A stretch of DNA of 64,000 bases from Archaeoglobaceae archaeon (GTDB taxonomy: Archaea; Halobacteriota; Archaeoglobi; Archaeoglobales; Archaeoglobaceae). Position numbers and translations under genes: made by a program. The notes beneath the pieces were generated by a model that ran no database searches, was not told the DNA's origin, and worked only from the letters and a program-made list of their open reading frames with translations. Positions 1-64,000 of this stretch are shown piece by piece. Position 1 is the first letter of the stretch, and each line of letters begins with the position of its first letter. Location of the stretch: NCBI GenBank assembly GCA_040514265.1, contig JBEVCD010000017.1, forward strand, positions 9,287 to 73,286, written 5' to 3'.

Positions 1-175
1 CGTCTCCCCAGTAAACGTCAACGAACTCCCCGTGCTCTTCGCAGAACTTCCTTATCATGACCTTCCCGTTCTCCTCGTAAACCTCTGCCTCCAGAATCTT
101 GAGACACTCCGGACAGAGGGAGAGTGTCCTGTAAGGAAGCTTCAGAGATCTAAATTCGAGTTCGGTGTTCAGCAT
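1..175 (-). CDS. radical SAM-family protein, N-terminal fragment (gene continues past the window start)
   Basis: Reverse-strand ATG at 173-175. The translation MLNTELEFRSLKLPYRTLSLCPECLKILEAEVYEENGKVMIRKFCEEHGEFVDVYWGD stays open to the window edge. The CPEC...C..H zinc-ribbon N-terminus resembles archaeal radical SAM enzymes of the MJ0619/Tes type. It is absent from the ORF track because it is truncated. Confidence 0.45.
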   Translation of the reverse strand, partial: MLNTELEFRSLKLPYRTLSLCPECLKILEAEVYEENGKVMIRKFCEEHGEFVDVYWGD

Positions 176-200
176 CGATTTTAAAACTGCTCCCAATATT

Positions 201-779
201 TTAACTTTTTTCCACCTCGAAGCCGTCCATGATGTAGTTGGGATCGAAGTATCTCCGGACGAGTCTCTCGGCGTAGCCTCTAGCCTTCCCAATGTCGCAG
301 CCGAAGAAGGCAAAGAAGGTCTCAACCTGCTTCCTGCTCCTCAGCTCCCAAACGCTTTCGGCGGCAGTAGTTACTACGAAGGGCGCGTCGAACTTGCGTA
401 TTATCCTCACCTCCTCTCTGAGCTGATCGAAGAGCTTAGCCCTCCTCAAACCCCTCGCCCTCAGAAACTTCGACATTCCGAGCTCTATCGTTACGTCCTT
501 CTCGGCGGCTAGCTTTATCGTCCCGTAATCCAGCTCCCTCTCGTCGCAGTCTAGGAGGACGTCGACCTTCTTTCTCATCACAGCCTCCCTGCACACGCTC
601 CTGTTCCTTCCGATCACACCGACCAGCACGTCTTCTCTTACTTTCCTGAGTTTTTTCCTGAGCTCCTCCGGGCTCTCCGCGTCTATCGCAACAGCGCAGC
701 CGTTCTCCGCGAATATCACGTAGCTCCTAAATCCCAGGTCTTCGAGCCTTTCGGGGAAGAACCTTATGAAGTCGTGCAT
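201..779 (-). CDS. rnp3: ribonuclease P protein component 3 (Rpp30-like)
   Basis: 192-aa ORF with size and sequence character of archaeal Rpp30/Rnp3 (TIM-barrel/PHP-like). It overlaps the upstream DUF54 gene by 16 nt. Confidence 0.75.
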   Translation of the reverse strand: MHDFIRFFPERLEDLGFRSYVIFAENGCAVAIDAESPEELRKKLRKVREDVLVGVIGRNRSVCREAVMRKKVDVLLDCDERELDYGTIKLAAEKDVTIELGMSKFLRARGLRRAKLFDQLREEVRIIRKFDAPFVVTTAAESVWELRSRKQVETFFAFFGCDIGKARGYAERLVRRYFDPNYIMDGFEVEKS

Positions 780-1201
780 AGCTGCTTCGCGAACTCCACT
801 ATCTTCTCTCTCCTCGCCGGGTAGGCTACGAGTTTGGCTTTTATCGCTATCGCGTCCCCTTTTTCGGCAAGTCTTACTTCGCCCAGATAAGCTCTCTGCT
901 TGTCTATCCTTATGTGCAGAACGTTTTGCGAGTCGATTCTATCCTCCATCGTCGCCACGAGTTCCTTTCTCTGCTCGCCGAGGAGCTGCATCAGGTGCCT
1001 CCAGAACTCCTCGATCTCTCTGCTCTTCGTAAGCTCGACTTCCAGATATTCTAGCGGGTTTCCGAAGTGTCCTCTGGCTTTCGTCACAGCTATCTCGAAT
1101 TCGAAGGGGAACAGGGTCGCCATGGCTTCTCCTACCTTCTCCCTGTCTTCGGTCGAGTGAACGACAGCCGACACCCTGATCCACTCTATCCTTCCCTTCA
1201 T
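764..1201 (-). CDS. DUF54/COG1931-type predicted RNA-binding protein
   Basis: 145-aa ORF (MKGRIEWIRVSAVVHSTEDREKV...) typical of the small archaeal protein usually encoded next to RNase P/exosome genes. It is coupled to rnp3. Confidence 0.6.
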   Translation of the reverse strand: MKGRIEWIRVSAVVHSTEDREKVGEAMATLFPFEFEIAVTKARGHFGNPLEYLEVELTKSREIEEFWRHLMQLLGEQRKELVATMEDRIDSQNVLHIRIDKQRAYLGEVRLAEKGDAIAIKAKLVAYPARREKIVEFAKQLCTTS

Positions 1202-1262
1202 CTCGACGCAGTAGCCGGGATTTTCAAAAAATCTTTTCTAACTTTCGGATCGTGACCCCGAC

Positions 1263-2537
1263 ATGGCTGTAATAGTCGGAGCCGTCCGAACTCCTGTCGG
1301 CAGGTTTGGCGGAAGTCTGAAAGATCTGCAAGCCTACGAGCTTGCAGCCGTAGCGATCAGGGGTCTGCTGAAGAAGCTGGGCGTGAAACCGGTAGCAGGT
1401 AAGGAGGCGATCGAGTTCTACCCGAGCAGGCTGCCGAAGGGAATGATAGAGCTCGAAAAGATGTACCACGACTACGACGGCGTCGAAGTTCCGATCGACG
1501 AGGTCGTGTTCGGAAACGTCCTTCAGGCTGCCCAGGGGCAGAATCCCGCGAGGCAGGCTGCGATTTTAGCCGGAATACCCAAGGAGGTTCCGGCGTTTAC
1601 GGTGAACAAGGTGTGTGCGAGCGGTATGAAAGCTCTAGCCTTAGCAGCGCAGAGCGTCGACGCCGGGGATGCGAGGTTCGTCATTGCTGGCGGAACGGAG
1701 AGTATGAGCAACGCGCCCTACGCGCTGCGGAAAGCAAGATGGGGCTACAGGATGTCGATAAACGCAGTCGATGAAGTGATCGATGTCCTGGTCTACGACG
1801 GCTTGTGGGAGAAGTTCTACGGTTGCCACATGGGTATAACAGCCGAAAACGTAGCCGAGCTGTACGGAATAAGCAGGGAGGAGCAGGACAGGCTGGCTTA
1901 CGAGAGCCACATGAGAGCTATCAGGGCGATAGACGAGGGGAAGTTCAGGGAGGAAATAGTGCCGGTCGAGGTCGGGAAGAGGGAGAGCGCGATCGTCGAC
2001 ACCGACGAACATCCGCGCAGGGACACGAGCTTGGAGAAACTCTCGAAGCTACCCCCCGTATTCAAGGAGGGAGGAACGGTAACCGCCGGCAACGCGAGCG
2101 GTGTCAACGACGGAGCAGCCGCGCTGCTTATAGCCGACAAGAATGCTGCGAAGGAGTACGGACTCGAAGCAAAAGCGAGGATCGTAGCCTTCGCCTCGGC
2201 GGGCGTCGACCCGGCTTACATGGGTCTCGGTCCAATACCGGCAGTGAGAAAAGTCCTCGCGAAAGCCAACGTGAAGCTCAGCGACATCGGGCTGGTGGAG
2301 CTAAACGAGGCTTTCGCAGCCCAAGCTCTGGCCTGCATGAAGGAGCTCAACCTCGACCCCGAGATAACAAACGTAAACGGTAGCGGAATCTCGCTCGGGC
2401 ATCCGATAGGCTGCACGGGAGCAAGGATAGTCGTCACGCTGATCCACGAGATGCACCGCAGGGGCGTCGACTACGGCTTGGCAGCCCTCTGTGTCGGCGG
2501 TGGAATGGGGATGGCGATGATAGTCGAGAGGGTCTAG
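1263..2537 (+). CDS. acetyl-CoA C-acetyltransferase (thiolase II)
   Basis: Thiolase hallmarks are present: [11 protein letters not shown] (active-site Cys), [10 protein letters not shown] and [13 protein letters not shown] at the C-terminus. It carries an extra segment of about 35 aa near the N-terminus. Confidence 0.9.
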
Positions 2538-3070
2538 TCTCTGGATGCTGCGATCCGCAACCTCTCAACACCGCCCAATTGCCTGACTATCTTCGCAACG
2601 GACTTCGGAACCAGCTCCTCCCAGTTTTTGTCTTCGAGCATCATGCGTCTCACGTATTCTCCTCTCAACCTCTCCCTCTCGAACTCCGGAGGTCTTACGA
2701 CCTCCAGACCTGCGTCCTCGAAGACCTTCGCTATTACCGGGTTTCGCGTGATTATGGCATCGACTTGCGGGACGAGGTTTATGATGTAAAGCGCGTGCCC
2801 GACGTAGACGCTCATAGTCGGAACGGTAGCCGTTATTATCCTTCCGAGGTCGACGCCAGCCTCTCTGAGCCCCTCCCTTATCATCCATATCCTCTCCCCC
2901 GCCGTAAACGGATTTCTGAGAGTGTGACTTTCGTCAGCCATTCCGACGAGTAGCACGAGTTCGTCGAACTTCTCCAGCGCCCACTGGACAACGTAGAGGT
3001 GACCGAGGTGGAAGGGTTGAAACCTTCCGAATATCAGCGCCCTTCTGGGCGTATCGCCCTGTGCGGACAT
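2534..3070 (-). CDS. nicotinamide-nucleotide adenylyltransferase (archaeal NMNAT)
   Basis: [19 protein letters not shown] matches the (H/T)xGH nucleotidyltransferase motif of archaeal NMNAT. I chose the internal start MSAQGD (M37 of the 214-aa ORF), because the N-terminal 36 aa overlap the iorA C-terminus and look non-coding. Confidence 0.8.
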
Positions 3071-4884
3071 ATCCTCGCGCATACCCCGCAGCCAACGCAG
3101 AGGGACTTGTCTATCTCGACCACCTCCCCATCGAAGACTATCGCGGGACAGTTGAAGGACGAGACACATTCGAGGCACAAGCTGCAGTTCTCGCCGATCT
3201 GGAATGTTACGAGTCTGCCCTTTCTCCTCCTCTCTCTAGCCCACAGGATCGCGCAGGGTTGCCTTGCAACGACTACCGCAACTCCGTCGTGCTTTAGAGC
3301 CCTCTTGAGCGTGTCGATCATTCTCCTGACGTTGTAGGGATTTACGACTTCCACGAACTCTACGCCGCAACCCCTCGCTATGTCTTCCACTTTGACGGCT
3401 TTTCCCACTTCTCCACAGCCCCTCACTCCAGTTCCGGGGTGAGGTTGGTGCCCTGTCATTCCGGTCGTCGCGTTGTCGAGGATAACGAGGACGAACTTAG
3501 CTCCGTTGTATACAGCGTTTATCAGCGCAGGGATTCCAGCGTGAATGAACGTCGAGTCACCTATCGTCGCAATTATTGGCTCTTTTATCGTGTGTGCCAG
3601 CCCGTTGGAGACACCGACGCTTGCACCCATACATATCGTTATATCGACACCCTCGAAGGGTCTGTTTATTCCCAAGGTGTAGCAGCCTATGTCGCTCGGC
3701 AGCGCAGCGTTGCCGACCTCGTTTACGACCTTCCTTATGGCGTAGAAGCTCGCCGTATGTGGGCAGCCCGGACACAGAACCGGTGGACGGGGTGGAGCTT
3801 TGGAAGCTATACCGCTAACATCGCGCGGGGGGTCGACTTCGATTCCCAGAACCTTCGCGATGCCGAGCTCGACACGGGTTACGTTGTACTCGTAGTTCAT
3901 CGGCATGTAACCGTTCATCTTTCCGTATACCTCAACGTCGTAGGCTCTTAGCTGCATCTCGATGAACGGGTCGACTTCCTCGACTACTATTATCCCCCTG
4001 AGACCCTCGAGGAATTCCTCGACGAGTTTCGTCGGCAACGGGTGCGGCGTTGAGAGTTTGAGCAGGGGGAGCTCGACGTTCAGCCTCTCCATGGCTTCCT
4101 TTGCGTAAGCGTAACTGAGTCCGCATGTTACTACGCCGACGTCGCCGTCCCCCTCTTCGATCCAGTTCATCCCGCAGCCCTCGAAGTATTCGCGAACTCT
4201 TTCGAGTTTTTCCAGTAAGACTGGCTTGAGCTTCCTCGCATGAGCTGGAAGGACGACGTCGGTTTCGGGGTTTCGCCTCCACTCCGATCTGCTGAACTCC
4301 TTTTGCGGTATTTCCCCGAGCTCGACCACGCCTGTTGCGTGGCTGAGGCGGGTGTAGCTACGCAGAATAACCGGTATTCCGAATTTCTCCGAAACCTCGA
4401 AGGCTTCCTTCGTGTAGTCCTTCGCCTCCTGAACACTCGCCGGCTCTATTACCGGCAGCTTGGCAGCCATTCCGTACCACCTGTTGTCCTGCTCGTTCTG
4501 ACTGCTGTGCATCGACGGGTCGTCGGCTGTCAGCAGAACAAACCCACCCCTCGCGCCGATGTAAGCGAAGCTGAATAGCGCATCGGCTGCTACGTTTACG
4601 CCGACGTGTTTCATTCCAGCCATAGCCCTCTTGCCTGCGAGCGAAGCTCCTATCGCGACCTCTACCGCCACCTTCTCGTTAGCCGAATACTCCATGTAGA
4701 AGTCCATCCTGCCCCTCAGCAGTTTGCAAGCTTCACTCAGAGTGTCGGCAACCTCGCTGCTCGGAGTACCGGGATAGGCTGCGTAGACGTCTATTCCCGC
4801 CTCTATAGCCCCCCTCGCTATCGCCTCGTTCCCCAGAAGCAGAACCTTGCTCCCGGGCGCATCCCTAACGACGTCTTTTAACAT
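3034..4884 (-). CDS. iorA: indolepyruvate:ferredoxin oxidoreductase alpha subunit
   Basis: 616 aa with a TPP-enzyme N-terminus (GNEAIARGAIEAG..YAAYPGTPSSE). The C-terminus has two ferredoxin-type Cys clusters (CSLCLECV...CP and [12 protein letters not shown]). No iorB is adjacent. Confidence 0.85.
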   Translation of the reverse strand: MLKDVVRDAPGSKVLLLGNEAIARGAIEAGIDVYAAYPGTPSSEVADTLSEACKLLRGRMDFYMEYSANEKVAVEVAIGASLAGKRAMAGMKHVGVNVAADALFSFAYIGARGGFVLLTADDPSMHSSQNEQDNRWYGMAAKLPVIEPASVQEAKDYTKEAFEVSEKFGIPVILRSYTRLSHATGVVELGEIPQKEFSRSEWRRNPETDVVLPAHARKLKPVLLEKLERVREYFEGCGMNWIEEGDGDVGVVTCGLSYAYAKEAMERLNVELPLLKLSTPHPLPTKLVEEFLEGLRGIIVVEEVDPFIEMQLRAYDVEVYGKMNGYMPMNYEYNVTRVELGIAKVLGIEVDPPRDVSGIASKAPPRPPVLCPGCPHTASFYAIRKVVNEVGNAALPSDIGCYTLGINRPFEGVDITICMGASVGVSNGLAHTIKEPIIATIGDSTFIHAGIPALINAVYNGAKFVLVILDNATTGMTGHQPHPGTGVRGCGEVGKAVKVEDIARGCGVEFVEVVNPYNVRRMIDTLKRALKHDGVAVVVARQPCAILWARERRRKGRLVTFQIGENCSLCLECVSSFNCPAIVFDGEVVEIDKSLCVGCGVCARICPHRAIRPEGR

Positions 4885-5087
4885 ACGCGACGCAAACTCC
4901 GTGGAACTTTAAAACGTTGGCGGTATAATTCAGATTTTCACTGATTAAATCTGCTGTCTTTGACGGCACACTGTTGCCTTCTCCGGTTTAGTCCTCAACA
5001 ACGTTCCATCCAGCTGTAATTACTAACGAGTCCTACCATAATGGCAATAGCTCTCGGCTTCGCATCTGCTTTCAATCTCAAAGGGCG

Positions 5088-6053
5088 TTGCAGAGAGTTG
5101 CTGGCGTGGCAATTGCAGCTTCGATCGTTCCACCAGCGGTTGTTGCGGGGTGGGTTTGCTTTTTGGATGCATAATAGCAGCTCCTCGAAGTGAAGCCCTT
5201 CAAATTCCATCAGCATTTAGAAAGAAAGTTCGATGCCAACGCCAAAATCTCGTCAAAGTAAGCGATGAAACAAAAGCATGCATGAGCTGCCACGAGGCGT
5301 ATACACCCGGAATTGTCGAGGACTGGAGAGGTAAACATGCAGTAACAACTCCAAATGAAGCTTTCCAAAAGCCGGAGCTCGCGAGAAAAATAAGCCTCCC
5401 GATAGGCTTAAGGATGTTGTTGTCGGTTGTTACGATTGCCACTGCTCTATGTGCCACGAGAAAGAGTTTGAGGAATATCAGAATAGAGAACTCACAACTT
5501 CGATTCGATACGTGAGAGTATTCGGATTGTATGGACATCCGCAGCCAAAAGATGGAGCTACCTGGAAGATAAAGAACGCTGACGGCTTGTCATTACCAAC
5601 AACCCTCGCTGGAGAGCCAGCTAGGGAGTACCTTATAAGCGAGGAATTCCTGAAGATTTGCAACCAGTGCCATTCCAGAGGTTTTGCCGAAGGTCACTTC
5701 GAGAAGTTTGAAAAGACGGTAAATGCATGGGAAAAGGGAATCGCCGACACGATTATTTTCGATGAGTTTATTGAAAAAACTCTGGATAGAGAACTGGCTC
5801 TTTTATGCAACTATCTCTCAGACACGGCTCGGCGATGGGTGGACCCGATTATTCAACTTTCAAGCTCGGGTGGTATCAGCTCACTAGGAATCTACAGGAA
5901 ATGAACGATTACATTAGGTTCCTCAGCGTTTCAAAGACTGCTGAAATTAAACCGGGAGACTCTCATACTGCGGAAAAAGCACCGTTCGCAGGAACACTTA
6001 CTGTTCTGATCGCAATAGGGGTGTCGGCGTATCTGCTGAGAAGGAGAAAGTAG
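5088..6053 (+). pseudogene. multihaem c-type cytochrome (HAO-like) with PGF-CTERM-like anchor, interrupted by three frameshifts
   Basis: A signal-like segment (frame 3, possible TTG 5088) reads MQRVAGVAIAASIVPPAVVAGW. CxxCH motifs lie at 5279-5293 (CMSCH), 5428-5442 (CYDCH), 5443-5457 (CSMCH) and 5659-5673 (CNQCH), spread over three reading frames (ORFs 5150-5515, 5449-5904, 5805-6053). The C-terminus APFAGTLTVLIAIGVSAYLLRRRK looks like a PGF-CTERM sorting signal. Confidence 0.7.
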
Positions 6054-6177
6054 CTCGTATTCTAGTTTTTATTCTTGACGATTCCGAGCGGTTTGTAATC
6101 GATAAACTTTAATGTATTCCATAATCGCAAGTTTTTTGTGACCGGAGAAAAAAATCTATATGATTTAATCGTAGAGT

Positions 6178-7509
6178 TTGGAGGTGGTGAGTTTGAGAGT
6201 GAACATGCTCTACTGGATAGATGAAGTGGGCGGAAGAGTCGAAAGGCTGTCGATAGAACTCAAGCCCTTCGGCTACAGGATGGCTCCGTTCACGCAGTGG
6301 GAAATACTCGTCGCGGCTGAAGACGTGAAGGTCGAGAAGGGAAAGCCCGCCGTTTTGAAAATCGAGCCGATATTCCTACCTCAGAACTCCATCGTCGGAC
6401 CTCTCAGCATCATGCGCCACGCTCTGGGCAGCGTTCTAGACATCGTGGAGTGTGGGATACCGAAGAGGGTCGAGGACGAGAAGTGCATAAGTAGAGTCCT
6501 TTTCATGCCCGTGGAAAGCGGGGAGATAAAGAAGGGGGACCTCGTCGGTGTGCTGAAGGTGTTCTTCATAAAGACCGGTCTCCTCGCGAGGATCTTCAGC
6601 GTAAGCGCGCCGAAGGTGGAGATACGCAAGAAGATCACGGAAGCCTTCGTAACCTGGAGAGACGACGGAAACATCTACAGGAGCAAGAGCAAACTTGAGG
6701 TCTTCGGCTACGCAAGAAGCCACATTGGTGTCTGGGAGCTGCTGGTAGCTGACGAAGACGTTGAGGTCAAGAAGGGCGACGTCGTAAGGGTAAATATAAA
6801 AGAGGTGAAGCTCCCGCCGAATACGGTCGTCGTCCCGCTCAGCGTGATGCGGCACGCTCTGGGCACTGTTCTCGACGTTGTCCAGCTTGGAAAGCCGTCG
6901 AAGGTTGAGGAAGAGAAGAGAATACAGCAAGCTGTCTTCTTAGCCGTAGAAGACGGCGAGATAAAGAGGGGAGACCTCCTAGGTGTCATAAACGTCTACT
7001 TCGTCGGAGTCGAAAAGCTGGAGCCTGTAATCAAGGAGAAAAATCCCGAGAAGGTCAATCTGGTTACTAAGAGTGACGGCAGGGTGGTCAGGAGAGAGAT
7101 AACTGTGGAACCGTTCGGTTACAGACGGTCGCCGGTTGCGAGGTGGGAAGTGCTCATAGCAAACGAAAACGTCGAACTACGCGAAGGTGTTCCGACGATC
7201 GTGAAGGTGAGACCCGTTTCCGTCCCGCCGAATACGATAATATATCCGATGCACATCATGAGGCATGCATACGGAACTGTCATCGACGTCACGTGCTGCG
7301 CTCCATGGAAGGTCGAGGAGAGCGGAGAGATAAACGACGTCGTATTCCTGCCAATAATGGACGGTGAAATCCGCGAAGGTGACCTGCTCGGCATCCTGAA
7401 CTTCTACAGCGTGGAGCTCGGAAAGCTGGCGAGCGTCAAGCAGTGGCTCGACGGATGGGTGGATGAGATGGGTAAAGCCTTCGCAGAATCTGACTGGCCA
7501 ATGTGGTAA
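6178..7509 (+). CDS. uncharacterised protein made of three tandem DUF22-like domains
   Basis: The 443-aa ORF has three homologous units of about 140 aa. The true start may be TTG 6193 or ATG 6205, since a GGAGGTG Shine-Dalgarno-like site lies at 6180-6186. Confidence 0.8.
   Translation: MEVVSLRVNMLYWIDEVGGRVERLSIELKPFGYRMAPFTQWEILVAAEDVKVEKGKPAVLKIEPIFLPQNSIVGPLSIMRHALGSVLDIVECGIPKRVEDEKCISRVLFMPVESGEIKKGDLVGVLKVFFIKTGLLARIFSVSAPKVEIRKKITEAFVTWRDDGNIYRSKSKLEVFGYARSHIGVWELLVADEDVEVKKGDVVRVNIKEVKLPPNTVVVPLSVMRHALGTVLDVVQLGKPSKVEEEKRIQQAVFLAVEDGEIKRGDLLGVINVYFVGVEKLEPVIKEKNPEKVNLVTKSDGRVVRREITVEPFGYRRSPVARWEVLIANENVELREGVPTIVKVRPVSVPPNTIIYPMHIMRHAYGTVIDVTCCAPWKVEESGEINDVVFLPIMDGEIREGDLLGILNFYSVELGKLASVKQWLDGWVDEMGKAFAESDWPMW
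6211..7506 (+). repeat. three in-frame tandem coding repeats (about 6211-6627, 6646-7047, 7057-7506)
   Basis: FGY occurs at aa 31, 176 and 313, and MRHA at aa 79, 224 and 361. Each unit shares W-E-[ILV]-L-[VI]-A-x-E-[DN]-V, P-x-N-[ST]-[IV], [SH][IV]MRHA[LY]G[ST]V[LI]D[IV] and GEI[KR]xGDL[VL]G[VI]. Confidence 0.85.
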
Positions 7510-7515
7510 ATTTTT

Positions 7516-8538
7516 TTATGGTATTATTTCCGTCGTATTGACGTATGCCGGGTAGACGGGAATCCTGTAACCTCTCTCTTTTAACTCCTCTCTGACGTTT
7601 TTTAGCTCGTTTACGAGCAACCTCGTAAGCTTGCACAGCTTTCTGAAACCCCATTCACCCCAGAGCCTTTCCCGGTTTGCAAAGAGGCAGCGGGAGCCGC
7701 AGATTTCGAAGATGTCACAGGAGGGACAGGGGTCTACTGGTTCCACCTTTTTTAAGGCTTCTGGAACGTCGTAGATTGTTCCAACGTTGTTCCAGTCGAG
7801 CTCTGAGCATACAGGACAGGCTACAACTCTGCCATCCGTCGTTATAGCGAAACTCTCGCTTCCCGAACCGCATGGGGGCTTTAGAAGGTTTCGGTGTTCA
7901 AGACCGCTTAGAACTCCTGCAAACGGGACGATCCTGAAAAGCTGTTCTGGCTCCTCTTTGAGCTCCCGGATCAGCTTTTTCAGTCCAATTTCGTAGCTCT
8001 TGCACCAATCCTCGAAACCGTCCGGTTTTCCCCATATGGCATCTATCTGCCAGTGAACGTGGGTGAAGTTGAGGCTCAGCAGGTGCTTAACGTCGCTGTA
8101 TATGTCCGTTCTCCTGCTCGCGACCATTCTGGCTATCAACTCACCCTCGAAGAACTCTGAAAGCCACCTGACGTTTTTTAGAATCGCATCGTAAACTCTG
8201 CCTTTGTAGTGCTCCGTGACACTCTTTCTGCCGTCGATCGATACGAGAATCGTCGAAAATTTCTTAATGTATTCCCTTTCGAGCTTGCGTATCAGCAATC
8301 CGTTCGTCTGCAGGACGAAGTGCTCGGCACTTATTCTGTCCATGACCTCCTTTACGAATTTGATGTTCAGGAGTGGTTCCCCTCCGTAAAACGCGATCGA
8401 AGGATTTTTCGCGCTCTCGACGAACTTGGCTAGGTCAGCGATGTCGTACTGGACGTCTTCAGGCATCACGCCTTCGAGTCCCCCGCAGTATCTGCAGTTC
8501 AAGTTGCACCTAGCGGTTGCGAATACTATGAACATCAT
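7516..8538 (-). CDS. radical SAM enzyme with C-terminal SPASM/twitch-like Cys-rich domain
   Basis: A CNLNCRYC (Cx3Cx2C) cluster sits at the N-terminus. The C-terminus has CGSGS...ACPVC and CPSCDIFEICGSRC motifs typical of auxiliary Fe-S cluster (SPASM) domains. Confidence 0.85.
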   Translation of the reverse strand: MMFIVFATARCNLNCRYCGGLEGVMPEDVQYDIADLAKFVESAKNPSIAFYGGEPLLNIKFVKEVMDRISAEHFVLQTNGLLIRKLEREYIKKFSTILVSIDGRKSVTEHYKGRVYDAILKNVRWLSEFFEGELIARMVASRRTDIYSDVKHLLSLNFTHVHWQIDAIWGKPDGFEDWCKSYEIGLKKLIRELKEEPEQLFRIVPFAGVLSGLEHRNLLKPPCGSGSESFAITTDGRVVACPVCSELDWNNVGTIYDVPEALKKVEPVDPCPSCDIFEICGSRCLFANRERLWGEWGFRKLCKLTRLLVNELKNVREELKERGYRIPVYPAYVNTTEIIP

Positions 8539-8570
8539 CGCAAGTCACTTGAGGTGCGAATACACTACGG

Positions 8571-9167
8571 CTATTCGGAACTTTCCAGCGACTTTCCCAT
8601 CTCTTCGATCCAATTCTGGATGCTCTTGTCTCGGAGTCTTGACTTATCGACAACCACAATCTTTCTGACGCCCGGAATCACCTCTGCATCGATCTGTAAA
8701 GCTTTTAGAATACCCTTGAGTATTCTGAGAAACATATTCGTTGCACTCCTCGAAACCAGCGTTAAGATGAATATGCCTCCCTCCTCTGTAAAGCTCAGAA
8801 CGTTCCCGAACTGGAAGTGCTCAAGTACATCGCTCAGATCCAAGTCTCTGAGCTTGAATTCCATGCCAATTTCGTAGCCGATGTTTTCTATGAGTTTCCA
8901 GAACTCGTCGTCTGCTTTCGAATTCACAAAATCGAGGATTGCGATCCACACTTCGAGATCGATAAGGACGTGATCCCTCCTTTCGAGTATCTTCTCGTAG
9001 TGCTTTAGGTCGGTGAGTCTCGTTCCACCTTCTGCAAGCTCGGCGTAGGCCAAGATCGATTCCCTGATTATGTCGGAAACTGTCTTGTTCTGCGCAGTCG
9101 TGAGTCTGTTCAGAACGTCTATTATCGATTCATCCACCGCGACCGATAACCTCTTGTACTTGACCAT
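8571..9167 (-). CDS. ribbon-helix-helix (CopG-like) domain protein with uncharacterised C-terminal domain
   Basis: The N-terminus MVKYKRLSVAVDESIIDVLNRLTTAQNKTVSDIIRESILAY fits the RHH beta-alpha-alpha pattern. The gene ends 32 nt upstream of the radical SAM gene on the same strand. Confidence 0.6.
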   Translation of the reverse strand: MVKYKRLSVAVDESIIDVLNRLTTAQNKTVSDIIRESILAYAELAEGGTRLTDLKHYEKILERRDHVLIDLEVWIAILDFVNSKADDEFWKLIENIGYEIGMEFKLRDLDLSDVLEHFQFGNVLSFTEEGGIFILTLVSRSATNMFLRILKGILKALQIDAEVIPGVRKIVVVDKSRLRDKSIQNWIEEMGKSLESSE

Positions 9168-9353
9168 AGCATTTTTATGATGTCTTTCAAGAATTTAAAA
9201 GTTTTGACGCATTCTTTCATATGATATATGATAAGCTCTTAATCTTTGCGAGTATAAACATAAAAAGATTTATTTGTGTAAACTGAAATTGCAGTTCACG
9301 AAGAAAGTCCTACAACGTAAATTAAAAATCACAAAAAATAGGAGGAGGAATCT

Positions 9354-9524
9354 ATGAGTGGCACCTTCGATACCGGCAGGAGCATGATGACGTCCGGTAT
9401 GCTCATACAGCCCGACCACAAGCTTGCTCTAATTATGACAGTCTCTACTGTAACAGGAGTGCAGGTTAGAAAGATAGAAGCTGATATTTTTGATAATAAA
9501 ATTTATCTTTGGTTTAGCTGCTAA
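9354..9524 (+). CDS. small hypothetical protein (56 aa)
   Basis: The ATG is preceded by AGGAGGAGG with a 5-nt spacer. The ORF MSGTFDTGRSMMTSGMLIQPDHKLALIMTVSTVTGVQVRKIEADIFDNKIYLWFSC ends 14 nt before the TauE-like gene. It is below the ORF-track size cutoff and I recognise no homology. Confidence 0.3.
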   Translation: MSGTFDTGRSMMTSGMLIQPDHKLALIMTVSTVTGVQVRKIEADIFDNKIYLWFSC

Positions 9525-9538
9525 GGTGGTGAAGGGAG

Positions 9539-10408
9539 ATGGAGTATATAATGTGGATGGCTCTGCTCTTCGTCTTTGCCTTCATCATCGGAATCATAGC
9601 CCCAGTGTCGGGAGTTGGCGGAGGCGTTCTTTTTGTACCTTTAACAACCGCATTCTTTCCCTTCAACATAGACTTCGTGAGGGGGGCTGGGCTGACGCTA
9701 GCCTTAACATCCGCCCTCTCCTCCTCCCCAAGGTTAATTGAAAGGGGGCTTGCCAATCTGAGGGTTGCGATAGTCATCGCAACGGTTTCTATAGCCTCAT
9801 CAATTGCTGGAAGTGTTCTCGGGCTCTGGATAACTAACGAGCTACCGGAGGGTAAGCACTACATCACCATAGCCCTCGGCATAACACTTCTCTTCATTTT
9901 CGTGGTGATGGTTAAGAGCAAAAGGGTGGAGTTCCCCGAGGTTACTGAAGTCGATCCCATTTCGAAAAAGCTCGATTTGGCTGGCAAATGGTATGAACCG
10001 TCAAGGAGCGAGGTTGTTGAATACAGACTCACGAGACTTCCCTACTCTCTACCAGCCTTCGCAGGTGTTGGACTGATTGCGGGAATGTTTGGCCTTGGAG
10101 CTGGCTGGGCGAACGTGCCCGTGCTTAACCTTTTGATGGGCGCTCCGCTTAGGATTGCTGTCTCAACGAGCATGCTTATAATAGCTCTGAACGATGCTGC
10201 TGCTATGTGGGTTTACATTGCTAAGGGTGCAGTTTTGCCGCTCATCGTTGTCCCCTCAGTATTTGGAGTTTTCATCGGTGCGAGAATCGGAGCTATGATT
10301 GCTGAGAGGGTTAGGCCGAGGATAATAAGGCTTGTCGTGCTCGGAATAATGCTCCTTGCAGCCCTGCTCGACATTGAGAAGGGGCTTACCGGTTTGGGGG
10401 TGATGTGA
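9539..10408 (+). CDS. TauE/SafE-family anion exporter (sulfite exporter-like permease)
   Basis: 289-aa polytopic membrane protein with the duplicated G-rich helices (VSGVGGGVLFVPL and MFGLGAGWANVPVL) typical of TauE/SafE (DUF81). Confidence 0.8.
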   Translation: MEYIMWMALLFVFAFIIGIIAPVSGVGGGVLFVPLTTAFFPFNIDFVRGAGLTLALTSALSSSPRLIERGLANLRVAIVIATVSIASSIAGSVLGLWITNELPEGKHYITIALGITLLFIFVVMVKSKRVEFPEVTEVDPISKKLDLAGKWYEPSRSEVVEYRLTRLPYSLPAFAGVGLIAGMFGLGAGWANVPVLNLLMGAPLRIAVSTSMLIIALNDAAAMWVYIAKGAVLPLIVVPSVFGVFIGARIGAMIAERVRPRIIRLVVLGIMLLAALLDIEKGLTGLGVM

Positions 10409-10815
10409 TGGAAGTCGAAGTAGGGAAGGAGTACATAAGGTTTGCGAAGATTATAAGATACTTTACGAGCGCAGGACTGATTTTGCTCATAGTTTCTTTA
10501 ATAATGTACCTGCTTAACATAAATCCCTTTGTGGAACCAGACAGAGTTGTGAAAACTTGGCACCTTTCAGCCTCGGAGTTCTGGAGGGTCAACGTGGGAA
10601 AGGAGATGGAAGGCTACTCGGAGTATCTTTATATCTATCATCCAGACAATTTAGCAGTTTTCTCGCTCTTCCTCCTCGCCTTAGCCCCTGTCTTCGCACT
10701 GCTGAGCATACTGCCCAAGATGAAGGGAATTTACCGAATCCTGACTCTAATAGTAATTGCTGAGCTACTCTTCGGGGCTGCCAGACCGCTGATACTTGGA
10801 GCTTTCGGCGAGTAG
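10405..10815 (+). CDS. DUF1634-type small membrane protein
   Basis: 136-aa membrane protein with a 4-nt overlap onto the TauE-like gene. This is the usual DUF81-DUF1634 pairing. Confidence 0.6.
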   Translation: MMEVEVGKEYIRFAKIIRYFTSAGLILLIVSLIMYLLNINPFVEPDRVVKTWHLSASEFWRVNVGKEMEGYSEYLYIYHPDNLAVFSLFLLALAPVFALLSILPKMKGIYRILTLIVIAELLFGAARPLILGAFGE

Positions 10816-10910
10816 CTACCACATTGGCTGATCAGTCAAAATTCCAAGCGTCCCTTTTCTTACTCCCTCGGTAGGTAAAGCTTATAATCTCCGCACAGCC
10901 CTTTCCCCGT

Positions 10911-11297
10911 ATGGAGTTCAAGGTCGTCATATCCGATCCGAAGACGGGAAGGGCTTACCAGAAGACGATAAGCGGAGCCAACGCTAACAGACTGATAGGA
11001 AAACAGATAGGCGACATCATAAGCGGAACAGTCGTGGAGCTTCCTCCCGATTACGAGCTGCAGATAACGGGGGGAACTGACAAGGACGGATTCCCCATGC
11101 GCCCCGATCTGCCGGGCTCCGGAAGGCGAAGACTTCTGCTTTCTGGAGGGGTAGGATACAGACCAAAGGAAAGGGGTGTAAGAAGGCGGAAGATGGTCAG
11201 GGGAAGAGTGATCTCGAAGGATATCGTTCAGATCAACATGAAGGTCGTCAAGCACGGCAAGGTTCCGCTTGAGGAGATATTCAAGCAGAGCGAGTAG
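10911..11297 (+). CDS. rps6e: 30S ribosomal protein S6e
   Basis: [17 protein letters not shown]...[16 protein letters not shown]...RRRKMVRG is the characteristic S6e sequence. Confidence 0.95.
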
Positions 11298-11915
11298 ATG
11301 TCCCTCCTGAACCACAAGGGCAGGGCTAGACTCTTTTATAAATACTTTTCAAAAATATACGACTACGTAAACCCCATTTTCTACTCGGAGGAAATGAGAA
11401 AGACTGTCGTCGACATGGCGAAGATAGGCAGAAACAGCTTCGTCCTCGAAGTCGGGTGCGGTACAGGCTTCACAACCGAAGAGATAGCGAGGCGTTGCGG
11501 GCAGGAAAACGTCGTAGCGGTCGATTTAACTCCAGATCAAGTTGCGAGGGCTGTGAGAAAACTTCCGAAGGTGAACTACGTCATAGGAGATGCCGAAAAC
11601 CTCCCGTTCGATGACGACACGTTCGATGCGGCTATTTCAGCTGGCAGCATAGAATACTGGCCGAATCCGAAGAGGGGAATCGCGGAGATGGCGAGGGTCA
11701 CGAAGAGCGGGGGTAGAGTGGTTATACTGGCTCCGCGCAAGCCGGACAACTTTTTCGCCAGAAAGTTCGCGGAATCCATAATGCTCTTCCCTTCCACCCA
11801 GCAGTGCGTCAGCTGGTTCCTTAGCACCGGTTTGAAGGACGTGAGGTACGTCGAGACGGGACCTTACTTCTTCTGGAAAAAGCTGGTCGTGATAGTTTCC
11901 GGCGTCGTTCCGTGA
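11298..11915 (+). CDS. class I SAM-dependent methyltransferase (UbiE/COQ5-like)
   Basis: It has motif I VLEVGCGTG and the post-I and motif II/III pattern (AVDLTP..., GDAENLPFDDDTFD). The gene starts immediately after the rps6e stop codon. Confidence 0.8.
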   Translation: MSLLNHKGRARLFYKYFSKIYDYVNPIFYSEEMRKTVVDMAKIGRNSFVLEVGCGTGFTTEEIARRCGQENVVAVDLTPDQVARAVRKLPKVNYVIGDAENLPFDDDTFDAAISAGSIEYWPNPKRGIAEMARVTKSGGRVVILAPRKPDNFFARKFAESIMLFPSTQQCVSWFLSTGLKDVRYVETGPYFFWKKLVVIVSGVVP

Positions 11916-11927
11916 ACTTTTTAACAG

Positions 11928-12347
11928 ATGCGACCGCCCGATGTTATGGACAGGGTTATGTACATCGGACCTCTGATGCTCGACGAACCGGAGAAGTTCG
12001 ACCTCGAAGAGTTCGTGAGACAGGCGATAGCTATGGAAGCCGAGAGGCTATTCTACTCCAACGGAAGGCTTTTTCTCGTCGACTACGAAACGCTCCACGG
12101 CATAATCGACGAAAAGTTCGTGATAGTCGAACTCATAACCTACGCATCCTTCACCGAAGTTGGCGAGTACAGGAACTGGGTCGTTTACTACGGGAACGAC
12201 GATGAAGTTCAGTACGTCTCGAAGATAAAGGACTTCAGGGGAGACATGACGATCATACCGATAATAAGAACGAGAGACCGCTTCATAAGGAAGATAGAGG
12301 AGTTCATAGCCGAGGGCAAGTTCACGGACTTTACTGCTCAGAAATGA
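11928..12347 (+). CDS. hypothetical protein
   Basis: 139-aa ORF with coding-like composition and no recognisable motif. The start could be M7 or M11. Confidence 0.5.
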   Translation: MRPPDVMDRVMYIGPLMLDEPEKFDLEEFVRQAIAMEAERLFYSNGRLFLVDYETLHGIIDEKFVIVELITYASFTEVGEYRNWVVYYGNDDEVQYVSKIKDFRGDMTIIPIIRTRDRFIRKIEEFIAEGKFTDFTAQK

Positions 12348-12888
12348 ATTCTGCAACTATTCTGGCGAGTTCGTCGAACTTCCCGAAATAGAAATGATCC
12401 GTTTCCAGCTTCACGATCTTTTTGGGTTCGCTGGCGCGCTCGTATAACGTCATCGATACTCTGAGCGGAACTATCTGGTCGCGAGAAGCTACCACGAACA
12501 GTTTAGGAATCTCAACGTCCTTGAACTCTATCGAGTCGATCTCCGGAATTGGAGAGATGTAGACGGCTTTTTCACAGTATTCCGCGATGTTAGAAGCTAC
12601 GACGCTTCCGAACGAGTATCCGACGACGCTGACGGCTTCGTGTCTGTGCTTGAGGTAAGCGAGGCACTTTTTGGCATCCTCCACCTCCCCGATGCCGCTC
12701 CGGTAGGGTCTGGAGTAGTCGAAGCGGAGGACACTGAAGTTCCTGCTCAGCAGCTCGTTCGCTATCCTTTCGAGTCTGACGTCGAACATACTCCCGCCGA
12801 AGAGAGGGTGCGGTGGACAGAGCAGGACGGCTTTCGTTCCCCTGACGTCGTAGATCGCCCTTACGGAGTCTACGAAAATCTCGGTCAT
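12331..12888 (-). CDS. alpha/beta hydrolase (COG2945-like)
   Basis: It has the GYSFGS nucleophile elbow (GxSxG) and a PHPLFGG oxyanion region, at 185 aa. Confidence 0.75.
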   Translation of the reverse strand: MTEIFVDSVRAIYDVRGTKAVLLCPPHPLFGGSMFDVRLERIANELLSRNFSVLRFDYSRPYRSGIGEVEDAKKCLAYLKHRHEAVSVVGYSFGSVVASNIAEYCEKAVYISPIPEIDSIEFKDVEIPKLFVVASRDQIVPLRVSMTLYERASEPKKIVKLETDHFYFGKFDELARIVAEFISEQ

Positions 12889-13736
12889 TGTCTGGACCTC
12901 CTTATCTTATCTATAGCCTCTTCAGCCGACTCCGCGACGCTGCCTCCGAGTTCTGCGATCTTCTCCAGCTTTTCGATGTCTTCTTCGCTGCCGATTATCC
13001 CGAGCACCATCGCCGCGTCTTCCCTTATCCTTTCGTCCTCGTGCTCCAGCAGTTCCGCCACGATCTTGCGGGCTTCCGCCACGATTTCTCTCTCGCTTGA
13101 GAGGGACTCCAGCAGAGCCATCGCACCTAGCCGCACGATGAACTCCCTGTGCGCTACGAGCTTTGCGAGAACTTTTCCGAGCTTCCTCTCTCTAACGAGG
13201 TTTCTCGCTTCCTCGAACTTTCCGCTACGCAGAAGTTCGACGAGGTAGCTTTCGTAGTCTCCCTCGCTGGCACGCCTTATCCATTCGTAAGCCTCCTCTT
13301 CGCCGACAGCACCTTCGAGCTTTAGATCGCAGAAGAACGTTGTCGGAACAACTTCCACACCTTCAGAAGCTTCGTAGATATGATACTCGCTTCCGCTTCT
13401 TATGCAAGCCCTGCCCACCGCTTCGACAGTCACAGCGCAGTTCGGGCAGAGATCGGTAACGAACGTCTTGACGACGCAGCCGAGCCTTTCCTCTTCCTTC
13501 AGCTCGCAGCAGCTCTTGAGCAGCGCGAGAAAAGCCTGAAACTCCAAGCCACGGGGAATGAAGTGGTAGTAGATGTTGCAGAACTCGAAGACGTCGTCCT
13601 TCACGTTCTCGACCTCGATGTTGTCTGAAAGCTCCGCCAGCTTCCTCGCGAAATCCGCGAACCTTCCGCCGGCTCGAACCTTCACCTTGCACTTGATTCC
13701 GTCGAGGAACTTCTTGGCGATAACCTCGCTGAACAT
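12885..13736 (-). CDS. thioredoxin-like (CPNC) domain fused to HEAT-type repeats
   Basis: A CPNC redox-type motif lies in the N-terminal half. The C-terminal half has helical repeats (GAMALLESL..., [23 protein letters not shown]) resembling HEAT/PBS-lyase repeats. A 4-nt overlap couples it to the hydrolase gene. Confidence 0.55.
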
Positions 13737-13787
13737 TTAAGTGTCTTCAGCCACCAAAAATTTAAGTTTTCCCGACGACTCTTTGCG

Positions 13788-15872
13788 ATGATAAGCACAC
13801 CCGAGCTGTGGACGGAGTTCTTCGAGAGGTACTATCAGGAAAAAATAAACAGGCTCGCGTACCACATAAAGACGGGCGGAGACGGTAGATCACTCTACGT
13901 CAACTTTAAAGACCTCATGATATTTCACGAGGGGAAGTTAGCCGAGGAACTCCTCGAAAGCCCGGACGCTGTAATGGAGCACGCTGCACGCGGGCTTGCG
14001 ATGACCGGCAACATATATGGCGTGTCACTCGAAGGCTGCAAACCCCGCTTTTACTCGCTCCCCTCGACGAGGAAAGTTCTGATCAGGAATCTGAGGGCTG
14101 AACACATCGAGAAGTTCGTGGCGATCGAGGGGATAGTCAGAAAGGTAACCGAAGTCAGACCGCGCATAGTTGAGGCGGCTTTCGGTTGTTCAAACTGCGG
14201 AAGCGTAACCCGCGTTGTTCAAGAGGACGTAGTCCTAAGATCTCCTTCCGAGTGTCCGCGCTGTCACGCAAAGAGGCTCACGTTCCTTCCGAAGGAGAGT
14301 AGGGCTGTTGACAGTCAGCGTGTGAAGATTCAGGAGTATCCGGAGAACCTCAAGGGCGGCGAGCAGCCGCAGAGCATAGACGTGATTCTCGAGGGCGACC
14401 TAGCGGGAAAAATAAACCCCGGAGATCGCGTTGTGATAAACGGAATAGTCCGTTCGAGACCGAGGGGGAGCGGAAAGAAGCTTGTCCACCTCGACCTTTT
14501 CGTGGAGGGTAACTCGATCGAGATTCTGCAGCAGGAGTACGAGGAGTTCGAGATAACCGAGGAGGACAAGAAGAGGATTCTGCAGCTCGTCAGCAGCGGG
14601 AACATTTACGAGAAGGTCGTGAGGTCGATAGCACCGTCGATATACGGGCACGAAGACGTCAAGCTCGCCATAGCACTCCAGCTCTTCGGAGGAATTCCGA
14701 AGAAGCTCCCGGACGGCACCGAGATCAGGGGCGACATTCACATACTGCTCGTCGGCGATCCCGGGGTTGCGAAGAGTCAGCTGCTCCGCTACATTCACAG
14801 GATAGCTCCGCGTAGCGTGTACACAACCGGCAAGGGGACGACGACGGCGGGACTTACTGCTACGGCTGTCAGAGACGAGGTCGACGGGCGGTGGACGCTC
14901 GAAGCCGGAGCGCTCGTGCTGGCTGACAAGGGGATAGCACTCGTGGACGAAATAGACAAGATGAGGAAGGAGGATCACTCAGCCCTACACGAGGCGCTTG
15001 AGCAGCAAACGATTAGCGTCGCCAAGGCGGGAATAAACGCGATACTCCGCGCGCGTTGCGCACTCTTAGGAGCTGCAAATCCGAAATACGGTCGATTCGA
15101 CCGCTTTTCACCAATAGCAGAGCAGATAGACCTTTCGCCGACGCTGCTTTCGAGGTTCGACCTAATATTCGTCATGACCGACGACCCGGAGGAGGCGAAG
15201 GACAGGGAGATAGCGAGGCACATACTCGAAGCCCACCAGCTCGGAGAGATGGTGGAGAGGAGGAAGAACTTCGGCGACTACAGCGAAGAAATGCTGAAGG
15301 TGAAAGCCAAAAAGATAGAGCCAGCCATAGAGCCCGAGCTCCTCAGGAAGTACATAGCCTACGCTAAGAAGACAGTCTTCCCCGTCCTCACGGAGGAGGC
15401 GAAGAGGAGGATAGAGGAGTACTACGTCTCGCTGAGGTCAAAGGCGAAGGAAAACTCGCCCGTACCGATAACAGCCAGACAGCTCGAAAGTTTGATCAGA
15501 CTCGCCGAGGCTTCCGCTAGAATGCGGCTCAGCGACAGGGTCGAGGTGGAGGACGTCGAGAGGGTGATAGGCATAATGGAGAGGAGTCTTGCGCAGATAG
15601 CTGTAGATCCCGAAACCGGCGAGTTCGACATAGACTACGCGTTTACCGGCACCTCGAAGAGGCAGAGGGACAGGATAGTGATCGTGAAGAGGATAATAGA
15701 GGAACTCGAAGACAAGACGAGCTACGGCGCTCCTGAGGAGGACGTTCTCGACGCCTGCGAGAGGGAGGGGATAGAGAGGGAGAAAGCCAGAGAGGTTCTC
15801 AACAAGCTCAGGCAGTTCGGCGAGGTTTGGTCGCCGAAGCCCGGTTACTACAGACTGCTTCCGAAAGTGTAA
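13788..15872 (+). CDS. mcm: MCM replicative helicase
   Basis: It has a zinc finger (CSNCGS...CPRCH), Walker [10 protein letters not shown], Walker B DEIDKM, the arginine finger SRFDL, and a C-terminal winged-helix region. Confidence 0.95.
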
Positions 15873-15898
15873 TAATTTCCAGAGGGTGAGGGGTAACA

Positions 15899-16588
15899 AT
15901 GGTCTACAGGGTCGGTATAGTTCCGCTCGACGTACAACTGGGCGGCGGGATACCGGAGGGAAGAATAGCCATAATCTTCGAAGAGCCCGGAGCGGGGGCG
16001 GAAGTCTTCACCTACCACTTTGCAGTCGAAGGAGCGAGGCTCGGAGAGAGAGTCCTCTACATCACCCAGCAGAACATGCTGGATTTGAAAGAAGAGATCA
16101 ACTCGTACTTCTCCCTCAGACCCGAAGAGTGGGAGTACATAGCAGTTCTCAGCCTCAAGTCGAGCCACGAGTCTAAGGATAGGGAATACCTGCGGAGGGG
16201 CATATACGACGCGATGAGCGGGATAAAAGTAATTCTGGAGAACGAAAATTTCAACCGCGTAGTGATAAACGACCTCGTGTATTTTCTGAAGTACTACGAG
16301 TTCGACGACGTCCTCGACTTCTTTGGTTACCTCGTCTCGAGGGCGAAAAAAGACAGGTTTTCCTGCCTCACGGTTTTGCCGAAGGGTCTTTTCGACGGGA
16401 GCGTCGAGGTTACGCTCAAACACAGCTTCGACATAGTCTTCGAGCTTACGCTTAAGGAGGTCGAGACCGAGGTTCAGAGGAGGCTGAAGGTGATAAAGTT
16501 CAGGGGCAAAGCTGTGCCGAAGGCTATCATGAGGTACGACCTCACAGATAGGGGAGTCAGGATGGAGTCCGTAATGAGGGTGCTATGA
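15899..16588 (+). CDS. KaiC/RadA-like RecA-superfamily protein with degenerate P-loop
   Basis: The KaiC-like N-terminus (PLDVQLGGGIPEGRIAIIFEEPGAGAEVF) has GAGAEV in place of the GxGKT Walker A motif. Confidence 0.65.
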   Translation: MVYRVGIVPLDVQLGGGIPEGRIAIIFEEPGAGAEVFTYHFAVEGARLGERVLYITQQNMLDLKEEINSYFSLRPEEWEYIAVLSLKSSHESKDREYLRRGIYDAMSGIKVILENENFNRVVINDLVYFLKYYEFDDVLDFFGYLVSRAKKDRFSCLTVLPKGLFDGSVEVTLKHSFDIVFELTLKEVETEVQRRLKVIKFRGKAVPKAIMRYDLTDRGVRMESVMRVL

Positions 16589-17010
16589 GGGTAACCTTCG
16601 GCGAAGTGGACACGTTCGGCGACTTTGCAACGCTTATAGATCCCAGATTCGTCCCAGACCTCGAAGTCGTGTCTTTTGCAGCTGAAAAAGCTCTGAAAGC
16701 TTGGAATAGGGGTGAGAGAATTTCGAGGAGCCTCGCGCTCGAAGTTCTGCTGTACTACGCGGCGACGAGGCAGATAAGGGAAGCCGTGAAGCTCGGAGCT
16801 AAGGGGGGAAGAGCTGTCATCGTTGTCATTGACGAGGAGGAGTTCTCGAAGCGCAACTTTAGAGAGCTCGACTTCAAGCCAGAGATCGACGAGAGAGCCA
16901 TTATGGAGCACTACGGAATAACGGAGGAGGAGTTGAAAGTTGCAGGGAGGGAAAAGCTATCGCTTTTAATAAGAGAGAGGATAGCCCTTTTTGCCGCTTT
17001 TAAAGAATGA
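16585..17010 (+). CDS. cgi121: KEOPS complex subunit Cgi121
   Basis: 141 aa, with SLALEVLLYYAATRQIREAV typical of archaeal Cgi121. It has 4-nt overlaps with both neighbouring genes. Confidence 0.75.
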   Translation: MRVTFGEVDTFGDFATLIDPRFVPDLEVVSFAAEKALKAWNRGERISRSLALEVLLYYAATRQIREAVKLGAKGGRAVIVVIDEEEFSKRNFRELDFKPEIDERAIMEHYGITEEELKVAGREKLSLLIRERIALFAAFKE

Positions 17011-17813
17011 AGGGTAGAGCTTACGCTGCGGGAACTGTTCTGAACGCCCTCGCAACGGGAATAGGCTCGGCTTTTCCCATAGACTTAGTCACCGAGGTGA
17101 AGGTCGAACTCGGCGGAAGCGGCGTTTTCGTGAATGGAGTTGCGAGGAAGAGCAGACTCGCGGACGAAATTCTGAAGCACTTCGGTGTAAAAGCAGGAGT
17201 GATGGTAAAGAGCGAGATACCAACCGGGAGCGGTCTGGGTAGCAGCAGCGCGTTCGCAAACGCTTTGATCGTTGCGATCTCCAGAGCTCTGGGGTTGAAA
17301 CTCTCAGCTTTCGACGTGCTGAAGTTAAACGCCGAACTGTCGCTGAGGGCGGGAGTAAGTTACACTGGAGCACTCGATGACGCTGCAGCCTCGCTGCTCG
17401 CGAAATTCGTTGTGACGGACAACAGCAAAATGAGGATACTTAGGCTGGATGAAGTGAAAGGCTACGCAGCCGTTCTCATCCCGAGATTCGGAAGGGGGAG
17501 GATAGAACTCGAAGAGATGCGAAGGAGGAGCGGAGAACTCGAAAAAGCCGTGGAACTGGCTCTGCGGGGCGATTACTGCGGGGCGATGAAGCTTAACACG
17601 AGCTTCTACTGCCGGCTGATAGGTTATCCCGTGGAAATAGCGGAGCTTGGATGGAAGAGCGGAATTTGCTGCGGCTTGAGTGGAAATGGACCGAGTTTCT
17701 GTGCTTTCGGAAGCAAAAAGGAGATGCTCGAACTTAAGGATGTTTGGAGCGGTTTCGGAGAGGTTTTGATTAGAAGAATTCCGGAGGAACCTACAGTTCC
17801 CTTACCATCCTGA
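17007..17813 (+). CDS. aroK: archaeal-type shikimate kinase (GHMP kinase family)
   Basis: The N-terminus GRAYAAGTVLNALATGIGSAF, the GHMP motif PTGSGLGSSSA and GLSGNGPS closely resemble the M. jannaschii shikimate kinase family. Confidence 0.85.
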   Translation: MKGRAYAAGTVLNALATGIGSAFPIDLVTEVKVELGGSGVFVNGVARKSRLADEILKHFGVKAGVMVKSEIPTGSGLGSSSAFANALIVAISRALGLKLSAFDVLKLNAELSLRAGVSYTGALDDAAASLLAKFVVTDNSKMRILRLDEVKGYAAVLIPRFGRGRIELEEMRRRSGELEKAVELALRGDYCGAMKLNTSFYCRLIGYPVEIAELGWKSGICCGLSGNGPSFCAFGSKKEMLELKDVWSGFGEVLIRRIPEEPTVPLPS

Positions 17814-18249
17814 TCCACTTCCCCCACTCGCCCTTTTCGACGAATCCTTTTTTCTCGTAGAACTTTCTGGCTCTGTAGTTCGTCCTCCCTACCCAAAGCT
17901 CGGCGATCTTTCTTTCCTTCGACCTCGCGTATTCGAGGGCAGCTTCGAGCAGTCTGGAACCTATCCCTCTCCCCCTGAACTCCGGGAGGACGAAGAGCTC
18001 GTGTATCTCTCCGACTCTCTTCTTCTCGAACACGCTCAACCAGTTTGTGTCGCAGGCGACGAAGCCTACGGGCTTTCCGTCTACTTCGGCAACCATGAAC
18101 CCGTCCCTGTCCCTCGAATACAGCCAGCGGAAGTAGCTCCTTATGTCCCTTTTCGACGTGTAGGCGTACTCCTCCAACCCCCTGTAACTGTTAACGTAAA
18201 CCTCCACGAACGCTCCGAGGTCTTCCTTTTCAACCCTCCGGATTATCAC
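17791..18249 (-). CDS. GNAT-family N-acetyltransferase
   Basis: It has the acetyl-CoA binding motif LFVLPEFRGRGIGSRLLE. I start it at GTG 18249 (MIIRRVEKEDL), because the 66-aa upstream extension of the ORF is Ser-rich low complexity lying antisense to the neighbouring gene. Confidence 0.75.
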   Translation of the reverse strand: MIIRRVEKEDLGAFVEVYVNSYRGLEEYAYTSKRDIRSYFRWLYSRDRDGFMVAEVDGKPVGFVACDTNWLSVFEKKRVGEIHELFVLPEFRGRGIGSRLLEAALEYARSKERKIAELWVGRTNYRARKFYEKKGFVEKGEWGKWIRMVREL

Positions 18250-18250
18250 G

Positions 18251-19246
18251 GTGGGAAGAGTTAAATTTCGGACTTTTAAAGACTGCGTAGTGCTGCTGAA
18301 GGAGCTCGTGGAGATCGAGTCTCCCAGCGGGAGGGAGGAGAGGATAAAGAAGTTCGTGAGGGAGTACCTCGAAAGTAGGGGATACGACGTCGTTGAGGAG
18401 GAGCTTTTTCTGGCTACGAACCCCGGAAGCGACCTCATCGTAGCCACCCACCTCGATACCGTAGCTTCGAAGTCGGGCTTCAGCTTCGACGGAACTTACG
18501 CTTACGGAACCGGCGTCGCAGACGCCAAAGCCAGCGTAGCAGCGATGCTCGAAGCAGCCGACGCTGGTATTGATTACACCTTGGCTTTCTTCTGCGAGGA
18601 GGAGGAGAGCGGGAGAGGTTCGAAGAGCTTCGTCGAACTCTGGAAGTGGGGGAAGTACGCCATAGTTATGGAGCCGACGCAGCTGAAGGTAGCCAGCAAA
18701 CACTTCGGGAACGTCGAGGCTGAGATCGTCGTCAGAGGGGTTGCAGCCCACGGAGCGACGCCGGAGTTCGGAGTAAACGCGATAGAGAAAGCCATGGAAG
18801 TCTACAGAGCGCTCAAAAGAGAGCTAAACATCAGCGTGCTGAAGATGGAGGGAGGAGGAGACGAGTATATAGTTCCGGAGGTCTGCAGAATGAAGATCGA
18901 CGTCCTAGTCGAGCCGAGCGACCTCGAAAGAGTTCTCAGAGTCCTCGAAAGTGTCAACGCTGAAGTGAGGATACTCGAAAAGTCCGACGGCTTTTACAGC
19001 GGAAGGAGCGCGGAGCTGCTGGCTAAAGCTATGGAGATGTGCGGGCTCGAAGTTGAGTTCACCGTAATGCCCTCGTGGACCGATGCTATCAACCTCGCTG
19101 AGAGGTACGACGTCGTCGTGTGGGGACCGGGAGAGCTCCACCTCTGCCACACTTCAGCGGAGAGGATTAAGGTTGAGGAGATAGAGGTCGCCAAGAACGT
19201 CCTCGTAAAGCTCAACGATGTCGTTAAAGATGTCAGGGTAAATTAG
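18251..19246 (+). CDS. M20-family metallohydrolase (ArgE/DapE/LysK-like deacylase)
   Basis: It shows the pattern LLKELVEIESPSGREE, HLDTV and GTGVADAKASVAAML. The start is uncertain (GTG 18251 or GTG 18290). Confidence 0.8.
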   Translation: MGRVKFRTFKDCVVLLKELVEIESPSGREERIKKFVREYLESRGYDVVEEELFLATNPGSDLIVATHLDTVASKSGFSFDGTYAYGTGVADAKASVAAMLEAADAGIDYTLAFFCEEEESGRGSKSFVELWKWGKYAIVMEPTQLKVASKHFGNVEAEIVVRGVAAHGATPEFGVNAIEKAMEVYRALKRELNISVLKMEGGGDEYIVPEVCRMKIDVLVEPSDLERVLRVLESVNAEVRILEKSDGFYSGRSAELLAKAMEMCGLEVEFTVMPSWTDAINLAERYDVVVWGPGELHLCHTSAERIKVEEIEVAKNVLVKLNDVVKDVRVN

Positions 19247-19882
19247 GCAGAGGATGGCAACTATGAGCGGATGCTGGATCAGGTAGACTTTCAGGGAGTT
19301 TCTGCCCAGTAACGAGATCGGGTCTCTCAGCGACAGTCCGGTGGTTCTGTGGAAGTTACCCAGCGAGGCTCCGAGGAACATGAAGCCCACGTAGGGAAGA
19401 AGAGGGTAGTAGTCGAGCGTGGCAAAAGACCCCGGAGCGAGACCGAGCCAGAGGAGCGAGTAGGTATCGACGTCCCGCGGCAGAAAGGTCGAAGCTGCGA
19501 AGGCTGCGAAGGCTGCGGTAAGCGAGGCGAGAGGTTTTGAGGCGAGCGGATAAACTAGAAGCGTTGCAACTGCGAAGAAGTGTATTATGCCGAACCAGAC
19601 CATCATCTCATCGAAGAGAAGCCAAGTCGAGAAGCTGATAAACGCAGCGACGGCAGAAAGCTTTGCGACCTTCCTCAAGATTCTGCGAAAACTCTTTTTC
19701 GTTACCGCGAGCGTGTAGCCGGAGATGAAGATAAACATCGATCCTATGAAACGCGGAAAGAAATACCAGAACTCACCTTCGAGCGATAACTTGCCGAAAA
19801 ACTGGGCGTCGAAAAGAAAGTGGTAGAAGAGCATCAGGACTACCGCTACTCCCCTCGCGAAGTCTATCTCCCAGAGCCTCAT
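19154..19882 (-). CDS. DUF1624 (HGSNAT-like acyltransferase) membrane protein
   Basis: The N-terminus RLWEIDFARGVAVVLMLFYHF is characteristic of DUF1624. Its start at 19882 forms an ATGA overlap with the upstream stop codon. The C-terminal tail overlaps the convergent M20 gene by 93 nt. Confidence 0.6.
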   Translation of the reverse strand: MRLWEIDFARGVAVVLMLFYHFLFDAQFFGKLSLEGEFWYFFPRFIGSMFIFISGYTLAVTKKSFRRILRKVAKLSAVAAFISFSTWLLFDEMMVWFGIIHFFAVATLLVYPLASKPLASLTAAFAAFAASTFLPRDVDTYSLLWLGLAPGSFATLDYYPLLPYVGFMFLGASLGNFHRTTGLSLRDPISLLGRNSLKVYLIQHPLIVAILCLIYPDIFNDIVELYEDVLGDLYLLNLNPLR

Positions 19883-20658
19883 CTGAAGTAACGCAGATCC
19901 TCGTCGCTCCTCCACTGTTGCACAGCCATCTCCTGCATCTCCTTTATCTGCGCTATGATCTTCTCCATCTCCCTAGCTCTCTGTTCAAGAGCCTCTGTAG
20001 AAACCTCAATGTTCAGGATCTTCATCAGCACGTCCAGCACCGCTTTGGCACTCTTCGGATCGACCATGTAGCCGGATGTAACGCCCATGAGACACGCAGC
20101 CTCTATACCTTCGAGGGCTGAGACGCCCAGGAGTAGTCCGGAGGCTCCGATTATCCCGCCTCCAGGTTCTCCGGGCTCGAACTTTACGCCGTACTTCTTC
20201 AGCTCCTCGACGAGTTCGGGCTTGTTTACGGCTCCGATGACGTAGGGCTCCTCTACCAGACGTCCTATCCCGAAGCCGCCGAGGGTGTATATCCTTCTCA
20301 CACCGAAGCGCTTCGCTATTTCTATATACGCGTTCACGAGCTCGAAGTGCCCTTCGTTGCTTATGCTCTGAAAATCTCCGACGAGTATCAGCAGATCCGG
20401 AGCGTTACCGTTGGACTTCCAAGCGTAGACTTCGTTTATAGGCATTCTGACCGTGCCGTCTTCCAGAACTATAACCTGTGGCGGGAAGTAGTGTGAGTAT
20501 ATCCTTACGACGAGTTCCGCCTTGAGCTCGTTGACGAGGTGATCGGCTACGAGCTTCCCGACGTGCCCTATGCCCGGCAGCCCCTCTATGAGAACCGGAT
20601 CCTTCAGCCCCACCTCTTCGGGTGTCCTGAGGTACCTCACATCAACTTTTTTCAGCAT
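19879..20658 (-). CDS. proteasome assembly chaperone (PAC2/PbaA-B family, COG1938)
   Basis: LIEGLPGIGHVGKLVADHL is the family signature. It has a coiled-coil C-terminal tail ending in aromatic residues (RYFR). Confidence 0.75.
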   Translation of the reverse strand: MLKKVDVRYLRTPEEVGLKDPVLIEGLPGIGHVGKLVADHLVNELKAELVVRIYSHYFPPQVIVLEDGTVRMPINEVYAWKSNGNAPDLLILVGDFQSISNEGHFELVNAYIEIAKRFGVRRIYTLGGFGIGRLVEEPYVIGAVNKPELVEELKKYGVKFEPGEPGGGIIGASGLLLGVSALEGIEAACLMGVTSGYMVDPKSAKAVLDVLMKILNIEVSTEALEQRAREMEKIIAQIKEMQEMAVQQWRSDEDLRYFR

Positions 20659-20842
20659 TACCCCACCTCCTCAACGCGAAAAACCCTATTTCCTTTCTCA
20701 ACTTCCTCCTGTACTTACCGTACGGGTCCTCGGGTGAGAACCTCGGGGGGATAGGCATGAAGGTCTTTCCCCCGCATACGGGACACACGTCCTTCAGCGT
20801 GTACCTCCCGCAGTTTCCGCACTTCCTCATTTCCACCCTCAT
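20642..20842 (-). CDS. nop10: H/ACA RNP protein Nop10
   Basis: MRKCGNCGRYTLKDVCPVCGGKTFMPIPPRFSPEDPYGKYRR is the canonical Nop10 zinc ribbon. The start is either 20842 (ATGA overlap with aIF2-alpha) or 20830. Confidence 0.9.
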   Translation of the reverse strand: MRVEMRKCGNCGRYTLKDVCPVCGGKTFMPIPPRFSPEDPYGKYRRKLRKEIGFFALRRWGNAEKS

Positions 20843-21639
20843 ACAGCTTCCCTCACGAAACGGCACTCGCAACCGAGCTTCTTAGCCTCCTTCAGCGCAA
20901 CCTTAGTTGCCCGCTCCAGAGCCTTCTCCGCGGTTTTGTAGTTCTCCGCCGTTATCACTATCCTGTACTTCGGTGCCCCCACGTATTCGAGCTTGCCCTC
21001 GACGTCCTTAAGCTCTTCGGATACAGAACTCATCACCTTCTTTATCCTCTCCACACCATCCGAACCGGGGCACTTGAGCTCGAAGTAGCCTCTGACCTTA
21101 ACCTTCGGCGGTTTTATGTTTTCCCTGGCTATCTCAGCCATCTCCTTAGCGAACTCCTCGCCGACTATGGGAGCCAGGACTTCGTAACCCTCGAACGCAG
21201 CTTCCTCGAAGGCTGAATAAACGGAGTCGAACTCCTTGAGTAGCTTCTTCCCGATCTTCTCAAGTCTGTCCCTGTCGATGTTCAGCTTCTCGCCTATGAG
21301 TTCTAGCCACTTGAAAGCCTTCAGCTCGTTCTTCCACTGGGTGAGTTTCTCCTTCCTCTGCCTCTCAGTGACGTCCTTTATGGAGAGGTCGATGTGCCCC
21401 CTTTTCGGGTTTACATCGAGCACCTTGCATATCACCTTCTGCCCTCTCTTAACATGATCCCTGATGTCCTTGACCCACCCAGATGCGACCTCGCTTATGT
21501 GCACCATCCCCTCCTTGTTCTCGTATTCGTCGAGCGTGACGAACGCTCCGAAGTCGAGAACCTTCTTTACGGTTCCTATCACAATTTCCCCCTTCGAAGG
21601 GTAGCCACTTCTTCGAATTATAAGGCGATCTTCCTTCAT
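20839..21639 (-). CDS. eif2a: translation initiation factor aIF2 alpha subunit
   Basis: It has an S1 domain (GEIVIGTVKKVLDFGAFVTLDEYENKEGMVHISEV) followed by helical and alpha-beta domains, at 266 aa. Confidence 0.95.
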   Translation of the reverse strand: MKEDRLIIRRSGYPSKGEIVIGTVKKVLDFGAFVTLDEYENKEGMVHISEVASGWVKDIRDHVKRGQKVICKVLDVNPKRGHIDLSIKDVTERQRKEKLTQWKNELKAFKWLELIGEKLNIDRDRLEKIGKKLLKEFDSVYSAFEEAAFEGYEVLAPIVGEEFAKEMAEIARENIKPPKVKVRGYFELKCPGSDGVERIKKVMSSVSEELKDVEGKLEYVGAPKYRIVITAENYKTAEKALERATKVALKEAKKLGCECRFVREAV

Positions 21640-21672
21640 CCCGAGCCGCTCGTCGGCGTAGAATTTAAAAGT

Positions 21673-22359
21673 TTACCAAACCTCAGCCGTGAAAACCGGT
21701 CCATCTCTGCAGACTAGCAGACCACACTCCAAGCTGCACGATCCGCAGACTCCGAAACCGCAGCGCATGTATCTCTCCATCGACACCTCGAACCTCTCTG
21801 GAGGGAGATGATCCTTGAAGAGTTCCCAGACTTTTCTCATCATCTCCTCCTTGCCGCAGCAGTAAACGCGGTCGAAAGTCTCGAGTTCGAGTGTTTCGAT
21901 CGCGTCTACAACAGTCCCCTTAATACCCAGACTTCCGTCCTCGGTGGCGTATACGCAGTCCTCGAACTCGAAGAGTATTTCGGCGGCGCTTTTGCATCCG
22001 TAGACTACCGTCACGTCGTTTTCCTTCCTCAGGACTTCGTGGAGGAACTTGAGCGGTGCCACACCTATGCCGCCGGCTACTATCAGCACACTCTCGCCGC
22101 TCACCGGCGTGAAGGGTTTGCCGAACGGACCTCGAATCCCCAGAATCTTTTCCGGATAGTTAACGAGTTTTCTCGTCGTCTCTCCAACAGCTTTAACGGC
22201 TAGAGTGTCGGAGCCGCAAAGGCTCAGGGGGATCTCCTCGCAGCCGTAGACGTTCACCATGACGAACTGTCCGGGATAGGCTCTCAGAGGAGGGTCGAAG
22301 CGTATTATTGCGGCGTCTCCTTTTTTTTCGATCTTCTTTACTCTAACGTTGAACATCAC
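21673..22359 (-). CDS. pyrK: PyrK-family FAD/[2Fe-2S] electron-transfer subunit (dihydroorotate dehydrogenase B type)
   Basis: It has an FNR-like fold (GQFVMV, GGIGVAPL) and the C-terminal cluster CGFGVCGSCS..C. No pyrD is adjacent. Confidence 0.7.
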   Translation of the reverse strand: MMFNVRVKKIEKKGDAAIIRFDPPLRAYPGQFVMVNVYGCEEIPLSLCGSDTLAVKAVGETTRKLVNYPEKILGIRGPFGKPFTPVSGESVLIVAGGIGVAPLKFLHEVLRKENDVTVVYGCKSAAEILFEFEDCVYATEDGSLGIKGTVVDAIETLELETFDRVYCCGKEEMMRKVWELFKDHLPPERFEVSMERYMRCGFGVCGSCSLECGLLVCRDGPVFTAEVW

Positions 22360-22480
22360 GAAGTATCGTTGAGAGTCTACAAAAATCTTCTGTTAATGAT
22401 TGTAGTTGTTACTTTAATTACAATTGTTGTTATGATAATTTGAGAAAAATTTATAACTAATATCGTTCACAGATATTGAG

Positions 22481-23416
22481 GTGAGCGGGCATGGAGAAGA
22501 AGGAGAGAAGGGAGATAGAGGAGGCTTTCAAGAAGGTGAGGATCTTCGTGAGCTAATAAAATTTTTAAAATTCTGGATCGAGCCTCCGACGATACTTTTT
22601 CCCATACCCCTAATACCCCTTTACGTCGTGGCAGCTACCGGAAATACGATAGCCTCGATTCCCGCTATCTTGTACGCGTTCCTCATATCATCGGCTTCCA
22701 ACCTCTGGAACCACACTAACGACGCCGAAGAAGACCTGACTTTCGGCTCCAGAGATTCCAGAATTCTGCTGAAATTCACGAAAATCTGCGTGGTGACATC
22801 CATCGCTTTGTATACGCTGTCCTACGTTACTGTTCTGCTCTTCTCGGTTGACCGGGCAGCCCACATCTTCGCACTCGCACCTGTAGCGCTCACATGGCTC
22901 TACTCGGACAGGATGTACCTCTACAGACTCTTCCGGTTCAGGCTTAAGGAACACTACGTCACGGAGCTGCTAACTTACGTTCTGACGTCTATCTCCGCCT
23001 TGGCGGTTCTCTGGAGCTTCTGTACGGAACTCTCTCCGTCCCTGATAGTACTGTCATTGCCGGTTATACTCCTCTACCTCTCACTCGCTGTCCTGAAGGA
23101 CTTGAAAGATGTAACCCAAGATGAGAAGATGGGTTACAGAACCCTGGCAATAGCGCTAGGTCCGGAGAACGTTCTGAAGGTCTCAGCGTCTCTTGCTGCG
23201 CTTTACTACTCGTCCCTCATCGCGGCGTACCACTTCGGTAAGCTGCCCCCCTTCGGCTTACTCGCACTCCCGGCTTACGCCCTCTTTTTGGCGAGGATGA
23301 CGAAGAAGAACTGGAAAGTCTCGGTAGAGGACGTCCCGCTGATGAAACTCTACGTGTACCAGCTTCTGACTTCTTTCGCTTTGACTACAGCTTCAGCGCC
23401 GCTGCGTTTCTCGTGA
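22481..23416 (+). CDS. UbiA-superfamily prenyltransferase (divergent first Asp motif)
   Basis: It is a polytopic membrane protein. The first motif is WNHTNDAEED and the second is KDLKDVTQDEKMGYRTL. GTG 22481 is the only in-frame start, and the N-terminal 25 aa are Gly/Glu-rich. Confidence 0.65.
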   Translation: MSGHGEEGEKGDRGGFQEGEDLRELIKFLKFWIEPPTILFPIPLIPLYVVAATGNTIASIPAILYAFLISSASNLWNHTNDAEEDLTFGSRDSRILLKFTKICVVTSIALYTLSYVTVLLFSVDRAAHIFALAPVALTWLYSDRMYLYRLFRFRLKEHYVTELLTYVLTSISALAVLWSFCTELSPSLIVLSLPVILLYLSLAVLKDLKDVTQDEKMGYRTLAIALGPENVLKVSASLAALYYSSLIAAYHFGKLPPFGLLALPAYALFLARMTKKNWKVSVEDVPLMKLYVYQLLTSFALTTASAPLRFS

Positions 23417-24620
23417 GGTTCGAGAAGATTCCCCTCTCTATCTCTGTGAAGTATCTCCTGGTGGTGCTGAAGGTTAGGGACACGCAGTCGAAAACGGCGA
23501 AGGAATCCTCTAAACAGTCTGCGATCGATGCAACGGCGGACTCGTAGATGAGTAGGAAGTTTACGTCTATGAAGAAAACTTCCGACTCCGAGTTCAGTAG
23601 GAAGTCGCAGAGTGTGGACAGCAGGTATTTAGTCGTCTCGCTGTAAGCTAAAAACATTCTATTGTAAAAACTGTCCAAGTTGTATAGGGAGGGGTAAAAG
23701 TTCGTGTTCGTGTCCATCAAACCCAGACCGCAGCAACCGTTCGTCTCCCTGCTGAACATCCAGAGAGCTTGCGGTGACGCGCCCAGAAACTCCCCACTTT
23801 CAGCCAGTCTCAGGAAGTTCTGACGGTAGCCAAGCCAATATCTCGCGGGTTTGCCGCTGATCGATCCTATCGCCACCCCCTCGAACTCGACCTCGACCTC
23901 TTTCAACAACCCAACTTCGCTGCGGAGGATTTCGATGTTCTCATCCAGACTTCTGCCCCTCTCCGGGAACGTATCCTCGTACTTCACACTCTTAAAACGG
24001 CGGAAACCGATTCTGAGAAGTCCTCTGCCGATCTCCCTTCCGTTGAGCGCTATCTTCGGCGAGTTGAACGCCACTTCGAGCGGGAAGAGGTTGAGGGCTA
24101 CAGCGACCTCGCCTCTATCGCGGAACACTCGCAGGACGTCGTTTATCGGGTAAACGTGCTTCTCCAGCAGGTATCTGGACATACTCCTGAGGGCGAGCTT
24201 GTTGCCCCTGACATAGCTGGAGTAAGATCTCCTGTCTCTGATCATGGCAGTCAGAGTTTCGATCCTGCTGCCGATGTAGAGAGCTGGAAAAACTATTAGG
24301 CTGAATTTTCTGGACTTGGAATCTCTTATAGCCCTCAAAACTTTTTCAGCGCCACCTGAATACTTCTCGACCTCGACCTCCTCGTCGATCAGCCAAAGCA
24401 GTCCGCCCCTAGTCCAGACACCTTTCCGTGTTGCAAACCCCTCCACCGGCACGCATACCGTGTCGCAGTTCAGGAGTTTCGAGAAGTCTCTGTGGTGTTT
24501 CATGAGTCCTGAGGTGAGGAAGAAAACGCCCAGATTGTAATCTCGTCTTTCGATCTTTCCTTTCAGATCTTCGATGGCAGCCTTCCTGTCCGGCAAAGCC
24601 GTGTAGACGTACTCAGCCAT
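23385..24620 (-). CDS. hypothetical protein, 411 aa (possibly FIST-like sensor fold)
   Basis: Long ORF with coding composition and an 8-nt overlap onto the upstream Roadblock gene. The N-terminal region is loosely FIST-like, which I have not verified. Confidence 0.6.
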   Translation of the reverse strand: MAEYVYTALPDRKAAIEDLKGKIERRDYNLGVFFLTSGLMKHHRDFSKLLNCDTVCVPVEGFATRKGVWTRGGLLWLIDEEVEVEKYSGGAEKVLRAIRDSKSRKFSLIVFPALYIGSRIETLTAMIRDRRSYSSYVRGNKLALRSMSRYLLEKHVYPINDVLRVFRDRGEVAVALNLFPLEVAFNSPKIALNGREIGRGLLRIGFRRFKSVKYEDTFPERGRSLDENIEILRSEVGLLKEVEVEFEGVAIGSISGKPARYWLGYRQNFLRLAESGEFLGASPQALWMFSRETNGCCGLGLMDTNTNFYPSLYNLDSFYNRMFLAYSETTKYLLSTLCDFLLNSESEVFFIDVNFLLIYESAVASIADCLEDSFAVFDCVSLTFSTTRRYFTEIERGIFSNLTRNAAALKL

Positions 24621-24957
24621 GCTCCCCGAATCTTCGTCTCACGGTTGAAATGTCTATTCTCAGCTTGTAGAGCGACGCGGTTTCGCTGGCTAGAACTGCA
24701 AGGACCAGCGACCTCGAGAGGGGTTGCAGGAACAACCGGTAGTTCGAGATCTTCACTTCAAGGTCTTCGAAAGTGCTGGACTCTATGTAGTTGAGTAGCA
24801 GCTTTACCTGCTCTTCGAGCCAGTCGAGTATGTTTAGGACACCTCTCCTCTTTATGCCCGCAAATATCGCGACACCGTCAACTCTGTAGATCCCGACGAA
24901 AGCTACTCCGTCGTCGAGGAGGAGAGGTGAGAGGATTTCGCGAAAGGTTTCCCTCAT
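24613..24957 (-). CDS. Roadblock/LC7 (MglB-like) domain protein
   Basis: 114 aa with an alpha-beta-alpha pattern (GVAFVGIYRVDGVAIFAG...LVLAVLASETASL) typical of Roadblock/LC7. Confidence 0.6.
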   Translation of the reverse strand: MRETFREILSPLLLDDGVAFVGIYRVDGVAIFAGIKRRGVLNILDWLEEQVKLLLNYIESSTFEDLEVKISNYRLFLQPLSRSLVLAVLASETASLYKLRIDISTVRRRFGEHG

Positions 24958-25742
24958 ACGAGTCTCTTCCTGATCTTCTCAAGTTCTTCTCTCTTCAGCA
25001 TGCCCTCGCGGCAGAGCTTCTTCAGCTTCTCCTTGCACCTTTCCGGAATCGGAAGGTCGTCAACTTCGGCATCGAAACCCTCGGTTCGCTTTTCTTCGAC
25101 GACTATTCCGGCACCCTCGATTATCGAGAACGGAAAGACTCCGTCGAAGTGCGGAGACATGCGGTGCTTTAATATGCGCAGAGTTCTGCTGTAAACTTCT
25201 CCGTAACCGACGTTTTTGAGGTAGATGACGGAATCCGCAAGGAAGAGAGGGATGTTGACGTTCCCGTCGGCAACTCCGACGAGCGGTTCCTCGATTGTTA
25301 CAACAGCTGTTCCGCACTCTCTGAGATTTTTAAAGAACCAGTTTACCTCGTTTCTCACTCTCGAACTCTCCACGTTCGCAACGAGAGGTGTGAAGGAGTC
25401 TACAACTATCCTGATATCCCTGCCGCTTACGAACTTCACGAGATCGCTTCCGACGAACGAGTCCTCAACGTAGAACTTGCCGACCCTCAGCAATCCGTTC
25501 TCGATATACTTTTCGAGGTCCCACCCCAGCGATTTTGCTATTCTCACCAGTTCGTCCTTCTCCAAGTCGAAGGAGGCGTAAACACCATGCTGCCCACTTT
25601 CAAGACCTTCCAGCAGGAACTGTATCGAGAAAATTGTCTTTCCGCAACCCACGGTTCCGAACACGGCGTTTACGGTATTTTTTACAAAGCCGCCGAAGAG
25701 TAATTCGTCGAAACCGAATATCCCGGTCGGAATTCTTTCCAT
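24954..25742 (-). CDS. KaiC-like RecA-superfamily ATPase
   Basis: It has IPTGIFGFDELLFGGF, an intact Walker A GTVGCGKT and Walker B RIVVDSF, plus a charged C-terminal extension. Confidence 0.8.
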   Translation of the reverse strand: MERIPTGIFGFDELLFGGFVKNTVNAVFGTVGCGKTIFSIQFLLEGLESGQHGVYASFDLEKDELVRIAKSLGWDLEKYIENGLLRVGKFYVEDSFVGSDLVKFVSGRDIRIVVDSFTPLVANVESSRVRNEVNWFFKNLRECGTAVVTIEEPLVGVADGNVNIPLFLADSVIYLKNVGYGEVYSRTLRILKHRMSPHFDGVFPFSIIEGAGIVVEEKRTEGFDAEVDDLPIPERCKEKLKKLCREGMLKREELEKIRKRLV

Positions 25743-25834
25743 GCTCTCAGTCTCATCTAATTATTATAAAACATTGTTGGTTCTCAAGCATTCGGTTTTG
25801 ATCAAAAATTTAAATTGTTGGGATAACACCCGGC

Positions 25835-26788
25835 ATGCGTATAGCCGTAGTCGGCGGCAGTATAGCCGGGCTGGAGTGCGGGATAAACTTAGCCGACGAG
25901 CACGAAGTCACGATATTCGAAGAGCACGACGAGATAGGTTACCCTCTGCAGTGCGGGGAGGGCTGGATGAGTGTCATCGAGCCATACGGATTCGTAACGA
26001 ACGAAATCGACACGCTTCTGCTGAGAAAGCTCGACGTCCGCCACATGGAGGTCAAGGACGTTGTGCGCTACGACGTCAGGGGTTCGATGCTCGTTATCGA
26101 TAGACCGAAGATGGAGAAGTTGATGGCGAGGGAAGCTATCAAAAGGGGCTGCGAGATAGTCGTCGGGAGGAAGGTGAGGATCGGGGAACTCGTCAAAGAA
26201 TACGACATCGTTATCGACGCTTCCGGTCACCCGTCGCAGTACGACAGAGAATTCGGGAAAAAGCCCAGAGGTGCCGTGGGTTTGCAGGCGAGGTGCAAAC
26301 TCGACTGCGAGGAGGCGATAATGGACGTCTGCAGCGCGATCGACGGCTATTTCTGGGTATTTCCTAAGGGAGACGGGACGGCTAACGTCGGCGTAGGGTA
26401 CTGGAAGAAGAAAGCCGGTTGGTTCAGGCTCAGGGAGCAGCTCGACAGGTACATCGAATTCTTGGGTGGTGAAGCTCTCTGGTACACCGGCGGAACGATA
26501 GGGATGGGGTTGAACCGCCCCTTCGTCAGATTCGTCGGCGAAACACCGGTAGCCATGGTCGGCGATTCGGCTGGGATGGCTGACCCCTACTACGGGGAGG
26601 GTATGACAAAAGCCGTGGCGGCGGCGAGGATCCTGGCTGAGTGCGTGGAGAATTTGGAGGACTACGAACCTAGATTCATGCGGGCGCTCGGCAGAATTTA
26701 CAGGGAGTCCATGTTTGCATACACGCTCCGACGGGCTTCTCTGCTGTTCCCCGTCGTCAAACTTTTCCGCCTTCGAAGCCGATTTTAA
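25835..26788 (+). CDS. FAD-dependent oxidoreductase, geranylgeranyl reductase family (short form)
   Basis: It has an N-terminal Rossmann motif (RIAVVGGSIAGLECG) and a GD motif (VGDSAGMADPYYGEG). Confidence 0.65.
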   Translation: MRIAVVGGSIAGLECGINLADEHEVTIFEEHDEIGYPLQCGEGWMSVIEPYGFVTNEIDTLLLRKLDVRHMEVKDVVRYDVRGSMLVIDRPKMEKLMAREAIKRGCEIVVGRKVRIGELVKEYDIVIDASGHPSQYDREFGKKPRGAVGLQARCKLDCEEAIMDVCSAIDGYFWVFPKGDGTANVGVGYWKKKAGWFRLREQLDRYIEFLGGEALWYTGGTIGMGLNRPFVRFVGETPVAMVGDSAGMADPYYGEGMTKAVAAARILAECVENLEDYEPRFMRALGRIYRESMFAYTLRRASLLFPVVKLFRLRSRF

Positions 26789-26808
26789 GCTTGCAAGAGA
26801 CAAGCGCT

Positions 26809-27921
26809 ATGGACGTCGTGGAGTTACTGAAGAAACTCGTTAAAATCGACACGCGCAATCCGCCGGGTTACACCGGTGAAGCCGTCGAATTCCTTCAGAA
26901 CTTCTTCAGCTCCTACGAATGCAGAGTCTACGAGAAGAACGGAAAGCTCAGCATAGTTGTCGAGGTCAGCAAGGGGAAGCCCACGCTCATGCTGACCTCG
27001 CACCTGGACACCGTCCCCGCCAGCGACGCTCTGCTGAATCCGGTGATCGTGGACGGAAAACTCTACGGAAGGGGGAGCTGCGACGCGAAAGCCAGTGTCG
27101 CAGCCATGAGTGTTGCGGCGATCGAAGCTGACGTAGAATGCGGCTTAAAGCTCACCTTCACAGCCGACGAGGAAGTAGGAGGAGCCCACGGACTCGGATA
27201 CGTTTTCGAGCGCGAGGGAGCCGATGCTGTGATCGTCGGAGAACCTACAGGGCTCGACGCAGTAGGCGTGCTGCAGGCAGCAGTCGTTGCTGTTGACCTG
27301 GAGTTTGAGGGTGAGAGCGGGCACACGGCTATGAAGGACGCGAGTCTCGGGGCTATTTACAGAGCGGCTGTTTACATCTTGGATGCCGTAAAGCGCTTCA
27401 GAGAGATGAGCGGGGACTACGGAAGCTACGCTGAAGAGCTCAGAAAGCTCGGCTTTGAGTTCACGCTGAAGAGCTGGCAAGCAGTCTTTAATCCGGCGAT
27501 GATAAGCGGTGGAGTTAAAAGGAACGTCGTAGCACCTTCGTGCGTCGTAAAAGCGGATGTCCGCTTCGCGCCCTGGATTCCGATCTCTGAAGTCAGAGAG
27601 GCTCTGAACTGCGGTTGCAGGGTGAAAGTTGAGGGCTTCCTGCAACCTTACGGCTTCGGTTTTGACTCCGTAAAAAAGGAGGACGACGTGAAGCTGCTCA
27701 GAATACTCGGAAAGGTCGCGGGAAGATACGGGAAACCCAAAGCCGTTTTCAGCCTGGGAGTCGGTGATACGAGACACGTCAGAAAGCACGGGGTGCCGGC
27801 TTTCTACTACGGTCCCTCAGGCGGAGACATTCACGGGGAGAACGAATTCGTCTACCTGCACGAGCTCAGAGAGTTCGTCGAAGCCTACAAAAAGATTGTT
27901 GAGCTCTTCAAAACGTTCTGA
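26809..27921 (+). CDS. M20-family metallohydrolase (ArgE/DapE-like), second paralogue in the window
   Basis: It shows MDVVELLKKLVKIDTRNPPG, SHLDTVP, GRGSCDAKASVAAM and ADEEVGG. I prefer ATG 26809 over TTG 26791. Confidence 0.8.
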   Translation: MDVVELLKKLVKIDTRNPPGYTGEAVEFLQNFFSSYECRVYEKNGKLSIVVEVSKGKPTLMLTSHLDTVPASDALLNPVIVDGKLYGRGSCDAKASVAAMSVAAIEADVECGLKLTFTADEEVGGAHGLGYVFEREGADAVIVGEPTGLDAVGVLQAAVVAVDLEFEGESGHTAMKDASLGAIYRAAVYILDAVKRFREMSGDYGSYAEELRKLGFEFTLKSWQAVFNPAMISGGVKRNVVAPSCVVKADVRFAPWIPISEVREALNCGCRVKVEGFLQPYGFGFDSVKKEDDVKLLRILGKVAGRYGKPKAVFSLGVGDTRHVRKHGVPAFYYGPSGGDIHGENEFVYLHELREFVEAYKKIVELFKTF

Positions 27922-29107
27922 TTTTGTCTTCGAGTATCATCTCAGTGATTTTTGTTACCTCCGCTATCATTTCCTCTGCTATCTTCGCCGCCCTGGCGGC
28001 GATCGCGTCGAAATCCGCTCCGCTCTTCGGCAGTATCTGGATGTCGAGTATCCTCGGCTCGTTTATCGGTCTTCCTATCTGGCTGAGAATCTTGACGTAG
28101 ACTTCCCTTATACCCTCGATTTCCTCGTAACACTTCTGCGCGATCATGTTCGCCATTACGTTGTACAGCTTCCCGACGTGATTGACAGGGTTCTTACCGC
28201 TGCTCGCCTCTATGCTCATCGGTCTGCTCGGCGTTATCAGTCCGTTGACCCTGTTTCCCCTCCCCACACTGCCGTCGTCTCCGTTCTCAGCCGAAGTTCC
28301 GGTGACAGTTATGTAGACGCAGTTCGTCTCGTAGTCGTCGGCTGTGTTCACGTTGACCTCTACCTCTCGCTGAGTGTATTCGGAGGCGATATCGCGAACG
28401 AAGGATGCGAGTTCGGACTTCACGGAGTCGTACTCTCTGATGTTCGCGACGTGTCTGTCGACGAGAGCTGCCGCGATCGTGAGCGTTATCTTATCTCCCT
28501 CCCGGAGCCCCATGACCTTTACGTCCTCCCCCACAGCCTTTTCCGACTTCCTGAATTCCTCGTATATCCTCCTCTCGACGTTGTACACGAGCCTCTCGGT
28601 TTCCGACAGGGGGGCGAATCCTATCCCGAAAGACGTGTCGTTTGCGAGCGGAGCCTCGCCCCTTCTGCGTCTGAACACGTCTTGGAGGTCTGTGCTGCCT
28701 TCTCCTATCCTGACGTCGAATATCATGTCGGTTTCGGGGTTCAGATACCTCATGGATCTCCTGATGTAATCCTTCGCAGCCCTGAGGGCTATCCGATCGG
28801 TCGGAATGTACTCTCCCTCGTAGAACTTCGTAGCCCTGCCGACGAGGAGAACGTATATCGGCTGGATTAGCTCCCCGCCTCCGAACTTCGGATTCGACTT
28901 TCCGGCGACTATCTGCGTTTCGTCGGTGTTGTGGTGTAGGATCACTCCGAACCTCTTGATGTACTCTCTGCTCAATGCTCTGCTCATGGCCTCTGCGATG
29001 CCGTCGGCGAGGCTGTCGGGGTGACCTATGCCCTTTCTCTCTACGATCTCGATCTTCCTTTCTTCAATCGGCGTGTGAGTGAGCTTTTCGACGCTTATGT
29101 TCGGCAT
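27908..29107 (-). CDS. mat: archaeal-type S-adenosylmethionine synthetase
   Basis: MPNISVEKL...[19 protein letters not shown] is the archaeal MAT signature. The start at M23 of the ORF lies about 20-30 nt downstream of a TATA-like box (29126-29140). Confidence 0.9.
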
Positions 29108-29204
29108 AAATCTTTTGATCATCCGGGGAATATAAAGGTTGAGCGTAACCCGCGTTTTCCCACTTTTACGCAAACTTTAATTGAGAATCAGGTTAAATTT
29201 ATGC

Positions 29205-29414
29205 ATGGGACTCGAAGAGGAGGTAGTGCTGCTCATTAAGAGAGCACTCAGCGAACGAATAGCCGCAGACGGTGTCCGGTTTTTGGACGTTCACAGAGCG
29301 AACGAGTTCGCCGTCGAGATGGGTATCGACGCCAGCTGCGTGAAGCCCGTGATCGAAACGATAAACAGCGTTCTCGAAGCGAAGTGGAAGTCGAGAGACT
29401 CGAACATTCTGTGA
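29205..29414 (+). CDS. small hypothetical protein (69 aa)
   Basis: ORF MGLEEEVVLLIKRALSERIAADGVRF... has coding-like composition, and a TATA-like box lies about 20-30 nt upstream. I recognise no family. Confidence 0.4.
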   Translation: MGLEEEVVLLIKRALSERIAADGVRFLDVHRANEFAVEMGIDASCVKPVIETINSVLEAKWKSRDSNIL

Positions 29415-29454
29415 AACGAAAGAGATTTTAAATTTGGAACAATTCGCAACGTCG

Positions 29455-30039
29455 ATGACTCTCAAGTGTCTGCTTTACACCTGGGAGGACATCGTAAAGC
29501 TCTGCGAGGAGCTGGCTAGGAAGATAAAGGAGAGCGGCTACAGGCCAGACGTAATAGTGGCGGTCGCGAGAGGTGGGTGGGTTCCGGCGAGGATCCTCTG
29601 CGACCATCTCGACGTCAGAGAGCTTTACAGCGTGAAGACTGAGCACTGGGGCGTAGTCGCGACGCCTACGGGTGAGGCAAAAATAACCCAGCCCCTCAAC
29701 GTGAGTCTGAAAGGGAAGAGAGTTCTGATCGTCGACGACGTAGCCGACACGGGAGACACGATAAAGGTCGTAGCCGAGCACGTAAAAAGCCTCTCACCAG
29801 CCGAAGTGAAGATAGCTGTGATAGATTACAAGAAAACGTCGAAGTTTGAACCACACTACTACGCTGCCCTGATGGAGGAGTGGAGGTGGATAGTTTACCC
29901 GTGGAGCATAAGGGAAGATCTGAAGGATCTCCTCAAGAGGAGAGAGGTCAAAAACGTTGAAGAGGCTCTGGATTATCTCAGAAGTCTCGACCTCGAAGTC
30001 GACAGGAAGCTGGTGGAGGATGTCATCACGGATTGCTGA
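29455..30039 (+). CDS. hpt: purine phosphoribosyltransferase (archaeal hypoxanthine/guanine PRT type)
   Basis: It has the PRPP-binding motif VLIVDDVADTGDT and the N-terminus WEDIVKLCEELARKIKESGYRPDVIVAVARGG. Confidence 0.85.
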   Translation: MTLKCLLYTWEDIVKLCEELARKIKESGYRPDVIVAVARGGWVPARILCDHLDVRELYSVKTEHWGVVATPTGEAKITQPLNVSLKGKRVLIVDDVADTGDTIKVVAEHVKSLSPAEVKIAVIDYKKTSKFEPHYYAALMEEWRWIVYPWSIREDLKDLLKRREVKNVEEALDYLRSLDLEVDRKLVEDVITDC

Positions 30040-31690
30040 GCTCAAGGAACTCCTAGCAGTAGCGAGAGGAGAAAAGAGAGCTCAACTAGTTTTGAAAAGA
30101 GCCGAGATAGTAAACGTGATCAGCGAGGAGATCGAGGTTGCTGATATCGCAGTGCATCGCGGCGTAATAGTTGGTGTTGGGAGTTACAGCGGTGTTGAGG
30201 AGGTGGACTGCAGAAACCTGATCGCGGTTCCCGGGCTCGTGGATGCACACACGCATGTAGAGATGTCGATGCTCAGCCTTACCGAGTTCGCTCGTCTCGT
30301 CGTTCCGCGCGGAACGACCTGCGTCGTAGCTGACCCGCACGAGATCGCAAACGTTCTCGGGGTTGAGGGCGTTAAACTACTCATAGAGGAGTCCCGCCAC
30401 GTTCCGCTCCGCTTCTACTGTCTCGCACCGTCGTGCGTTCCGTCGTCACCGCTCGAAACACCGGGGGCGAAGCTGGGCGTTGAAGAAGTGAAAGAGCTCA
30501 TGGAGCTCGAAGAGGTTATCGGGCTGGCGGAGGTCATGAACTACCCCGGAACGGTGGAAGGAGACGAAGAATTACTTGCGAAGATCGCAGCATCGAGAGG
30601 CGTCGTCGACGGACACTGCCCGGGTCTTAGGGGAGAGAGGCTAAACGCTTACATCGTAGCCGGAGCGATGTCGGATCACGAGGTCTCTGGGCTCGAAGAG
30701 GCGAAGGAGAAACTCCGGAGGGGCATGAGGATAATGATCCGCGAAGGCTCAGCTGCAAGGAACCTGAGAATACTCAAAGAGCTCATCCCACACAGAAACG
30801 TCATGCTCGTAACCGACGGTGATCGCACACCGCTTGACCTGCTTAACGAGGGGTACCTCGACCACGTTTTTAGGAGAGCGGTTGAAGAGGGTGTGGACGA
30901 AATCCACGCACTTCAGGCTGTGACGCTGAACCCAGCGGAATATTTCAGATTGAACTGCGGAGCCATAGCTCCGGGCAGGCTGGCGGATATAGTGCTCCTG
31001 AAAAACCTCAGAAGGTTCGAGGTCGAAGCCGTGTTCGTCGACGGCGCAAGGGTTACGAGCTTCGAGAGGCGCTTCGAATACCCGGAGTTTGCTAAGAAAA
31101 CTTTCAGACTTGCTAGGAAGGTAACGCCCGAAGACTTACAGCTCGGCAGCGGCTTGGCGAGGATAATAAGGGTCATAGACGGTGAGATAATCACGGGCGA
31201 GGACAGGGAATACGTCGAGGGTATCGACGTTGAGAGGGACGTTCTGAAAATAGCGGTCGTCGAGAGACATAGGGCTACGGGAAACGTGGGGAAAGCTTAC
31301 GTGAGGGGATTCGGGCTGAAGAGGGGGGCAGTAGCCCAGAGCATAGCGCACGATGCACACAACATCGTATGCGTCGGCGCGAGCGACGATGACATGTGCA
31401 CGGCAATAAACAGAGTGGCGGAACTTCAGGGAGGCATAGTCGTCGTCGACGGCTTTGTAAAAGCCGAGCTGCCTCTTAAGATAGCCGGGCTCATGAGCGA
31501 CGAGAAAGCGGAAGTTGTTGCGGAGAGGTTGAGGAGGATTTACAGAGAAATCGGGGAGCTCGGGTGTAAGCTCAGGGATCCGATAATGACGCTATCTTTC
31601 GTCGCTCTCCCAGTAATTCCGAAGCTGAAGGTGACGGACCTCGGGCTCGTGGATGTCGAAAGCTTTGAAGTTGTCGACCCGCTGCTATGA
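30020..31690 (+). CDS. ade: adenine deaminase
   Basis: It has the amidohydrolase motif PGLVDAHTHVEMS and the overall Ade architecture. I chose the internal start MSSRIAELKEL, which gives a 20-nt overlap with hpt. Confidence 0.85.
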   Translation: MSSRIAELKELLAVARGEKRAQLVLKRAEIVNVISEEIEVADIAVHRGVIVGVGSYSGVEEVDCRNLIAVPGLVDAHTHVEMSMLSLTEFARLVVPRGTTCVVADPHEIANVLGVEGVKLLIEESRHVPLRFYCLAPSCVPSSPLETPGAKLGVEEVKELMELEEVIGLAEVMNYPGTVEGDEELLAKIAASRGVVDGHCPGLRGERLNAYIVAGAMSDHEVSGLEEAKEKLRRGMRIMIREGSAARNLRILKELIPHRNVMLVTDGDRTPLDLLNEGYLDHVFRRAVEEGVDEIHALQAVTLNPAEYFRLNCGAIAPGRLADIVLLKNLRRFEVEAVFVDGARVTSFERRFEYPEFAKKTFRLARKVTPEDLQLGSGLARIIRVIDGEIITGEDREYVEGIDVERDVLKIAVVERHRATGNVGKAYVRGFGLKRGAVAQSIAHDAHNIVCVGASDDDMCTAINRVAELQGGIVVVDGFVKAELPLKIAGLMSDEKAEVVAERLRRIYREIGELGCKLRDPIMTLSFVALPVIPKLKVTDLGLVDVESFEVVDPLL

Positions 31691-32484
31691 GGTACAGGTT
31701 TCCGAAGGGAATGCGTCCCTCCAGCCTTGAGGAGAGGAGGTTCTTCTACTCCGAGAAGTTCGACGTTGAAGCTGCCGAAAGGTGGTTGAGCTGGAGGGAC
31801 ATAATGAACACGGCTTTCGCCGTTATAGTGGGAAGACACTCCGGAATATACCTTCCGCAGTACGAGAGCATAAGGCGGAAAGCCGTGATAATAGACGAAC
31901 ACGGGGGCTTGCACGATGTGCTACGCTACGTGCTGCGCTATCTGCCTGAGGGCTTCTACTACGACAGGAACATCTACAGAGACCTCCGGCTCTGCGCAGC
32001 AAAGGGGTGCGACTACAGGAACTGCTGGAACTGCGAGAACTTTCTGGGTCAGGAACTGGCGTTCGACGTCGATCCGGAGAACGTCGACTGCCCGTACCAT
32101 GGAAGCGTTGAGGAGAAGATGAAGAGAGGAGAGGGTCTCAGCTTCTGCATGCTGGAGTTCAAGAAAGTTAGGAGACTCACACTGGAGCTGCACGACGAGC
32201 TGAAAAGAGAATTTAAAGATATCAGAATAGTCTTCTCTGGCAGGGGATTTCACGTTCACGTTTTAGACGAGAAGGCGACGAAAATGGGTAAAGACGAGAG
32301 GGAAGAGCTTGCGAAGGCGTATTCTGGATACGCGATAGATGAGTGGGTCACGAGCGGGGAAATGCGACTGATCAGGATGCCCTACTCGCTGAACGGTCTC
32401 GTGAATAGGATTTGCACGCCTCTCAGCGTCGAGGAGGCTGCGAGCTTCGACCCGAGGCGGGAAGCTATTCCTTTTCCGCCTTAA
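31687..32484 (+). CDS. priS: AEP-superfamily DNA primase small subunit (PriS-like), compact 265 aa
   Basis: The catalytic motifs are present: ELAFDVDPEN (DxD), SGRGFHVHV and RMPYSLN. It also has a Cys-rich insert, CAAKGCDYRNCWNC. Confidence 0.75.
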   Translation: MRYRFPKGMRPSSLEERRFFYSEKFDVEAAERWLSWRDIMNTAFAVIVGRHSGIYLPQYESIRRKAVIIDEHGGLHDVLRYVLRYLPEGFYYDRNIYRDLRLCAAKGCDYRNCWNCENFLGQELAFDVDPENVDCPYHGSVEEKMKRGEGLSFCMLEFKKVRRLTLELHDELKREFKDIRIVFSGRGFHVHVLDEKATKMGKDEREELAKAYSGYAIDEWVTSGEMRLIRMPYSLNGLVNRICTPLSVEEAASFDPRREAIPFPP

Positions 32485-32570
32485 CCTCCTCGCCGTAGTA
32501 ATAGTAGAGCTTCTTCTTCTTTTCCTTCGGCTCCATGGAGAAAATCTTTAAAAAAGATTTAAAATTTTCG

Positions 32571-33119
32571 TCAGCTCTTGAGCAATCTTATGAACTCCCT
32601 CATCATCGCCGGCAGATCCGGCCAGGCTCTGCTGGTTACGAGGTTTCCGTCGACCACGACCTCGGCATCCTCGTAACTTCCGCAGCTTTCGACGTCGGGC
32701 TTTACCGCCACGTAACACGTAGCTTTCCTGTCCTTCAGCAAACCGTAAGCTGCGAGTACCTGAGGTCCGTGGCAGATCGCTGCGACTGGCTTGTTCGCTT
32801 CAAAGAAGTGCCTGACGATCTTTTCGAGCTCCGGCGAGAGTCTTATGTACTCGGGAGCTCTCCCGCCGGGTATGACCAAGCCGTCGTATTCCTCGGGATT
32901 GACCTCGGAGAAGCTCTTGTTGACCCACCTGAAAATGTATCCGGGCTTTTCGGTGTAAGTCTCCCACCCTTCCTCGAAGTCGTGGACAACTGTGCGGAGC
33001 TCCTTTTTCGTCGGAGCCGCTACGTGAACTTCGAATCCCTCCTCCCTCAACCTAAAGTAGGGGTAGAATATTTCCAGCGCCTCTACGGCATCGCCGGCAA
33101 CTATCAGAACCCTCTTCAT
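32571..33119 (-). CDS. pfpI: DJ-1/PfpI-family intracellular protease/deglycase
   Basis: It has the nucleophile elbow AAICHGP and the motif VIPGGRAPE. The start is MKRVLIV. Confidence 0.85.
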   Translation of the reverse strand: MKRVLIVAGDAVEALEIFYPYFRLREEGFEVHVAAPTKKELRTVVHDFEEGWETYTEKPGYIFRWVNKSFSEVNPEEYDGLVIPGGRAPEYIRLSPELEKIVRHFFEANKPVAAICHGPQVLAAYGLLKDRKATCYVAVKPDVESCGSYEDAEVVVDGNLVTSRAWPDLPAMMREFIRLLKS

Positions 33120-33188
33120 ACCCTTTTGTTTTTCCTCCCGCAAGTTAAACTTTGCGAGCGATTTTTAACTTTCCGAACCACTTGCGCA

Positions 33189-34550
33189 GTGTACGATGTA
33201 GCCGTGATCGGCGCAGGAGTTACGGGGTGCTTCATAGCGAAAGAGCTCTCGAAGTACGAAGTCAGCGTCGTCGTTTTCGAGAAAAAGTCCGGAGTGGGAC
33301 TTTTACAGACCAAGGGGTGCAGCGGCGTTATACACGCTTTCCAGTTCCCTTTCAGCTCGCTCCGCGGCAGGCTGTGCCTTGAAGGCAATAAGATTATGGA
33401 CCGCGAAGCATCGGAGCTCGGTTTCGAGTTCAAGCGCGTGGGCTTGCTTCTACTCGCAACCAACGAGGTATCGAAGCTGATGCTTCCCATCGTAAAGCGC
33501 CTCCTTTCGAGACACCTGGACGTCAGAGCCGTGAGCAGAGAGGAGATACTCGCGACCGAGCCGAATGTTACGGAAAGGGTGAGGGGTGGACTGCTGCTAC
33601 CGTCCGCTGGTGTCGTGAATCCGGTGGAGATGACGTTCACAGCTTTCCTGTTCGCAAAGCTCAACGGCGTAGATTTCGTCTTCGACTGCGAGGTGACGGG
33701 GATAGAGAGGAGACTCGACAGGTTCGTGATAGAGACGAGCAAGGGAAAGTTCGAAGCGAGGTTCGTCGTCAACTGCGCCGGCGTATACGCCGACGAGGTC
33801 GCGAGAATGGTTGGATACGATCTCCAGATAAAACCCAGTAAAGGTTCGCACGTCGTTTTCGGCGAGAAGGGGTTCACGAACCACATGATGGCGGCGATAC
33901 CCCTAAAACCGAAACGCATAACTGGTGGAGCACTCGTCAGCGTCGACGGAAAGCCCGTCTGGGGACCGAACTTTGTCGAAGTCGACGACAAGGAGGACAC
34001 GAGCGTTACCAGAGAGGATATCGAGGGGATAATAGAGGAGTTCTCACACCTCTTCAGGAGACTGCCCGAAAAGCCGTTAGCCTACTACGCTGGAGTTATG
34101 GCTACGGCTGGGAAAGATTTTGTCATAAATCAACCGATCAGGAACTTCATAAACGTTGCAGGTATTCAGAGCCCGGGCTTAACAGCTGCTCCGGCTATAG
34201 CCAAGCTCGTCGTCAGAATGCTCGCGACGAGTGGTCTAAAGCTCAAAAGAAAGCAGAGCCTCGCGAGGTTTTCGCTAAGGAGGTTCGCAAAGATGAGCGA
34301 TGAGGAGAGGGCTAAGTTGGTAGCCGAGGACCCAAGATACGGAAGAGTAGTCTGTCTCTGCAACCTCGTTACTGAAGCTGAGATCGAAGAGATCCTGAAG
34401 CACACGCCGTGCTTCGACATCGTGAAGCACGTGACGCGAGCCGGTATGGATTGCTGCGAGTGTCACGCGGACATAATAATTTTTATACAGAGGAAGTTAG
34501 GATACTCTGTAAAGGATCAGGTAAAAAGTGACCTGGCATGGCGACGGTAG
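33189..34550 (+). CDS. FAD-dependent oxidoreductase (GlpA/L-2-hydroxyglutarate oxidase-like) with BFD-like [2Fe-2S] C-terminal domain
   Basis: It has an in-frame GTG start followed by YDVAVIGAGVTGCFIAKEL (Rossmann motif). The C-terminus has CLCNLVTEAEIEEIL...CCEC. The 5' 650 nt of the 671-aa ORF lie antisense to pfpI and I exclude them. Confidence 0.75.
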   Translation: MYDVAVIGAGVTGCFIAKELSKYEVSVVVFEKKSGVGLLQTKGCSGVIHAFQFPFSSLRGRLCLEGNKIMDREASELGFEFKRVGLLLLATNEVSKLMLPIVKRLLSRHLDVRAVSREEILATEPNVTERVRGGLLLPSAGVVNPVEMTFTAFLFAKLNGVDFVFDCEVTGIERRLDRFVIETSKGKFEARFVVNCAGVYADEVARMVGYDLQIKPSKGSHVVFGEKGFTNHMMAAIPLKPKRITGGALVSVDGKPVWGPNFVEVDDKEDTSVTREDIEGIIEEFSHLFRRLPEKPLAYYAGVMATAGKDFVINQPIRNFINVAGIQSPGLTAAPAIAKLVVRMLATSGLKLKRKQSLARFSLRRFAKMSDEERAKLVAEDPRYGRVVCLCNLVTEAEIEEILKHTPCFDIVKHVTRAGMDCCECHADIIIFIQRKLGYSVKDQVKSDLAWRR

Positions 34551-35260
34551 ATTACGTCGTGGTTGGAGGTGGTTACGCGGGACTGCTCTGCGGGAAGAAA
34601 CTGATCGACGAGGGTTTCAACACCCTCGTGTTCGACATGAGGGGCGGCGGCGGAGAGCTCGCAGTCTTCGCAAAGCTCAGCGACTTCAGGGCTAGATACG
34701 AGAAGTACATCGAGGAGATGGAGGAACTTCGAAAGGAGGTTCCGGTCGAGAAGGGGACGGTAATAAAGTCGAAGCCCGTGATTGTAAACTCGGAGAACGG
34801 ACTGAAGAGGCTCGAAGCCCGGAAGGTTCTGATATGCACCGGCGCAACCGACGTTGCGCCTACGAGGCTTAACGTTCTCGGCAAAAGGGTCGCCGGGATC
34901 TATACGCTGAACAACGCTTTGAGACTACTCGCCGAGAACATGAGCATCGGCAGCAAGATCCTCTTCGCCGCGAAGCCCGACGACGTTGTGAACGTAGCCG
35001 AGGAGCAGTTTTACAGACTCGGCTACGAAGTTGAGTTGACCGAGCTGAGGAGCGACATAAACGTAATCGGCAAGACCCGCGTTGAGGGTGTCGAGATCGG
35101 AGGAGAACTCTACAGGTGCGACGCTCTCGTTATCTACGGTGGGAGAGAACCCTTCAACCCGCTGAAGCTTCGCGGAACGCCCATTGGCAACGTTGTTACC
35201 TGCACTTACGACTATTCGAGAGTCGAGGAGCAGGTGAAGAACTTTATCTCGAAGCTCTAG
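34538..35260 (+). CDS. short FAD/NAD(P)-binding oxidoreductase (pyridine nucleotide-disulfide oxidoreductase-like)
   Basis: It has the motif DYVVVGGGYAGLLCG. A 13-nt overlap couples it to the upstream FAD oxidoreductase gene. Confidence 0.6.
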   Translation: MATVDYVVVGGGYAGLLCGKKLIDEGFNTLVFDMRGGGGELAVFAKLSDFRARYEKYIEEMEELRKEVPVEKGTVIKSKPVIVNSENGLKRLEARKVLICTGATDVAPTRLNVLGKRVAGIYTLNNALRLLAENMSIGSKILFAAKPDDVVNVAEEQFYRLGYEVELTELRSDINVIGKTRVEGVEIGGELYRCDALVIYGGREPFNPLKLRGTPIGNVVTCTYDYSRVEEQVKNFISKL

Positions 35261-37355
35261 ACTCGAACCTGTCGAGTATCTTTTTCATCTCGTAGGTAAT
35301 CTGCTCCCTCGCTCTCAGCTCGTTCAGTATACTTTCGATCCTTGAAATTTCAGCCTCAAACTTTCTCAGCAGCTCATCGCAGCTTATGTGGTCCCTTATC
35401 TCCATGTAACCCTTCATTATCGCGAGCGGGTTGAAGAGTCTGTCCGCAAGCTCCTCGAAATGCTCTAAGTTCTCCATGAGCACGTCCACGACGGTTTTTC
35501 TGACCTTCTCCATCGATGCCACTCTCAGAGCTATGCCGACGTCGCTTGCAAGGGATTCAAGGAGTTCCACCTCGTCCTCGTCGAAGTCCCCGCTGCTCTT
35601 CAGAACTATGCAGCCCACGATATCCTCGCCCACGAACAGCGGGAGTGCGAGATAGCAGAAGTCTCCGCTGAGCTTTAGAGTCTTTCGCATCTCGACGCAC
35701 CTTTCTGCCAGCTTCAAAGCTTCCTCCTCCTCTACGCCACTCGAGGACAGCATTGTGAGGTTCTTACCGTAAAAAACCGCGCTATCTCCGATTTCTTCTA
35801 GGAGCCTCGGAAGTTTCGAGAGTATCGAGATCTCCGACCTCTCTATGCTCACAGCCTTGGCAACACTTGAAACGACTCTGAGCAGTCTGTTAATCTTCCG
35901 GAGCTTCTCCTCGTTCTCCTTGATGTCTGTGATGTCCGCGAGGTTTACGAGGATCGCCGGCTTCCCCTTCAGTTCTATCCTCCTCGCCAAAACCTTCAGC
36001 CACCTGACCCTTCCATCCTTCGTCAGAACTTTGACCTCGTAGCTCTCCGGAACGTTTTCTCCTCTCAGCCTCGCGTAAAGTCTACTCTTCGCCAAATCCC
36101 TGTGCTCGGGATGTATCACGTCGTAAGGATGCGGCAGGTTGTTTATGTCCTCCATTGTGTAGCCTAGGATCTCGCTCAGCTTACTGTTCGCGTAAACTAT
36201 CCTGTCGTCCTGTATTATGAAGATCGCTGTGTGCGAGTATTCCGTGAGCGTGCGGTAAAGAGTCTCCCTCTCCTCGAGTTTCCTCCTCAGCTTTTCCCTC
36301 TCCGTGACGTCTCTCATTATGACGACTGCGTAGATAGCTTCTCCGTTTTCGTCGTAGACGAACCTAGCTGAGTACTCCAGCAGCGAGTTTCCGAGATTTG
36401 CGACTCCCCTCACAACTTCTCCGCTTTCGAGGGCTCTGCTGAGGTCGCTTTCTATGTCGCCTTTGACGAGTTCTGTGATCTTCCTCCCCTCAACGTATCC
36501 TGCAAGGTTCCTAAACGTCCCGTTCGCGAAAATTATTCTCCCCTCACGATCGACGAGGAGTATGTAGTCCGGCGATGATTCCAGGAGGGCGTTGTAGAGG
36601 GCGAGCGTCCTCTGGAACTTTTCGATTGCTTTCCTTCTGGCGGTAACGTCTCTGAGAACTATGATTCCGTTATCTCTGCCGATTAGGCTGCCAACGGCTT
36701 CAACTACTCTAAGGTTACCGCTGGCGTCGTATATCTCGACCTCCATCCTCTGAGACTTTCCACTGCTCACAGCGTTCGCTATTCTTTCTTTTACCTTCTC
36801 CACGTTCTCCTTCGGCAGGAATTCGTAGATGCTCCTTCCTACGAGCTCTTCGGGTCTGTAGCCGTAGATCGATACGGCTGGGTTCACGTAGAGAATCTTT
36901 CCGCTCGCATCGATGTGGATGAACGCATCTATCGCCGACTCAACCATCTTCCTGAACACGGAATCCGCAGCCGGGGCTAAGGCAACCTCGAATACCTCGG
37001 GTCTCTCTGAAATTCTCCGCACGAAGACAGTCTTATCAAAGAGCTCTCTCTTCCCTTCGGATACCCGAAAGCCGAAAACCTCTTCGAATTCCTTCCCCTG
37101 AACGTCTCCCAGGGCGTTAAGGAAAGCCGGATTCGCGAGCACGATCTTGCCGTTAAGGACGAAGGCGTAACCTATGGACCCGCCCCACACGGGTGCGTAT
37201 CTGGATCTGAGCTTCGAGACTATATCTCTCAACGAGTAGACGTATACTTTGCCCCCCTCCTCGAACTCCACCCAGTCGGACTTCGGAGGAGGCGATAGGG
37301 ATATGTAAAGAAGGCGACCGCTCGCATCCCTAACGGCGATCGGCGTAAATTCCAT
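35244..37355 (-). CDS. multi-PAS plus GAF sensor protein without kinase output
   Basis: It contains at least three PAS S-box-like segments (e.g. IHIDASGKILYVNPAVSIYGYRPEELVGRSIYEF, ILLVDREGRIIFANGTFRNLAGY, IFIIQDDRIVYANSKLSEILGY). A GAF-like region and a terminal helical segment follow. No HATPase_c domain is present. Confidence 0.7.
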   Translation of the reverse strand: MEFTPIAVRDASGRLLYISLSPPPKSDWVEFEEGGKVYVYSLRDIVSKLRSRYAPVWGGSIGYAFVLNGKIVLANPAFLNALGDVQGKEFEEVFGFRVSEGKRELFDKTVFVRRISERPEVFEVALAPAADSVFRKMVESAIDAFIHIDASGKILYVNPAVSIYGYRPEELVGRSIYEFLPKENVEKVKERIANAVSSGKSQRMEVEIYDASGNLRVVEAVGSLIGRDNGIIVLRDVTARRKAIEKFQRTLALYNALLESSPDYILLVDREGRIIFANGTFRNLAGYVEGRKITELVKGDIESDLSRALESGEVVRGVANLGNSLLEYSARFVYDENGEAIYAVVIMRDVTEREKLRRKLEERETLYRTLTEYSHTAIFIIQDDRIVYANSKLSEILGYTMEDINNLPHPYDVIHPEHRDLAKSRLYARLRGENVPESYEVKVLTKDGRVRWLKVLARRIELKGKPAILVNLADITDIKENEEKLRKINRLLRVVSSVAKAVSIERSEISILSKLPRLLEEIGDSAVFYGKNLTMLSSSGVEEEEALKLAERCVEMRKTLKLSGDFCYLALPLFVGEDIVGCIVLKSSGDFDEDEVELLESLASDVGIALRVASMEKVRKTVVDVLMENLEHFEELADRLFNPLAIMKGYMEIRDHISCDELLRKFEAEISRIESILNELRAREQITYEMKKILDRFESRASR

Positions 37356-37379
37356 AAAAATCTTTGAAGATTTTTCCCC

Positions 37380-38561
37380 TTAAACCTTTCGCAGCTCAGC
37401 GATACGGTTGGCAGCCTCCTCTATCAGCTCGATACTCCTCGTCATGGCGAACCTTACGTAGCCCTCGCCGTACTCACCGAACCCCACGCCAGGGGTTGCG
37501 AGGACTCCGACGTCAAGAAGTTTTTTTACGAACTCCACGCTGCTCTCGCCGACCCTAAGCCATACGTAAAACGTGGCTTTCGGCATACTAACTTCGAAGC
37601 CAGCCTCCCTTAGAATCTCCACGAACACCCTTCGCCTCTCCGCGAAGACTCTGCAGTTCTCCTCGATTACAGAATCGGGGCTTCTGAGAGCTGCTATAGC
37701 CGCTTCCTGTATGGCTTCGAACACGCCGCTGTCGACGTTCGTCTTGACTCTCAGCAGACCCCTCAGCACCTCCTCGCTTCCGCAAGCGAAGCCTATACGC
37801 CACCCGGTCATGTTGAAGGTCTTCGAAAGGGAGTTGAACTCGATCGCTACTTCGAAAGCCTCCTCGATTTCGAGGAAGCTCGGAGACCTGTAGCCGTCGA
37901 ACGTAAGCTCCGCGTAGGCGGCGTCGTGGGCGAGTATTATCTTGTTGTCCAGGCAGAAATCCACGACCTCCTTCATCCACCTTCTATCTTCGATTACTGC
38001 AGCTGTGGGGTTGTTCGGGTAGTTAAGGTAGAGTATCTTCGCCTTTCTCGCAACCTCGTCCGGGACCTCTCCGAGATCTGGTAGAAAGCCGTTTTCCTCG
38101 CGCAGAGGTAAGTGGTAGGGCACACCATCTGCGAGCAGCGCGGCGGCGTGGTATACGGGATAACCCGGATCGGGAACGATTACGTAGTCGCCGGGATCGA
38201 CGAAGGCGAGCGGAAGGTGCGCTATTCCCTCCTTCGAGCCTATCAGCGCTATTACTTCCCTCTCCGCATCGAGTTTTACTCCCTTTCGCCTCTCGTAGAA
38301 CTCGCAGACCGCCTGCCTGAATTCGAGCATCCCCTCGTAGCTCGGATACTTCTGCCTCTCCACCTTTTCGGCTGAACTCTTCAGCGCTTCCACGATATGA
38401 CGCGGGGTCGGGAGGTCCGGGTCTCCAACGCCCAGGTCGATGACCTTAACGCCCTCCTGAAGTTTCCTCCTCTTCATCTCGTCGATTTCGGCGAAAAGGT
38501 AAGGGGGTATCTTCAGCATCCTCTCAGCCAGCCTGAACATGAACTCTCGAAAACGTTTCAC
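37380..38561 (-). CDS. class I/II aminotransferase, LL-diaminopimelate aminotransferase (DapL)-like
   Basis: It has PPYLFAEID, GDPDLPTP and NSLSKTFNMTGWRIGF (PLP Lys). The start may instead be M8 (38540). Confidence 0.75.
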   Translation of the reverse strand: MKRFREFMFRLAERMLKIPPYLFAEIDEMKRRKLQEGVKVIDLGVGDPDLPTPRHIVEALKSSAEKVERQKYPSYEGMLEFRQAVCEFYERRKGVKLDAEREVIALIGSKEGIAHLPLAFVDPGDYVIVPDPGYPVYHAAALLADGVPYHLPLREENGFLPDLGEVPDEVARKAKILYLNYPNNPTAAVIEDRRWMKEVVDFCLDNKIILAHDAAYAELTFDGYRSPSFLEIEEAFEVAIEFNSLSKTFNMTGWRIGFACGSEEVLRGLLRVKTNVDSGVFEAIQEAAIAALRSPDSVIEENCRVFAERRRVFVEILREAGFEVSMPKATFYVWLRVGESSVEFVKKLLDVGVLATPGVGFGEYGEGYVRFAMTRSIELIEEAANRIAELRKV

Positions 38562-38631
38562 CTTATTTACTCTTACGCATTGTCCGTTCGCTCACCGAAA
38601 CCGTAATGAATTGTTCCCGCAGAAGTCGATC

Positions 38632-39330
38632 GTGTGGCTGAAGGTCGGCAGCTACTTCGAAAGAGACGAAGCCTCAGCCGTAGCCTCGAAGCTCAGCGAG
38701 TGCGGAGCGAGGGTCGAGGTTAAGGGATCGATAGAGTGGGACTTGGAAGAAAAAAGCTTCAAAAAGTGCAGACTTAGCGAACTGGAGGGAGATGAAAGAC
38801 GGAAGTGGGAAGAGTACTGCGAGATCCTAAGGGAGCTTCTGGCGAACGGTTTGAGCGGCAGAGAACTCGAGAGAGAGTTCGCTATCCGGCTTTTCGGTGA
38901 GAGAGCCCTCGAACTCGACCCGCTGGAAGACCCGGACCTCGCAGTTGAAGTTCTGAAAGCCCTATTCGACCTCCACACGTTTCTCAGCGCTAACGGGATA
39001 GACTTTTTCGAGGGCGGTGTTTTGCCAGAAGATCCAGAGGTCGTGATTGAAGGAGAGGGTGAGAGAGTTTACATGGTCGTCTTCTTTCCGGTCTGGGAGG
39101 TCTTCGTCGAACCCGTAAGCCTCCTTAGACTCAAATCCGGCATCGAGGGAGAAGAGGGAGTTGCTCTGGAAGTCTTCTCGACAATCGTGGCGAGTGCTCT
39201 CTTTAACGAGGGGATGGAAGCTTCCGGATACATCGACGGCGAGGGTTTCAGCGTCGTCTACGACGGGAGCGAAGTCGTGGAGGAGCTGCTCAGATACTTG
39301 GAGAAGTCCGGATACGTAAGGAGGAGATGA
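38632..39330 (+). CDS. hypothetical acidic protein
   Basis: The ORF is coupled by a 4-nt overlap to the downstream DUF531-like gene. The start is uncertain: GTG 38632 and TTG 38611 avoid overlapping the divergent aminotransferase start, whereas ATG 38539 does not. Confidence 0.5.
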   Translation: MWLKVGSYFERDEASAVASKLSECGARVEVKGSIEWDLEEKSFKKCRLSELEGDERRKWEEYCEILRELLANGLSGRELEREFAIRLFGERALELDPLEDPDLAVEVLKALFDLHTFLSANGIDFFEGGVLPEDPEVVIEGEGERVYMVVFFPVWEVFVEPVSLLRLKSGIEGEEGVALEVFSTIVASALFNEGMEASGYIDGEGFSVVYDGSEVVEELLRYLEKSGYVRRR

Positions 39331-39827
39331 TAGTCCTCTGCCTCGTGAACACCTACGACAAGCTCAAGCTTCATGAAGCGCACCTCAGGGCGATAGCGAG
39401 GGCTTCGGCTCTCTGCTACGCCTTCGGATTTCACCTCGCGCTTCTCGACTTTCCGTTCTGGAAAAAACCGAGCGAAGTAATAGAGGAAGTTGCAAACTAC
39501 ACGACGATCGGCGACGGTAACTACATAAGGGAGCTCGAAGGTAGACTTCACATCGTGGACAAGATACCCGCCCACTTCGGGGAGGTGATAGCAACGACGC
39601 CGAACCCCGACAGAAAGAAGGCTATCGACGCATCCAGACTCAGCTCGCTGCGATCCGCAACATTTTTAATAGGGCTCGGGAGAAGGGGTCTCCCGAAAGA
39701 GTTGCTGGAGGCTGCGAGATATCACCTCGATGTAACACAGCGCGGCGTGAGTCTGGAAACCTGCACGGCTATGGGTGCCATAGCCATGCTGATAGCGACG
39801 AAGGTGGTGGGACTTTGGAGGAGGTGA
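39327..39827 (+). CDS. DUF531/COG4080 SPOUT-like protein
   Basis: 166 aa. The C-terminal GLGRRGLPKELLE...HLDVTQRGVSLETCTAMGAIA resembles the trefoil-knot region of SPOUT methyltransferase-like DUF531 proteins. Confidence 0.55.
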   Translation: MIVLCLVNTYDKLKLHEAHLRAIARASALCYAFGFHLALLDFPFWKKPSEVIEEVANYTTIGDGNYIRELEGRLHIVDKIPAHFGEVIATTPNPDRKKAIDASRLSSLRSATFLIGLGRRGLPKELLEAARYHLDVTQRGVSLETCTAMGAIAMLIATKVVGLWRR

Positions 39828-40453
39828 GGTTCTGCCCGGAGCACGGATTTTACAGAGGCGAGAGCTGCGAGTGCGGCAGGGTGGGGGAGAAGATACTAGA
39901 CAGGGAGAAGGTCGAAAAGCTCGGCAGGCTGATGTCCGGCATACTCCGTCACTTCCCCCACAAGTTCGGGCTGGAGATGGACGAGAACGGGTGGGTCAAC
40001 TTCGAATCGCTCGTAAGGATCGTCAAGAAGAGGTACAGGTGGGCTGACCGCTGGGTTGTGAAGGCTATAGTCTACAGCGACAAGAAGGGGAGATACGAGA
40101 TAAGGGGGGACAAGATAAGAGCCAGATACGGTCACAGCGTGGAAGTAAGACTCGAAGACATGCCCGAAGCTACGGAGGACGTGCTATACTACGGAACGAG
40201 TGAGGAGGAAGCGCACAGAATACTCGAAGTCGGCATAAAGCCCGTCCGGCAGACTTTCGTCCATCTCTCCACGTCGATCGAAAGGAGCCTTGAAGTCGCT
40301 CTGCTGCGGACGGACAAACCGATAATTCTTGAAATAGATGCTAAGAGGGCAAGAGAGGACGGAATAAGGATAATAAAAGCCAACGATGCGATCGCACTTG
40401 CGAAGGAAATTCCGCCCAAGTACATAAGAAGGATCGTTCAGTACTCGTCGTAG
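39824..40453 (+). CDS. kptA: RNA 2'-phosphotransferase (Tpt1/KptA)
   Basis: It has LSGILRHFPHKFGLEMDENGWV, RYGHSV and VHLS motifs. The GTG start is preceded by GGAGGAG and overlaps the upstream stop codon (GTGA). Confidence 0.85.
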   Translation: MRFCPEHGFYRGESCECGRVGEKILDREKVEKLGRLMSGILRHFPHKFGLEMDENGWVNFESLVRIVKKRYRWADRWVVKAIVYSDKKGRYEIRGDKIRARYGHSVEVRLEDMPEATEDVLYYGTSEEEAHRILEVGIKPVRQTFVHLSTSIERSLEVALLRTDKPIILEIDAKRAREDGIRIIKANDAIALAKEIPPKYIRRIVQYSS

Positions 40454-40686
40454 TCGTACTCTTCCTCTTCCTCCTCGAACTCCTCTTCGAGTTCCTCCTC
40501 CTCTTCCTCTTCGTATCTTTCGAGCGCCTCCAAATCGAACTCCTCGTTCGTTTCGAGGAGTAACAGCTTCCCGTTTTCGTAGAGCATCCTCGAACCGCAG
40601 AGGTTGCAAGAGATTTCCAGACCCTCGTAAAGATCCGTTATTTCTATTTCCTCTCCACAGTTCGGACATCTTATTATTTTCGCCAT
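40438..40686 (-). CDS. LysW-like zinc-ribbon protein with poly-Glu/Tyr C-terminal tail
   Basis: It has a CPNCG...CNLCG ribbon. In the following 38-aa tail, 25 residues are Asp or Glu, and it ends EEEEEEYDYDEY. It has its own TATA-like box upstream. Confidence 0.65.
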   Translation of the reverse strand: MAKIIRCPNCGEEIEITDLYEGLEISCNLCGSRMLYENGKLLLLETNEEFDLEALERYEEEEEEELEEEFEEEEEEYDYDEY

Positions 40687-40761
40687 AATTCGCGTTTCGT
40701 CCTTTGACCGGATTTAAATTTTGTGATGTTAAGCGCTTCGCAATAAAAATTAAAGTTAAAA

Positions 40762-42609
40762 CTACTCGCCGTAAACGGACTGATAAACGAGTTCGATTAC
40801 GTCCATCACCTGAATTCTGTCGTCGAGCTTCTCGGTCTTCACGCCGTCTTCGAGCATTATCATGCAGAACGGGCACGCGACGGCTAGTATCTCAGCGCCG
40901 GTAGCTGCCGCCTCTCTGGCTCTTATGTTGTTCGGTCTGTCCTCTCCGGGATACTCTCTCACGAGGTTTCCTCCACCGGCACCGCAGCAGAAGCTGCGTT
41001 CCCTGTTCCTCGGCATTTCGACGAGCTCGATTCCCGGAATCGCTTTCAGTATCTCCCTCGGAAGGTCGTATATTCCGTTGTATCGTCCGAGGTAGCAGGG
41101 ATCGTGGTACGTGACCTTCTTGTTTACAGGGTGCTTCAGCTGCAGCTTTCCGCTCTTTATCGCGTCGTATATGACTTCGAGTATGAACCTCACCTCGTAA
41201 CCCTCGTACTCGTTCGCGAACGTGTTGTAGCAGTGCGGCGAAGTGGCTATTATCTTCTGCACGCCGTACTTCTCGAACGTCTGGACGTTCTCCTCCTTCA
41301 GCAGCTCGAACAGACCCTCTTCTCCGACTCTCCGCACGTCGTTTCCGCAGCACCCCTCTTCTCTGCCGAGGATCGCGTAGTTCACCCCTATGTCGTTCAG
41401 AAGCCTCACGAGCTTCTTCGTCACCTGAACGTTTCTGTTGTCGAAGCTGTGCGCACAGCCGACGAACCACAGCCACTCGAACTCTGGGTTGTCCTTTACG
41501 GTCATCACCTCAACGCTCTTCGCCCACTGATCCCTCTTGAACCTTCCCTCGCCCCACGGGTTCTTCTGCTTTTGAATATTGTTCAGGAGGTCTCTTATGT
41601 CCGGCGGAGCTTCGCCCGCCTCGATTATTCCCCTCCTGATCTCACCGATTATCTCCATCTGCTCCACGTAAACGGGGCAGACTTCCATGCAGGCTCTGCA
41701 CGTCGTGCAAGCCCAGACTGCCTCCTCGTCGAGCACGGCGTCAACGAGTAAGACGTCCTCGCCGATCTTTTTTTCGAGCCTCCTTATGTTCTGCATCAGG
41801 AACATCGGATTCAGCGTCGTGCCGGAGTTGGCAGCTGGGCATATGTCCTGGCACCTTCCGCACCGCATGCAGGAGAGGCTCGCAAGCAGGTCTCGCCTCG
41901 TGAGGTCCTTGGGCGTCAACGCTCCGACGTAGTCCTCGCCGGCGAGAGGTCTCATGACGCCAGGCTTCCTCTCGCTCCTCGTGTAGACGTTTATCGGGGC
42001 TGCGAATATGTGCAGAAGTTTCGTATACGGGACGATCGCTATGAAAGCGAGGATCAAACCGGCGTGCAGGAACCAGAGGATGTAAGAAGCTTCTTCGAGG
42101 TCGCTGAACCTCACGAACTCCTTCAGAACGAAACCGGCTAGCGCTGCGGCTATGAATATCAGGAGCACAGCGTCATCATCTTTTGCGTGCTCGTACTTCC
42201 TCGCAAACCTGCTCGGGCGTAGCAAGTACCTGTTCACAGCCGCTATCGCCAAGCCTGCGAGGATCATGACGGCTGCGATCGTCATAGCGTACTTCAGAGT
42301 GAGGTAGCTAACTCTGAAAACGTCCGGAACGACGACTCCTACTGTGAAGATCAAAATGGAGACCAAGATCACTATCGTTCCCCAGAGGAAGAGGAAATGC
42401 GACAGCCACATCTTGGGCTCTCTTTCGAGCAGCCTGATAAGCAGCAAGGCATCTCTGATTACGTACCAGAGCCTTCTCGTTGCGTTACTCGTCCTGTCCT
42501 CTCCGCTCCTGCCGATCGACACGAACTTCCACTTCTGCCACACTCCGCGTGCGAAGATGGCGATGGCGACGAAGAACGCCACAAGATACGCGACCGCGAC
42601 CGCGTTCAT
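40762..42609 (-). CDS. fused NarI/DsrM-like membrane cytochrome b module and HdrD/DsrK-like Fe-S (CCG) module
   Basis: It has five N-terminal TM helices with conserved His (SHFLF, FLHAG). These are followed by CMRCGRCQDICP and CTTCRACMEVCP clusters and two CCG-type regions (GCCGN, FCCGAGGG). Confidence 0.8.
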   Translation of the reverse strand: MNAVAVAYLVAFFVAIAIFARGVWQKWKFVSIGRSGEDRTSNATRRLWYVIRDALLLIRLLEREPKMWLSHFLFLWGTIVILVSILIFTVGVVVPDVFRVSYLTLKYAMTIAAVMILAGLAIAAVNRYLLRPSRFARKYEHAKDDDAVLLIFIAAALAGFVLKEFVRFSDLEEASYILWFLHAGLILAFIAIVPYTKLLHIFAAPINVYTRSERKPGVMRPLAGEDYVGALTPKDLTRRDLLASLSCMRCGRCQDICPAANSGTTLNPMFLMQNIRRLEKKIGEDVLLVDAVLDEEAVWACTTCRACMEVCPVYVEQMEIIGEIRRGIIEAGEAPPDIRDLLNNIQKQKNPWGEGRFKRDQWAKSVEVMTVKDNPEFEWLWFVGCAHSFDNRNVQVTKKLVRLLNDIGVNYAILGREEGCCGNDVRRVGEEGLFELLKEENVQTFEKYGVQKIIATSPHCYNTFANEYEGYEVRFILEVIYDAIKSGKLQLKHPVNKKVTYHDPCYLGRYNGIYDLPREILKAIPGIELVEMPRNRERSFCCGAGGGNLVREYPGEDRPNNIRAREAAATGAEILAVACPFCMIMLEDGVKTEKLDDRIQVMDVIELVYQSVYGE

Positions 42610-43001
42610 CTTTCAACACCTCCCGCTAGATCGGCTTTGCTGTGAATTGCGAGGACATCGGCGTGGCAGTCCTGACAGCTGTGGACGACCATCGCATCGC
42701 TACCGTGGCATGTGTAACACACAACCTCGCCTTTCGGTATCTCAACTCCCGGCGGGGCGCCGTGGCAGAGAGGTGTGAGGGGGTCTTCGACATGGCATTC
42801 CCTGCAGTCGAAGGAGTGTATCGGATGCACGTCGGCGCCGTGGCAATCGTAGCAGATGCCGAAACTGTGAGATGGATACTCGTCAGCTCTCGTGTGACAG
42901 TTCAGACAGTTAAGCTCGTATCTAATCTTTTCCCCGCTCGAAAATGCGTACGCGATCACGGGAAAGAGTAGTATTGGAATTAGAACGATGATCCACCTCA
43001 T
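42606..43001 (-). CDS. small multihaem cytochrome c (5 CxxCH)
   Basis: It has an N-terminal hydrophobic helix and five CxxCH motifs (CLNCH, CYDCH, CRECH, CYTCH, CQDCH), plus an extra PLCH. Confidence 0.8.
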   Translation of the reverse strand: MRWIIVLIPILLFPVIAYAFSSGEKIRYELNCLNCHTRADEYPSHSFGICYDCHGADVHPIHSFDCRECHVEDPLTPLCHGAPPGVEIPKGEVVCYTCHGSDAMVVHSCQDCHADVLAIHSKADLAGGVER

Positions 43002-43324
43002 CTTCCTCCCTCCACGTATTTGTTTGCCGAGTCCTCATGAATGCTCCTCACATCGCCATGACAGAGCGTGCAACCGTAGTTCGGCTCGTGTATGCTGACG
43101 AGGTTCGTCTCGTGACATTCGGAACATTCGCCTATCGGTCTGCCTACGTCCGGGTGTTTTTCCACGTAGTGGCACGTAAGGCAGTCAGCTTCTGTGTGGG
43201 CTGCGTACTCCTTCGCAAGCTGGTGACAGTCGCAGCTCCCGAGCTCTACGACTCTGACTTCTTCAACCTTCTGAACGCAACCGAAGAGTGCGAGCACGAG
43301 GAGCAGGAGTAGAATCCGTTTCAT
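42998..43324 (-). CDS. small multihaem cytochrome c (3 CxxCH plus a CxCH site), lipobox-like signal
   Basis: The start MKRILLLLLVLALFGC is preceded by GAGGTGGTG. It has CLTCH, CSECH and CTLCH, and SCDCH at the position where its paralogues have CxxCH. Confidence 0.75.
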   Translation of the reverse strand: MKRILLLLLVLALFGCVQKVEEVRVVELGSCDCHQLAKEYAAHTEADCLTCHYVEKHPDVGRPIGECSECHETNLVSIHEPNYGCTLCHGDVRSIHEDSANKYVEGGR

Positions 43325-43334
43325 CGACACCACC

Positions 43335-43733
43335 TCAGGAGTGCGGATCGTGACAGACGGTACAGTATATTCCCGCATGGTGCCCTTCGCCGACCGTGGC
43401 TACGTTCCTGCCCTCGACGTCGAGGTGGCAGTTGAGGCAGAACCCCCTCGATTTGTCCACGATCACACTTCCTTTACCCTCGGCATGCTCCATCCCCGCG
43501 CCGTGGCAAGCTTCGCACTGAACCGTCGAGTGGATCCTCATCTCTCCGACGTTCGCATGGCACTCCATGCAGACGCTCGAATCCGCGAACTTCACACTTC
43601 TCGCGATCTCCTTCTCCAGCCACGCGTTCTTACTGCTCTCCACTACCTTAGGACTAACAGCGAAGGCGTAGACGTAGAGGGTCGCGAAGACGATCGCGGC
43701 GAAGATCGTCACGATAACGATCTTTTCCTTCAT
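43335..43733 (-). CDS. membrane-anchored tetrahaem cytochrome c
   Basis: It has an N-terminal TM helix and four CxxCH motifs: CMECH, CEACH, CLNCH and CTVCH. Confidence 0.8.
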   Translation of the reverse strand: MKEKIVIVTIFAAIVFATLYVYAFAVSPKVVESSKNAWLEKEIARSVKFADSSVCMECHANVGEMRIHSTVQCEACHGAGMEHAEGKGSVIVDKSRGFCLNCHLDVEGRNVATVGEGHHAGIYCTVCHDPHS

Positions 43734-43741
43734 AGCACCAC

Positions 43742-44452
43742 CTACTCGACGACCGTATCGAGGTTAACGTAAACAACCCTCGGGAAAGTTCCGAGCTCGG
43801 GCTTGAGGACGCTGACACGCTTTCCGTTCGTCATATCCTCTATCTCAGAAGCTCTGCCGAATACTCTGGCACCTGTGGGACACGCGAGAACGCAAGCCGG
43901 TTTGAGCCCCCTCTTTATGCGGTGGTAGCAGAAGGTGCACTTGTCCGTCACCCGCTGCTCCGGATGCACGAAGGTTGCGCCGTAGGGGCAGGCTACGATG
44001 CAGTACTTGCAGCCTATGCACGTATCCTTGTCCACGAGCACCACACCCTCTTTCGTGTAGAACCTTGCGTAAACGGGGCAGACGTTTACGCATGGAGCGT
44101 TAGCGCAGTGGTTGCAGAGCTTCGGAACGTAGAACGTCTTTTTCCCCTCACTCAACCTCCTCCACTCCCTGCTGAGGAACGGGTTTTCGTCGGTGCTCAG
44201 CACGACTTTCTCCATCCTCGGCGGCAGGTCTCTCTCGACGACGTATCCCTCTATCCACGTCCGCGAGAACTTGAAGTCCATCGGAACGTCGTTCTCGATC
44301 TTGCACGCGATGACGCAGTTCCCGCAGCCTATGCACTTGGAAACGTCGATGAGCATCGCGTAACCGTCGCTTTCGTAGCCAGCACCGGCTTTCGAGATTA
44401 CGGCTAGCGGTGTCGCGGAAGCTAGCAGTTTGAGGAAGTCGCGCCTCTTCAC
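43742..44452 (-). CDS. Tat-exported 4Fe-4S ferredoxin-like subunit (DsrO/HmeA/PsrB-like)
   Basis: It has a twin-arginine signal (MKRRDFLKLL) and several CxxCxxCxxxCP clusters (CIGCGNCVIAC, CNHCANAPCVNVCP, CIGCKYCIVACP). Confidence 0.85.
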   Translation of the reverse strand: MKRRDFLKLLASATPLAVISKAGAGYESDGYAMLIDVSKCIGCGNCVIACKIENDVPMDFKFSRTWIEGYVVERDLPPRMEKVVLSTDENPFLSREWRRLSEGKKTFYVPKLCNHCANAPCVNVCPVYARFYTKEGVVLVDKDTCIGCKYCIVACPYGATFVHPEQRVTDKCTFCYHRIKRGLKPACVLACPTGARVFGRASEIEDMTNGKRVSVLKPELGTFPRVVYVNLDTVVE

Positions 44453-45648
44453 GCTTCCACCTCCACCGGAAGCAGCTTGTAGAGCACGTAGTAAAGCAGG
44501 ACGCTGAGAGCCAGGAAGCCAGTTGTGGCTATCACCTCGAAGGGATGATAAGCAGCCTCAAGGCTCAAGCCGGTAATGAGCTTCACAAGTTGTCCCCCGA
44601 GGACGAAGTCGAACCTGCTGACGAACATTCCGATCAGCGCAAGCAGCGATGCAAAGAAGACTCCAGCTGTTTTCCTTCCGATTTGCGGCGTCGCAAGCAT
44701 TATCAGAGGCAGTAGCATGCCGATGAAGACTTCAAAGAACCAGAAGTTGAAGCCGAATACTGCGAGGAAAGCCTCGTAGCTCTCCCTAGAAAGTAGGGCG
44801 GAGTTCGGATAGGCTTTGACTATGTACCTCCACCCCGTGAAGAGGGCCGCAACAACGAGTGCGAAGCCGAGGATGAACCTCAGGGTCTGCAAAGCTTCGT
44901 ACCTCTCCCCTTCGATTTTTCTACCCCTCAGCCAGTCGGCGAGTGTTACGCCGATGACGCCTATCGAAGCACCGGAGACGATGGCTGTGAGGAGCATGTA
45001 CACCGGCGTCATCGCATCGTGCCAGAGGGGCAGGTAGTTCAGCGCGAACAGTGCACCGAGGTTGCTAGTCGATATGCAGCCGACGGACACGGCGAAAAAG
45101 CTCGCGACCCTCTCGAACTCGATCGATCCACTGACCTTCGGAACCGTTAGAATCCTCGCTATCGCCCCTCTGATGCCACCTGATTCCCTAAGCTTCGCGA
45201 GGTCCTCGTAAAAGAGGAGCCACGCCTCGACGATCAAGAACAGAAAGTAAACTGTGTAGAACATTATCATCCAGAACATCGCGCTCGAAACGTTCACGTG
45301 CCCCAGAAAGGCGTAGTGAGCTCTCGGAACCTGCTCGACGTCCATCGCTATGGCAACAAGACCGACAACGATTGTGACGATTGCCATCAGCACGAGCTCT
45401 TTAAGAATCGGTTCGAGCTTCGTGTAGCCGAGGCTACCGATCGCGGCGATGATGCAGAGTCCGGTTGTGGACACGACGAGGAATACGTAGACCGCTACGA
45501 GGCTCCGCCACGGCATACCTTCGGCGGATTCGAAGGGTTCGACGGGCATTAGCGGTTTAGTGTGCATCTGCAGAACCCCGAGTGCTCCGATGACTGTAAG
45601 GGCAACGAGAACCGTCACGGCAACGGCTTCTCTCGCCTTCAGAGACAT
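44449..45648 (-). CDS. NrfD/PsrC-family integral membrane quinone-interacting subunit (DsrP/HmeB-like)
   Basis: It is a polytopic membrane protein of about 400 aa, with a 4-nt overlap onto the Fe-S subunit gene. The start is ATG 45648 or TTG 45657. Confidence 0.75.
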   Translation of the reverse strand: MSLKAREAVAVTVLVALTVIGALGVLQMHTKPLMPVEPFESAEGMPWRSLVAVYVFLVVSTTGLCIIAAIGSLGYTKLEPILKELVLMAIVTIVVGLVAIAMDVEQVPRAHYAFLGHVNVSSAMFWMIMFYTVYFLFLIVEAWLLFYEDLAKLRESGGIRGAIARILTVPKVSGSIEFERVASFFAVSVGCISTSNLGALFALNYLPLWHDAMTPVYMLLTAIVSGASIGVIGVTLADWLRGRKIEGERYEALQTLRFILGFALVVAALFTGWRYIVKAYPNSALLSRESYEAFLAVFGFNFWFFEVFIGMLLPLIMLATPQIGRKTAGVFFASLLALIGMFVSRFDFVLGGQLVKLITGLSLEAAYHPFEVIATTGFLALSVLLYYVLYKLLPVEVEA

Positions 45649-45678
45649 CACCCCCAACGACAGCGAGCCTGAAGAAAG

Positions 45679-45744
45679 TTTTTAAATTTTTTTGAAAAGC
45701 AATGATGACCGTCACACGGGAAAAGTAAAAGTTTTAAAAAATAG
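45679..45744. promoter_or_regulatory. divergent promoter region with two TATA-like boxes
   Basis: TTTTTAAATTTTTTT (45679-45693) lies about 30-45 nt from the minus-strand operon start. GTTTTAAAAAATAG (45731-45744) lies about 16-29 nt upstream of ATG 45760. Confidence 0.45.
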
Positions 45745-45759
45745 CGAACAAACTGGCGT

Positions 45760-46563
45760 ATGCTGATAACCCAGCAGCACGACGGAGTTGAGTGTGTCAG
45801 AGTGGGAACGGAAGTTCAAGGCAGGGTTCTGCACTGGGTCTACCTTTACTACTACCGGGGTCTTATAATCGACGCCGGCTGCCCCAACGTTGCTTCTGAA
45901 GTCTTCGAACACTTCAGGGGCAGGGAAGTGAAAGCTGTCCTCATCACCCACTACCACGAGGACCACATAGGTGCCGTAAACCTGCTCAAGAGACTCGCGA
46001 AGGTATACGTGCCGCCCAAGTCGCTGGAAGTTCTCAGAAATCCGCCGGACATTCCGCAGTACCGGAAGATAGTCTGGGGTCAGCCGGAGCCAGTAGATGA
46101 TGTGGAGGTCGCGGATTATCGCATGACCTTCGGCGACGTGGAGGTCCTCAGAGTGGACACTCCCGGTCACAGCTTCGACCACGTGAGCTACCTGATCGAC
46201 GACAGACTGTTCTGCGGAGACCTCGTCGTCAGTGCCTCGCAGATGGTTTGCATGAGAGAAGAGAACCTCCTTGAGGTGATAAACTCCCTCGAGAAGGTTC
46301 TGGAGTACGACTTCAGCTTCGCCTACACGGGCGTCGGTGTGGCGAGCAGAGAGGACGTCGTCGAATACCTCGAATACCTCAGAGGTTTGAAGGCGAAGGC
46401 TGAAAAGCTATACTCAGAAGGAAAAACTGTGGAGGAGATCGTAAAAGAGCTCTTCCCGAATCCGACGGAAAAAGTCATGCTCATGGAGCTCGTGAGCGAG
46501 AAGGAGTGGGCTCGCGAAAACATGGTTCGCTCGCTGCTGGGCCTGGGATTTCAGAATGCTTAA
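45760..46563 (+). CDS. MBL-fold metallohydrolase
   Basis: It has the HxHxDH motif (THYHEDHIG) and a downstream His/Asp pattern. Confidence 0.8.
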   Translation: MLITQQHDGVECVRVGTEVQGRVLHWVYLYYYRGLIIDAGCPNVASEVFEHFRGREVKAVLITHYHEDHIGAVNLLKRLAKVYVPPKSLEVLRNPPDIPQYRKIVWGQPEPVDDVEVADYRMTFGDVEVLRVDTPGHSFDHVSYLIDDRLFCGDLVVSASQMVCMREENLLEVINSLEKVLEYDFSFAYTGVGVASREDVVEYLEYLRGLKAKAEKLYSEGKTVEEIVKELFPNPTEKVMLMELVSEKEWARENMVRSLLGLGFQNA

Positions 46564-46653
46564 AAGTTTTACACGGCTCGACTTTTAGCTACAGCAAACA
46601 AAAAATATAGGGACGTCGGCGGTCTGATGCTGGGTCACGCAGCCAGCACGTGA

Positions 46654-48894
46654 TCAAAGCTTTCTGAGTTTTTCAAGTATCAGTTTCTTCTCCGTCCTCG
46701 CCACGACCTCCCTTATCCTGTGCACAGCATCGGGGTTCGCGGAAATGCTGTCGATCCCTATTTCGACGAGCTTCTCTACGACGTCGGGGTAACTTCCAGC
46801 CTGTCCGCAGATCGACGTTTTTACGCCGTGCTCTTTGCAGATCCTTATGACCCTCTCGATGAGCTTCATGACAGCCGGGTGTCTCTCGTCGTACAGATGG
46901 GCAACGTTCTCGTTGTTCCTGTCGACGGCTAGCGTGTACTGCGTGAGGTCGTTGGTCCCAAAGCTCACGAAGTCTATCCCCTCCTTGATTATGTCTTCGA
47001 TTATCAGCGCAGCGGCTGGGGTTTCGACCATTACGCCGAACTCTATCTTGTCCAGCGGGAGTCCCTCCTCGATCGCTATCCGCCTCGCCCTCCTGACCTC
47101 TTCGGCTGATATCACGAGGGGCAGCATTATCCCGATGTTCGTGTAACCCTCGTCGACGAGCTTCTTTATAGCCCTGAACTCCGCTCTCAGGTGCTCCTCC
47201 TCGACGAGGTCCCTCCTGATGCCCCTCCAGCCAAGCATCGGGTTCGGCTCCACCGGCTCATCCTCGCCGCCCTCCATGGCTCTGAACTCGTCCGTTGGGG
47301 CGTCGAGGGTTCGTATCCATACGGGTTTCGGATAGAAGGCTTTAACGACCTTCTTCATCTCCCTGTAGAGGATCTCGACGTACCTGTCGGCTTCTCCATC
47401 TCTTATGAACTTCATCGGGTGTTTTTCGAGCCCGAGAACCATGTGTTCTATTCTGAACAGCCCGACGCCGTCGGCGTTGGTTTCTCTTGCGACCCTCTCG
47501 GCTGCGTCGGGTATGGAAAGGTTCACCTTTACCTCTGTAGCCGTTACGAGCGGAGCTGCAGCGACTGTAGCGACCTCTCTCTTCTTTTCTTCAACCCTTC
47601 CGAGGTAGACGATACCCTTCTCGCCATCGACCGTTACGATCATTCCGTCTCTAAGCTTCTTCGTCGCCTCCTTCGTCCCCACGACTGCCGGAACGCCGAG
47701 TTCCCTCGAAACTATCGCTGCGTGACACGTCATGCCGCCCTCGTCTGTCACGATGGCAGCCGCCCTCCTCATTGCCGGAACCATGTCTGGCGTTGTCATC
47801 GTTGTTACAAGGATGTCACCCGGCTCGACTTTCGACAGGTCTTCGAGACCCATTACGATCTTCACTTTTCCCGTCGCAACACCCGGAGATGCGCCGAGAC
47901 CTCTAAGGATGACTTCTCCCTCCGCAACCTCCGCCGCCTCAATCTTGCCCTTTATCGTCGTTATCGGTCTCGACTGGACGATGTACACCTTGCCCTTTTC
48001 TATCGCCCACTCGACGTCCTGCGGTTTGCCGTAGTGCTCCTCTATTATCTCCCCGTATTTTACGAGCTCCTCTATCTCCTCGTCGTTCAGGACTCTCTCC
48101 CTAGCCTTCTCCGGCGGAAGCTCGACCTTCACGGTCTTTCCGTCTTCGCGGGTGATCATGAACTTCTTCTCCGCAACGTTCACCTCGACGAGCTTCCTCT
48201 GGTTCCTGTCGTAGACGTAGGTGTCCGGCGTAACGGCTCCGCTGACTATAGCTTCGCCCAAGCCAAAGACCGCTTCGATTATGCAGAGCTTTTCCCCCGT
48301 AACTGGATGAGACGTGAACATCACGCCGCTCTTCTCGCTGTTCACCATCTTCTGAACGACGACCGCTATGCTGACATCCTCGTGCCTAAAACCCTGCTGA
48401 GCTCTGTAGTAGATAGCCCTCGGCGTGAAGAGGCTCGCCCAGCAGGCTTTTACCTTCTCGACGACGTCGTCTTCACCAATTACGTTGAGGTAAGTTTCCT
48501 GTTGCCCCGCGAAGCTTGCTTCGGGGAGGTCTTCAGCCGTAGCCGAACTTCTGACAGCTACGTAAACCTCGCCCTCTTCGCACATCTTTCTGTAAGCCTG
48601 CCTGATCTCATCTTCTATGTCCTTAGGAATCTCCGCGGACATTATCATCTCCCTTATCTTCCTCGAAACCTCGTTCAGCTCATCCGTGTTCTCTACGTTG
48701 GCGGAGTCTAAGAGAGGGTATATCTTTTCGGCGAGACCCGTCCGCTTGATGAAGTCTCTGAAAGTTCTGGCATCGACGACGAAGCCTTCCGGAACCGGCA
48801 GACCTATTCTGAGCATCTCTCCCAAGTTGGCAGCCTTTCCGCCGACAATTGGGACGTCGTCTTTGTCCACCTCTTCAAGCCACAGGACCGGCAA
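46654..48894 (-). CDS. ppsA: phosphoenolpyruvate synthase
   Basis: 746 aa with an ATP-grasp N-terminus (VGGKAANLGEM), a phospho-His swivel domain (GGMTCHAAIVSRELG) and a PEP-utilising C-terminal domain. Confidence 0.95.
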   Translation of the reverse strand: MPVLWLEEVDKDDVPIVGGKAANLGEMLRIGLPVPEGFVVDARTFRDFIKRTGLAEKIYPLLDSANVENTDELNEVSRKIREMIMSAEIPKDIEDEIRQAYRKMCEEGEVYVAVRSSATAEDLPEASFAGQQETYLNVIGEDDVVEKVKACWASLFTPRAIYYRAQQGFRHEDVSIAVVVQKMVNSEKSGVMFTSHPVTGEKLCIIEAVFGLGEAIVSGAVTPDTYVYDRNQRKLVEVNVAEKKFMITREDGKTVKVELPPEKARERVLNDEEIEELVKYGEIIEEHYGKPQDVEWAIEKGKVYIVQSRPITTIKGKIEAAEVAEGEVILRGLGASPGVATGKVKIVMGLEDLSKVEPGDILVTTMTTPDMVPAMRRAAAIVTDEGGMTCHAAIVSRELGVPAVVGTKEATKKLRDGMIVTVDGEKGIVYLGRVEEKKREVATVAAAPLVTATEVKVNLSIPDAAERVARETNADGVGLFRIEHMVLGLEKHPMKFIRDGEADRYVEILYREMKKVVKAFYPKPVWIRTLDAPTDEFRAMEGGEDEPVEPNPMLGWRGIRRDLVEEEHLRAEFRAIKKLVDEGYTNIGIMLPLVISAEEVRRARRIAIEEGLPLDKIEFGVMVETPAAALIIEDIIKEGIDFVSFGTNDLTQYTLAVDRNNENVAHLYDERHPAVMKLIERVIRICKEHGVKTSICGQAGSYPDVVEKLVEIGIDSISANPDAVHRIREVVARTEKKLILEKLRKL

Positions 48895-48927
48895 GCTACC
48901 ACCTCCTATACGCGTCGGTCGAAAAAA

Positions 48928-50292
48928 TTAAAAGGTTACTATTCCGCCAAGATACAGGAAGTAGACGGCAAATACGGCAGCGAGAATCCAGAGCAGCGGG
49001 TGCACTTCTCTGGCTCTGCCCGCAAACAGTTTAAGGGCGCAGTAGCTTATGAATCCCACGCCGATACCGTCGGCTATGCTATAGGTGAAGGGTATCGTTG
49101 CGATGACGAAGAAAGCTGGCAGAGCTTCTGTCACGTCGTCAAACTCGATGTTTCTTATTACGCTCATCATCAGGAAGCCGACGAGTATCAGCGCCGGAGC
49201 AGTTGCGCAGCTCGGGATTATCTCGGCTATCGGCGAGACGAAGAGCCCCACGATTAAGAAGAGAGCTCCGACGACGAGTGCAACCATGCCTGTTCTGCCG
49301 CCCTCCTCTATACCGGCTGCGGACTCGATGTAAGTGGTGACGGTCGAGGTTCCAAGGATCGCTCCAACAGTGGTCCCGAAGGCGTCGGTGAGCAGTATCT
49401 TTTCGGAGTCCGGTATTCTACCCTCTTCGTCTATAAAACCCGCCTTCGCACTCAGTCCGGTTACCGTTCCGAGGGTGTCGAAGAAGTCGACCATGAAGAA
49501 CGCGAAGATCACTCCGATTGCCCCGACGTTTATCAATCCGACGAAGTCGAGCTGTAGGAACGTGTGCTCCAGCACGGGAAGCGAGACGAGCTTTTCTGGC
49601 TTGGGCGCTATGCCGATCGCTACAGCCAGCACCGTGGTGACGATAATGGATATCAGCAGAGCACCGGGTATTCTCCGAACCATCAGAGCTGCTGCTATCA
49701 AAACCCCTAGAAGAGCCAGCCAGAAGTCGGGTTTCGTGAAGAAGGCTGTGTTTAGGGTTGGAAGCCAGTCTGCTGGGTTCAGAAGTCCCGGAACACTCGC
49801 TTCGGGGTTCGTCACGCTTGCCGTTACGAAGCCGGCACTCTTCAGACCTATGAGTGTCAGAAATAGTCCGATGCCCGCTCCTATAGCGTACTTCTGCGAG
49901 TTTGGAATGGCGTTGATGACGGCTGTCCTCACCTTGGTGACGCTCAGGATTATAAATATGATTCCCTCAACGAACACTGCCGCCAGGGCTACGCGCCAGT
50001 CGTATCCCATGCCGAGGCAGACGCCGTAGGTGAAGTAGGCGTTCAGCCCCATTCCCGGCGCGAGGGCGAAAGGTTTCTTCGCGTAGAGCCCCATTATTAT
50101 CGTCGCTATACCAGCTGACAACGCCGTAGCCGTAACCAGAGACGGTATCGCCTCCTTCCCTATCGCGTCGCTCAGAATCGCTGGGTTTACGAAGATTATG
50201 TACGCCATAGTCATGAACGTCGTCAGCCCAGCTAGAAATTCCCTCCGCAGATCCGTGCCGTACTTCTCGAACTCGAAGTAGGATGCGAACAT
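48928..50292 (-). CDS. NCS2-family purine permease (AzgA-like adenine/guanine/hypoxanthine transporter)
   Basis: The N-terminus FEFEKYGTDLRREFLAGLTTFMTMAYIIFVNP is characteristic of COG2252 permeases. The start at M12 lies downstream of the TATA-like ATATATAG. Confidence 0.85.
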   Translation of the reverse strand: MFASYFEFEKYGTDLRREFLAGLTTFMTMAYIIFVNPAILSDAIGKEAIPSLVTATALSAGIATIIMGLYAKKPFALAPGMGLNAYFTYGVCLGMGYDWRVALAAVFVEGIIFIILSVTKVRTAVINAIPNSQKYAIGAGIGLFLTLIGLKSAGFVTASVTNPEASVPGLLNPADWLPTLNTAFFTKPDFWLALLGVLIAAALMVRRIPGALLISIIVTTVLAVAIGIAPKPEKLVSLPVLEHTFLQLDFVGLINVGAIGVIFAFFMVDFFDTLGTVTGLSAKAGFIDEEGRIPDSEKILLTDAFGTTVGAILGTSTVTTYIESAAGIEEGGRTGMVALVVGALFLIVGLFVSPIAEIIPSCATAPALILVGFLMMSVIRNIEFDDVTEALPAFFVIATIPFTYSIADGIGVGFISYCALKLFAGRAREVHPLLWILAAVFAVYFLYLGGIVTF

Positions 50293-50454
50293 AGCGGCAC
50301 GAAACTTGTAAACTATATATGTCATTCGATGAAAGTTCCTTGGACTGTGCCAAATAATTGAGCACTCAAAATGAAACTTCTCGGGCTGTAATGCATATTG
50401 AAGGGTCGCCAGGATACTTTCGGAGATTCATCTCACCGGAGCATTTAAGAAAAA

Positions 50455-50465
50455 GATTTTTAAGT
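50455..50465 (+). promoter_or_regulatory. TATA-like box for tRNA-Lys
   Basis: GATTTTTAAGT is centred about 27 nt upstream of tRNA position 1. Confidence 0.45.
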
Positions 50466-50487
50466 CCACTCCGGATTAATCCTCTGA

Positions 50488-50561
50488 GGGCTCGTAGCTC
50501 AGCCAGGTAGAGCGACGGGCTTTTAACCCGTCGGTCGCGGGTTCAAATCCCGTCGAGCCCG
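50488..50561 (+). tRNA. tRNA-Lys (anticodon UUU), no encoded CCA
   Basis: It folds by hand into a cloverleaf. The acceptor stem is GGGCTCG/CGAGCCC and the D stem is GCTC/GAGC. The anticodon stem ACGGG/CCCGT carries the loop CTTTTAA. The T arm is GCGGG-TTCAAAT-CCCGT and the discriminator base is G. Confidence 0.9.
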
Positions 50562-50566
50562 CTTCC

Positions 50567-53137
50567 TTAAATTTCGACGAAAACCACGCTGTTGTCGGTC
50601 TTAACGATCTCCACTTTCCTCCCGGCTATGCTCATCTCGACGACGAAGTCGAACCACTCCGCCTTAAGCTCCAGGTTCTCGCCGTTTACGCTAACCGTCA
50701 GCGACCCGCTCTCGTAAAATTTTCGGAGCTCGTCGTTTCCGAGCTCGGAAACGATCTTAACTATCTCTTTCGCCTTCTCCCTGAACATCGGTCCCACGAT
50801 CGCGAACTTCGGCTTCGCCGCCACCACCTTAACCTCGACGTGCGGCTCCTCTTTAACGAGTTCGACCTCGGCGTTGGTAGCTCCGGCTATGTCCCTCACG
50901 TCGAAGTCGAGTTTGGAGTAAACGACCACCTTACCCAGCGGCGCGTTGAGAGCCAAACCCCTGTCGTGCTTCAACTTCCTTATCTCGGCGACTATCTTCT
51001 TTATCTCCTCTCCCTTAAGCTCGGCTTCCTCGCTTATCAGACTCTCCTCGACCTCCGGATACCGCTGCAAGTGCACGCTCCCCTCGTTGAGCTGATTCCA
51101 GCACTCTTCGGCGAGGAAAGGTGTGAATGGAGCCAGCATCTTCGTCAGCGCTTCGTGGACGTATCTGAGCGCGTATCTCGCTCCCCTCTTCTCCTCCTCG
51201 GTTCCGGAGTATAGTCTGTTCTTAACGAGTTCGATGTAGTTGTCCGCGAACTCGTACCAGGCGAAGCTCCTTATAGCTTTGATAGCCTCGTCGAACCTGT
51301 AGTTCTCCATGTGCTTTCTGACTTCGGCGATCAGTCTGTTCAGTTTCGACAGTATCCAGCGGTCAGCGTCTCTCAGATAGGCTCTGTCCTCCTCGTTCAC
51401 GTTCTTCGCGTGCATCGCGACGAAGTTCGTTATGCTCCAGAACTTCTGCTGAAACCTCGAAGCCGCTATGACTTCTCTCCAGCTGAAGATGACGTCTTCG
51501 CCTATCACGCCGCTCGCCGCCCAGAGACGGAGCGCGTCGGCTCCGTACTTCTCTATTACATCCTCCGGCAGTATGACGTTGCCCAGACTCTTGCTCATCT
51601 TCCTGCCGTCTTCGCCGAAGACCATCCCGTTTATCACGATCTCGTGCCACGGTATCTCGTTCACGAGGGCTATAGAGCGGAGTATCGTGTAGAAAGCCCA
51701 CGTGCGGATTATGTCGTGCCCCTGCGGGCGGAGGTGCGTTGGATACTCTCTGAGCGACGGCCAGCCGCATATTACGAGTGGCGTTATGCTTGAGTCCATC
51801 CAGGTGTCGAGGACGTCCTCCTCCCCTTTAAACTCGGTCGATCCGCACTTCGGACAGGGCTCGGGCGGGTCTTGCTGCGTGGGATCGACGGGCAGCCACT
51901 CCTCCTTCGCGACTATCGTTTCCCCGCAGTTCTTGCAGTACCAAACCGGTATCGGCGTGGCGAATATGCGCTGCCTGCTTATAACCCAGTCCCACTCCAT
52001 CGACTCCACCCAGCTTTCGAGCCTCGCGAGCATGTGCTCGGGAACCCACTTTATCCTGCGAGCCGCTTCGAGAACCTTCTCCTTGTCCACCCTCACGAAC
52101 CACTGCTCCTCGGGAACTATCTCCACCGGCGTTTTACAGCGCCAGCAGACGCCGACGTTGTGCTCGACCTCTTCCTGCTTCAGAAGTTTGCCCTCGGCAG
52201 CTAAATCTTCCAGAATCTTCTCCCTCGCCTCCCTTATCGTCAGCCCCGCGTACTTTCCAGCCTTCTCGTTCAGCGTGCCATCCCTGTTGACTATGTCTAC
52301 GAGCTCAAGCTTGTGCTTCTTCCACCACCTGACGTCCTGCCTGTCGCCGAACGTGCAGATCATGACTATGCCCGTGCCGTAACCCGGATCGACCTCTTCG
52401 TCAGCCAGTATCTCCACCTCGCGATCGGTCGTCGGAACTCTGACCTTCCTGCCTACCAGATGCTTGTAGCGTTCGTCTTCGGGGTGAACAGCCAAGGCGA
52501 CGCAAGCCGGGATTAGCTCGGGTCTCGTGGTCGCTATTACGACGTCCTCGTCGAACTTTATGTAGTTCAGCTTTGTCTTCTCCTTCCGGTACTCTATCTC
52601 CGCGAGGGCTATCGTCGTCTCGCACCTCGGGCAGAGGATGACCGGATGATAGCCGCGGTAAATCCAGCCATCCCTGTACATCCTTACGAAGCTCAGCTGC
52701 GTCTTCGAGTAGTACTCGGGATACATCGTGATGTACTCCTTGCTCCAGTCTATGCTGAAGCCCAAACGCCTCGCAGTCCTGCGCATCGCCTCTATGTTTT
52801 TCACCGTGAACTCGACGCAGAGTCGTCTGAACTCCTCGCGGGGGACGTCCTTCTTCCTTATACCGTAGGTCTCCTCAACCTTGACCTCCGTCGGCAGCCC
52901 GTGGCAGTCCCAGCCTTGGGGAAACATGACTTCGTAGCCGTTCATCCTCTTGTATCTCGCTATGAAGTCGATTATGCACCAGTTGAGGGCGTGTCCGAGG
53001 TGGAAGGACCCGGTAGGATACGGAGGGGGAGTGTCGATTATGTAGTGCGGCTTCTTCGAGTTCCAGTCGAAGTAGTACATCTCATCGCTCCAGAGCTTCA
53101 GCCACTTCTCCTCGACGGCTTTAGCGTCGTACCTCAC
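50567..53137 (-). CDS. valS: valyl-tRNA synthetase
   Basis: It is a class I synthetase with a HIGH-type motif ([12 protein letters not shown]) and KMSKS. The editing domain and length (856 aa) fit archaeal ValRS. The GTG start is preceded by GAGGTGGT. Confidence 0.9.
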
Positions 53138-53138
53138 G

Positions 53139-54548
53139 CTACCACCTCGCCGGCATGTTCCGTAACCAGCCTATGTCGGGCAGATAAAGCCTCCTGAGAT
53201 CCTTCAATCCGAGCTTCAGCATCGCAAGCCTCCCTATTCCCAGCCCCCACGCGAGGACCTTTCCCCTTATCCCGAGGGGTTCCGTCACCTCCTTCCTGAA
53301 AACTCCCGCACCGCCGAGCTCTATCCAGCCGAGCCCCTCGACGTAGACTTCCGGCTCAACACTGGGCTCCGTGTACGGGAAATATCCTGGGCGGAAGCGA
53401 ACGTCCTCGAAGCCCATCTTCTCGAAGAACTCCTTGAGCAGCCCGAGGAGGTGCCTGAAACCGACGTTCTCGTCGAGCACGACACCTTCGAGCTGATCGA
53501 ACTCCGGGAGGTGTGTGGCGTCTATAGCTTCCCTTCTGTAAACGCGGTCGATGCAGAAAGCCTTCTGAGGTGGGTTCGGATTTTCAGCGAGGTAGCGTAT
53601 CGTTATAGCCGTTGTGTGCGTTCGGAGCACGAGCTGCTGGGCTTTCCTGAGATCCCACCTACCGCCCCAGCCCGTGCTGCCCGTGATCCAGCCGTTCTCG
53701 TGCGTTAGCTTAACCCTCTCGACCACTTCGCCCCCAAGCTCCACGTAGCGGTCCAAGTAAAACGTGTCCTGCATGTCTCTGGCTGGGTGATCCTGAGGCT
53801 GAAACAGGGCGTCGAAGTTCCAGAAAGCCGGCTGGACGTAGTGACCCTTTATCTCCTTAAATCCCATTTCGAGGAATATCTTCCTGCACTCGTTTATTAT
53901 GCGCTCGTAGGGATGAATTTTACCTCCGAAAACCTCTCTCGCCGGTACACTGACGTCGTAGGGCACGAACCTGACGTTCCTCCAGCTGCCGCTTATGAGC
54001 ATTTCTGGAGTGAGGTCCGTCACCGCCTCCTCTACCTCCGGCTTCGCGACGACTTCGACGACGTAGTCCTTTACTTCCTCTATCTCCACGAGTTTTCTCC
54101 TCCTCAGCACGTCGAGAATTTTTCCGTCTACCTCTCTGCCCTCCTTCACAGCCCTCAGCGCCTCTCTCTCCGGAAACTCGGGTTTTGAAACCAGTATTAC
54201 CCTCCCGTTCTTAACCTCGACAGCCCCCTTCCTGCGGAGCCATCCGAGGGCTATCTGAAACTCTTCGCCCATAGCTCTTCTAAGGGCCTCTATACTGTTC
54301 TCGCGTTCGAGCAGCTTCAGTAACCTCTCTTCCGGGAGACCCTCGCGGAGGTACCTTTCGCCCTCTTCAGTTAGCCTGACGATTTTCCTCGTAACCTCGT
54401 GCAGCCTCACGTAGCCCTTTTGCTGCAGGAGCATCGCAGCCTTCATAGCTGCGTCGACGCTCAAGCCGGTTATCCTCGCAGCCTCGTCGAGCGGATATCT
54501 GGAAACGCTTAGCGGCTTGATGAACCTGACCTCGAGGGGTGAAAGCAT
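53139..54548 (-). CDS. pheS: phenylalanyl-tRNA synthetase alpha subunit
   Basis: It has class II motifs, including [14 protein letters not shown] and GAGVFR, at 469 aa as in the archaeal/eukaryal type. Confidence 0.9.
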
Positions 54549-54617
54549 AGAGTTCTGCCGGGGAAACGTTTTTAAAATGTTCCCCGACGAAAAATAACGA
54601 TTAATTCTGGTGTCGGT

Positions 54618-55979
54618 ATGTGGGAGAGTGCGTTCGAGCTAGTTGAAAGGCTCAAGAGCGGAGAGCTGAGAGTCGAAGAAGTTGTCGATTACTGCTTCGA
54701 GAGGATAGAAAAGCTGAATCCTGAGATAAACGCCTTCGTGACCCTCGCGGACAGAGAAAAGCTAATTGAAGACGCTAAAGCTGCAAGAGATAAGCCCCTC
54801 GCCGGTCTGCCGATAGCCGTGAAGGACAACGTCGAGACGAGGGGTATGCGGACGACTTACGGCTCGAAGCTGTTCGCAGACCACGTGCCGGACGAGGATG
54901 CGGTGGTGGTGGAAAGACTGCGGAAAGCCGGGGCTACGATTTTGGGTAAGACGAACCTTCCGGAGTTCGGACTGATAGCCTACACAGACAACCCCCTTTT
55001 CGGCGTAACGAGGAACCCCTACGATCTCAGCAGAACCGTCGGAGGAAGCAGCGGAGGGAGTGCAGCCGCCGTGGCTGCGAAGATGGTCCCCGCCGCAACC
55101 GGCAACGACGGCGGAGGGAGCATAAGGATCCCCGCATCGTTCTGCAACCTCTTCGGATTCAAACCGACCTTCGGCAGAGTTCCGGTGTATCCGAAGCACC
55201 CGATATTCATAGACCTCCACTGCGAGGGTTTTCTGACGAGCTGCGTCGAGGATGCGGCGATGCTTCTCGATGTCGTGAAGGGCTACGATCCACGCGATCC
55301 GAAGTCGCTTCCGAGGGACGAGAGCTACGTCGAGGCGATAAGGGAGCAGCCCGAGGGTTCGAGGATAGCGCTGTCGATAGACCTCGGCTACGCAACCGTG
55401 GAGCCGGAGGTCGAGAGAATCGTCCGCAAAGCTGCTGAGAGACTCGAAGTTTTCGGCAGAGTTGAGGAGATCGACGTGAAACTGCCGAGCCTCGAAGCGG
55501 AACTCGTAAAGAAGGTCGTCCTCGAAACGGTAGCTTACATCGGTGACAGGATTGAGGAGTGGAAGAAGGTCGCGTATCCTCCCTACCTGGGTTTTCTGAG
55601 CATGGCTGAAACGCTCGGATGGAGGGACTACGTAGCAGTGCAGCACGCCGTGATCGAGTTCTGGAGGGCTGCGCGAAGAGTTTTCGAAGACTACGACTTC
55701 CTCGTCACGCCGACGGTAGCCGTTCCGCCGTTCGAGATCGGAAAAATAGGCGTGAGCGAGATCGCCGGTAAGCCGGCGACGCCGATAGGCTGGATGCCGT
55801 TCACTTACCCCTTCAACTTCACCTCCCAGCCAGCTGCCTCAGTTCCAGCGGGCTTCGCGGGCGAGCTCCCCGTCGGAATGCAGATAGTGGCGAGGCAGCA
55901 CGAAGACGCGGAGCTGCTGAGACTATGCAAGGGTTATCAAGACGTCTACGACTGGAGGAGGCAGGAGCCAAAGTTATGA
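54618..55979 (+). CDS. amidase (amidase-signature family)
   Basis: It has the AS signature [12 protein letters not shown] and the catalytic Lys/Ser-Ser context (AVKDN...). Confidence 0.85.
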
Positions 55980-56725
55980 GACTCAAGGAACTCGTATCTT
56001 TCTTAGACGATTTCTTGAACGTAAAAGCCTTCAGGGACAAATCTCTGAACGGTCTGCAGGTCGAGGCGTGCGAAGACGTTCGCTCGGTAGCCTTTGCCGT
56101 TGACGCAACACTTAAGGCTATAGAGTCGGCAAGGGGTCACGATCTGCTGGTGGTTCACCACGGGATACTCTGGGGAGCCGAGAGGATAAGCGGACTGGTT
56201 GCAAAAAAGGTGAGAACACTCATGGAAAACCGAACGTCGCTTTACGCCGCTCACCTGCCGCTAGACGCGCACGAAGAAATCGGAAACTCTGTTTCGCTGC
56301 TTAAGGCGATGGGGTGCAGAATAGAGGGTGCGTTCGCCGAGATCGACGGCGTGAGGATTGGGTTTGTCGGTAGCTACGAGGACTCGAAGAAACTTGAGGA
56401 GTTCGAGGAGATACTCAGGAGCGTCGTCAATCCGAGCAGCGTAATCTACGCTTTCGGAACTTCGGAAGTGAGGAGAGTCGCCGCGGTAAGCGGAAGAGGC
56501 GGATTCGCTATCGCGGAGGCTTTCGAGATCGGTGCCGACGTCTTTCTAACTGGAGAGGTCGAGCTCGCAGCTTACAACGCAGCCAAGGACTTGGGAATCA
56601 ACATCGCGTTCGCCGGGCACTACGCCACCGAGAGGTTCGGGCTGCTCGAACTCATGAAAGTCGTGGCGGAACTGGGTCTCGAAGTCGAGTTCGTAGCCGA
56701 CGAAACGCTTCAGCGATTGATTTAA
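55976..56725 (+). CDS. Nif3-family dinuclear metal centre protein
   Basis: It has [16 protein letters not shown]...NGLQVE, LLVVHHG and AGHYATE motifs. Its start forms an ATGA overlap with the amidase stop codon. Confidence 0.8.
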
Positions 56726-56747
56726 ATTTCCGGTGACGTCTTGCTGC

Positions 56748-59210
56748 ATGCGATACCGGCGCTACCTCGAGCTCGCAGTTGTAGCCGTAGCCTTCGCCGT
56801 CGCAGCCAAGCTCCGCATACTCAACCCCTGGAACGGGGTGTTCTCTTACACGGTCGTCCTCGGCGGTAACGACCCTTGGTACTACTACAGGCTCGTCGAG
56901 AACCTGCTCCACAACTTCCCGAACAGAATATGGTTCGATCCGTTTACCAACTACCCCTTCGGAACCTACACGCACTTCGGTCCTTTCCTGACATACCTCA
57001 GTGCGTTTGCTGCGATACTCGCCAACGCGAGCGGCGGCGAGGAACTTCGAAGAGTCCTTGCATTCATTCCGGCTATTGGCGGAATCCTCACGCTGATTCC
57101 AGTGTATTTCTTGACGAAAATTGTCTTCGGTCGTCGAACCGCTGCGATCGCGACGCTGTTCCTGGCAATAAGCCCCGGGCAGTTCCTGCAGCGCAGCCTG
57201 CTCGGCTTCAACGATCACCACGTGTGGGAGGTCTTCTGGATGCTCACGCTGATTGCTGCAATGCTCAAGGCGCTCGAAAAGGAGAGGAGTGCCTACTGGC
57301 TTCTCCCGGGCGTTGCTTACGGAATGTTCCTGCTGACGTGGGCTCCGTCCTTCGCATATTCCATCCTGATATTCGCGTTCCTCTTCTTCGCAGTCCTTCT
57401 CAAAGGGGAGATAGAAAGAAAATACTACGAGGTTTCGCTGCTCACGCTGCTGATCGCGGCAATTGTTTATCTACCGTTCGCTTTCAGGACGCCGCACTTT
57501 TCAACGACACACTATTCCCCCCTTCAGCTCGTGTTTCTGCTCGCGGTAACGGCTTTGGTAGGCTTGCTGTACCTCTTCGACAGGCATTACGAGAGGCTCA
57601 AGCTTCCGGTGGAGAAGAGGGTAGCGCTCGTGTTCATCGCCATTTTGGCGTTTTTCGTTGTAGCTCTCGGAACTCCAGCCGTCTACACCTCGATGCTCCA
57701 CGTAATAGGAGTTCTGCAACCCAAAGGTGGAGCTCTGACGATTGCCGAAGTCGCTCCGACTTTCTTCACGCAGAGCGGCGAGTTCACACTTGCGAAGGCG
57801 GTCGTTCTGATTTCCCCCCTCTTTCTGCTCGCAGTCCCTGGGATGCTCTACTCAGTATACCAGACGCTCAGAAAGAAAGACGTCTCGCAGCTCCTCGTTC
57901 TGATCTGGGGCTTTGCGATGCTCGTAGCTGTTGCCGGTCAGAACAGGTTCTGCTACTACTTCGCAGCCTTCACCGCCATCTACTCCGCACTCCTGATGGA
58001 TCTGATTCTCGAAAAGCTGCATGCTTACAGGTTGCTCGAAGGGAATTTCAGCAGAGCTCGCGTAGCTCTGGCTGTAATTCTGCTCATTGCGGCGATCTAT
58101 CCAACTTACGTCCTCGCGGAGGAGGCTTCGAGCCACTCGGGCGGAATGCCGAAGCAGTGGTACGACGCTCTGGTATGGTTGAAAAACAACTCGCCGGACG
58201 GAAACTACGACGAGTATTACCTGCAGCTCTACGAACCTTCGCCGAACCTCTCGCAGCCGTATCCGTATCCGTTCGAAACTTACGGCGTGATGAGCTGGTG
58301 GGACTACGGGCACTGGATAGAAGCGGTGGCGCACAGAATGCCGAACGCGAACCCGTTCCAGCAGGGAATAGGGAGCTTCGAAGGAAAACCCGGCGCGGCT
58401 CCGTTCTTCGTCACTGACGACGAGAGTTACGCGGAAAAGATCGCCGAAGAGCTGCGGGTAAAGTACGTCGTGAGCGATGTCCAGATGGCTACCGGCAAGT
58501 TCCACGCGATGGCTACGTGGGCTGAGGGCAGCCTTGGAAAAGCCGGCGAATACTACGGATATTACATCTACTTCGACGGACAGAGAGTTGGTCTGACGAG
58601 AGATCCGTTTTTGGCGCCTCCGAATTCCTTAGTAGTCCCGCTGAACTTGCCGAGCGAGAAGTACTGTGCTACGATGGAAGCCAAGCTACACATGATGGAT
58701 GCCAGCGGTTTGTCGCACTACAGACTGATCTACGAGAGTCCTCCACCGGGAGATGCCAGGCTATATGCGGGCAACGAGAGTGAAATTGTAGTCGGAGCCA
58801 TCTACGTCAGCTATCAGGCTGGAGTCAACACCGTGTACCTTTACGCCACCCAGGAAGTGCTGTACAAGACTGCTTGCAAGCTCCTCGGCTTCAACGTAAG
58901 CATTCAACCCAGCGGGTTCGTCAAGATCTTTGAGAGGGTTAAGGGAGCGGTCGTAACTGGCAAAGCTAGTGGCGAAACGGTAAAAGCCTACACAGTAGTC
59001 AGGACGAACCAGAACAGAACGTTCGTCTACGAGATCGAGGCGAAGGTCGAGAACGGCGAGTACAGGCTGACGCTGCCTTACGCTCAGGAGACGAGGTATC
59101 CCGTTAAGGCGATCGAGCCCTACAGGATAGTTTCTGGCAACGTGACGAAGCTGCTGACGCTGAGCGATGCCGACGTCGAGGGAAGGGTTATCGAGCTCGA
59201 CCTCATCTGA
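56748..59210 (+). CDS. aglB: archaeal oligosaccharyltransferase AglB (STT3 family)
   Basis: It has a multi-TM N-terminal domain, the WWDYGHW motif and a soluble C-terminal domain. The start is ATG 56748 or GTG 56733. Confidence 0.9.
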   Translation: MRYRRYLELAVVAVAFAVAAKLRILNPWNGVFSYTVVLGGNDPWYYYRLVENLLHNFPNRIWFDPFTNYPFGTYTHFGPFLTYLSAFAAILANASGGEELRRVLAFIPAIGGILTLIPVYFLTKIVFGRRTAAIATLFLAISPGQFLQRSLLGFNDHHVWEVFWMLTLIAAMLKALEKERSAYWLLPGVAYGMFLLTWAPSFAYSILIFAFLFFAVLLKGEIERKYYEVSLLTLLIAAIVYLPFAFRTPHFSTTHYSPLQLVFLLAVTALVGLLYLFDRHYERLKLPVEKRVALVFIAILAFFVVALGTPAVYTSMLHVIGVLQPKGGALTIAEVAPTFFTQSGEFTLAKAVVLISPLFLLAVPGMLYSVYQTLRKKDVSQLLVLIWGFAMLVAVAGQNRFCYYFAAFTAIYSALLMDLILEKLHAYRLLEGNFSRARVALAVILLIAAIYPTYVLAEEASSHSGGMPKQWYDALVWLKNNSPDGNYDEYYLQLYEPSPNLSQPYPYPFETYGVMSWWDYGHWIEAVAHRMPNANPFQQGIGSFEGKPGAAPFFVTDDESYAEKIAEELRVKYVVSDVQMATGKFHAMATWAEGSLGKAGEYYGYYIYFDGQRVGLTRDPFLAPPNSLVVPLNLPSEKYCATMEAKLHMMDASGLSHYRLIYESPPPGDARLYAGNESEIVVGAIYVSYQAGVNTVYLYATQEVLYKTACKLLGFNVSIQPSGFVKIFERVKGAVVTGKASGETVKAYTVVRTNQNRTFVYEIEAKVENGEYRLTLPYAQETRYPVKAIEPYRIVSGNVTKLLTLSDADVEGRVIELDLI

Positions 59211-60114
59211 GGTGAACGCACTCTCCGACGAGCACTTTTTTACCGTTTACGATCAAAGAACCGTCGTCGTCGACGTCGGCTACCCCTTCAATCACGCCGC
59301 TCGGAGTGCGAACCCGAACCCTCCTGCCGATCGTCGTGCAGAGTTTCCTGTATTCCGAGATCGTTTCGTCCCAGCTTAGCTTCGAAACGATTGCGAACTG
59401 CCTGGCTATCCTTTCGAAGACCTCGTTCACGCTGCAGATCCCGTAGTCGCAGAGCGATGCGGCTCCGGGATACCTGTTCCTGACGTTCACGCCGACACCG
59501 ACTACGACTACGGGCTCTTCGTAGCTGCCTGCCAGCTCGCAGAGGATCCCGCAGACCTTCTTACCCTCTACCAGAACATCGTTCGGCCACTTCAGCTCCG
59601 CATCGAGAGCTCTGGCAACAGCTAATCCGGCGACGATCGTAACCCTGTGCAGCTCTTCGAACCTCGGAGACAGCGTCAGGCTGAAGTAGAGACCGCCCTT
59701 CTCGCTGCTCCAGCTCCTCCCCCACCTACCTCTGCCGGCGGTCTGCTGTTCTGCGAAGAACAGCAAATTCGGCTTCGCGACGCTCCTAGCCCTTTCGTTC
59801 GTCGAGTCCACTACGTCGTAGTACCTCACCTCTTCGACGCCGAGGTGCTCGAAGGCTACCCTCGCAACTGCATACGGGTTCGGATCAGCTTCGCCTCGTA
59901 TCTCGTATCCCCTTCCGCTGCGGGCGGCGATGTTTATGTACTTCCTCATCCTCCCGATGTACTTCCACACAGCAACTCTGCTCACCCCGAGTTCTGCGGC
60001 TATTTCCTCTCCGCTGGATGCCCGGGAAGACAGCTTCAAGTAGACCAAGTAGTCTTTCGAATTCCTCCGCAGCACGATTTCAGTCGAAGTGCCTCGCGTC
60101 GATTCTGATCTCAT
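59203..60114 (-). CDS. birA: biotin--[acetyl-CoA-carboxylase] ligase with N-terminal HTH (BirA-like)
   Basis: It has an HTH (SGEEIAAELGVSRVAVWKYI), GRGRWGRSW and KWPNDV motifs. The start is ATG 60114 (overlaps the upstream gene) or GTG 60075. Confidence 0.85.
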   Translation of the reverse strand: MRSESTRGTSTEIVLRRNSKDYLVYLKLSSRASSGEEIAAELGVSRVAVWKYIGRMRKYINIAARSGRGYEIRGEADPNPYAVARVAFEHLGVEEVRYYDVVDSTNERARSVAKPNLLFFAEQQTAGRGRWGRSWSSEKGGLYFSLTLSPRFEELHRVTIVAGLAVARALDAELKWPNDVLVEGKKVCGILCELAGSYEEPVVVVGVGVNVRNRYPGAASLCDYGICSVNEVFERIARQFAIVSKLSWDETISEYRKLCTTIGRRVRVRTPSGVIEGVADVDDDGSLIVNGKKVLVGECVHLR

Positions 60115-61018
60115 CTTCGACGCCCGCGTAGCCGAGCCTCTCTCTGATCACGACGTAAGCCATTTCCGGAGGTATCGCGCCGATTTCGGTGATTATTACA
60201 TCGATATAATCGCGGGGTGTCACGTCGAAAGCCGGGTTTCGAACCCTCACCCCCAGATCGAGGATCTCCTTGGGAGCGACTTCGCTCGCGTCGCGTTCCT
60301 CTATTACCACGAGCTCGCCGTAGAGTGTTTTCGGACTGAACTTGTACGTCTCTGCGGCTACCATGAAGGGAACTCTCGCCTCCTTTGCAGCCAGAGCTAT
60401 CATCGAAGTTCCGATCTTGTTTATCAGAGCACCGTTCGCCGTGATCGTGTCAGCTCCCACTATGACACAGTCCACATCCTTCATGAAGTAGCGAACGGCT
60501 GAATCGACGATGAGCGTGACGTCGATGCCCTCGCTGCGCAGCTGTCTGACGGTTATGTGCCCCTGCATCCTCGGACGCGACTCCGTGGCTATGACCTCCA
60601 CCCTCTTTCCATTCTCATGCGCTTTCTTTATTACCGAAAGGGCTGCCGACGAGTTGCAGTGCGTCATGACGACGTATCCGTCCTTTATCCTCTTCTCCCC
60701 GATCTCCCCTATTAGCCTCTGCGCATTCTCGACCCAGCTAACGAACTCCTCAGCCCTCCTAATGACGTCTGCCCTCTTCTCCTCTACGCTATCGCCGCGG
60801 TACCTCATAACGTAGTTCACCGCGTTGTATAAACTCACAGCCGTAGGTCTGGTGTTCAGCAGGATTTCGGCAGCTTTCCGCATCTCCTCGTCGAACCTCT
60901 CGGCGCTCGCAATTTCTGCGAACTTTCTCAGCGTCTCTGCTGCGAACCTCGCTATCCTCGCAGCCCCGCGAACCTCCATGCTTTTTATTTTCTCAGCCGC
61001 CTCGACCACGAGTTCCAT
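60080..61018 (-). CDS. eIF-2B alpha/beta/delta-family protein, likely ribose-1,5-bisphosphate isomerase
   Basis: 312 aa with family motifs (MEVRGAARIA, TRPTAVSL, GADTITANGALINKIGT). The specific activity is inferred by analogy with Thermococcus R15P isomerase. Confidence 0.7.
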   Translation of the reverse strand: MELVVEAAEKIKSMEVRGAARIARFAAETLRKFAEIASAERFDEEMRKAAEILLNTRPTAVSLYNAVNYVMRYRGDSVEEKRADVIRRAEEFVSWVENAQRLIGEIGEKRIKDGYVVMTHCNSSAALSVIKKAHENGKRVEVIATESRPRMQGHITVRQLRSEGIDVTLIVDSAVRYFMKDVDCVIVGADTITANGALINKIGTSMIALAAKEARVPFMVAAETYKFSPKTLYGELVVIEERDASEVAPKEILDLGVRVRNPAFDVTPRDYIDVIITEIGAIPPEMAYVVIRERLGYAGVEDEIRIDARHFD

Positions 61019-61081
61019 CGCTCGAAGTCGGCTGACGGAAATAAACCTTACCTTTTAAAACAGCCCTGTCGATGCGGGCTC

Positions 61082-62725
61082 GTGAAAGAGCTCGTGATGA
61101 AGTACGTCGCGATGAACGCTGCGAAGTACGGAAAGCCGAACGAAAAGGCTGTCCTCGGCAAGGTGATAGCCGAGAATCCCGAACTGAAGGCGAGAGTAAA
61201 GGAGGTAATCGAGCTTGTAAAGCAGTGCATAGCAGAGTTCGAGGAGATGAGCGAGGACGAAAAGAGGAGGCTGATGGAGTTATACTCGGTGGAGGAACAG
61301 AAGAAGGAGAAGGAGCCGAAGCTTCCTCCACTCGAAAGGGCTGAGAAAGGCAAAGTCGTCATGCGTTTCGCTCCGAATCCCAACGGTCCTCCGACGCTGG
61401 GTTCGGCGAGGGGAATAATAGTGAACGGGGAATACGCGAAGATCTACGACGGCAAGTTCATAATCCGCTTCGACGACACCGACCCCCGCACCAAGAGACC
61501 CATGCTCGAAGCCTACGACTGGTACATCGAGGATGCAGAGTGGCTGGGATACAAGCCGGACGAAGTCGTTTATGCATCGAAAAGGATACCGATATACTAC
61601 GAGTACGCGGAGAGACTCATCGAGATGGGAAAAGCCTACGTCTGCTTCTGCCCCCGCGAAGAGTTCAGCAGGTATCGCAGCGAGGGAGTTGAATGCCCGC
61701 ACAGAAGTACGAGCGTCGAGGAAAACCTTGAAAGCTGGCAGAAGATGCTGGAGGGCGCATTCGAAGAGGGAGAAGCAGTCTTGAGGATAAAGACGGACAT
61801 GAAGCACCCGGACCCGGCTGTAAGGGACTGGGTGGCATTCAGGATAATATACGAGTCGCACCCGCTGGTCGGCGACGCTTACTTCGTCTACCCCACGCTC
61901 GACTTCGAGTCGGCTATAGAGGACAGACTTCTCGGAGTCACACACATAATAAGGGGCAAAGACCTGATGGACTCCGAGAGGAGGCAGAGGTACATATACG
62001 ACTACTTCGGCTGGGAGTATCCGGTGACCAAGCACTGGGGGAAGATCAGGATACACGAGTTCGGAAAGCTCTCGACTTCGGAGCTCCGCAGAGCCATCGA
62101 AGCGGGCGAATACGAGGGCTGGGACGACCCGAGGCTACCGACGATAAGAGCCCTCCGCCGCCGCGGATTCGAGCCGGAGGCTATAAGGAGGTTCATACTG
62201 TCCCTCGGCGTCGGCGAAAACGACGTTGCTGTGAGCATGAAGAACCTCTACGCCGAGAACCGCAAGCTGATCGACAGCAAGGCGAACCGCTACTTCTTCG
62301 TCTGGAACCCCGTTGAGATCGAGATAGTCGGACTTCCAGAGGAGAGAGAGGTTACGCTTCCGCTCAACCCGAGAGGCGGCGAAAGGAGGCTGAGAGGAGA
62401 GGCGAGGGTGATGGTGACGAGGGAGGACTTCGAGAAGTTCAGAGGGCAGGTCGTGAGGCTCAAGGACTTCTGCAACATCGTCCTCGACGAGAAATCCGAG
62501 TTCGTGAGCTTCGAGCTCGGAAACGTGAAGAAGGGGAGAATAATCCACTGGCTGCCGCTGAGCCAGGCTGTGAGGTGCAGAGTTATAGGAGAAGTTTCCA
62601 AGGAGGGATTCTGCGAGGTGAACGTGGAAAACGACGTCGGCAGGGTCGTTCAGTTCGAGCGGTTCGCGTTCTGCATGGTGGAGAAGTTTGATGAGGAGGT
62701 AGTCGCGGTTTACACGCATCCTTAA
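61082..62725 (+). CDS. gltX: glutamyl-tRNA synthetase (archaeal type)
   Basis: It has a class I HIGH-like region (RFAPNPNGPPTLGSARG) and the archaeal GluRS architecture. The start is GTG. Confidence 0.9.
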   Translation: MKELVMKYVAMNAAKYGKPNEKAVLGKVIAENPELKARVKEVIELVKQCIAEFEEMSEDEKRRLMELYSVEEQKKEKEPKLPPLERAEKGKVVMRFAPNPNGPPTLGSARGIIVNGEYAKIYDGKFIIRFDDTDPRTKRPMLEAYDWYIEDAEWLGYKPDEVVYASKRIPIYYEYAERLIEMGKAYVCFCPREEFSRYRSEGVECPHRSTSVEENLESWQKMLEGAFEEGEAVLRIKTDMKHPDPAVRDWVAFRIIYESHPLVGDAYFVYPTLDFESAIEDRLLGVTHIIRGKDLMDSERRQRYIYDYFGWEYPVTKHWGKIRIHEFGKLSTSELRRAIEAGEYEGWDDPRLPTIRALRRRGFEPEAIRRFILSLGVGENDVAVSMKNLYAENRKLIDSKANRYFFVWNPVEIEIVGLPEEREVTLPLNPRGGERRLRGEARVMVTREDFEKFRGQVVRLKDFCNIVLDEKSEFVSFELGNVKKGRIIHWLPLSQAVRCRVIGEVSKEGFCEVNVENDVGRVVQFERFAFCMVEKFDEEVVAVYTHP

Positions 62726-62737
62726 GGAGGTGTCGCC

Positions 62738-64000
62738 TTGAGGTACTACACAGCCGATTTGAAGCCCGAAATGGACGGTCAGAGGGTAGAGCTCTACGGC
62801 TGGGTTCACGAGATAAGAGATCATGGCGGACTCGTCTTCGTCGTTCTTAGAGACAGGGAAGGTTTCGTGCAGGTGACGCTGCCGAAGAGGAAGGTCCCGG
62901 AGGAGGCGTTCAGAACGGCGAAGGGTTTGAAGAGGGAGAGCGTGATAAAAGTTGAGGGCGTCGTGAAAGCCGAACCGAAAGCTCCAAACGGGCTCGAAGT
63001 TATTCCAGAGAGGATAGTCGTTCTGAATGAGGCGGCAACACCTCTCCCGCTCGAAGTGACCGAGAAGGTGCCGGCGGAGCTCGACACGAGGCTCGACCAC
63101 CGCTTTATGGACCTCCGCCGCCCCAAGGTTCAGGCTATTTTCAGGGTAAGACACCAGATTATGCAGAGTGTCCGCGAGTTTCTGAGCGGGGAGGGCTTCA
63201 TAGAGGTTCACACGCCGAAGATCGTCTCCACGGCAACGGAAGGCGGAACCGAGCTTTTTCCGATAAGCTACTTCGAGAAGGAGGCTTTCCTCAACCAGAG
63301 CCCGCAGCTCTACAAGCAGGTGCTGATGGCTGCGGGATTCGAGAAGGTATTTGAAATAGGACCGATCTTCAGAGCTGAGGAGCACAACACGACGAGACAC
63401 CTGAACGAGGCGATTTCCATAGACATCGAGATGAGCTTCACCGACCACGAGGGCGTGATGCGGGTGCTCGAAAGGCTGGTGGCGAAGGTCTGCGAAGACG
63501 TCAGCGAGAAGTGCGAGAGGTACCTTTCTTGGCTAGGGGCGAGCGTTGAGGTTCCGCAGGTTCCGTTCGAGAGGGTCAAGTACGATGAGGCGCTTGAGAT
63601 CGCAGCGTCGAAGGGCGAAGAGATTCCTTGGGGTGAAGATTTGAGCACGGCGGCGCTGAGAATACTGGGCGAGGAAATCGGGGGCTACTACTTCATCGTC
63701 GACTGGCCGACGGAGTCCAAGCCGTTCTACGTCATGCCCTACGACGACAAGCCGGAGGTTTCGAAGAGCTTCGACCTCATGCACGGCTGGCTGGAGCTGG
63801 CAAGCGGCGCGCAGAGGATCCACAAGTACGACCTGCTGGTGGATATGATAAAGGCGAAGGGCTTACAGCCGGAGAGCTTCGGTTTCTACCTCGAAGCCTT
63901 CCGCTACGGAATGCCGCCGCATGCGGGCTGGGGGCTCGGTGCCGAAAGGTTGCTGATGGCTATGCTCGGTCTGAGCAACATAAGGGAAGCCACGCTCTTC
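62738..64000 (+). CDS. aspS: aspartyl-tRNA synthetase, 5' partial (continues past the window end)
   Basis: The TTG start lies 7 nt after AGGAGGTG. The translation LRYYTADLKPEMDGQRVELYGWVHEIRDHGGLVFVVLRDREGFVQV (OB fold), FRAEEHNTTRHLNE (motif 2) and GLGAERL (motif 3) stays open to the window end. It is absent from the ORF track because it has no stop codon in the window. Confidence 0.9.
   Translation, partial: MRYYTADLKPEMDGQRVELYGWVHEIRDHGGLVFVVLRDREGFVQVTLPKRKVPEEAFRTAKGLKRESVIKVEGVVKAEPKAPNGLEVIPERIVVLNEAATPLPLEVTEKVPAELDTRLDHRFMDLRRPKVQAIFRVRHQIMQSVREFLSGEGFIEVHTPKIVSTATEGGTELFPISYFEKEAFLNQSPQLYKQVLMAAGFEKVFEIGPIFRAEEHNTTRHLNEAISIDIEMSFTDHEGVMRVLERLVAKVCEDVSEKCERYLSWLGASVEVPQVPFERVKYDEALEIAASKGEEIPWGEDLSTAALRILGEEIGGYYFIVDWPTESKPFYVMPYDDKPEVSKSFDLMHGWLELASGAQRIHKYDLLVDMIKAKGLQPESFGFYLEAFRYGMPPHAGWGLGAERLLMAMLGLSNIREATLF

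Follow-up and report, generated by a model that had tools for sequence, protein, structure and literature searches.

Which partners does an archaeal operon connect when it carries a quinone-binding membrane module, three small c-type cytochromes and a fused cytochrome b-iron-sulfur protein side by side, and in which direction do the electrons run? We analyzed this question for a minus-strand operon of an uncultured Archaeoglobaceae archaeon, a relative of Archaeoglobus, lying in a stretch of 64,000 nucleotides that is here referred to as the window. The operon probably serves electron transfer across the cell membrane. It unites a membrane iron-sulfur/haem protein of the EMO/EtfD family (ETF:(methyl)menaquinone oxidoreductases) with a quinone-binding module and three small cytochromes of the c type, a combination not previously described.

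The operon (40762–45648, minus strand, as are all features given below) consists of six genes, with no internal stop in any open reading frame. The junctions, in operon order, are -4, +8, +10, -4 and -4 nt, and a ribosome-binding motif of the GGAGGTG/GGTGGTG type precedes every internal gene. The tight packing described in an earlier note on this DNA is thus borne out, with overlaps of 4 nt and gaps of 8 and 10 nt. A TATA-box-like TTTAAAAA (45679–45686), read from the sequence behind an A-rich stretch and some 26 nt ahead of the first start codon (TTG 45657 or ATG 45648), is a candidate archaeal promoter, and a T-rich tract right after the operon's stop codon (40742–40761) is a candidate terminator.

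The first gene (44449–45648) encodes an NrfD-like integral membrane subunit (Pfam NrfD, E 5.6e-31) of 399 aa from ATG 45648, the start chosen by NCBI, while the longest reading frame opens at TTG 45657. Then follow a Tat-exported four-cluster FeS subunit of the NrfC/PsrB/DsrO type (43742–44452; Tat motif RRDFLK, 16 Cys in four cluster motifs, Pfam Fer4_11); cyt1, a tetrahaem c-type cytochrome with four CXXCH motifs and an N-terminal transmembrane anchor (43335–43733); cyt2, a small lipoprotein-type multihaem cytochrome with three CXXCH motifs, a CDCH and the lipobox LFGC (42998–43324); cyt3, a pentahaem c-type cytochrome with a signal peptide, five CXXCH motifs and a PLCH (42606–43001); and an EMO-like fusion protein of 615 aa (40762–42609), whose five transmembrane helices are accompanied by two CX2CX2CX3C motifs and a pair of CCG domains. 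The module list of the earlier note was correct, and the parts are of the P, O, J, M and K types at superfamily level. We regard the identity of all operon parts and their sets of cofactor ligands as established.

The fusion protein of 615 aa belongs to the EMO/EtfD family and is a homologue of A. fulgidus AF_0755, which is listed among the EMO homologues (Kosian et al. 2026) and was represented in this analysis by its 61%-identical homologue in strain DSM 8774. It matches the solved M. smegmatis EtfD with E 5.5e-77 across the transmembrane, FeS and CCG regions, and its AF2 model reaches a TM-score of 0.86 against the EtfD structure 9ojn. Full-length homologues occur across Archaeoglobaceae (60–77% identity) and in many bacteria (about 35%), so the fusion is real and not the missing-stop or assembly artefact that the earlier note had considered. 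That note had read the protein as a fused DsrM-DsrK; the fusion is genuine, but this identity is ruled out by the DsrK score (62.7 bits against a cutoff of 400) together with the match and fold similarity to EtfD.

Residues 1–215 (41965–42609) form a five-helix NarI-type cytochrome b domain with its N-terminus outside, according to hydropathy and the AF2 model. This domain has weak NCBIfam matches to QmoC and NarI, and its invariant H71, H182 and H200 correspond to H87, H233 and H251, the three residues that ligate haem in S. aciditrophicus EMO. Residues 240–320 (41650–41892) contain two cubane [4Fe-4S] motifs (C247/250/253/257 and C301/304/307/311) and are HdrC-like, with Pfam Fer4_8 and HdrC matches in the PDB. 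Residues 375–615 (40765–41487) comprise two HdrB-like CCG, or non-cubane-cluster, domains (Pfam CCG x2, 3.7e-40), in which S457-P-H459-C460 is aligned on C581-P-H583-C584 of M. smegmatis EtfD and C505/541/542/579/582 on its D2 cluster ligands. His459 thereby stands at the position that blocks the disulfide substrate, where a His renders the proximal cluster of EtfD and EMO non-catalytic. The known cytoplasmic partner of the family is ETF, and a known cytoplasmic partner is the sort of finding that, by the earlier note's own account, would weaken its idea.

Two of the cytochromes are tied to this protein. Alignment of cyt2 shows an invariant lipobox G-C16, C31-x-C33-H34, the three CXXCH motifs and four more invariant His, and cyt3 has an invariant PLTxxCH besides its five CXXCH motifs; the two are paralogues, as tblastn cross-matches indicate. 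Matches to cyt3 are rare (only 6 among 1.84 billion representative clusters), and each of the 12 metagenome loci with a cyt3 relative, like every genome locus recovered, has an EMO-like gene directly downstream of it, as does cyt3 in the window, where the two genes overlap by 4 nt. A periplasmic N-terminal TRExxW segment, found in EMOs of the AF_0755 type and of Syntrophales, is absent from all 12 cytochrome-linked EMO-like proteins, whether archaeal or bacterial; the loss is not exclusive to these proteins, since etf-linked homologues of Paenibacillus lack it too. The archaeal cytochrome-linked clade has also lost about 18 residues of the outer loop between TM4 and TM5.

By comparison, cyt1 travels with the NrfD-like and FeS subunits, so that the "three tandem cytochromes" of the earlier note are not a single expansion: cyt1 belongs to a separate module, while the paralogues cyt2 and cyt3 go with the EMO-like gene. 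The AF2 model of the NrfD-like subunit (pLDDT 80) has its best match in ActC of Alternative Complex III (6btm_C, TM-score 0.82), and the subunit is predicted to interact with quinone; its homologues were found in uncultured Archaeoglobales only. The best PDB match of the FeS subunit is PsrB (2vpw_B, 3.5e-41), and its NCBIfam scores are 187 bits for TtrB and 151 bits for DsrO, each under the model's own cutoff. As a whole, the NrfD-FeS-cyt1 module resembles ACIII or Nrf.

Both modules, and their juxtaposition, are conserved, which we regard as established. The full six-gene order is also present in L001, L082–84, L089, L091–94 and L096, and is kept in MAGs whose EMO-like proteins diverge by 25–31%. 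Because this order recurs and the fusion has full-length homologues, the gene arrangement is not due to chance. Each module is also found alone in Archaeoglobales, NrfD-FeS-cyt1 as a three-gene unit in the MAG loci L086–L088 and cyt2-cyt3-EMO-like in L002, L003 and L097–L100. In the cultured sulfate reducers A. fulgidus and A. neptunius, no cytochrome or NrfD genes adjoin the EMO-like homologue. Bacteria possess a separate cytochrome-linked EMO clade, sister to the etf-linked Syntrophales EMOs, and here too NrfD/FeS modules accompany the EMO genes, with or without a molybdopterin subunit, in Eubacteriales (L012, L014, L019) and in a second subclade (L008, L078). The order in L008 is etfB-etfA-EMO-like-MHC-cyt-FeS-NrfD, and at this locus alone is a cytoplasmic partner explicit; its upstream etfBA is typical of beta-oxidation clusters. 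This locus and the sister position of the bacterial clade favour a link to ETF. Two results speak against the reading given next. No etfAB was found within 8–10 kb of any archaeal locus or in the whole 64-kb window. In one related genome (L101), DsrMK(K) and DsrMK genes lie right beside the operon, possibly a sign of a connection with sulfur respiration.

We give about an even chance to the reading that the operon encodes a two-module transmembrane redox complex, in which a cytochrome-coupled EMO/EtfD is combined with an ACIII/Nrf-like menaquinone:cytochrome c oxidoreductase and ETF is the likely partner. Most likely, it is a transmembrane wire that connects an ETF-type flavoprotein in the cytoplasm with c haems in the periplasm and with the menaquinone pool. 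Module A, comprising cyt2, cyt3 and the 615-aa protein, would use its two non-cubane and two cubane [4Fe-4S] clusters on the cytoplasmic side for electron exchange with a soluble flavoprotein, which is most likely ETF. The electrons would cross the membrane via the haems b of the five-helix domain and pass on the outer face to the tethered multihaem cyt3 and cyt2, not to menaquinone alone. Module B, comprising the NrfD-like subunit, the FeS subunit and cyt1, would act as a minimal menaquinone:cytochrome c oxidoreductase of the ACIII/Nrf-like kind and connect the same periplasmic haem pool with the quinone pool. We prefer the outward direction, in which cytoplasmic ETF-type donors from fatty or organic acid oxidation would feed the periplasmic haems, and from there menaquinone through NrfD or another periplasmic partner. 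We infer that the cytochromes physically touch the b-haem domain, that ETF is the partner and which way the electrons flow.

EMO runs both ways in vivo, in reverse during enoyl-CoA respiration, and the direction therefore cannot be read from the sequence. An inward route like that of Hmc or Tmc is accordingly the first alternative, and we consider it possible though unlikely: periplasmic oxidation of H2 or formate, or menaquinol via NrfD-FeS, would supply c haems, b haems and finally a cytoplasmic carrier. Such a carrier could be ETF, serving for instance to reduce enoyl-CoA, or an acceptor resembling ferredoxin. The reversal of EMO favours this route, as does the reported co-induction of A. 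fulgidus AF0755 with the Vht hydrogenase on H2/thiosulfate, which fits an inward, menaquinol-oxidising role and speaks against the outward reading. Moreover, Hmc has exactly this set of module types, and HmcB, HmcC, HmcF and TmcB are among the weaker NCBIfam matches. However, all Hmc and Tmc scores are far under their cutoffs, no hydrogenase or formate dehydrogenase gene was found near the operon, and the etfBA of L008 is of the kind seen in beta-oxidation clusters, though this does not decide the direction.

The earlier note had favoured a conduit to an extracytoplasmic acceptor, for example a metal. On this reading, the 12–14 haems would begin an extracellular electron-transfer chain that leads to minerals of Fe(III) or Mn(IV), to an electrode or to a partner in syntrophy. 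There are indeed at least twelve c haems at the outer face, in addition to two membrane modules, Archaeoglobales include Fe(III) reducers that rely on multihaem cytochromes, and the operon-bearing MAG S5B8_HD70, judging from its isolate name, presumably came from a hydrocarbon-degrading enrichment. But cytochromes of just 108–132 aa that are membrane-anchored or lipid-tethered cannot cross the S-layer alone, and no large or S-layer-type cytochrome was found near the operon. None of the homologues of the NrfD-like subunit, and none of the 120 best-scoring fusion matches listed, stems from a cultured Fe(III) reducer or bears the name Geoglobus or Ferroglobus, and the DsrMK-type paralogues in L101 suggest a sulfur-respiring host. 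No result favours an extracellular or metal acceptor in particular, and the export conduit is doubtful.

A complex of the DsrMKJOP/Hme type, in which menaquinol or periplasmic electrons would pass through c and b haems to a cytoplasmic CCG domain reducing a DsrC-type disulfide for sulfite reduction, is improbable. It consists of the same types of module, the FeS subunit has DsrO as its second-best NCBIfam match, the NrfD fold matches ActC, which a published NJ dendrogram of NrfD-like subunits places with DsrP, and DsrMK(K) and DsrMK genes adjoin the operon in L101. Those genes are genuine separate paralogues, however, and the fusion has two CCG domains, the three-His haem pattern of EMO and a substrate site filled by His459. 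DsrK and DsrO score under their cutoffs (62.7 against 400 and 151 against 200), no DsrJ, DsrP or DsrM model matches any operon protein, and the cultured sulfate reducers carry the EMO-like homologue without adjoining cytochrome and NrfD genes. The earlier note had also doubted a sulfite-reducing partner, and the blocked site and low Dsr scores support it, as does its remark on dsrAB and dsrC, neither of which occurs in the window.

Very unlikely is that the two modules are unrelated neighbours working independently, which their separate occurrence elsewhere would allow, given an inter-module junction of merely 10 nt with an SD-like motif, a six-gene order that persists among diverged MAGs and the bacterial EMO genes that likewise stand with NrfD/FeS modules.

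The operon can be compared with several known systems. As in EMO/EtfD (SYN_02638 of S. aciditrophicus, MSMEG_0690 / PDB 9OJN of M. smegmatis and AF_0755 of A. fulgidus), one polypeptide chain contains a b-haem domain of the five-helix NarI type, two cubane [4Fe-4S] clusters and two CCG domains; the three haem-ligand His and the blocking His are also shared, and sequence and fold are similar over the whole length. It differs in that translational coupling ties the EMO-like gene to two c-type cytochromes of its own and to an NrfD-FeS-cytochrome module, that no etfAB adjoins it, that the protein lacks the N-terminal segment in the periplasm as well as part of the TM4-TM5 loop, and that Ser457 replaces the first Cys of the CxxC among the distal-cluster ligands, while the CC pair is kept. 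Compared with ACIII, Qrc and NrfBCD, the NrfD model superposes best on ActC, and a Tat-exported FeS subunit is paired with a membrane-anchored multihaem cytochrome, as in ActB/ActA, QrcC/QrcA and NrfC/NrfB; however, a molybdopterin-like domain or subunit, as present in the bacterial analogues L014 and L078, is absent from the archaeal operon, which also lacks ActD, ActE and a further NrfD-like subunit, and its module is joined to an EMO-like protein. DsrMKJOP and Hme (AF0499–AF0503, A. fulgidus) likewise combine an NrfD-like, a periplasmic FeS, a c-type cytochrome, a NarI-type cytochrome b and a CCG-type FeS subunit, with the same modular logic of an MK core and a JOP add-on, each able to stand separately. 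Here, a single protein of EMO type takes the place of M and K and has two CCG domains and a substrate site that is blocked, three cytochromes replace one trihaem DsrJ, all Dsr equivalog scores are under cutoff, and true DsrMK paralogues coexist with an operon that has no dsr context. Finally, Hmc of Desulfovibrio (HmcABCDEF) unites a multihaem cytochrome c, an NrfC-like FeS, an NrfD-like, a NarI-like cytochrome b and an HdrD-like CCG subunit, the same module types as here, and the cytochrome c3, cytochrome b and HdrD-like protein of Tmc (TmcABCD, Desulfovibrio) parallel cyt2-cyt3-EMO-like; but here the host is an archaeon, the haems are distributed over three small proteins where Hmc has a single protein with 16 haems, one fused chain replaces the b and CCG subunits, and the scores are far under the Hmc and Tmc cutoffs.

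The operon at 40762-45657 consists of six minus-strand open reading frames without internal stops. The first gene encodes an NrfD-like subunit (44449-45648; 399 aa counted from the ATG that is also NCBI's start, the longest ORF running from a TTG at 45657). It is followed by a Tat-signal FeS protein (43742-44452) with 16 cysteines in four cluster motifs, and by three small cytochromes, namely cyt1 (43335-43733; four CXXCH motifs), cyt2 (42998-43324; three CXXCH and an extra CDCH) and cyt3 (42606-43001; five CXXCH and an extra PLCH), while the last gene (40762-42609) encodes a 615-aa protein. In the Pfam search NrfD was found in the first protein (5.6e-31), Fer4_11 in the FeS protein, and Fer4_8 together with two CCG domains in the 615-aa protein; the three cytochromes matched only weak multihaem families. 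These matches and the motif counts agree with the anatomy given in the earlier note, and its figure of 12-14 haems is matched by 4 + 3 + 5 CXXCH plus the CDCH and PLCH motifs. The junctions between the genes measure -4, +8, +10, -4 and -4 nt, and a GGAGGTG/GGTGGTG-type motif lies upstream of each internal gene. Moreover, a TATA-like element, TTTAAAAA, could be read about 26 nt 5' of the first start codon and a T-rich tract after the last stop. On the strength of these four features, the six genes look like a single transcript.

The 615-aa protein, which had been described as a DsrM-DsrK fusion, is by its sequence and its model a member of the EMO/EtfD family (ETF:(methyl)menaquinone oxidoreductases). 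This family was defined in two recent structural papers (2025-2026) by five NarI-like helices, two cubane and two non-cubane clusters. The cysteine map, hydropathy and AlphaFold2 model of our protein gave five N-terminal transmembrane (TM) helices, two cubane motifs and nine cysteines in the CCG region, so that a five-TM NarI-like domain, two cubane [4Fe-4S] clusters and two CCG domains are combined in one polypeptide. The best solved relative is M. smegmatis EtfD (MsEtfD, PDB 9OJN; 9ojn_A, phmmer E 5.5e-77), matched in the TM, ferredoxin and CCG regions, and the AlphaFold2 model (pLDDT 81) was aligned by Foldseek with 9OJN over the whole length (TM-score 0.86, E 1.5e-28). The genome scan listed mostly bacterial EMOs and few Archaeoglobi. 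Among the matches listed, full-length homologues occur throughout Archaeoglobaceae with 60–77% identity (61% in A. fulgidus DSM 8774), and numerous bacterial ones share approximately 31–38%. Because full-length homologues are so widespread, the fusion is genuine, and an assembly artefact or a missing stop codon is ruled out as its origin. Hocking et al. 2014 described the counterpart in strain VC-16, AF0755, as a "fused hdrDE homolog", and AF_0755 is among the EMO homologues of Kosian et al. 2026.

The residues that define the family were then located in our alignment of the EMO-like proteins. In EMO/EtfD, haem bP is bound by one TM2 histidine and one TM5 histidine, and the distal haem by a second TM5 histidine 18 residues ahead of the first TM5 ligand; the three are H87, H233 and H251 in S. 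aciditrophicus EMO (SaEMO). H71, H182 and H200 of the window protein supply the same set, being invariant in the alignment and present in all cytochrome-linked homologues. A further histidine of the family (H583 in MsEtfD, H534 in SaEMO) completes or blocks the proximal non-cubane cluster and makes it non-catalytic; it occupies the substrate position of heterodisulfide reductase, so that the clusters only transfer electrons. The segment S457-P-H459-C460 of our protein aligns with C581-P-H583-C584 of MsEtfD, H459 is invariant in the alignment, and C505, C541, C542, C579 and C582 align with the proximal-cluster ligands of EtfD. Of the residues proposed for the quinone site of SaEMO, H109 is Syntrophales-specific, and E22 has no safe alignment to the window protein. 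The TM domain gave weak NCBIfam matches only, to QmoC (cytochrome b part, the best), TcuB (CitB) and NarI.

At the distal non-cubane cluster site (residues 457-460; 41230-41241), serine takes the place of the first cysteine of CxxC (TSPHC), and the CC pair is retained. This variant is common to all archaeal homologues, including the AF_0755 type, whose ligand set thereby differs from those of HdrB, M. smegmatis EtfD and S. aciditrophicus EMO; it may represent a further variant of the variable distal non-cubane cluster. Unusual sites were also observed in two of the cytochromes. Residues 31-34 of cyt2 (43223-43234) form a C-x-C-H motif, CDCH here and CQCH in relatives, which is invariant in all five homologues aligned, and four invariant histidines lie outside the motifs of a protein with only three CXXCH haems. 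The site could hold a fourth haem on a contracted motif or serve as a Cys/His ligand site; we found no description of a CXCH haem motif in the limited literature searched. In cyt3, residues 74-80 (42762-42782) are an invariant P-L-T-x-x-C-H with a lone cysteine directly before the histidine, and five further invariant histidines are present besides the five CXXCH and this motif. The stretch may bind a haem through a single thioether or provide a pair of axial ligands.

We then compared the neighbourhoods of relatives of the operon genes. First, cultured A. fulgidus DSM 8774 and A. neptunius carry the EMO-type gene on its own, and in other loci (L002, L003 and L097-L100) it is preceded only by a cyt2-like lipoprotein cytochrome and a cyt3-like pentahaem cytochrome. 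Second, the NrfD and FeS genes form with one cyt1-like cytochrome a three-gene unit without an EMO-type gene (L086-L088). Because each module is thus also found alone, the operon is regarded as a composite of cyt2, cyt3 and the EMO-like protein on the one hand and NrfD, the FeS subunit and cyt1 on the other. Third, the full six-gene order of the window recurs in several MAG and metagenome loci (L001, L082-84, L089, L091-94 and L096). A SpoU-family methylase gene follows the three-gene unit in L086, L087 and L088 (about 7000-10100 in each), which come from three different Archaeoglobales MAGs; in L082-84, too, such a gene is found, a few kb upstream of the operon.

The cyt3 profile detected 12 metagenome loci, in all of which the EMO-type gene is directly downstream. 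An exhaustive phmmer search with cyt3 yielded merely 6 representative clusters among 1.84 billion proteins and no named relatives, and in a word-based homology search cyt3 itself was the sole match. Cross-matches between cyt2 and cyt3 reach 27–33%, and judged by sequence these two are paralogues. An origin of the three cytochromes from one tandem expansion is ruled out, cyt1 belonging to the other module (L086-L088). Relatives of the NrfD subunit found by homology search are confined to uncultured Archaeoglobales; its model (pLDDT 80) best resembles ActC of Alternative Complex III (ACIII), with a TM-score of 0.82, and the FeS subunit comes nearest to the PsrB/NrfC type. In view of these two likenesses, the module of NrfD, FeS subunit and cyt1 resembles a minimal quinone:cytochrome c oxidoreductase.

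The bacterial loci show comparable pairings. The genes etfBA adjoin the EMO gene in 31 of 85 loci, all 31 of them bacterial; this is the classical, though not universal, context of EMO genes. Neither the window nor any of the archaeal loci examined gave an Etf match. Multihaem cytochromes (MHC) adjoin the EMO gene in seven bacterial loci, with FeS and NrfD subunits nearby in five. One of the 31, the cytochrome-linked L008 (5909-13284) of a deltaproteobacterial MAG, has the order etfB-etfA-EMO-like-MHC-tetrahaem-FeS-NrfD, while in L014 (1494-9950, Eubacteriales) and L078 (3447-10999, unclassified bacterium) a set of MHC-FeS-NrfD-molybdopterin oxidoreductase-MHC is joined to the EMO-like gene. 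In a neighbour-joining tree, the seven bacterial cytochrome-linked proteins group in a single clade with the etf-linked Syntrophales EMOs as its sister, and the archaeal ones make up a separate clade, whose sister is the stand-alone AF_0755 type. All 12 cytochrome-linked proteins begin at TM1, without the periplasmic '[GT]RExxW' N-terminal segment that is present in the AF_0755 type and the Syntrophales EMOs; this segment is also missing in some etf-linked Bacilli. Moreover, the outer loop between TM4 and TM5 is shorter by about 18 residues in the archaeal cytochrome-linked proteins. From these two losses we infer a stripped outer face, which could give c-type cytochromes access to the distal b haem(s).

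Elsewhere in the window, the 49 largest ORFs are housekeeping genes, and the Pfam scan found no dsr genes among them, in line with the reported absence of dsrAB/dsrC nearby, and no etf, hydrogenase or cytochrome-maturation genes. The plus-strand interval 32535-35260 encodes a GlpA-like FAD oxidoreductase, which carries a BFD-type [2Fe-2S] domain, and after it a short Pyr_redox_2 protein; no GlpC-type CCG subunit adjoins this pair. The EMO-like protein, which matches GlpC (8.8e-22), lies 5.5 kb away on the opposite strand with unrelated genes between, and a functional link with the pair is speculative. An 82-aa ORF (40438-40686, minus strand), 75 nt downstream of the operon, has its own TATA-like element, an N-terminal CxxC...CxxC zinc-ribbon and an E/D-rich acidic tail, and no Pfam match; at its position L082-84 have an acyl-CoA synthetase-like gene on the opposite strand. 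Other features include a 703-aa protein with multiple PAS domains, a GAF domain and no recognised output domain (35244-37355, minus strand), a TauE/SafE sulfite-exporter family protein (9539-10408, plus strand), a thiolase gene beside a 2-oxoacid:ferredoxin oxidoreductase-like gene (1263-4884), and a single tRNA-Lys(TTT) (50488-50562, plus strand). In L101, from a related genome (contig Ga0209426_1000043, 12327-18758), the six-gene operon is immediately followed by a NarI-like and two DsrK-like genes in a DsrMK(K) arrangement, and the other strand carries a DsrK-like and a NarI-like gene, giving three HdrDE/DsrMK-type units within 12 kb.

The best-supported reading of these data is a transmembrane wire. 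Electrons from a cytoplasmic ETF-type flavoprotein, a putative partner in the archaea, would pass through both kinds of FeS cluster, non-cubane and cubane, and through the b haems to reach cyt3 and cyt2 outside, and the same haem pool would be connected with menaquinone by cyt1, the FeS subunit and NrfD. On the question of a known cytoplasmic partner, the EMO/EtfD family does have one, electron-transferring flavoprotein (ETF); the six-gene order itself is undescribed in the literature searched. Outward flow, during fatty or organic acid oxidation, is our preferred direction because of the L008 context and because EMO overcomes the unfavourable step from ETF to quinone by letting electrons cross the membrane from its negative to its positive side. 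EMO runs in either direction in vivo, and an inward route like that of Hmc or Tmc is compatible with the reported co-induction of AF0755 with the Vht hydrogenase in A. fulgidus. The operon could also be a conduit to an extracellular acceptor, but its cytochromes are of small size and tethered to the membrane, and neither the NrfD homologues nor the 120 best-scoring matches of the fusion included a cultured iron reducer. That two independent modules are merely adjacent is made less probable by the 10-nt junction between them and by the recurrence of the pairing in distant lineages. A Dsr/Hme-like partner of sulfite reduction, which the earlier note had rightly disfavoured, is weakened by the His-blocked substrate site, by Dsr model scores below their cutoffs and by the true DsrMK(K) and DsrMK genes that coexist beside the operon in L101.

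EMO/EtfD links beta-oxidation to the membrane in syntrophs, sulfate reducers and mycobacteria. To our knowledge, menaquinone is the electron acceptor or donor of all characterised members. A conserved variant hard-wired to c-type cytochromes and an NrfD module suggests a second output of the family on the outside of the membrane. Such an output would bear on how the hyperthermophilic Archaeoglobales dispose of high-potential electrons from fatty-acid or alkane oxidation, on the role of the enigmatic JOP-type add-on modules, and on the assembly of transmembrane redox complexes from interchangeable modules. As a tentative proposal, which we consider possible rather than probable, the transmembrane wire would belong to an undescribed class of respiratory complex, a cytochrome-c-coupled EMO or "ETF:cytochrome c oxidoreductase" with an attached ACIII-like NrfD module, in which a periplasmic haem wire directly receives the cytoplasmic electrons of beta-oxidation, in place of menaquinone or besides it. 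Archaeoglobales and bacteria would each have evolved this class on their own, losing in both cases the periplasmic N-terminal cap that covers the distal haems, and in these archaea it might be an entry to extracellular or interspecies electron transfer. The assignment also corrects a likely annotation trap, in which an EMO-type protein is labelled "heterodisulfide reductase-related" or "DsrMK-like".

At the level of module types, DsrMKJOP and Hmc have the same parts list as the operon, and Tmc is paralleled by its cyt2-cyt3-EMO core. No curated model of these complexes reaches its cutoff, and for this reason the operon is assigned to none of the three. The NCBIfam DsrK model (NF045796, cutoff 400 bits) gave 62.7 bits on the EMO-like protein, covering residues 455-552 only, and the DsrO model (NF045797, cutoff 200 bits) gave 151 bits on the FeS subunit, on which TtrB scored higher (187 bits). 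None of the three cytochromes, with 4, 3(+1) and 5(+1) motifs, matched DsrJ in a library that may hold no DsrJ, DsrP or DsrM models. The Hmc models reached 17 bits for HmcA (cutoff 400), 108 for HmcB (420), 36 for HmcC (550) and 55 for HmcF (750), and the NrfD-like subunit had weak NCBIfam matches only, to HybB and HmcC. The trio common to ACIII, Qrc and Nrf is found, that is, a cofactor-less NrfD-like protein, a Tat-exported multi-cluster FeS protein and a membrane-anchored multihaem cytochrome. The window operon lacks the further ACIII subunits and any molybdopterin-like subunit or domain (ActB1, QrcB), whereas the bacterial analogues L014 and L078 do have a molybdopterin subunit. The limited literature searched gave no description of a complex in which EMO or HdrD is joined by multihaem cytochromes and NrfD. 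What is new in the operon, compared with these systems, is the obligate pairing of an EMO/EtfD-type protein with dedicated c-type cytochromes and its union in one operon with an ACIII/Nrf-like module.
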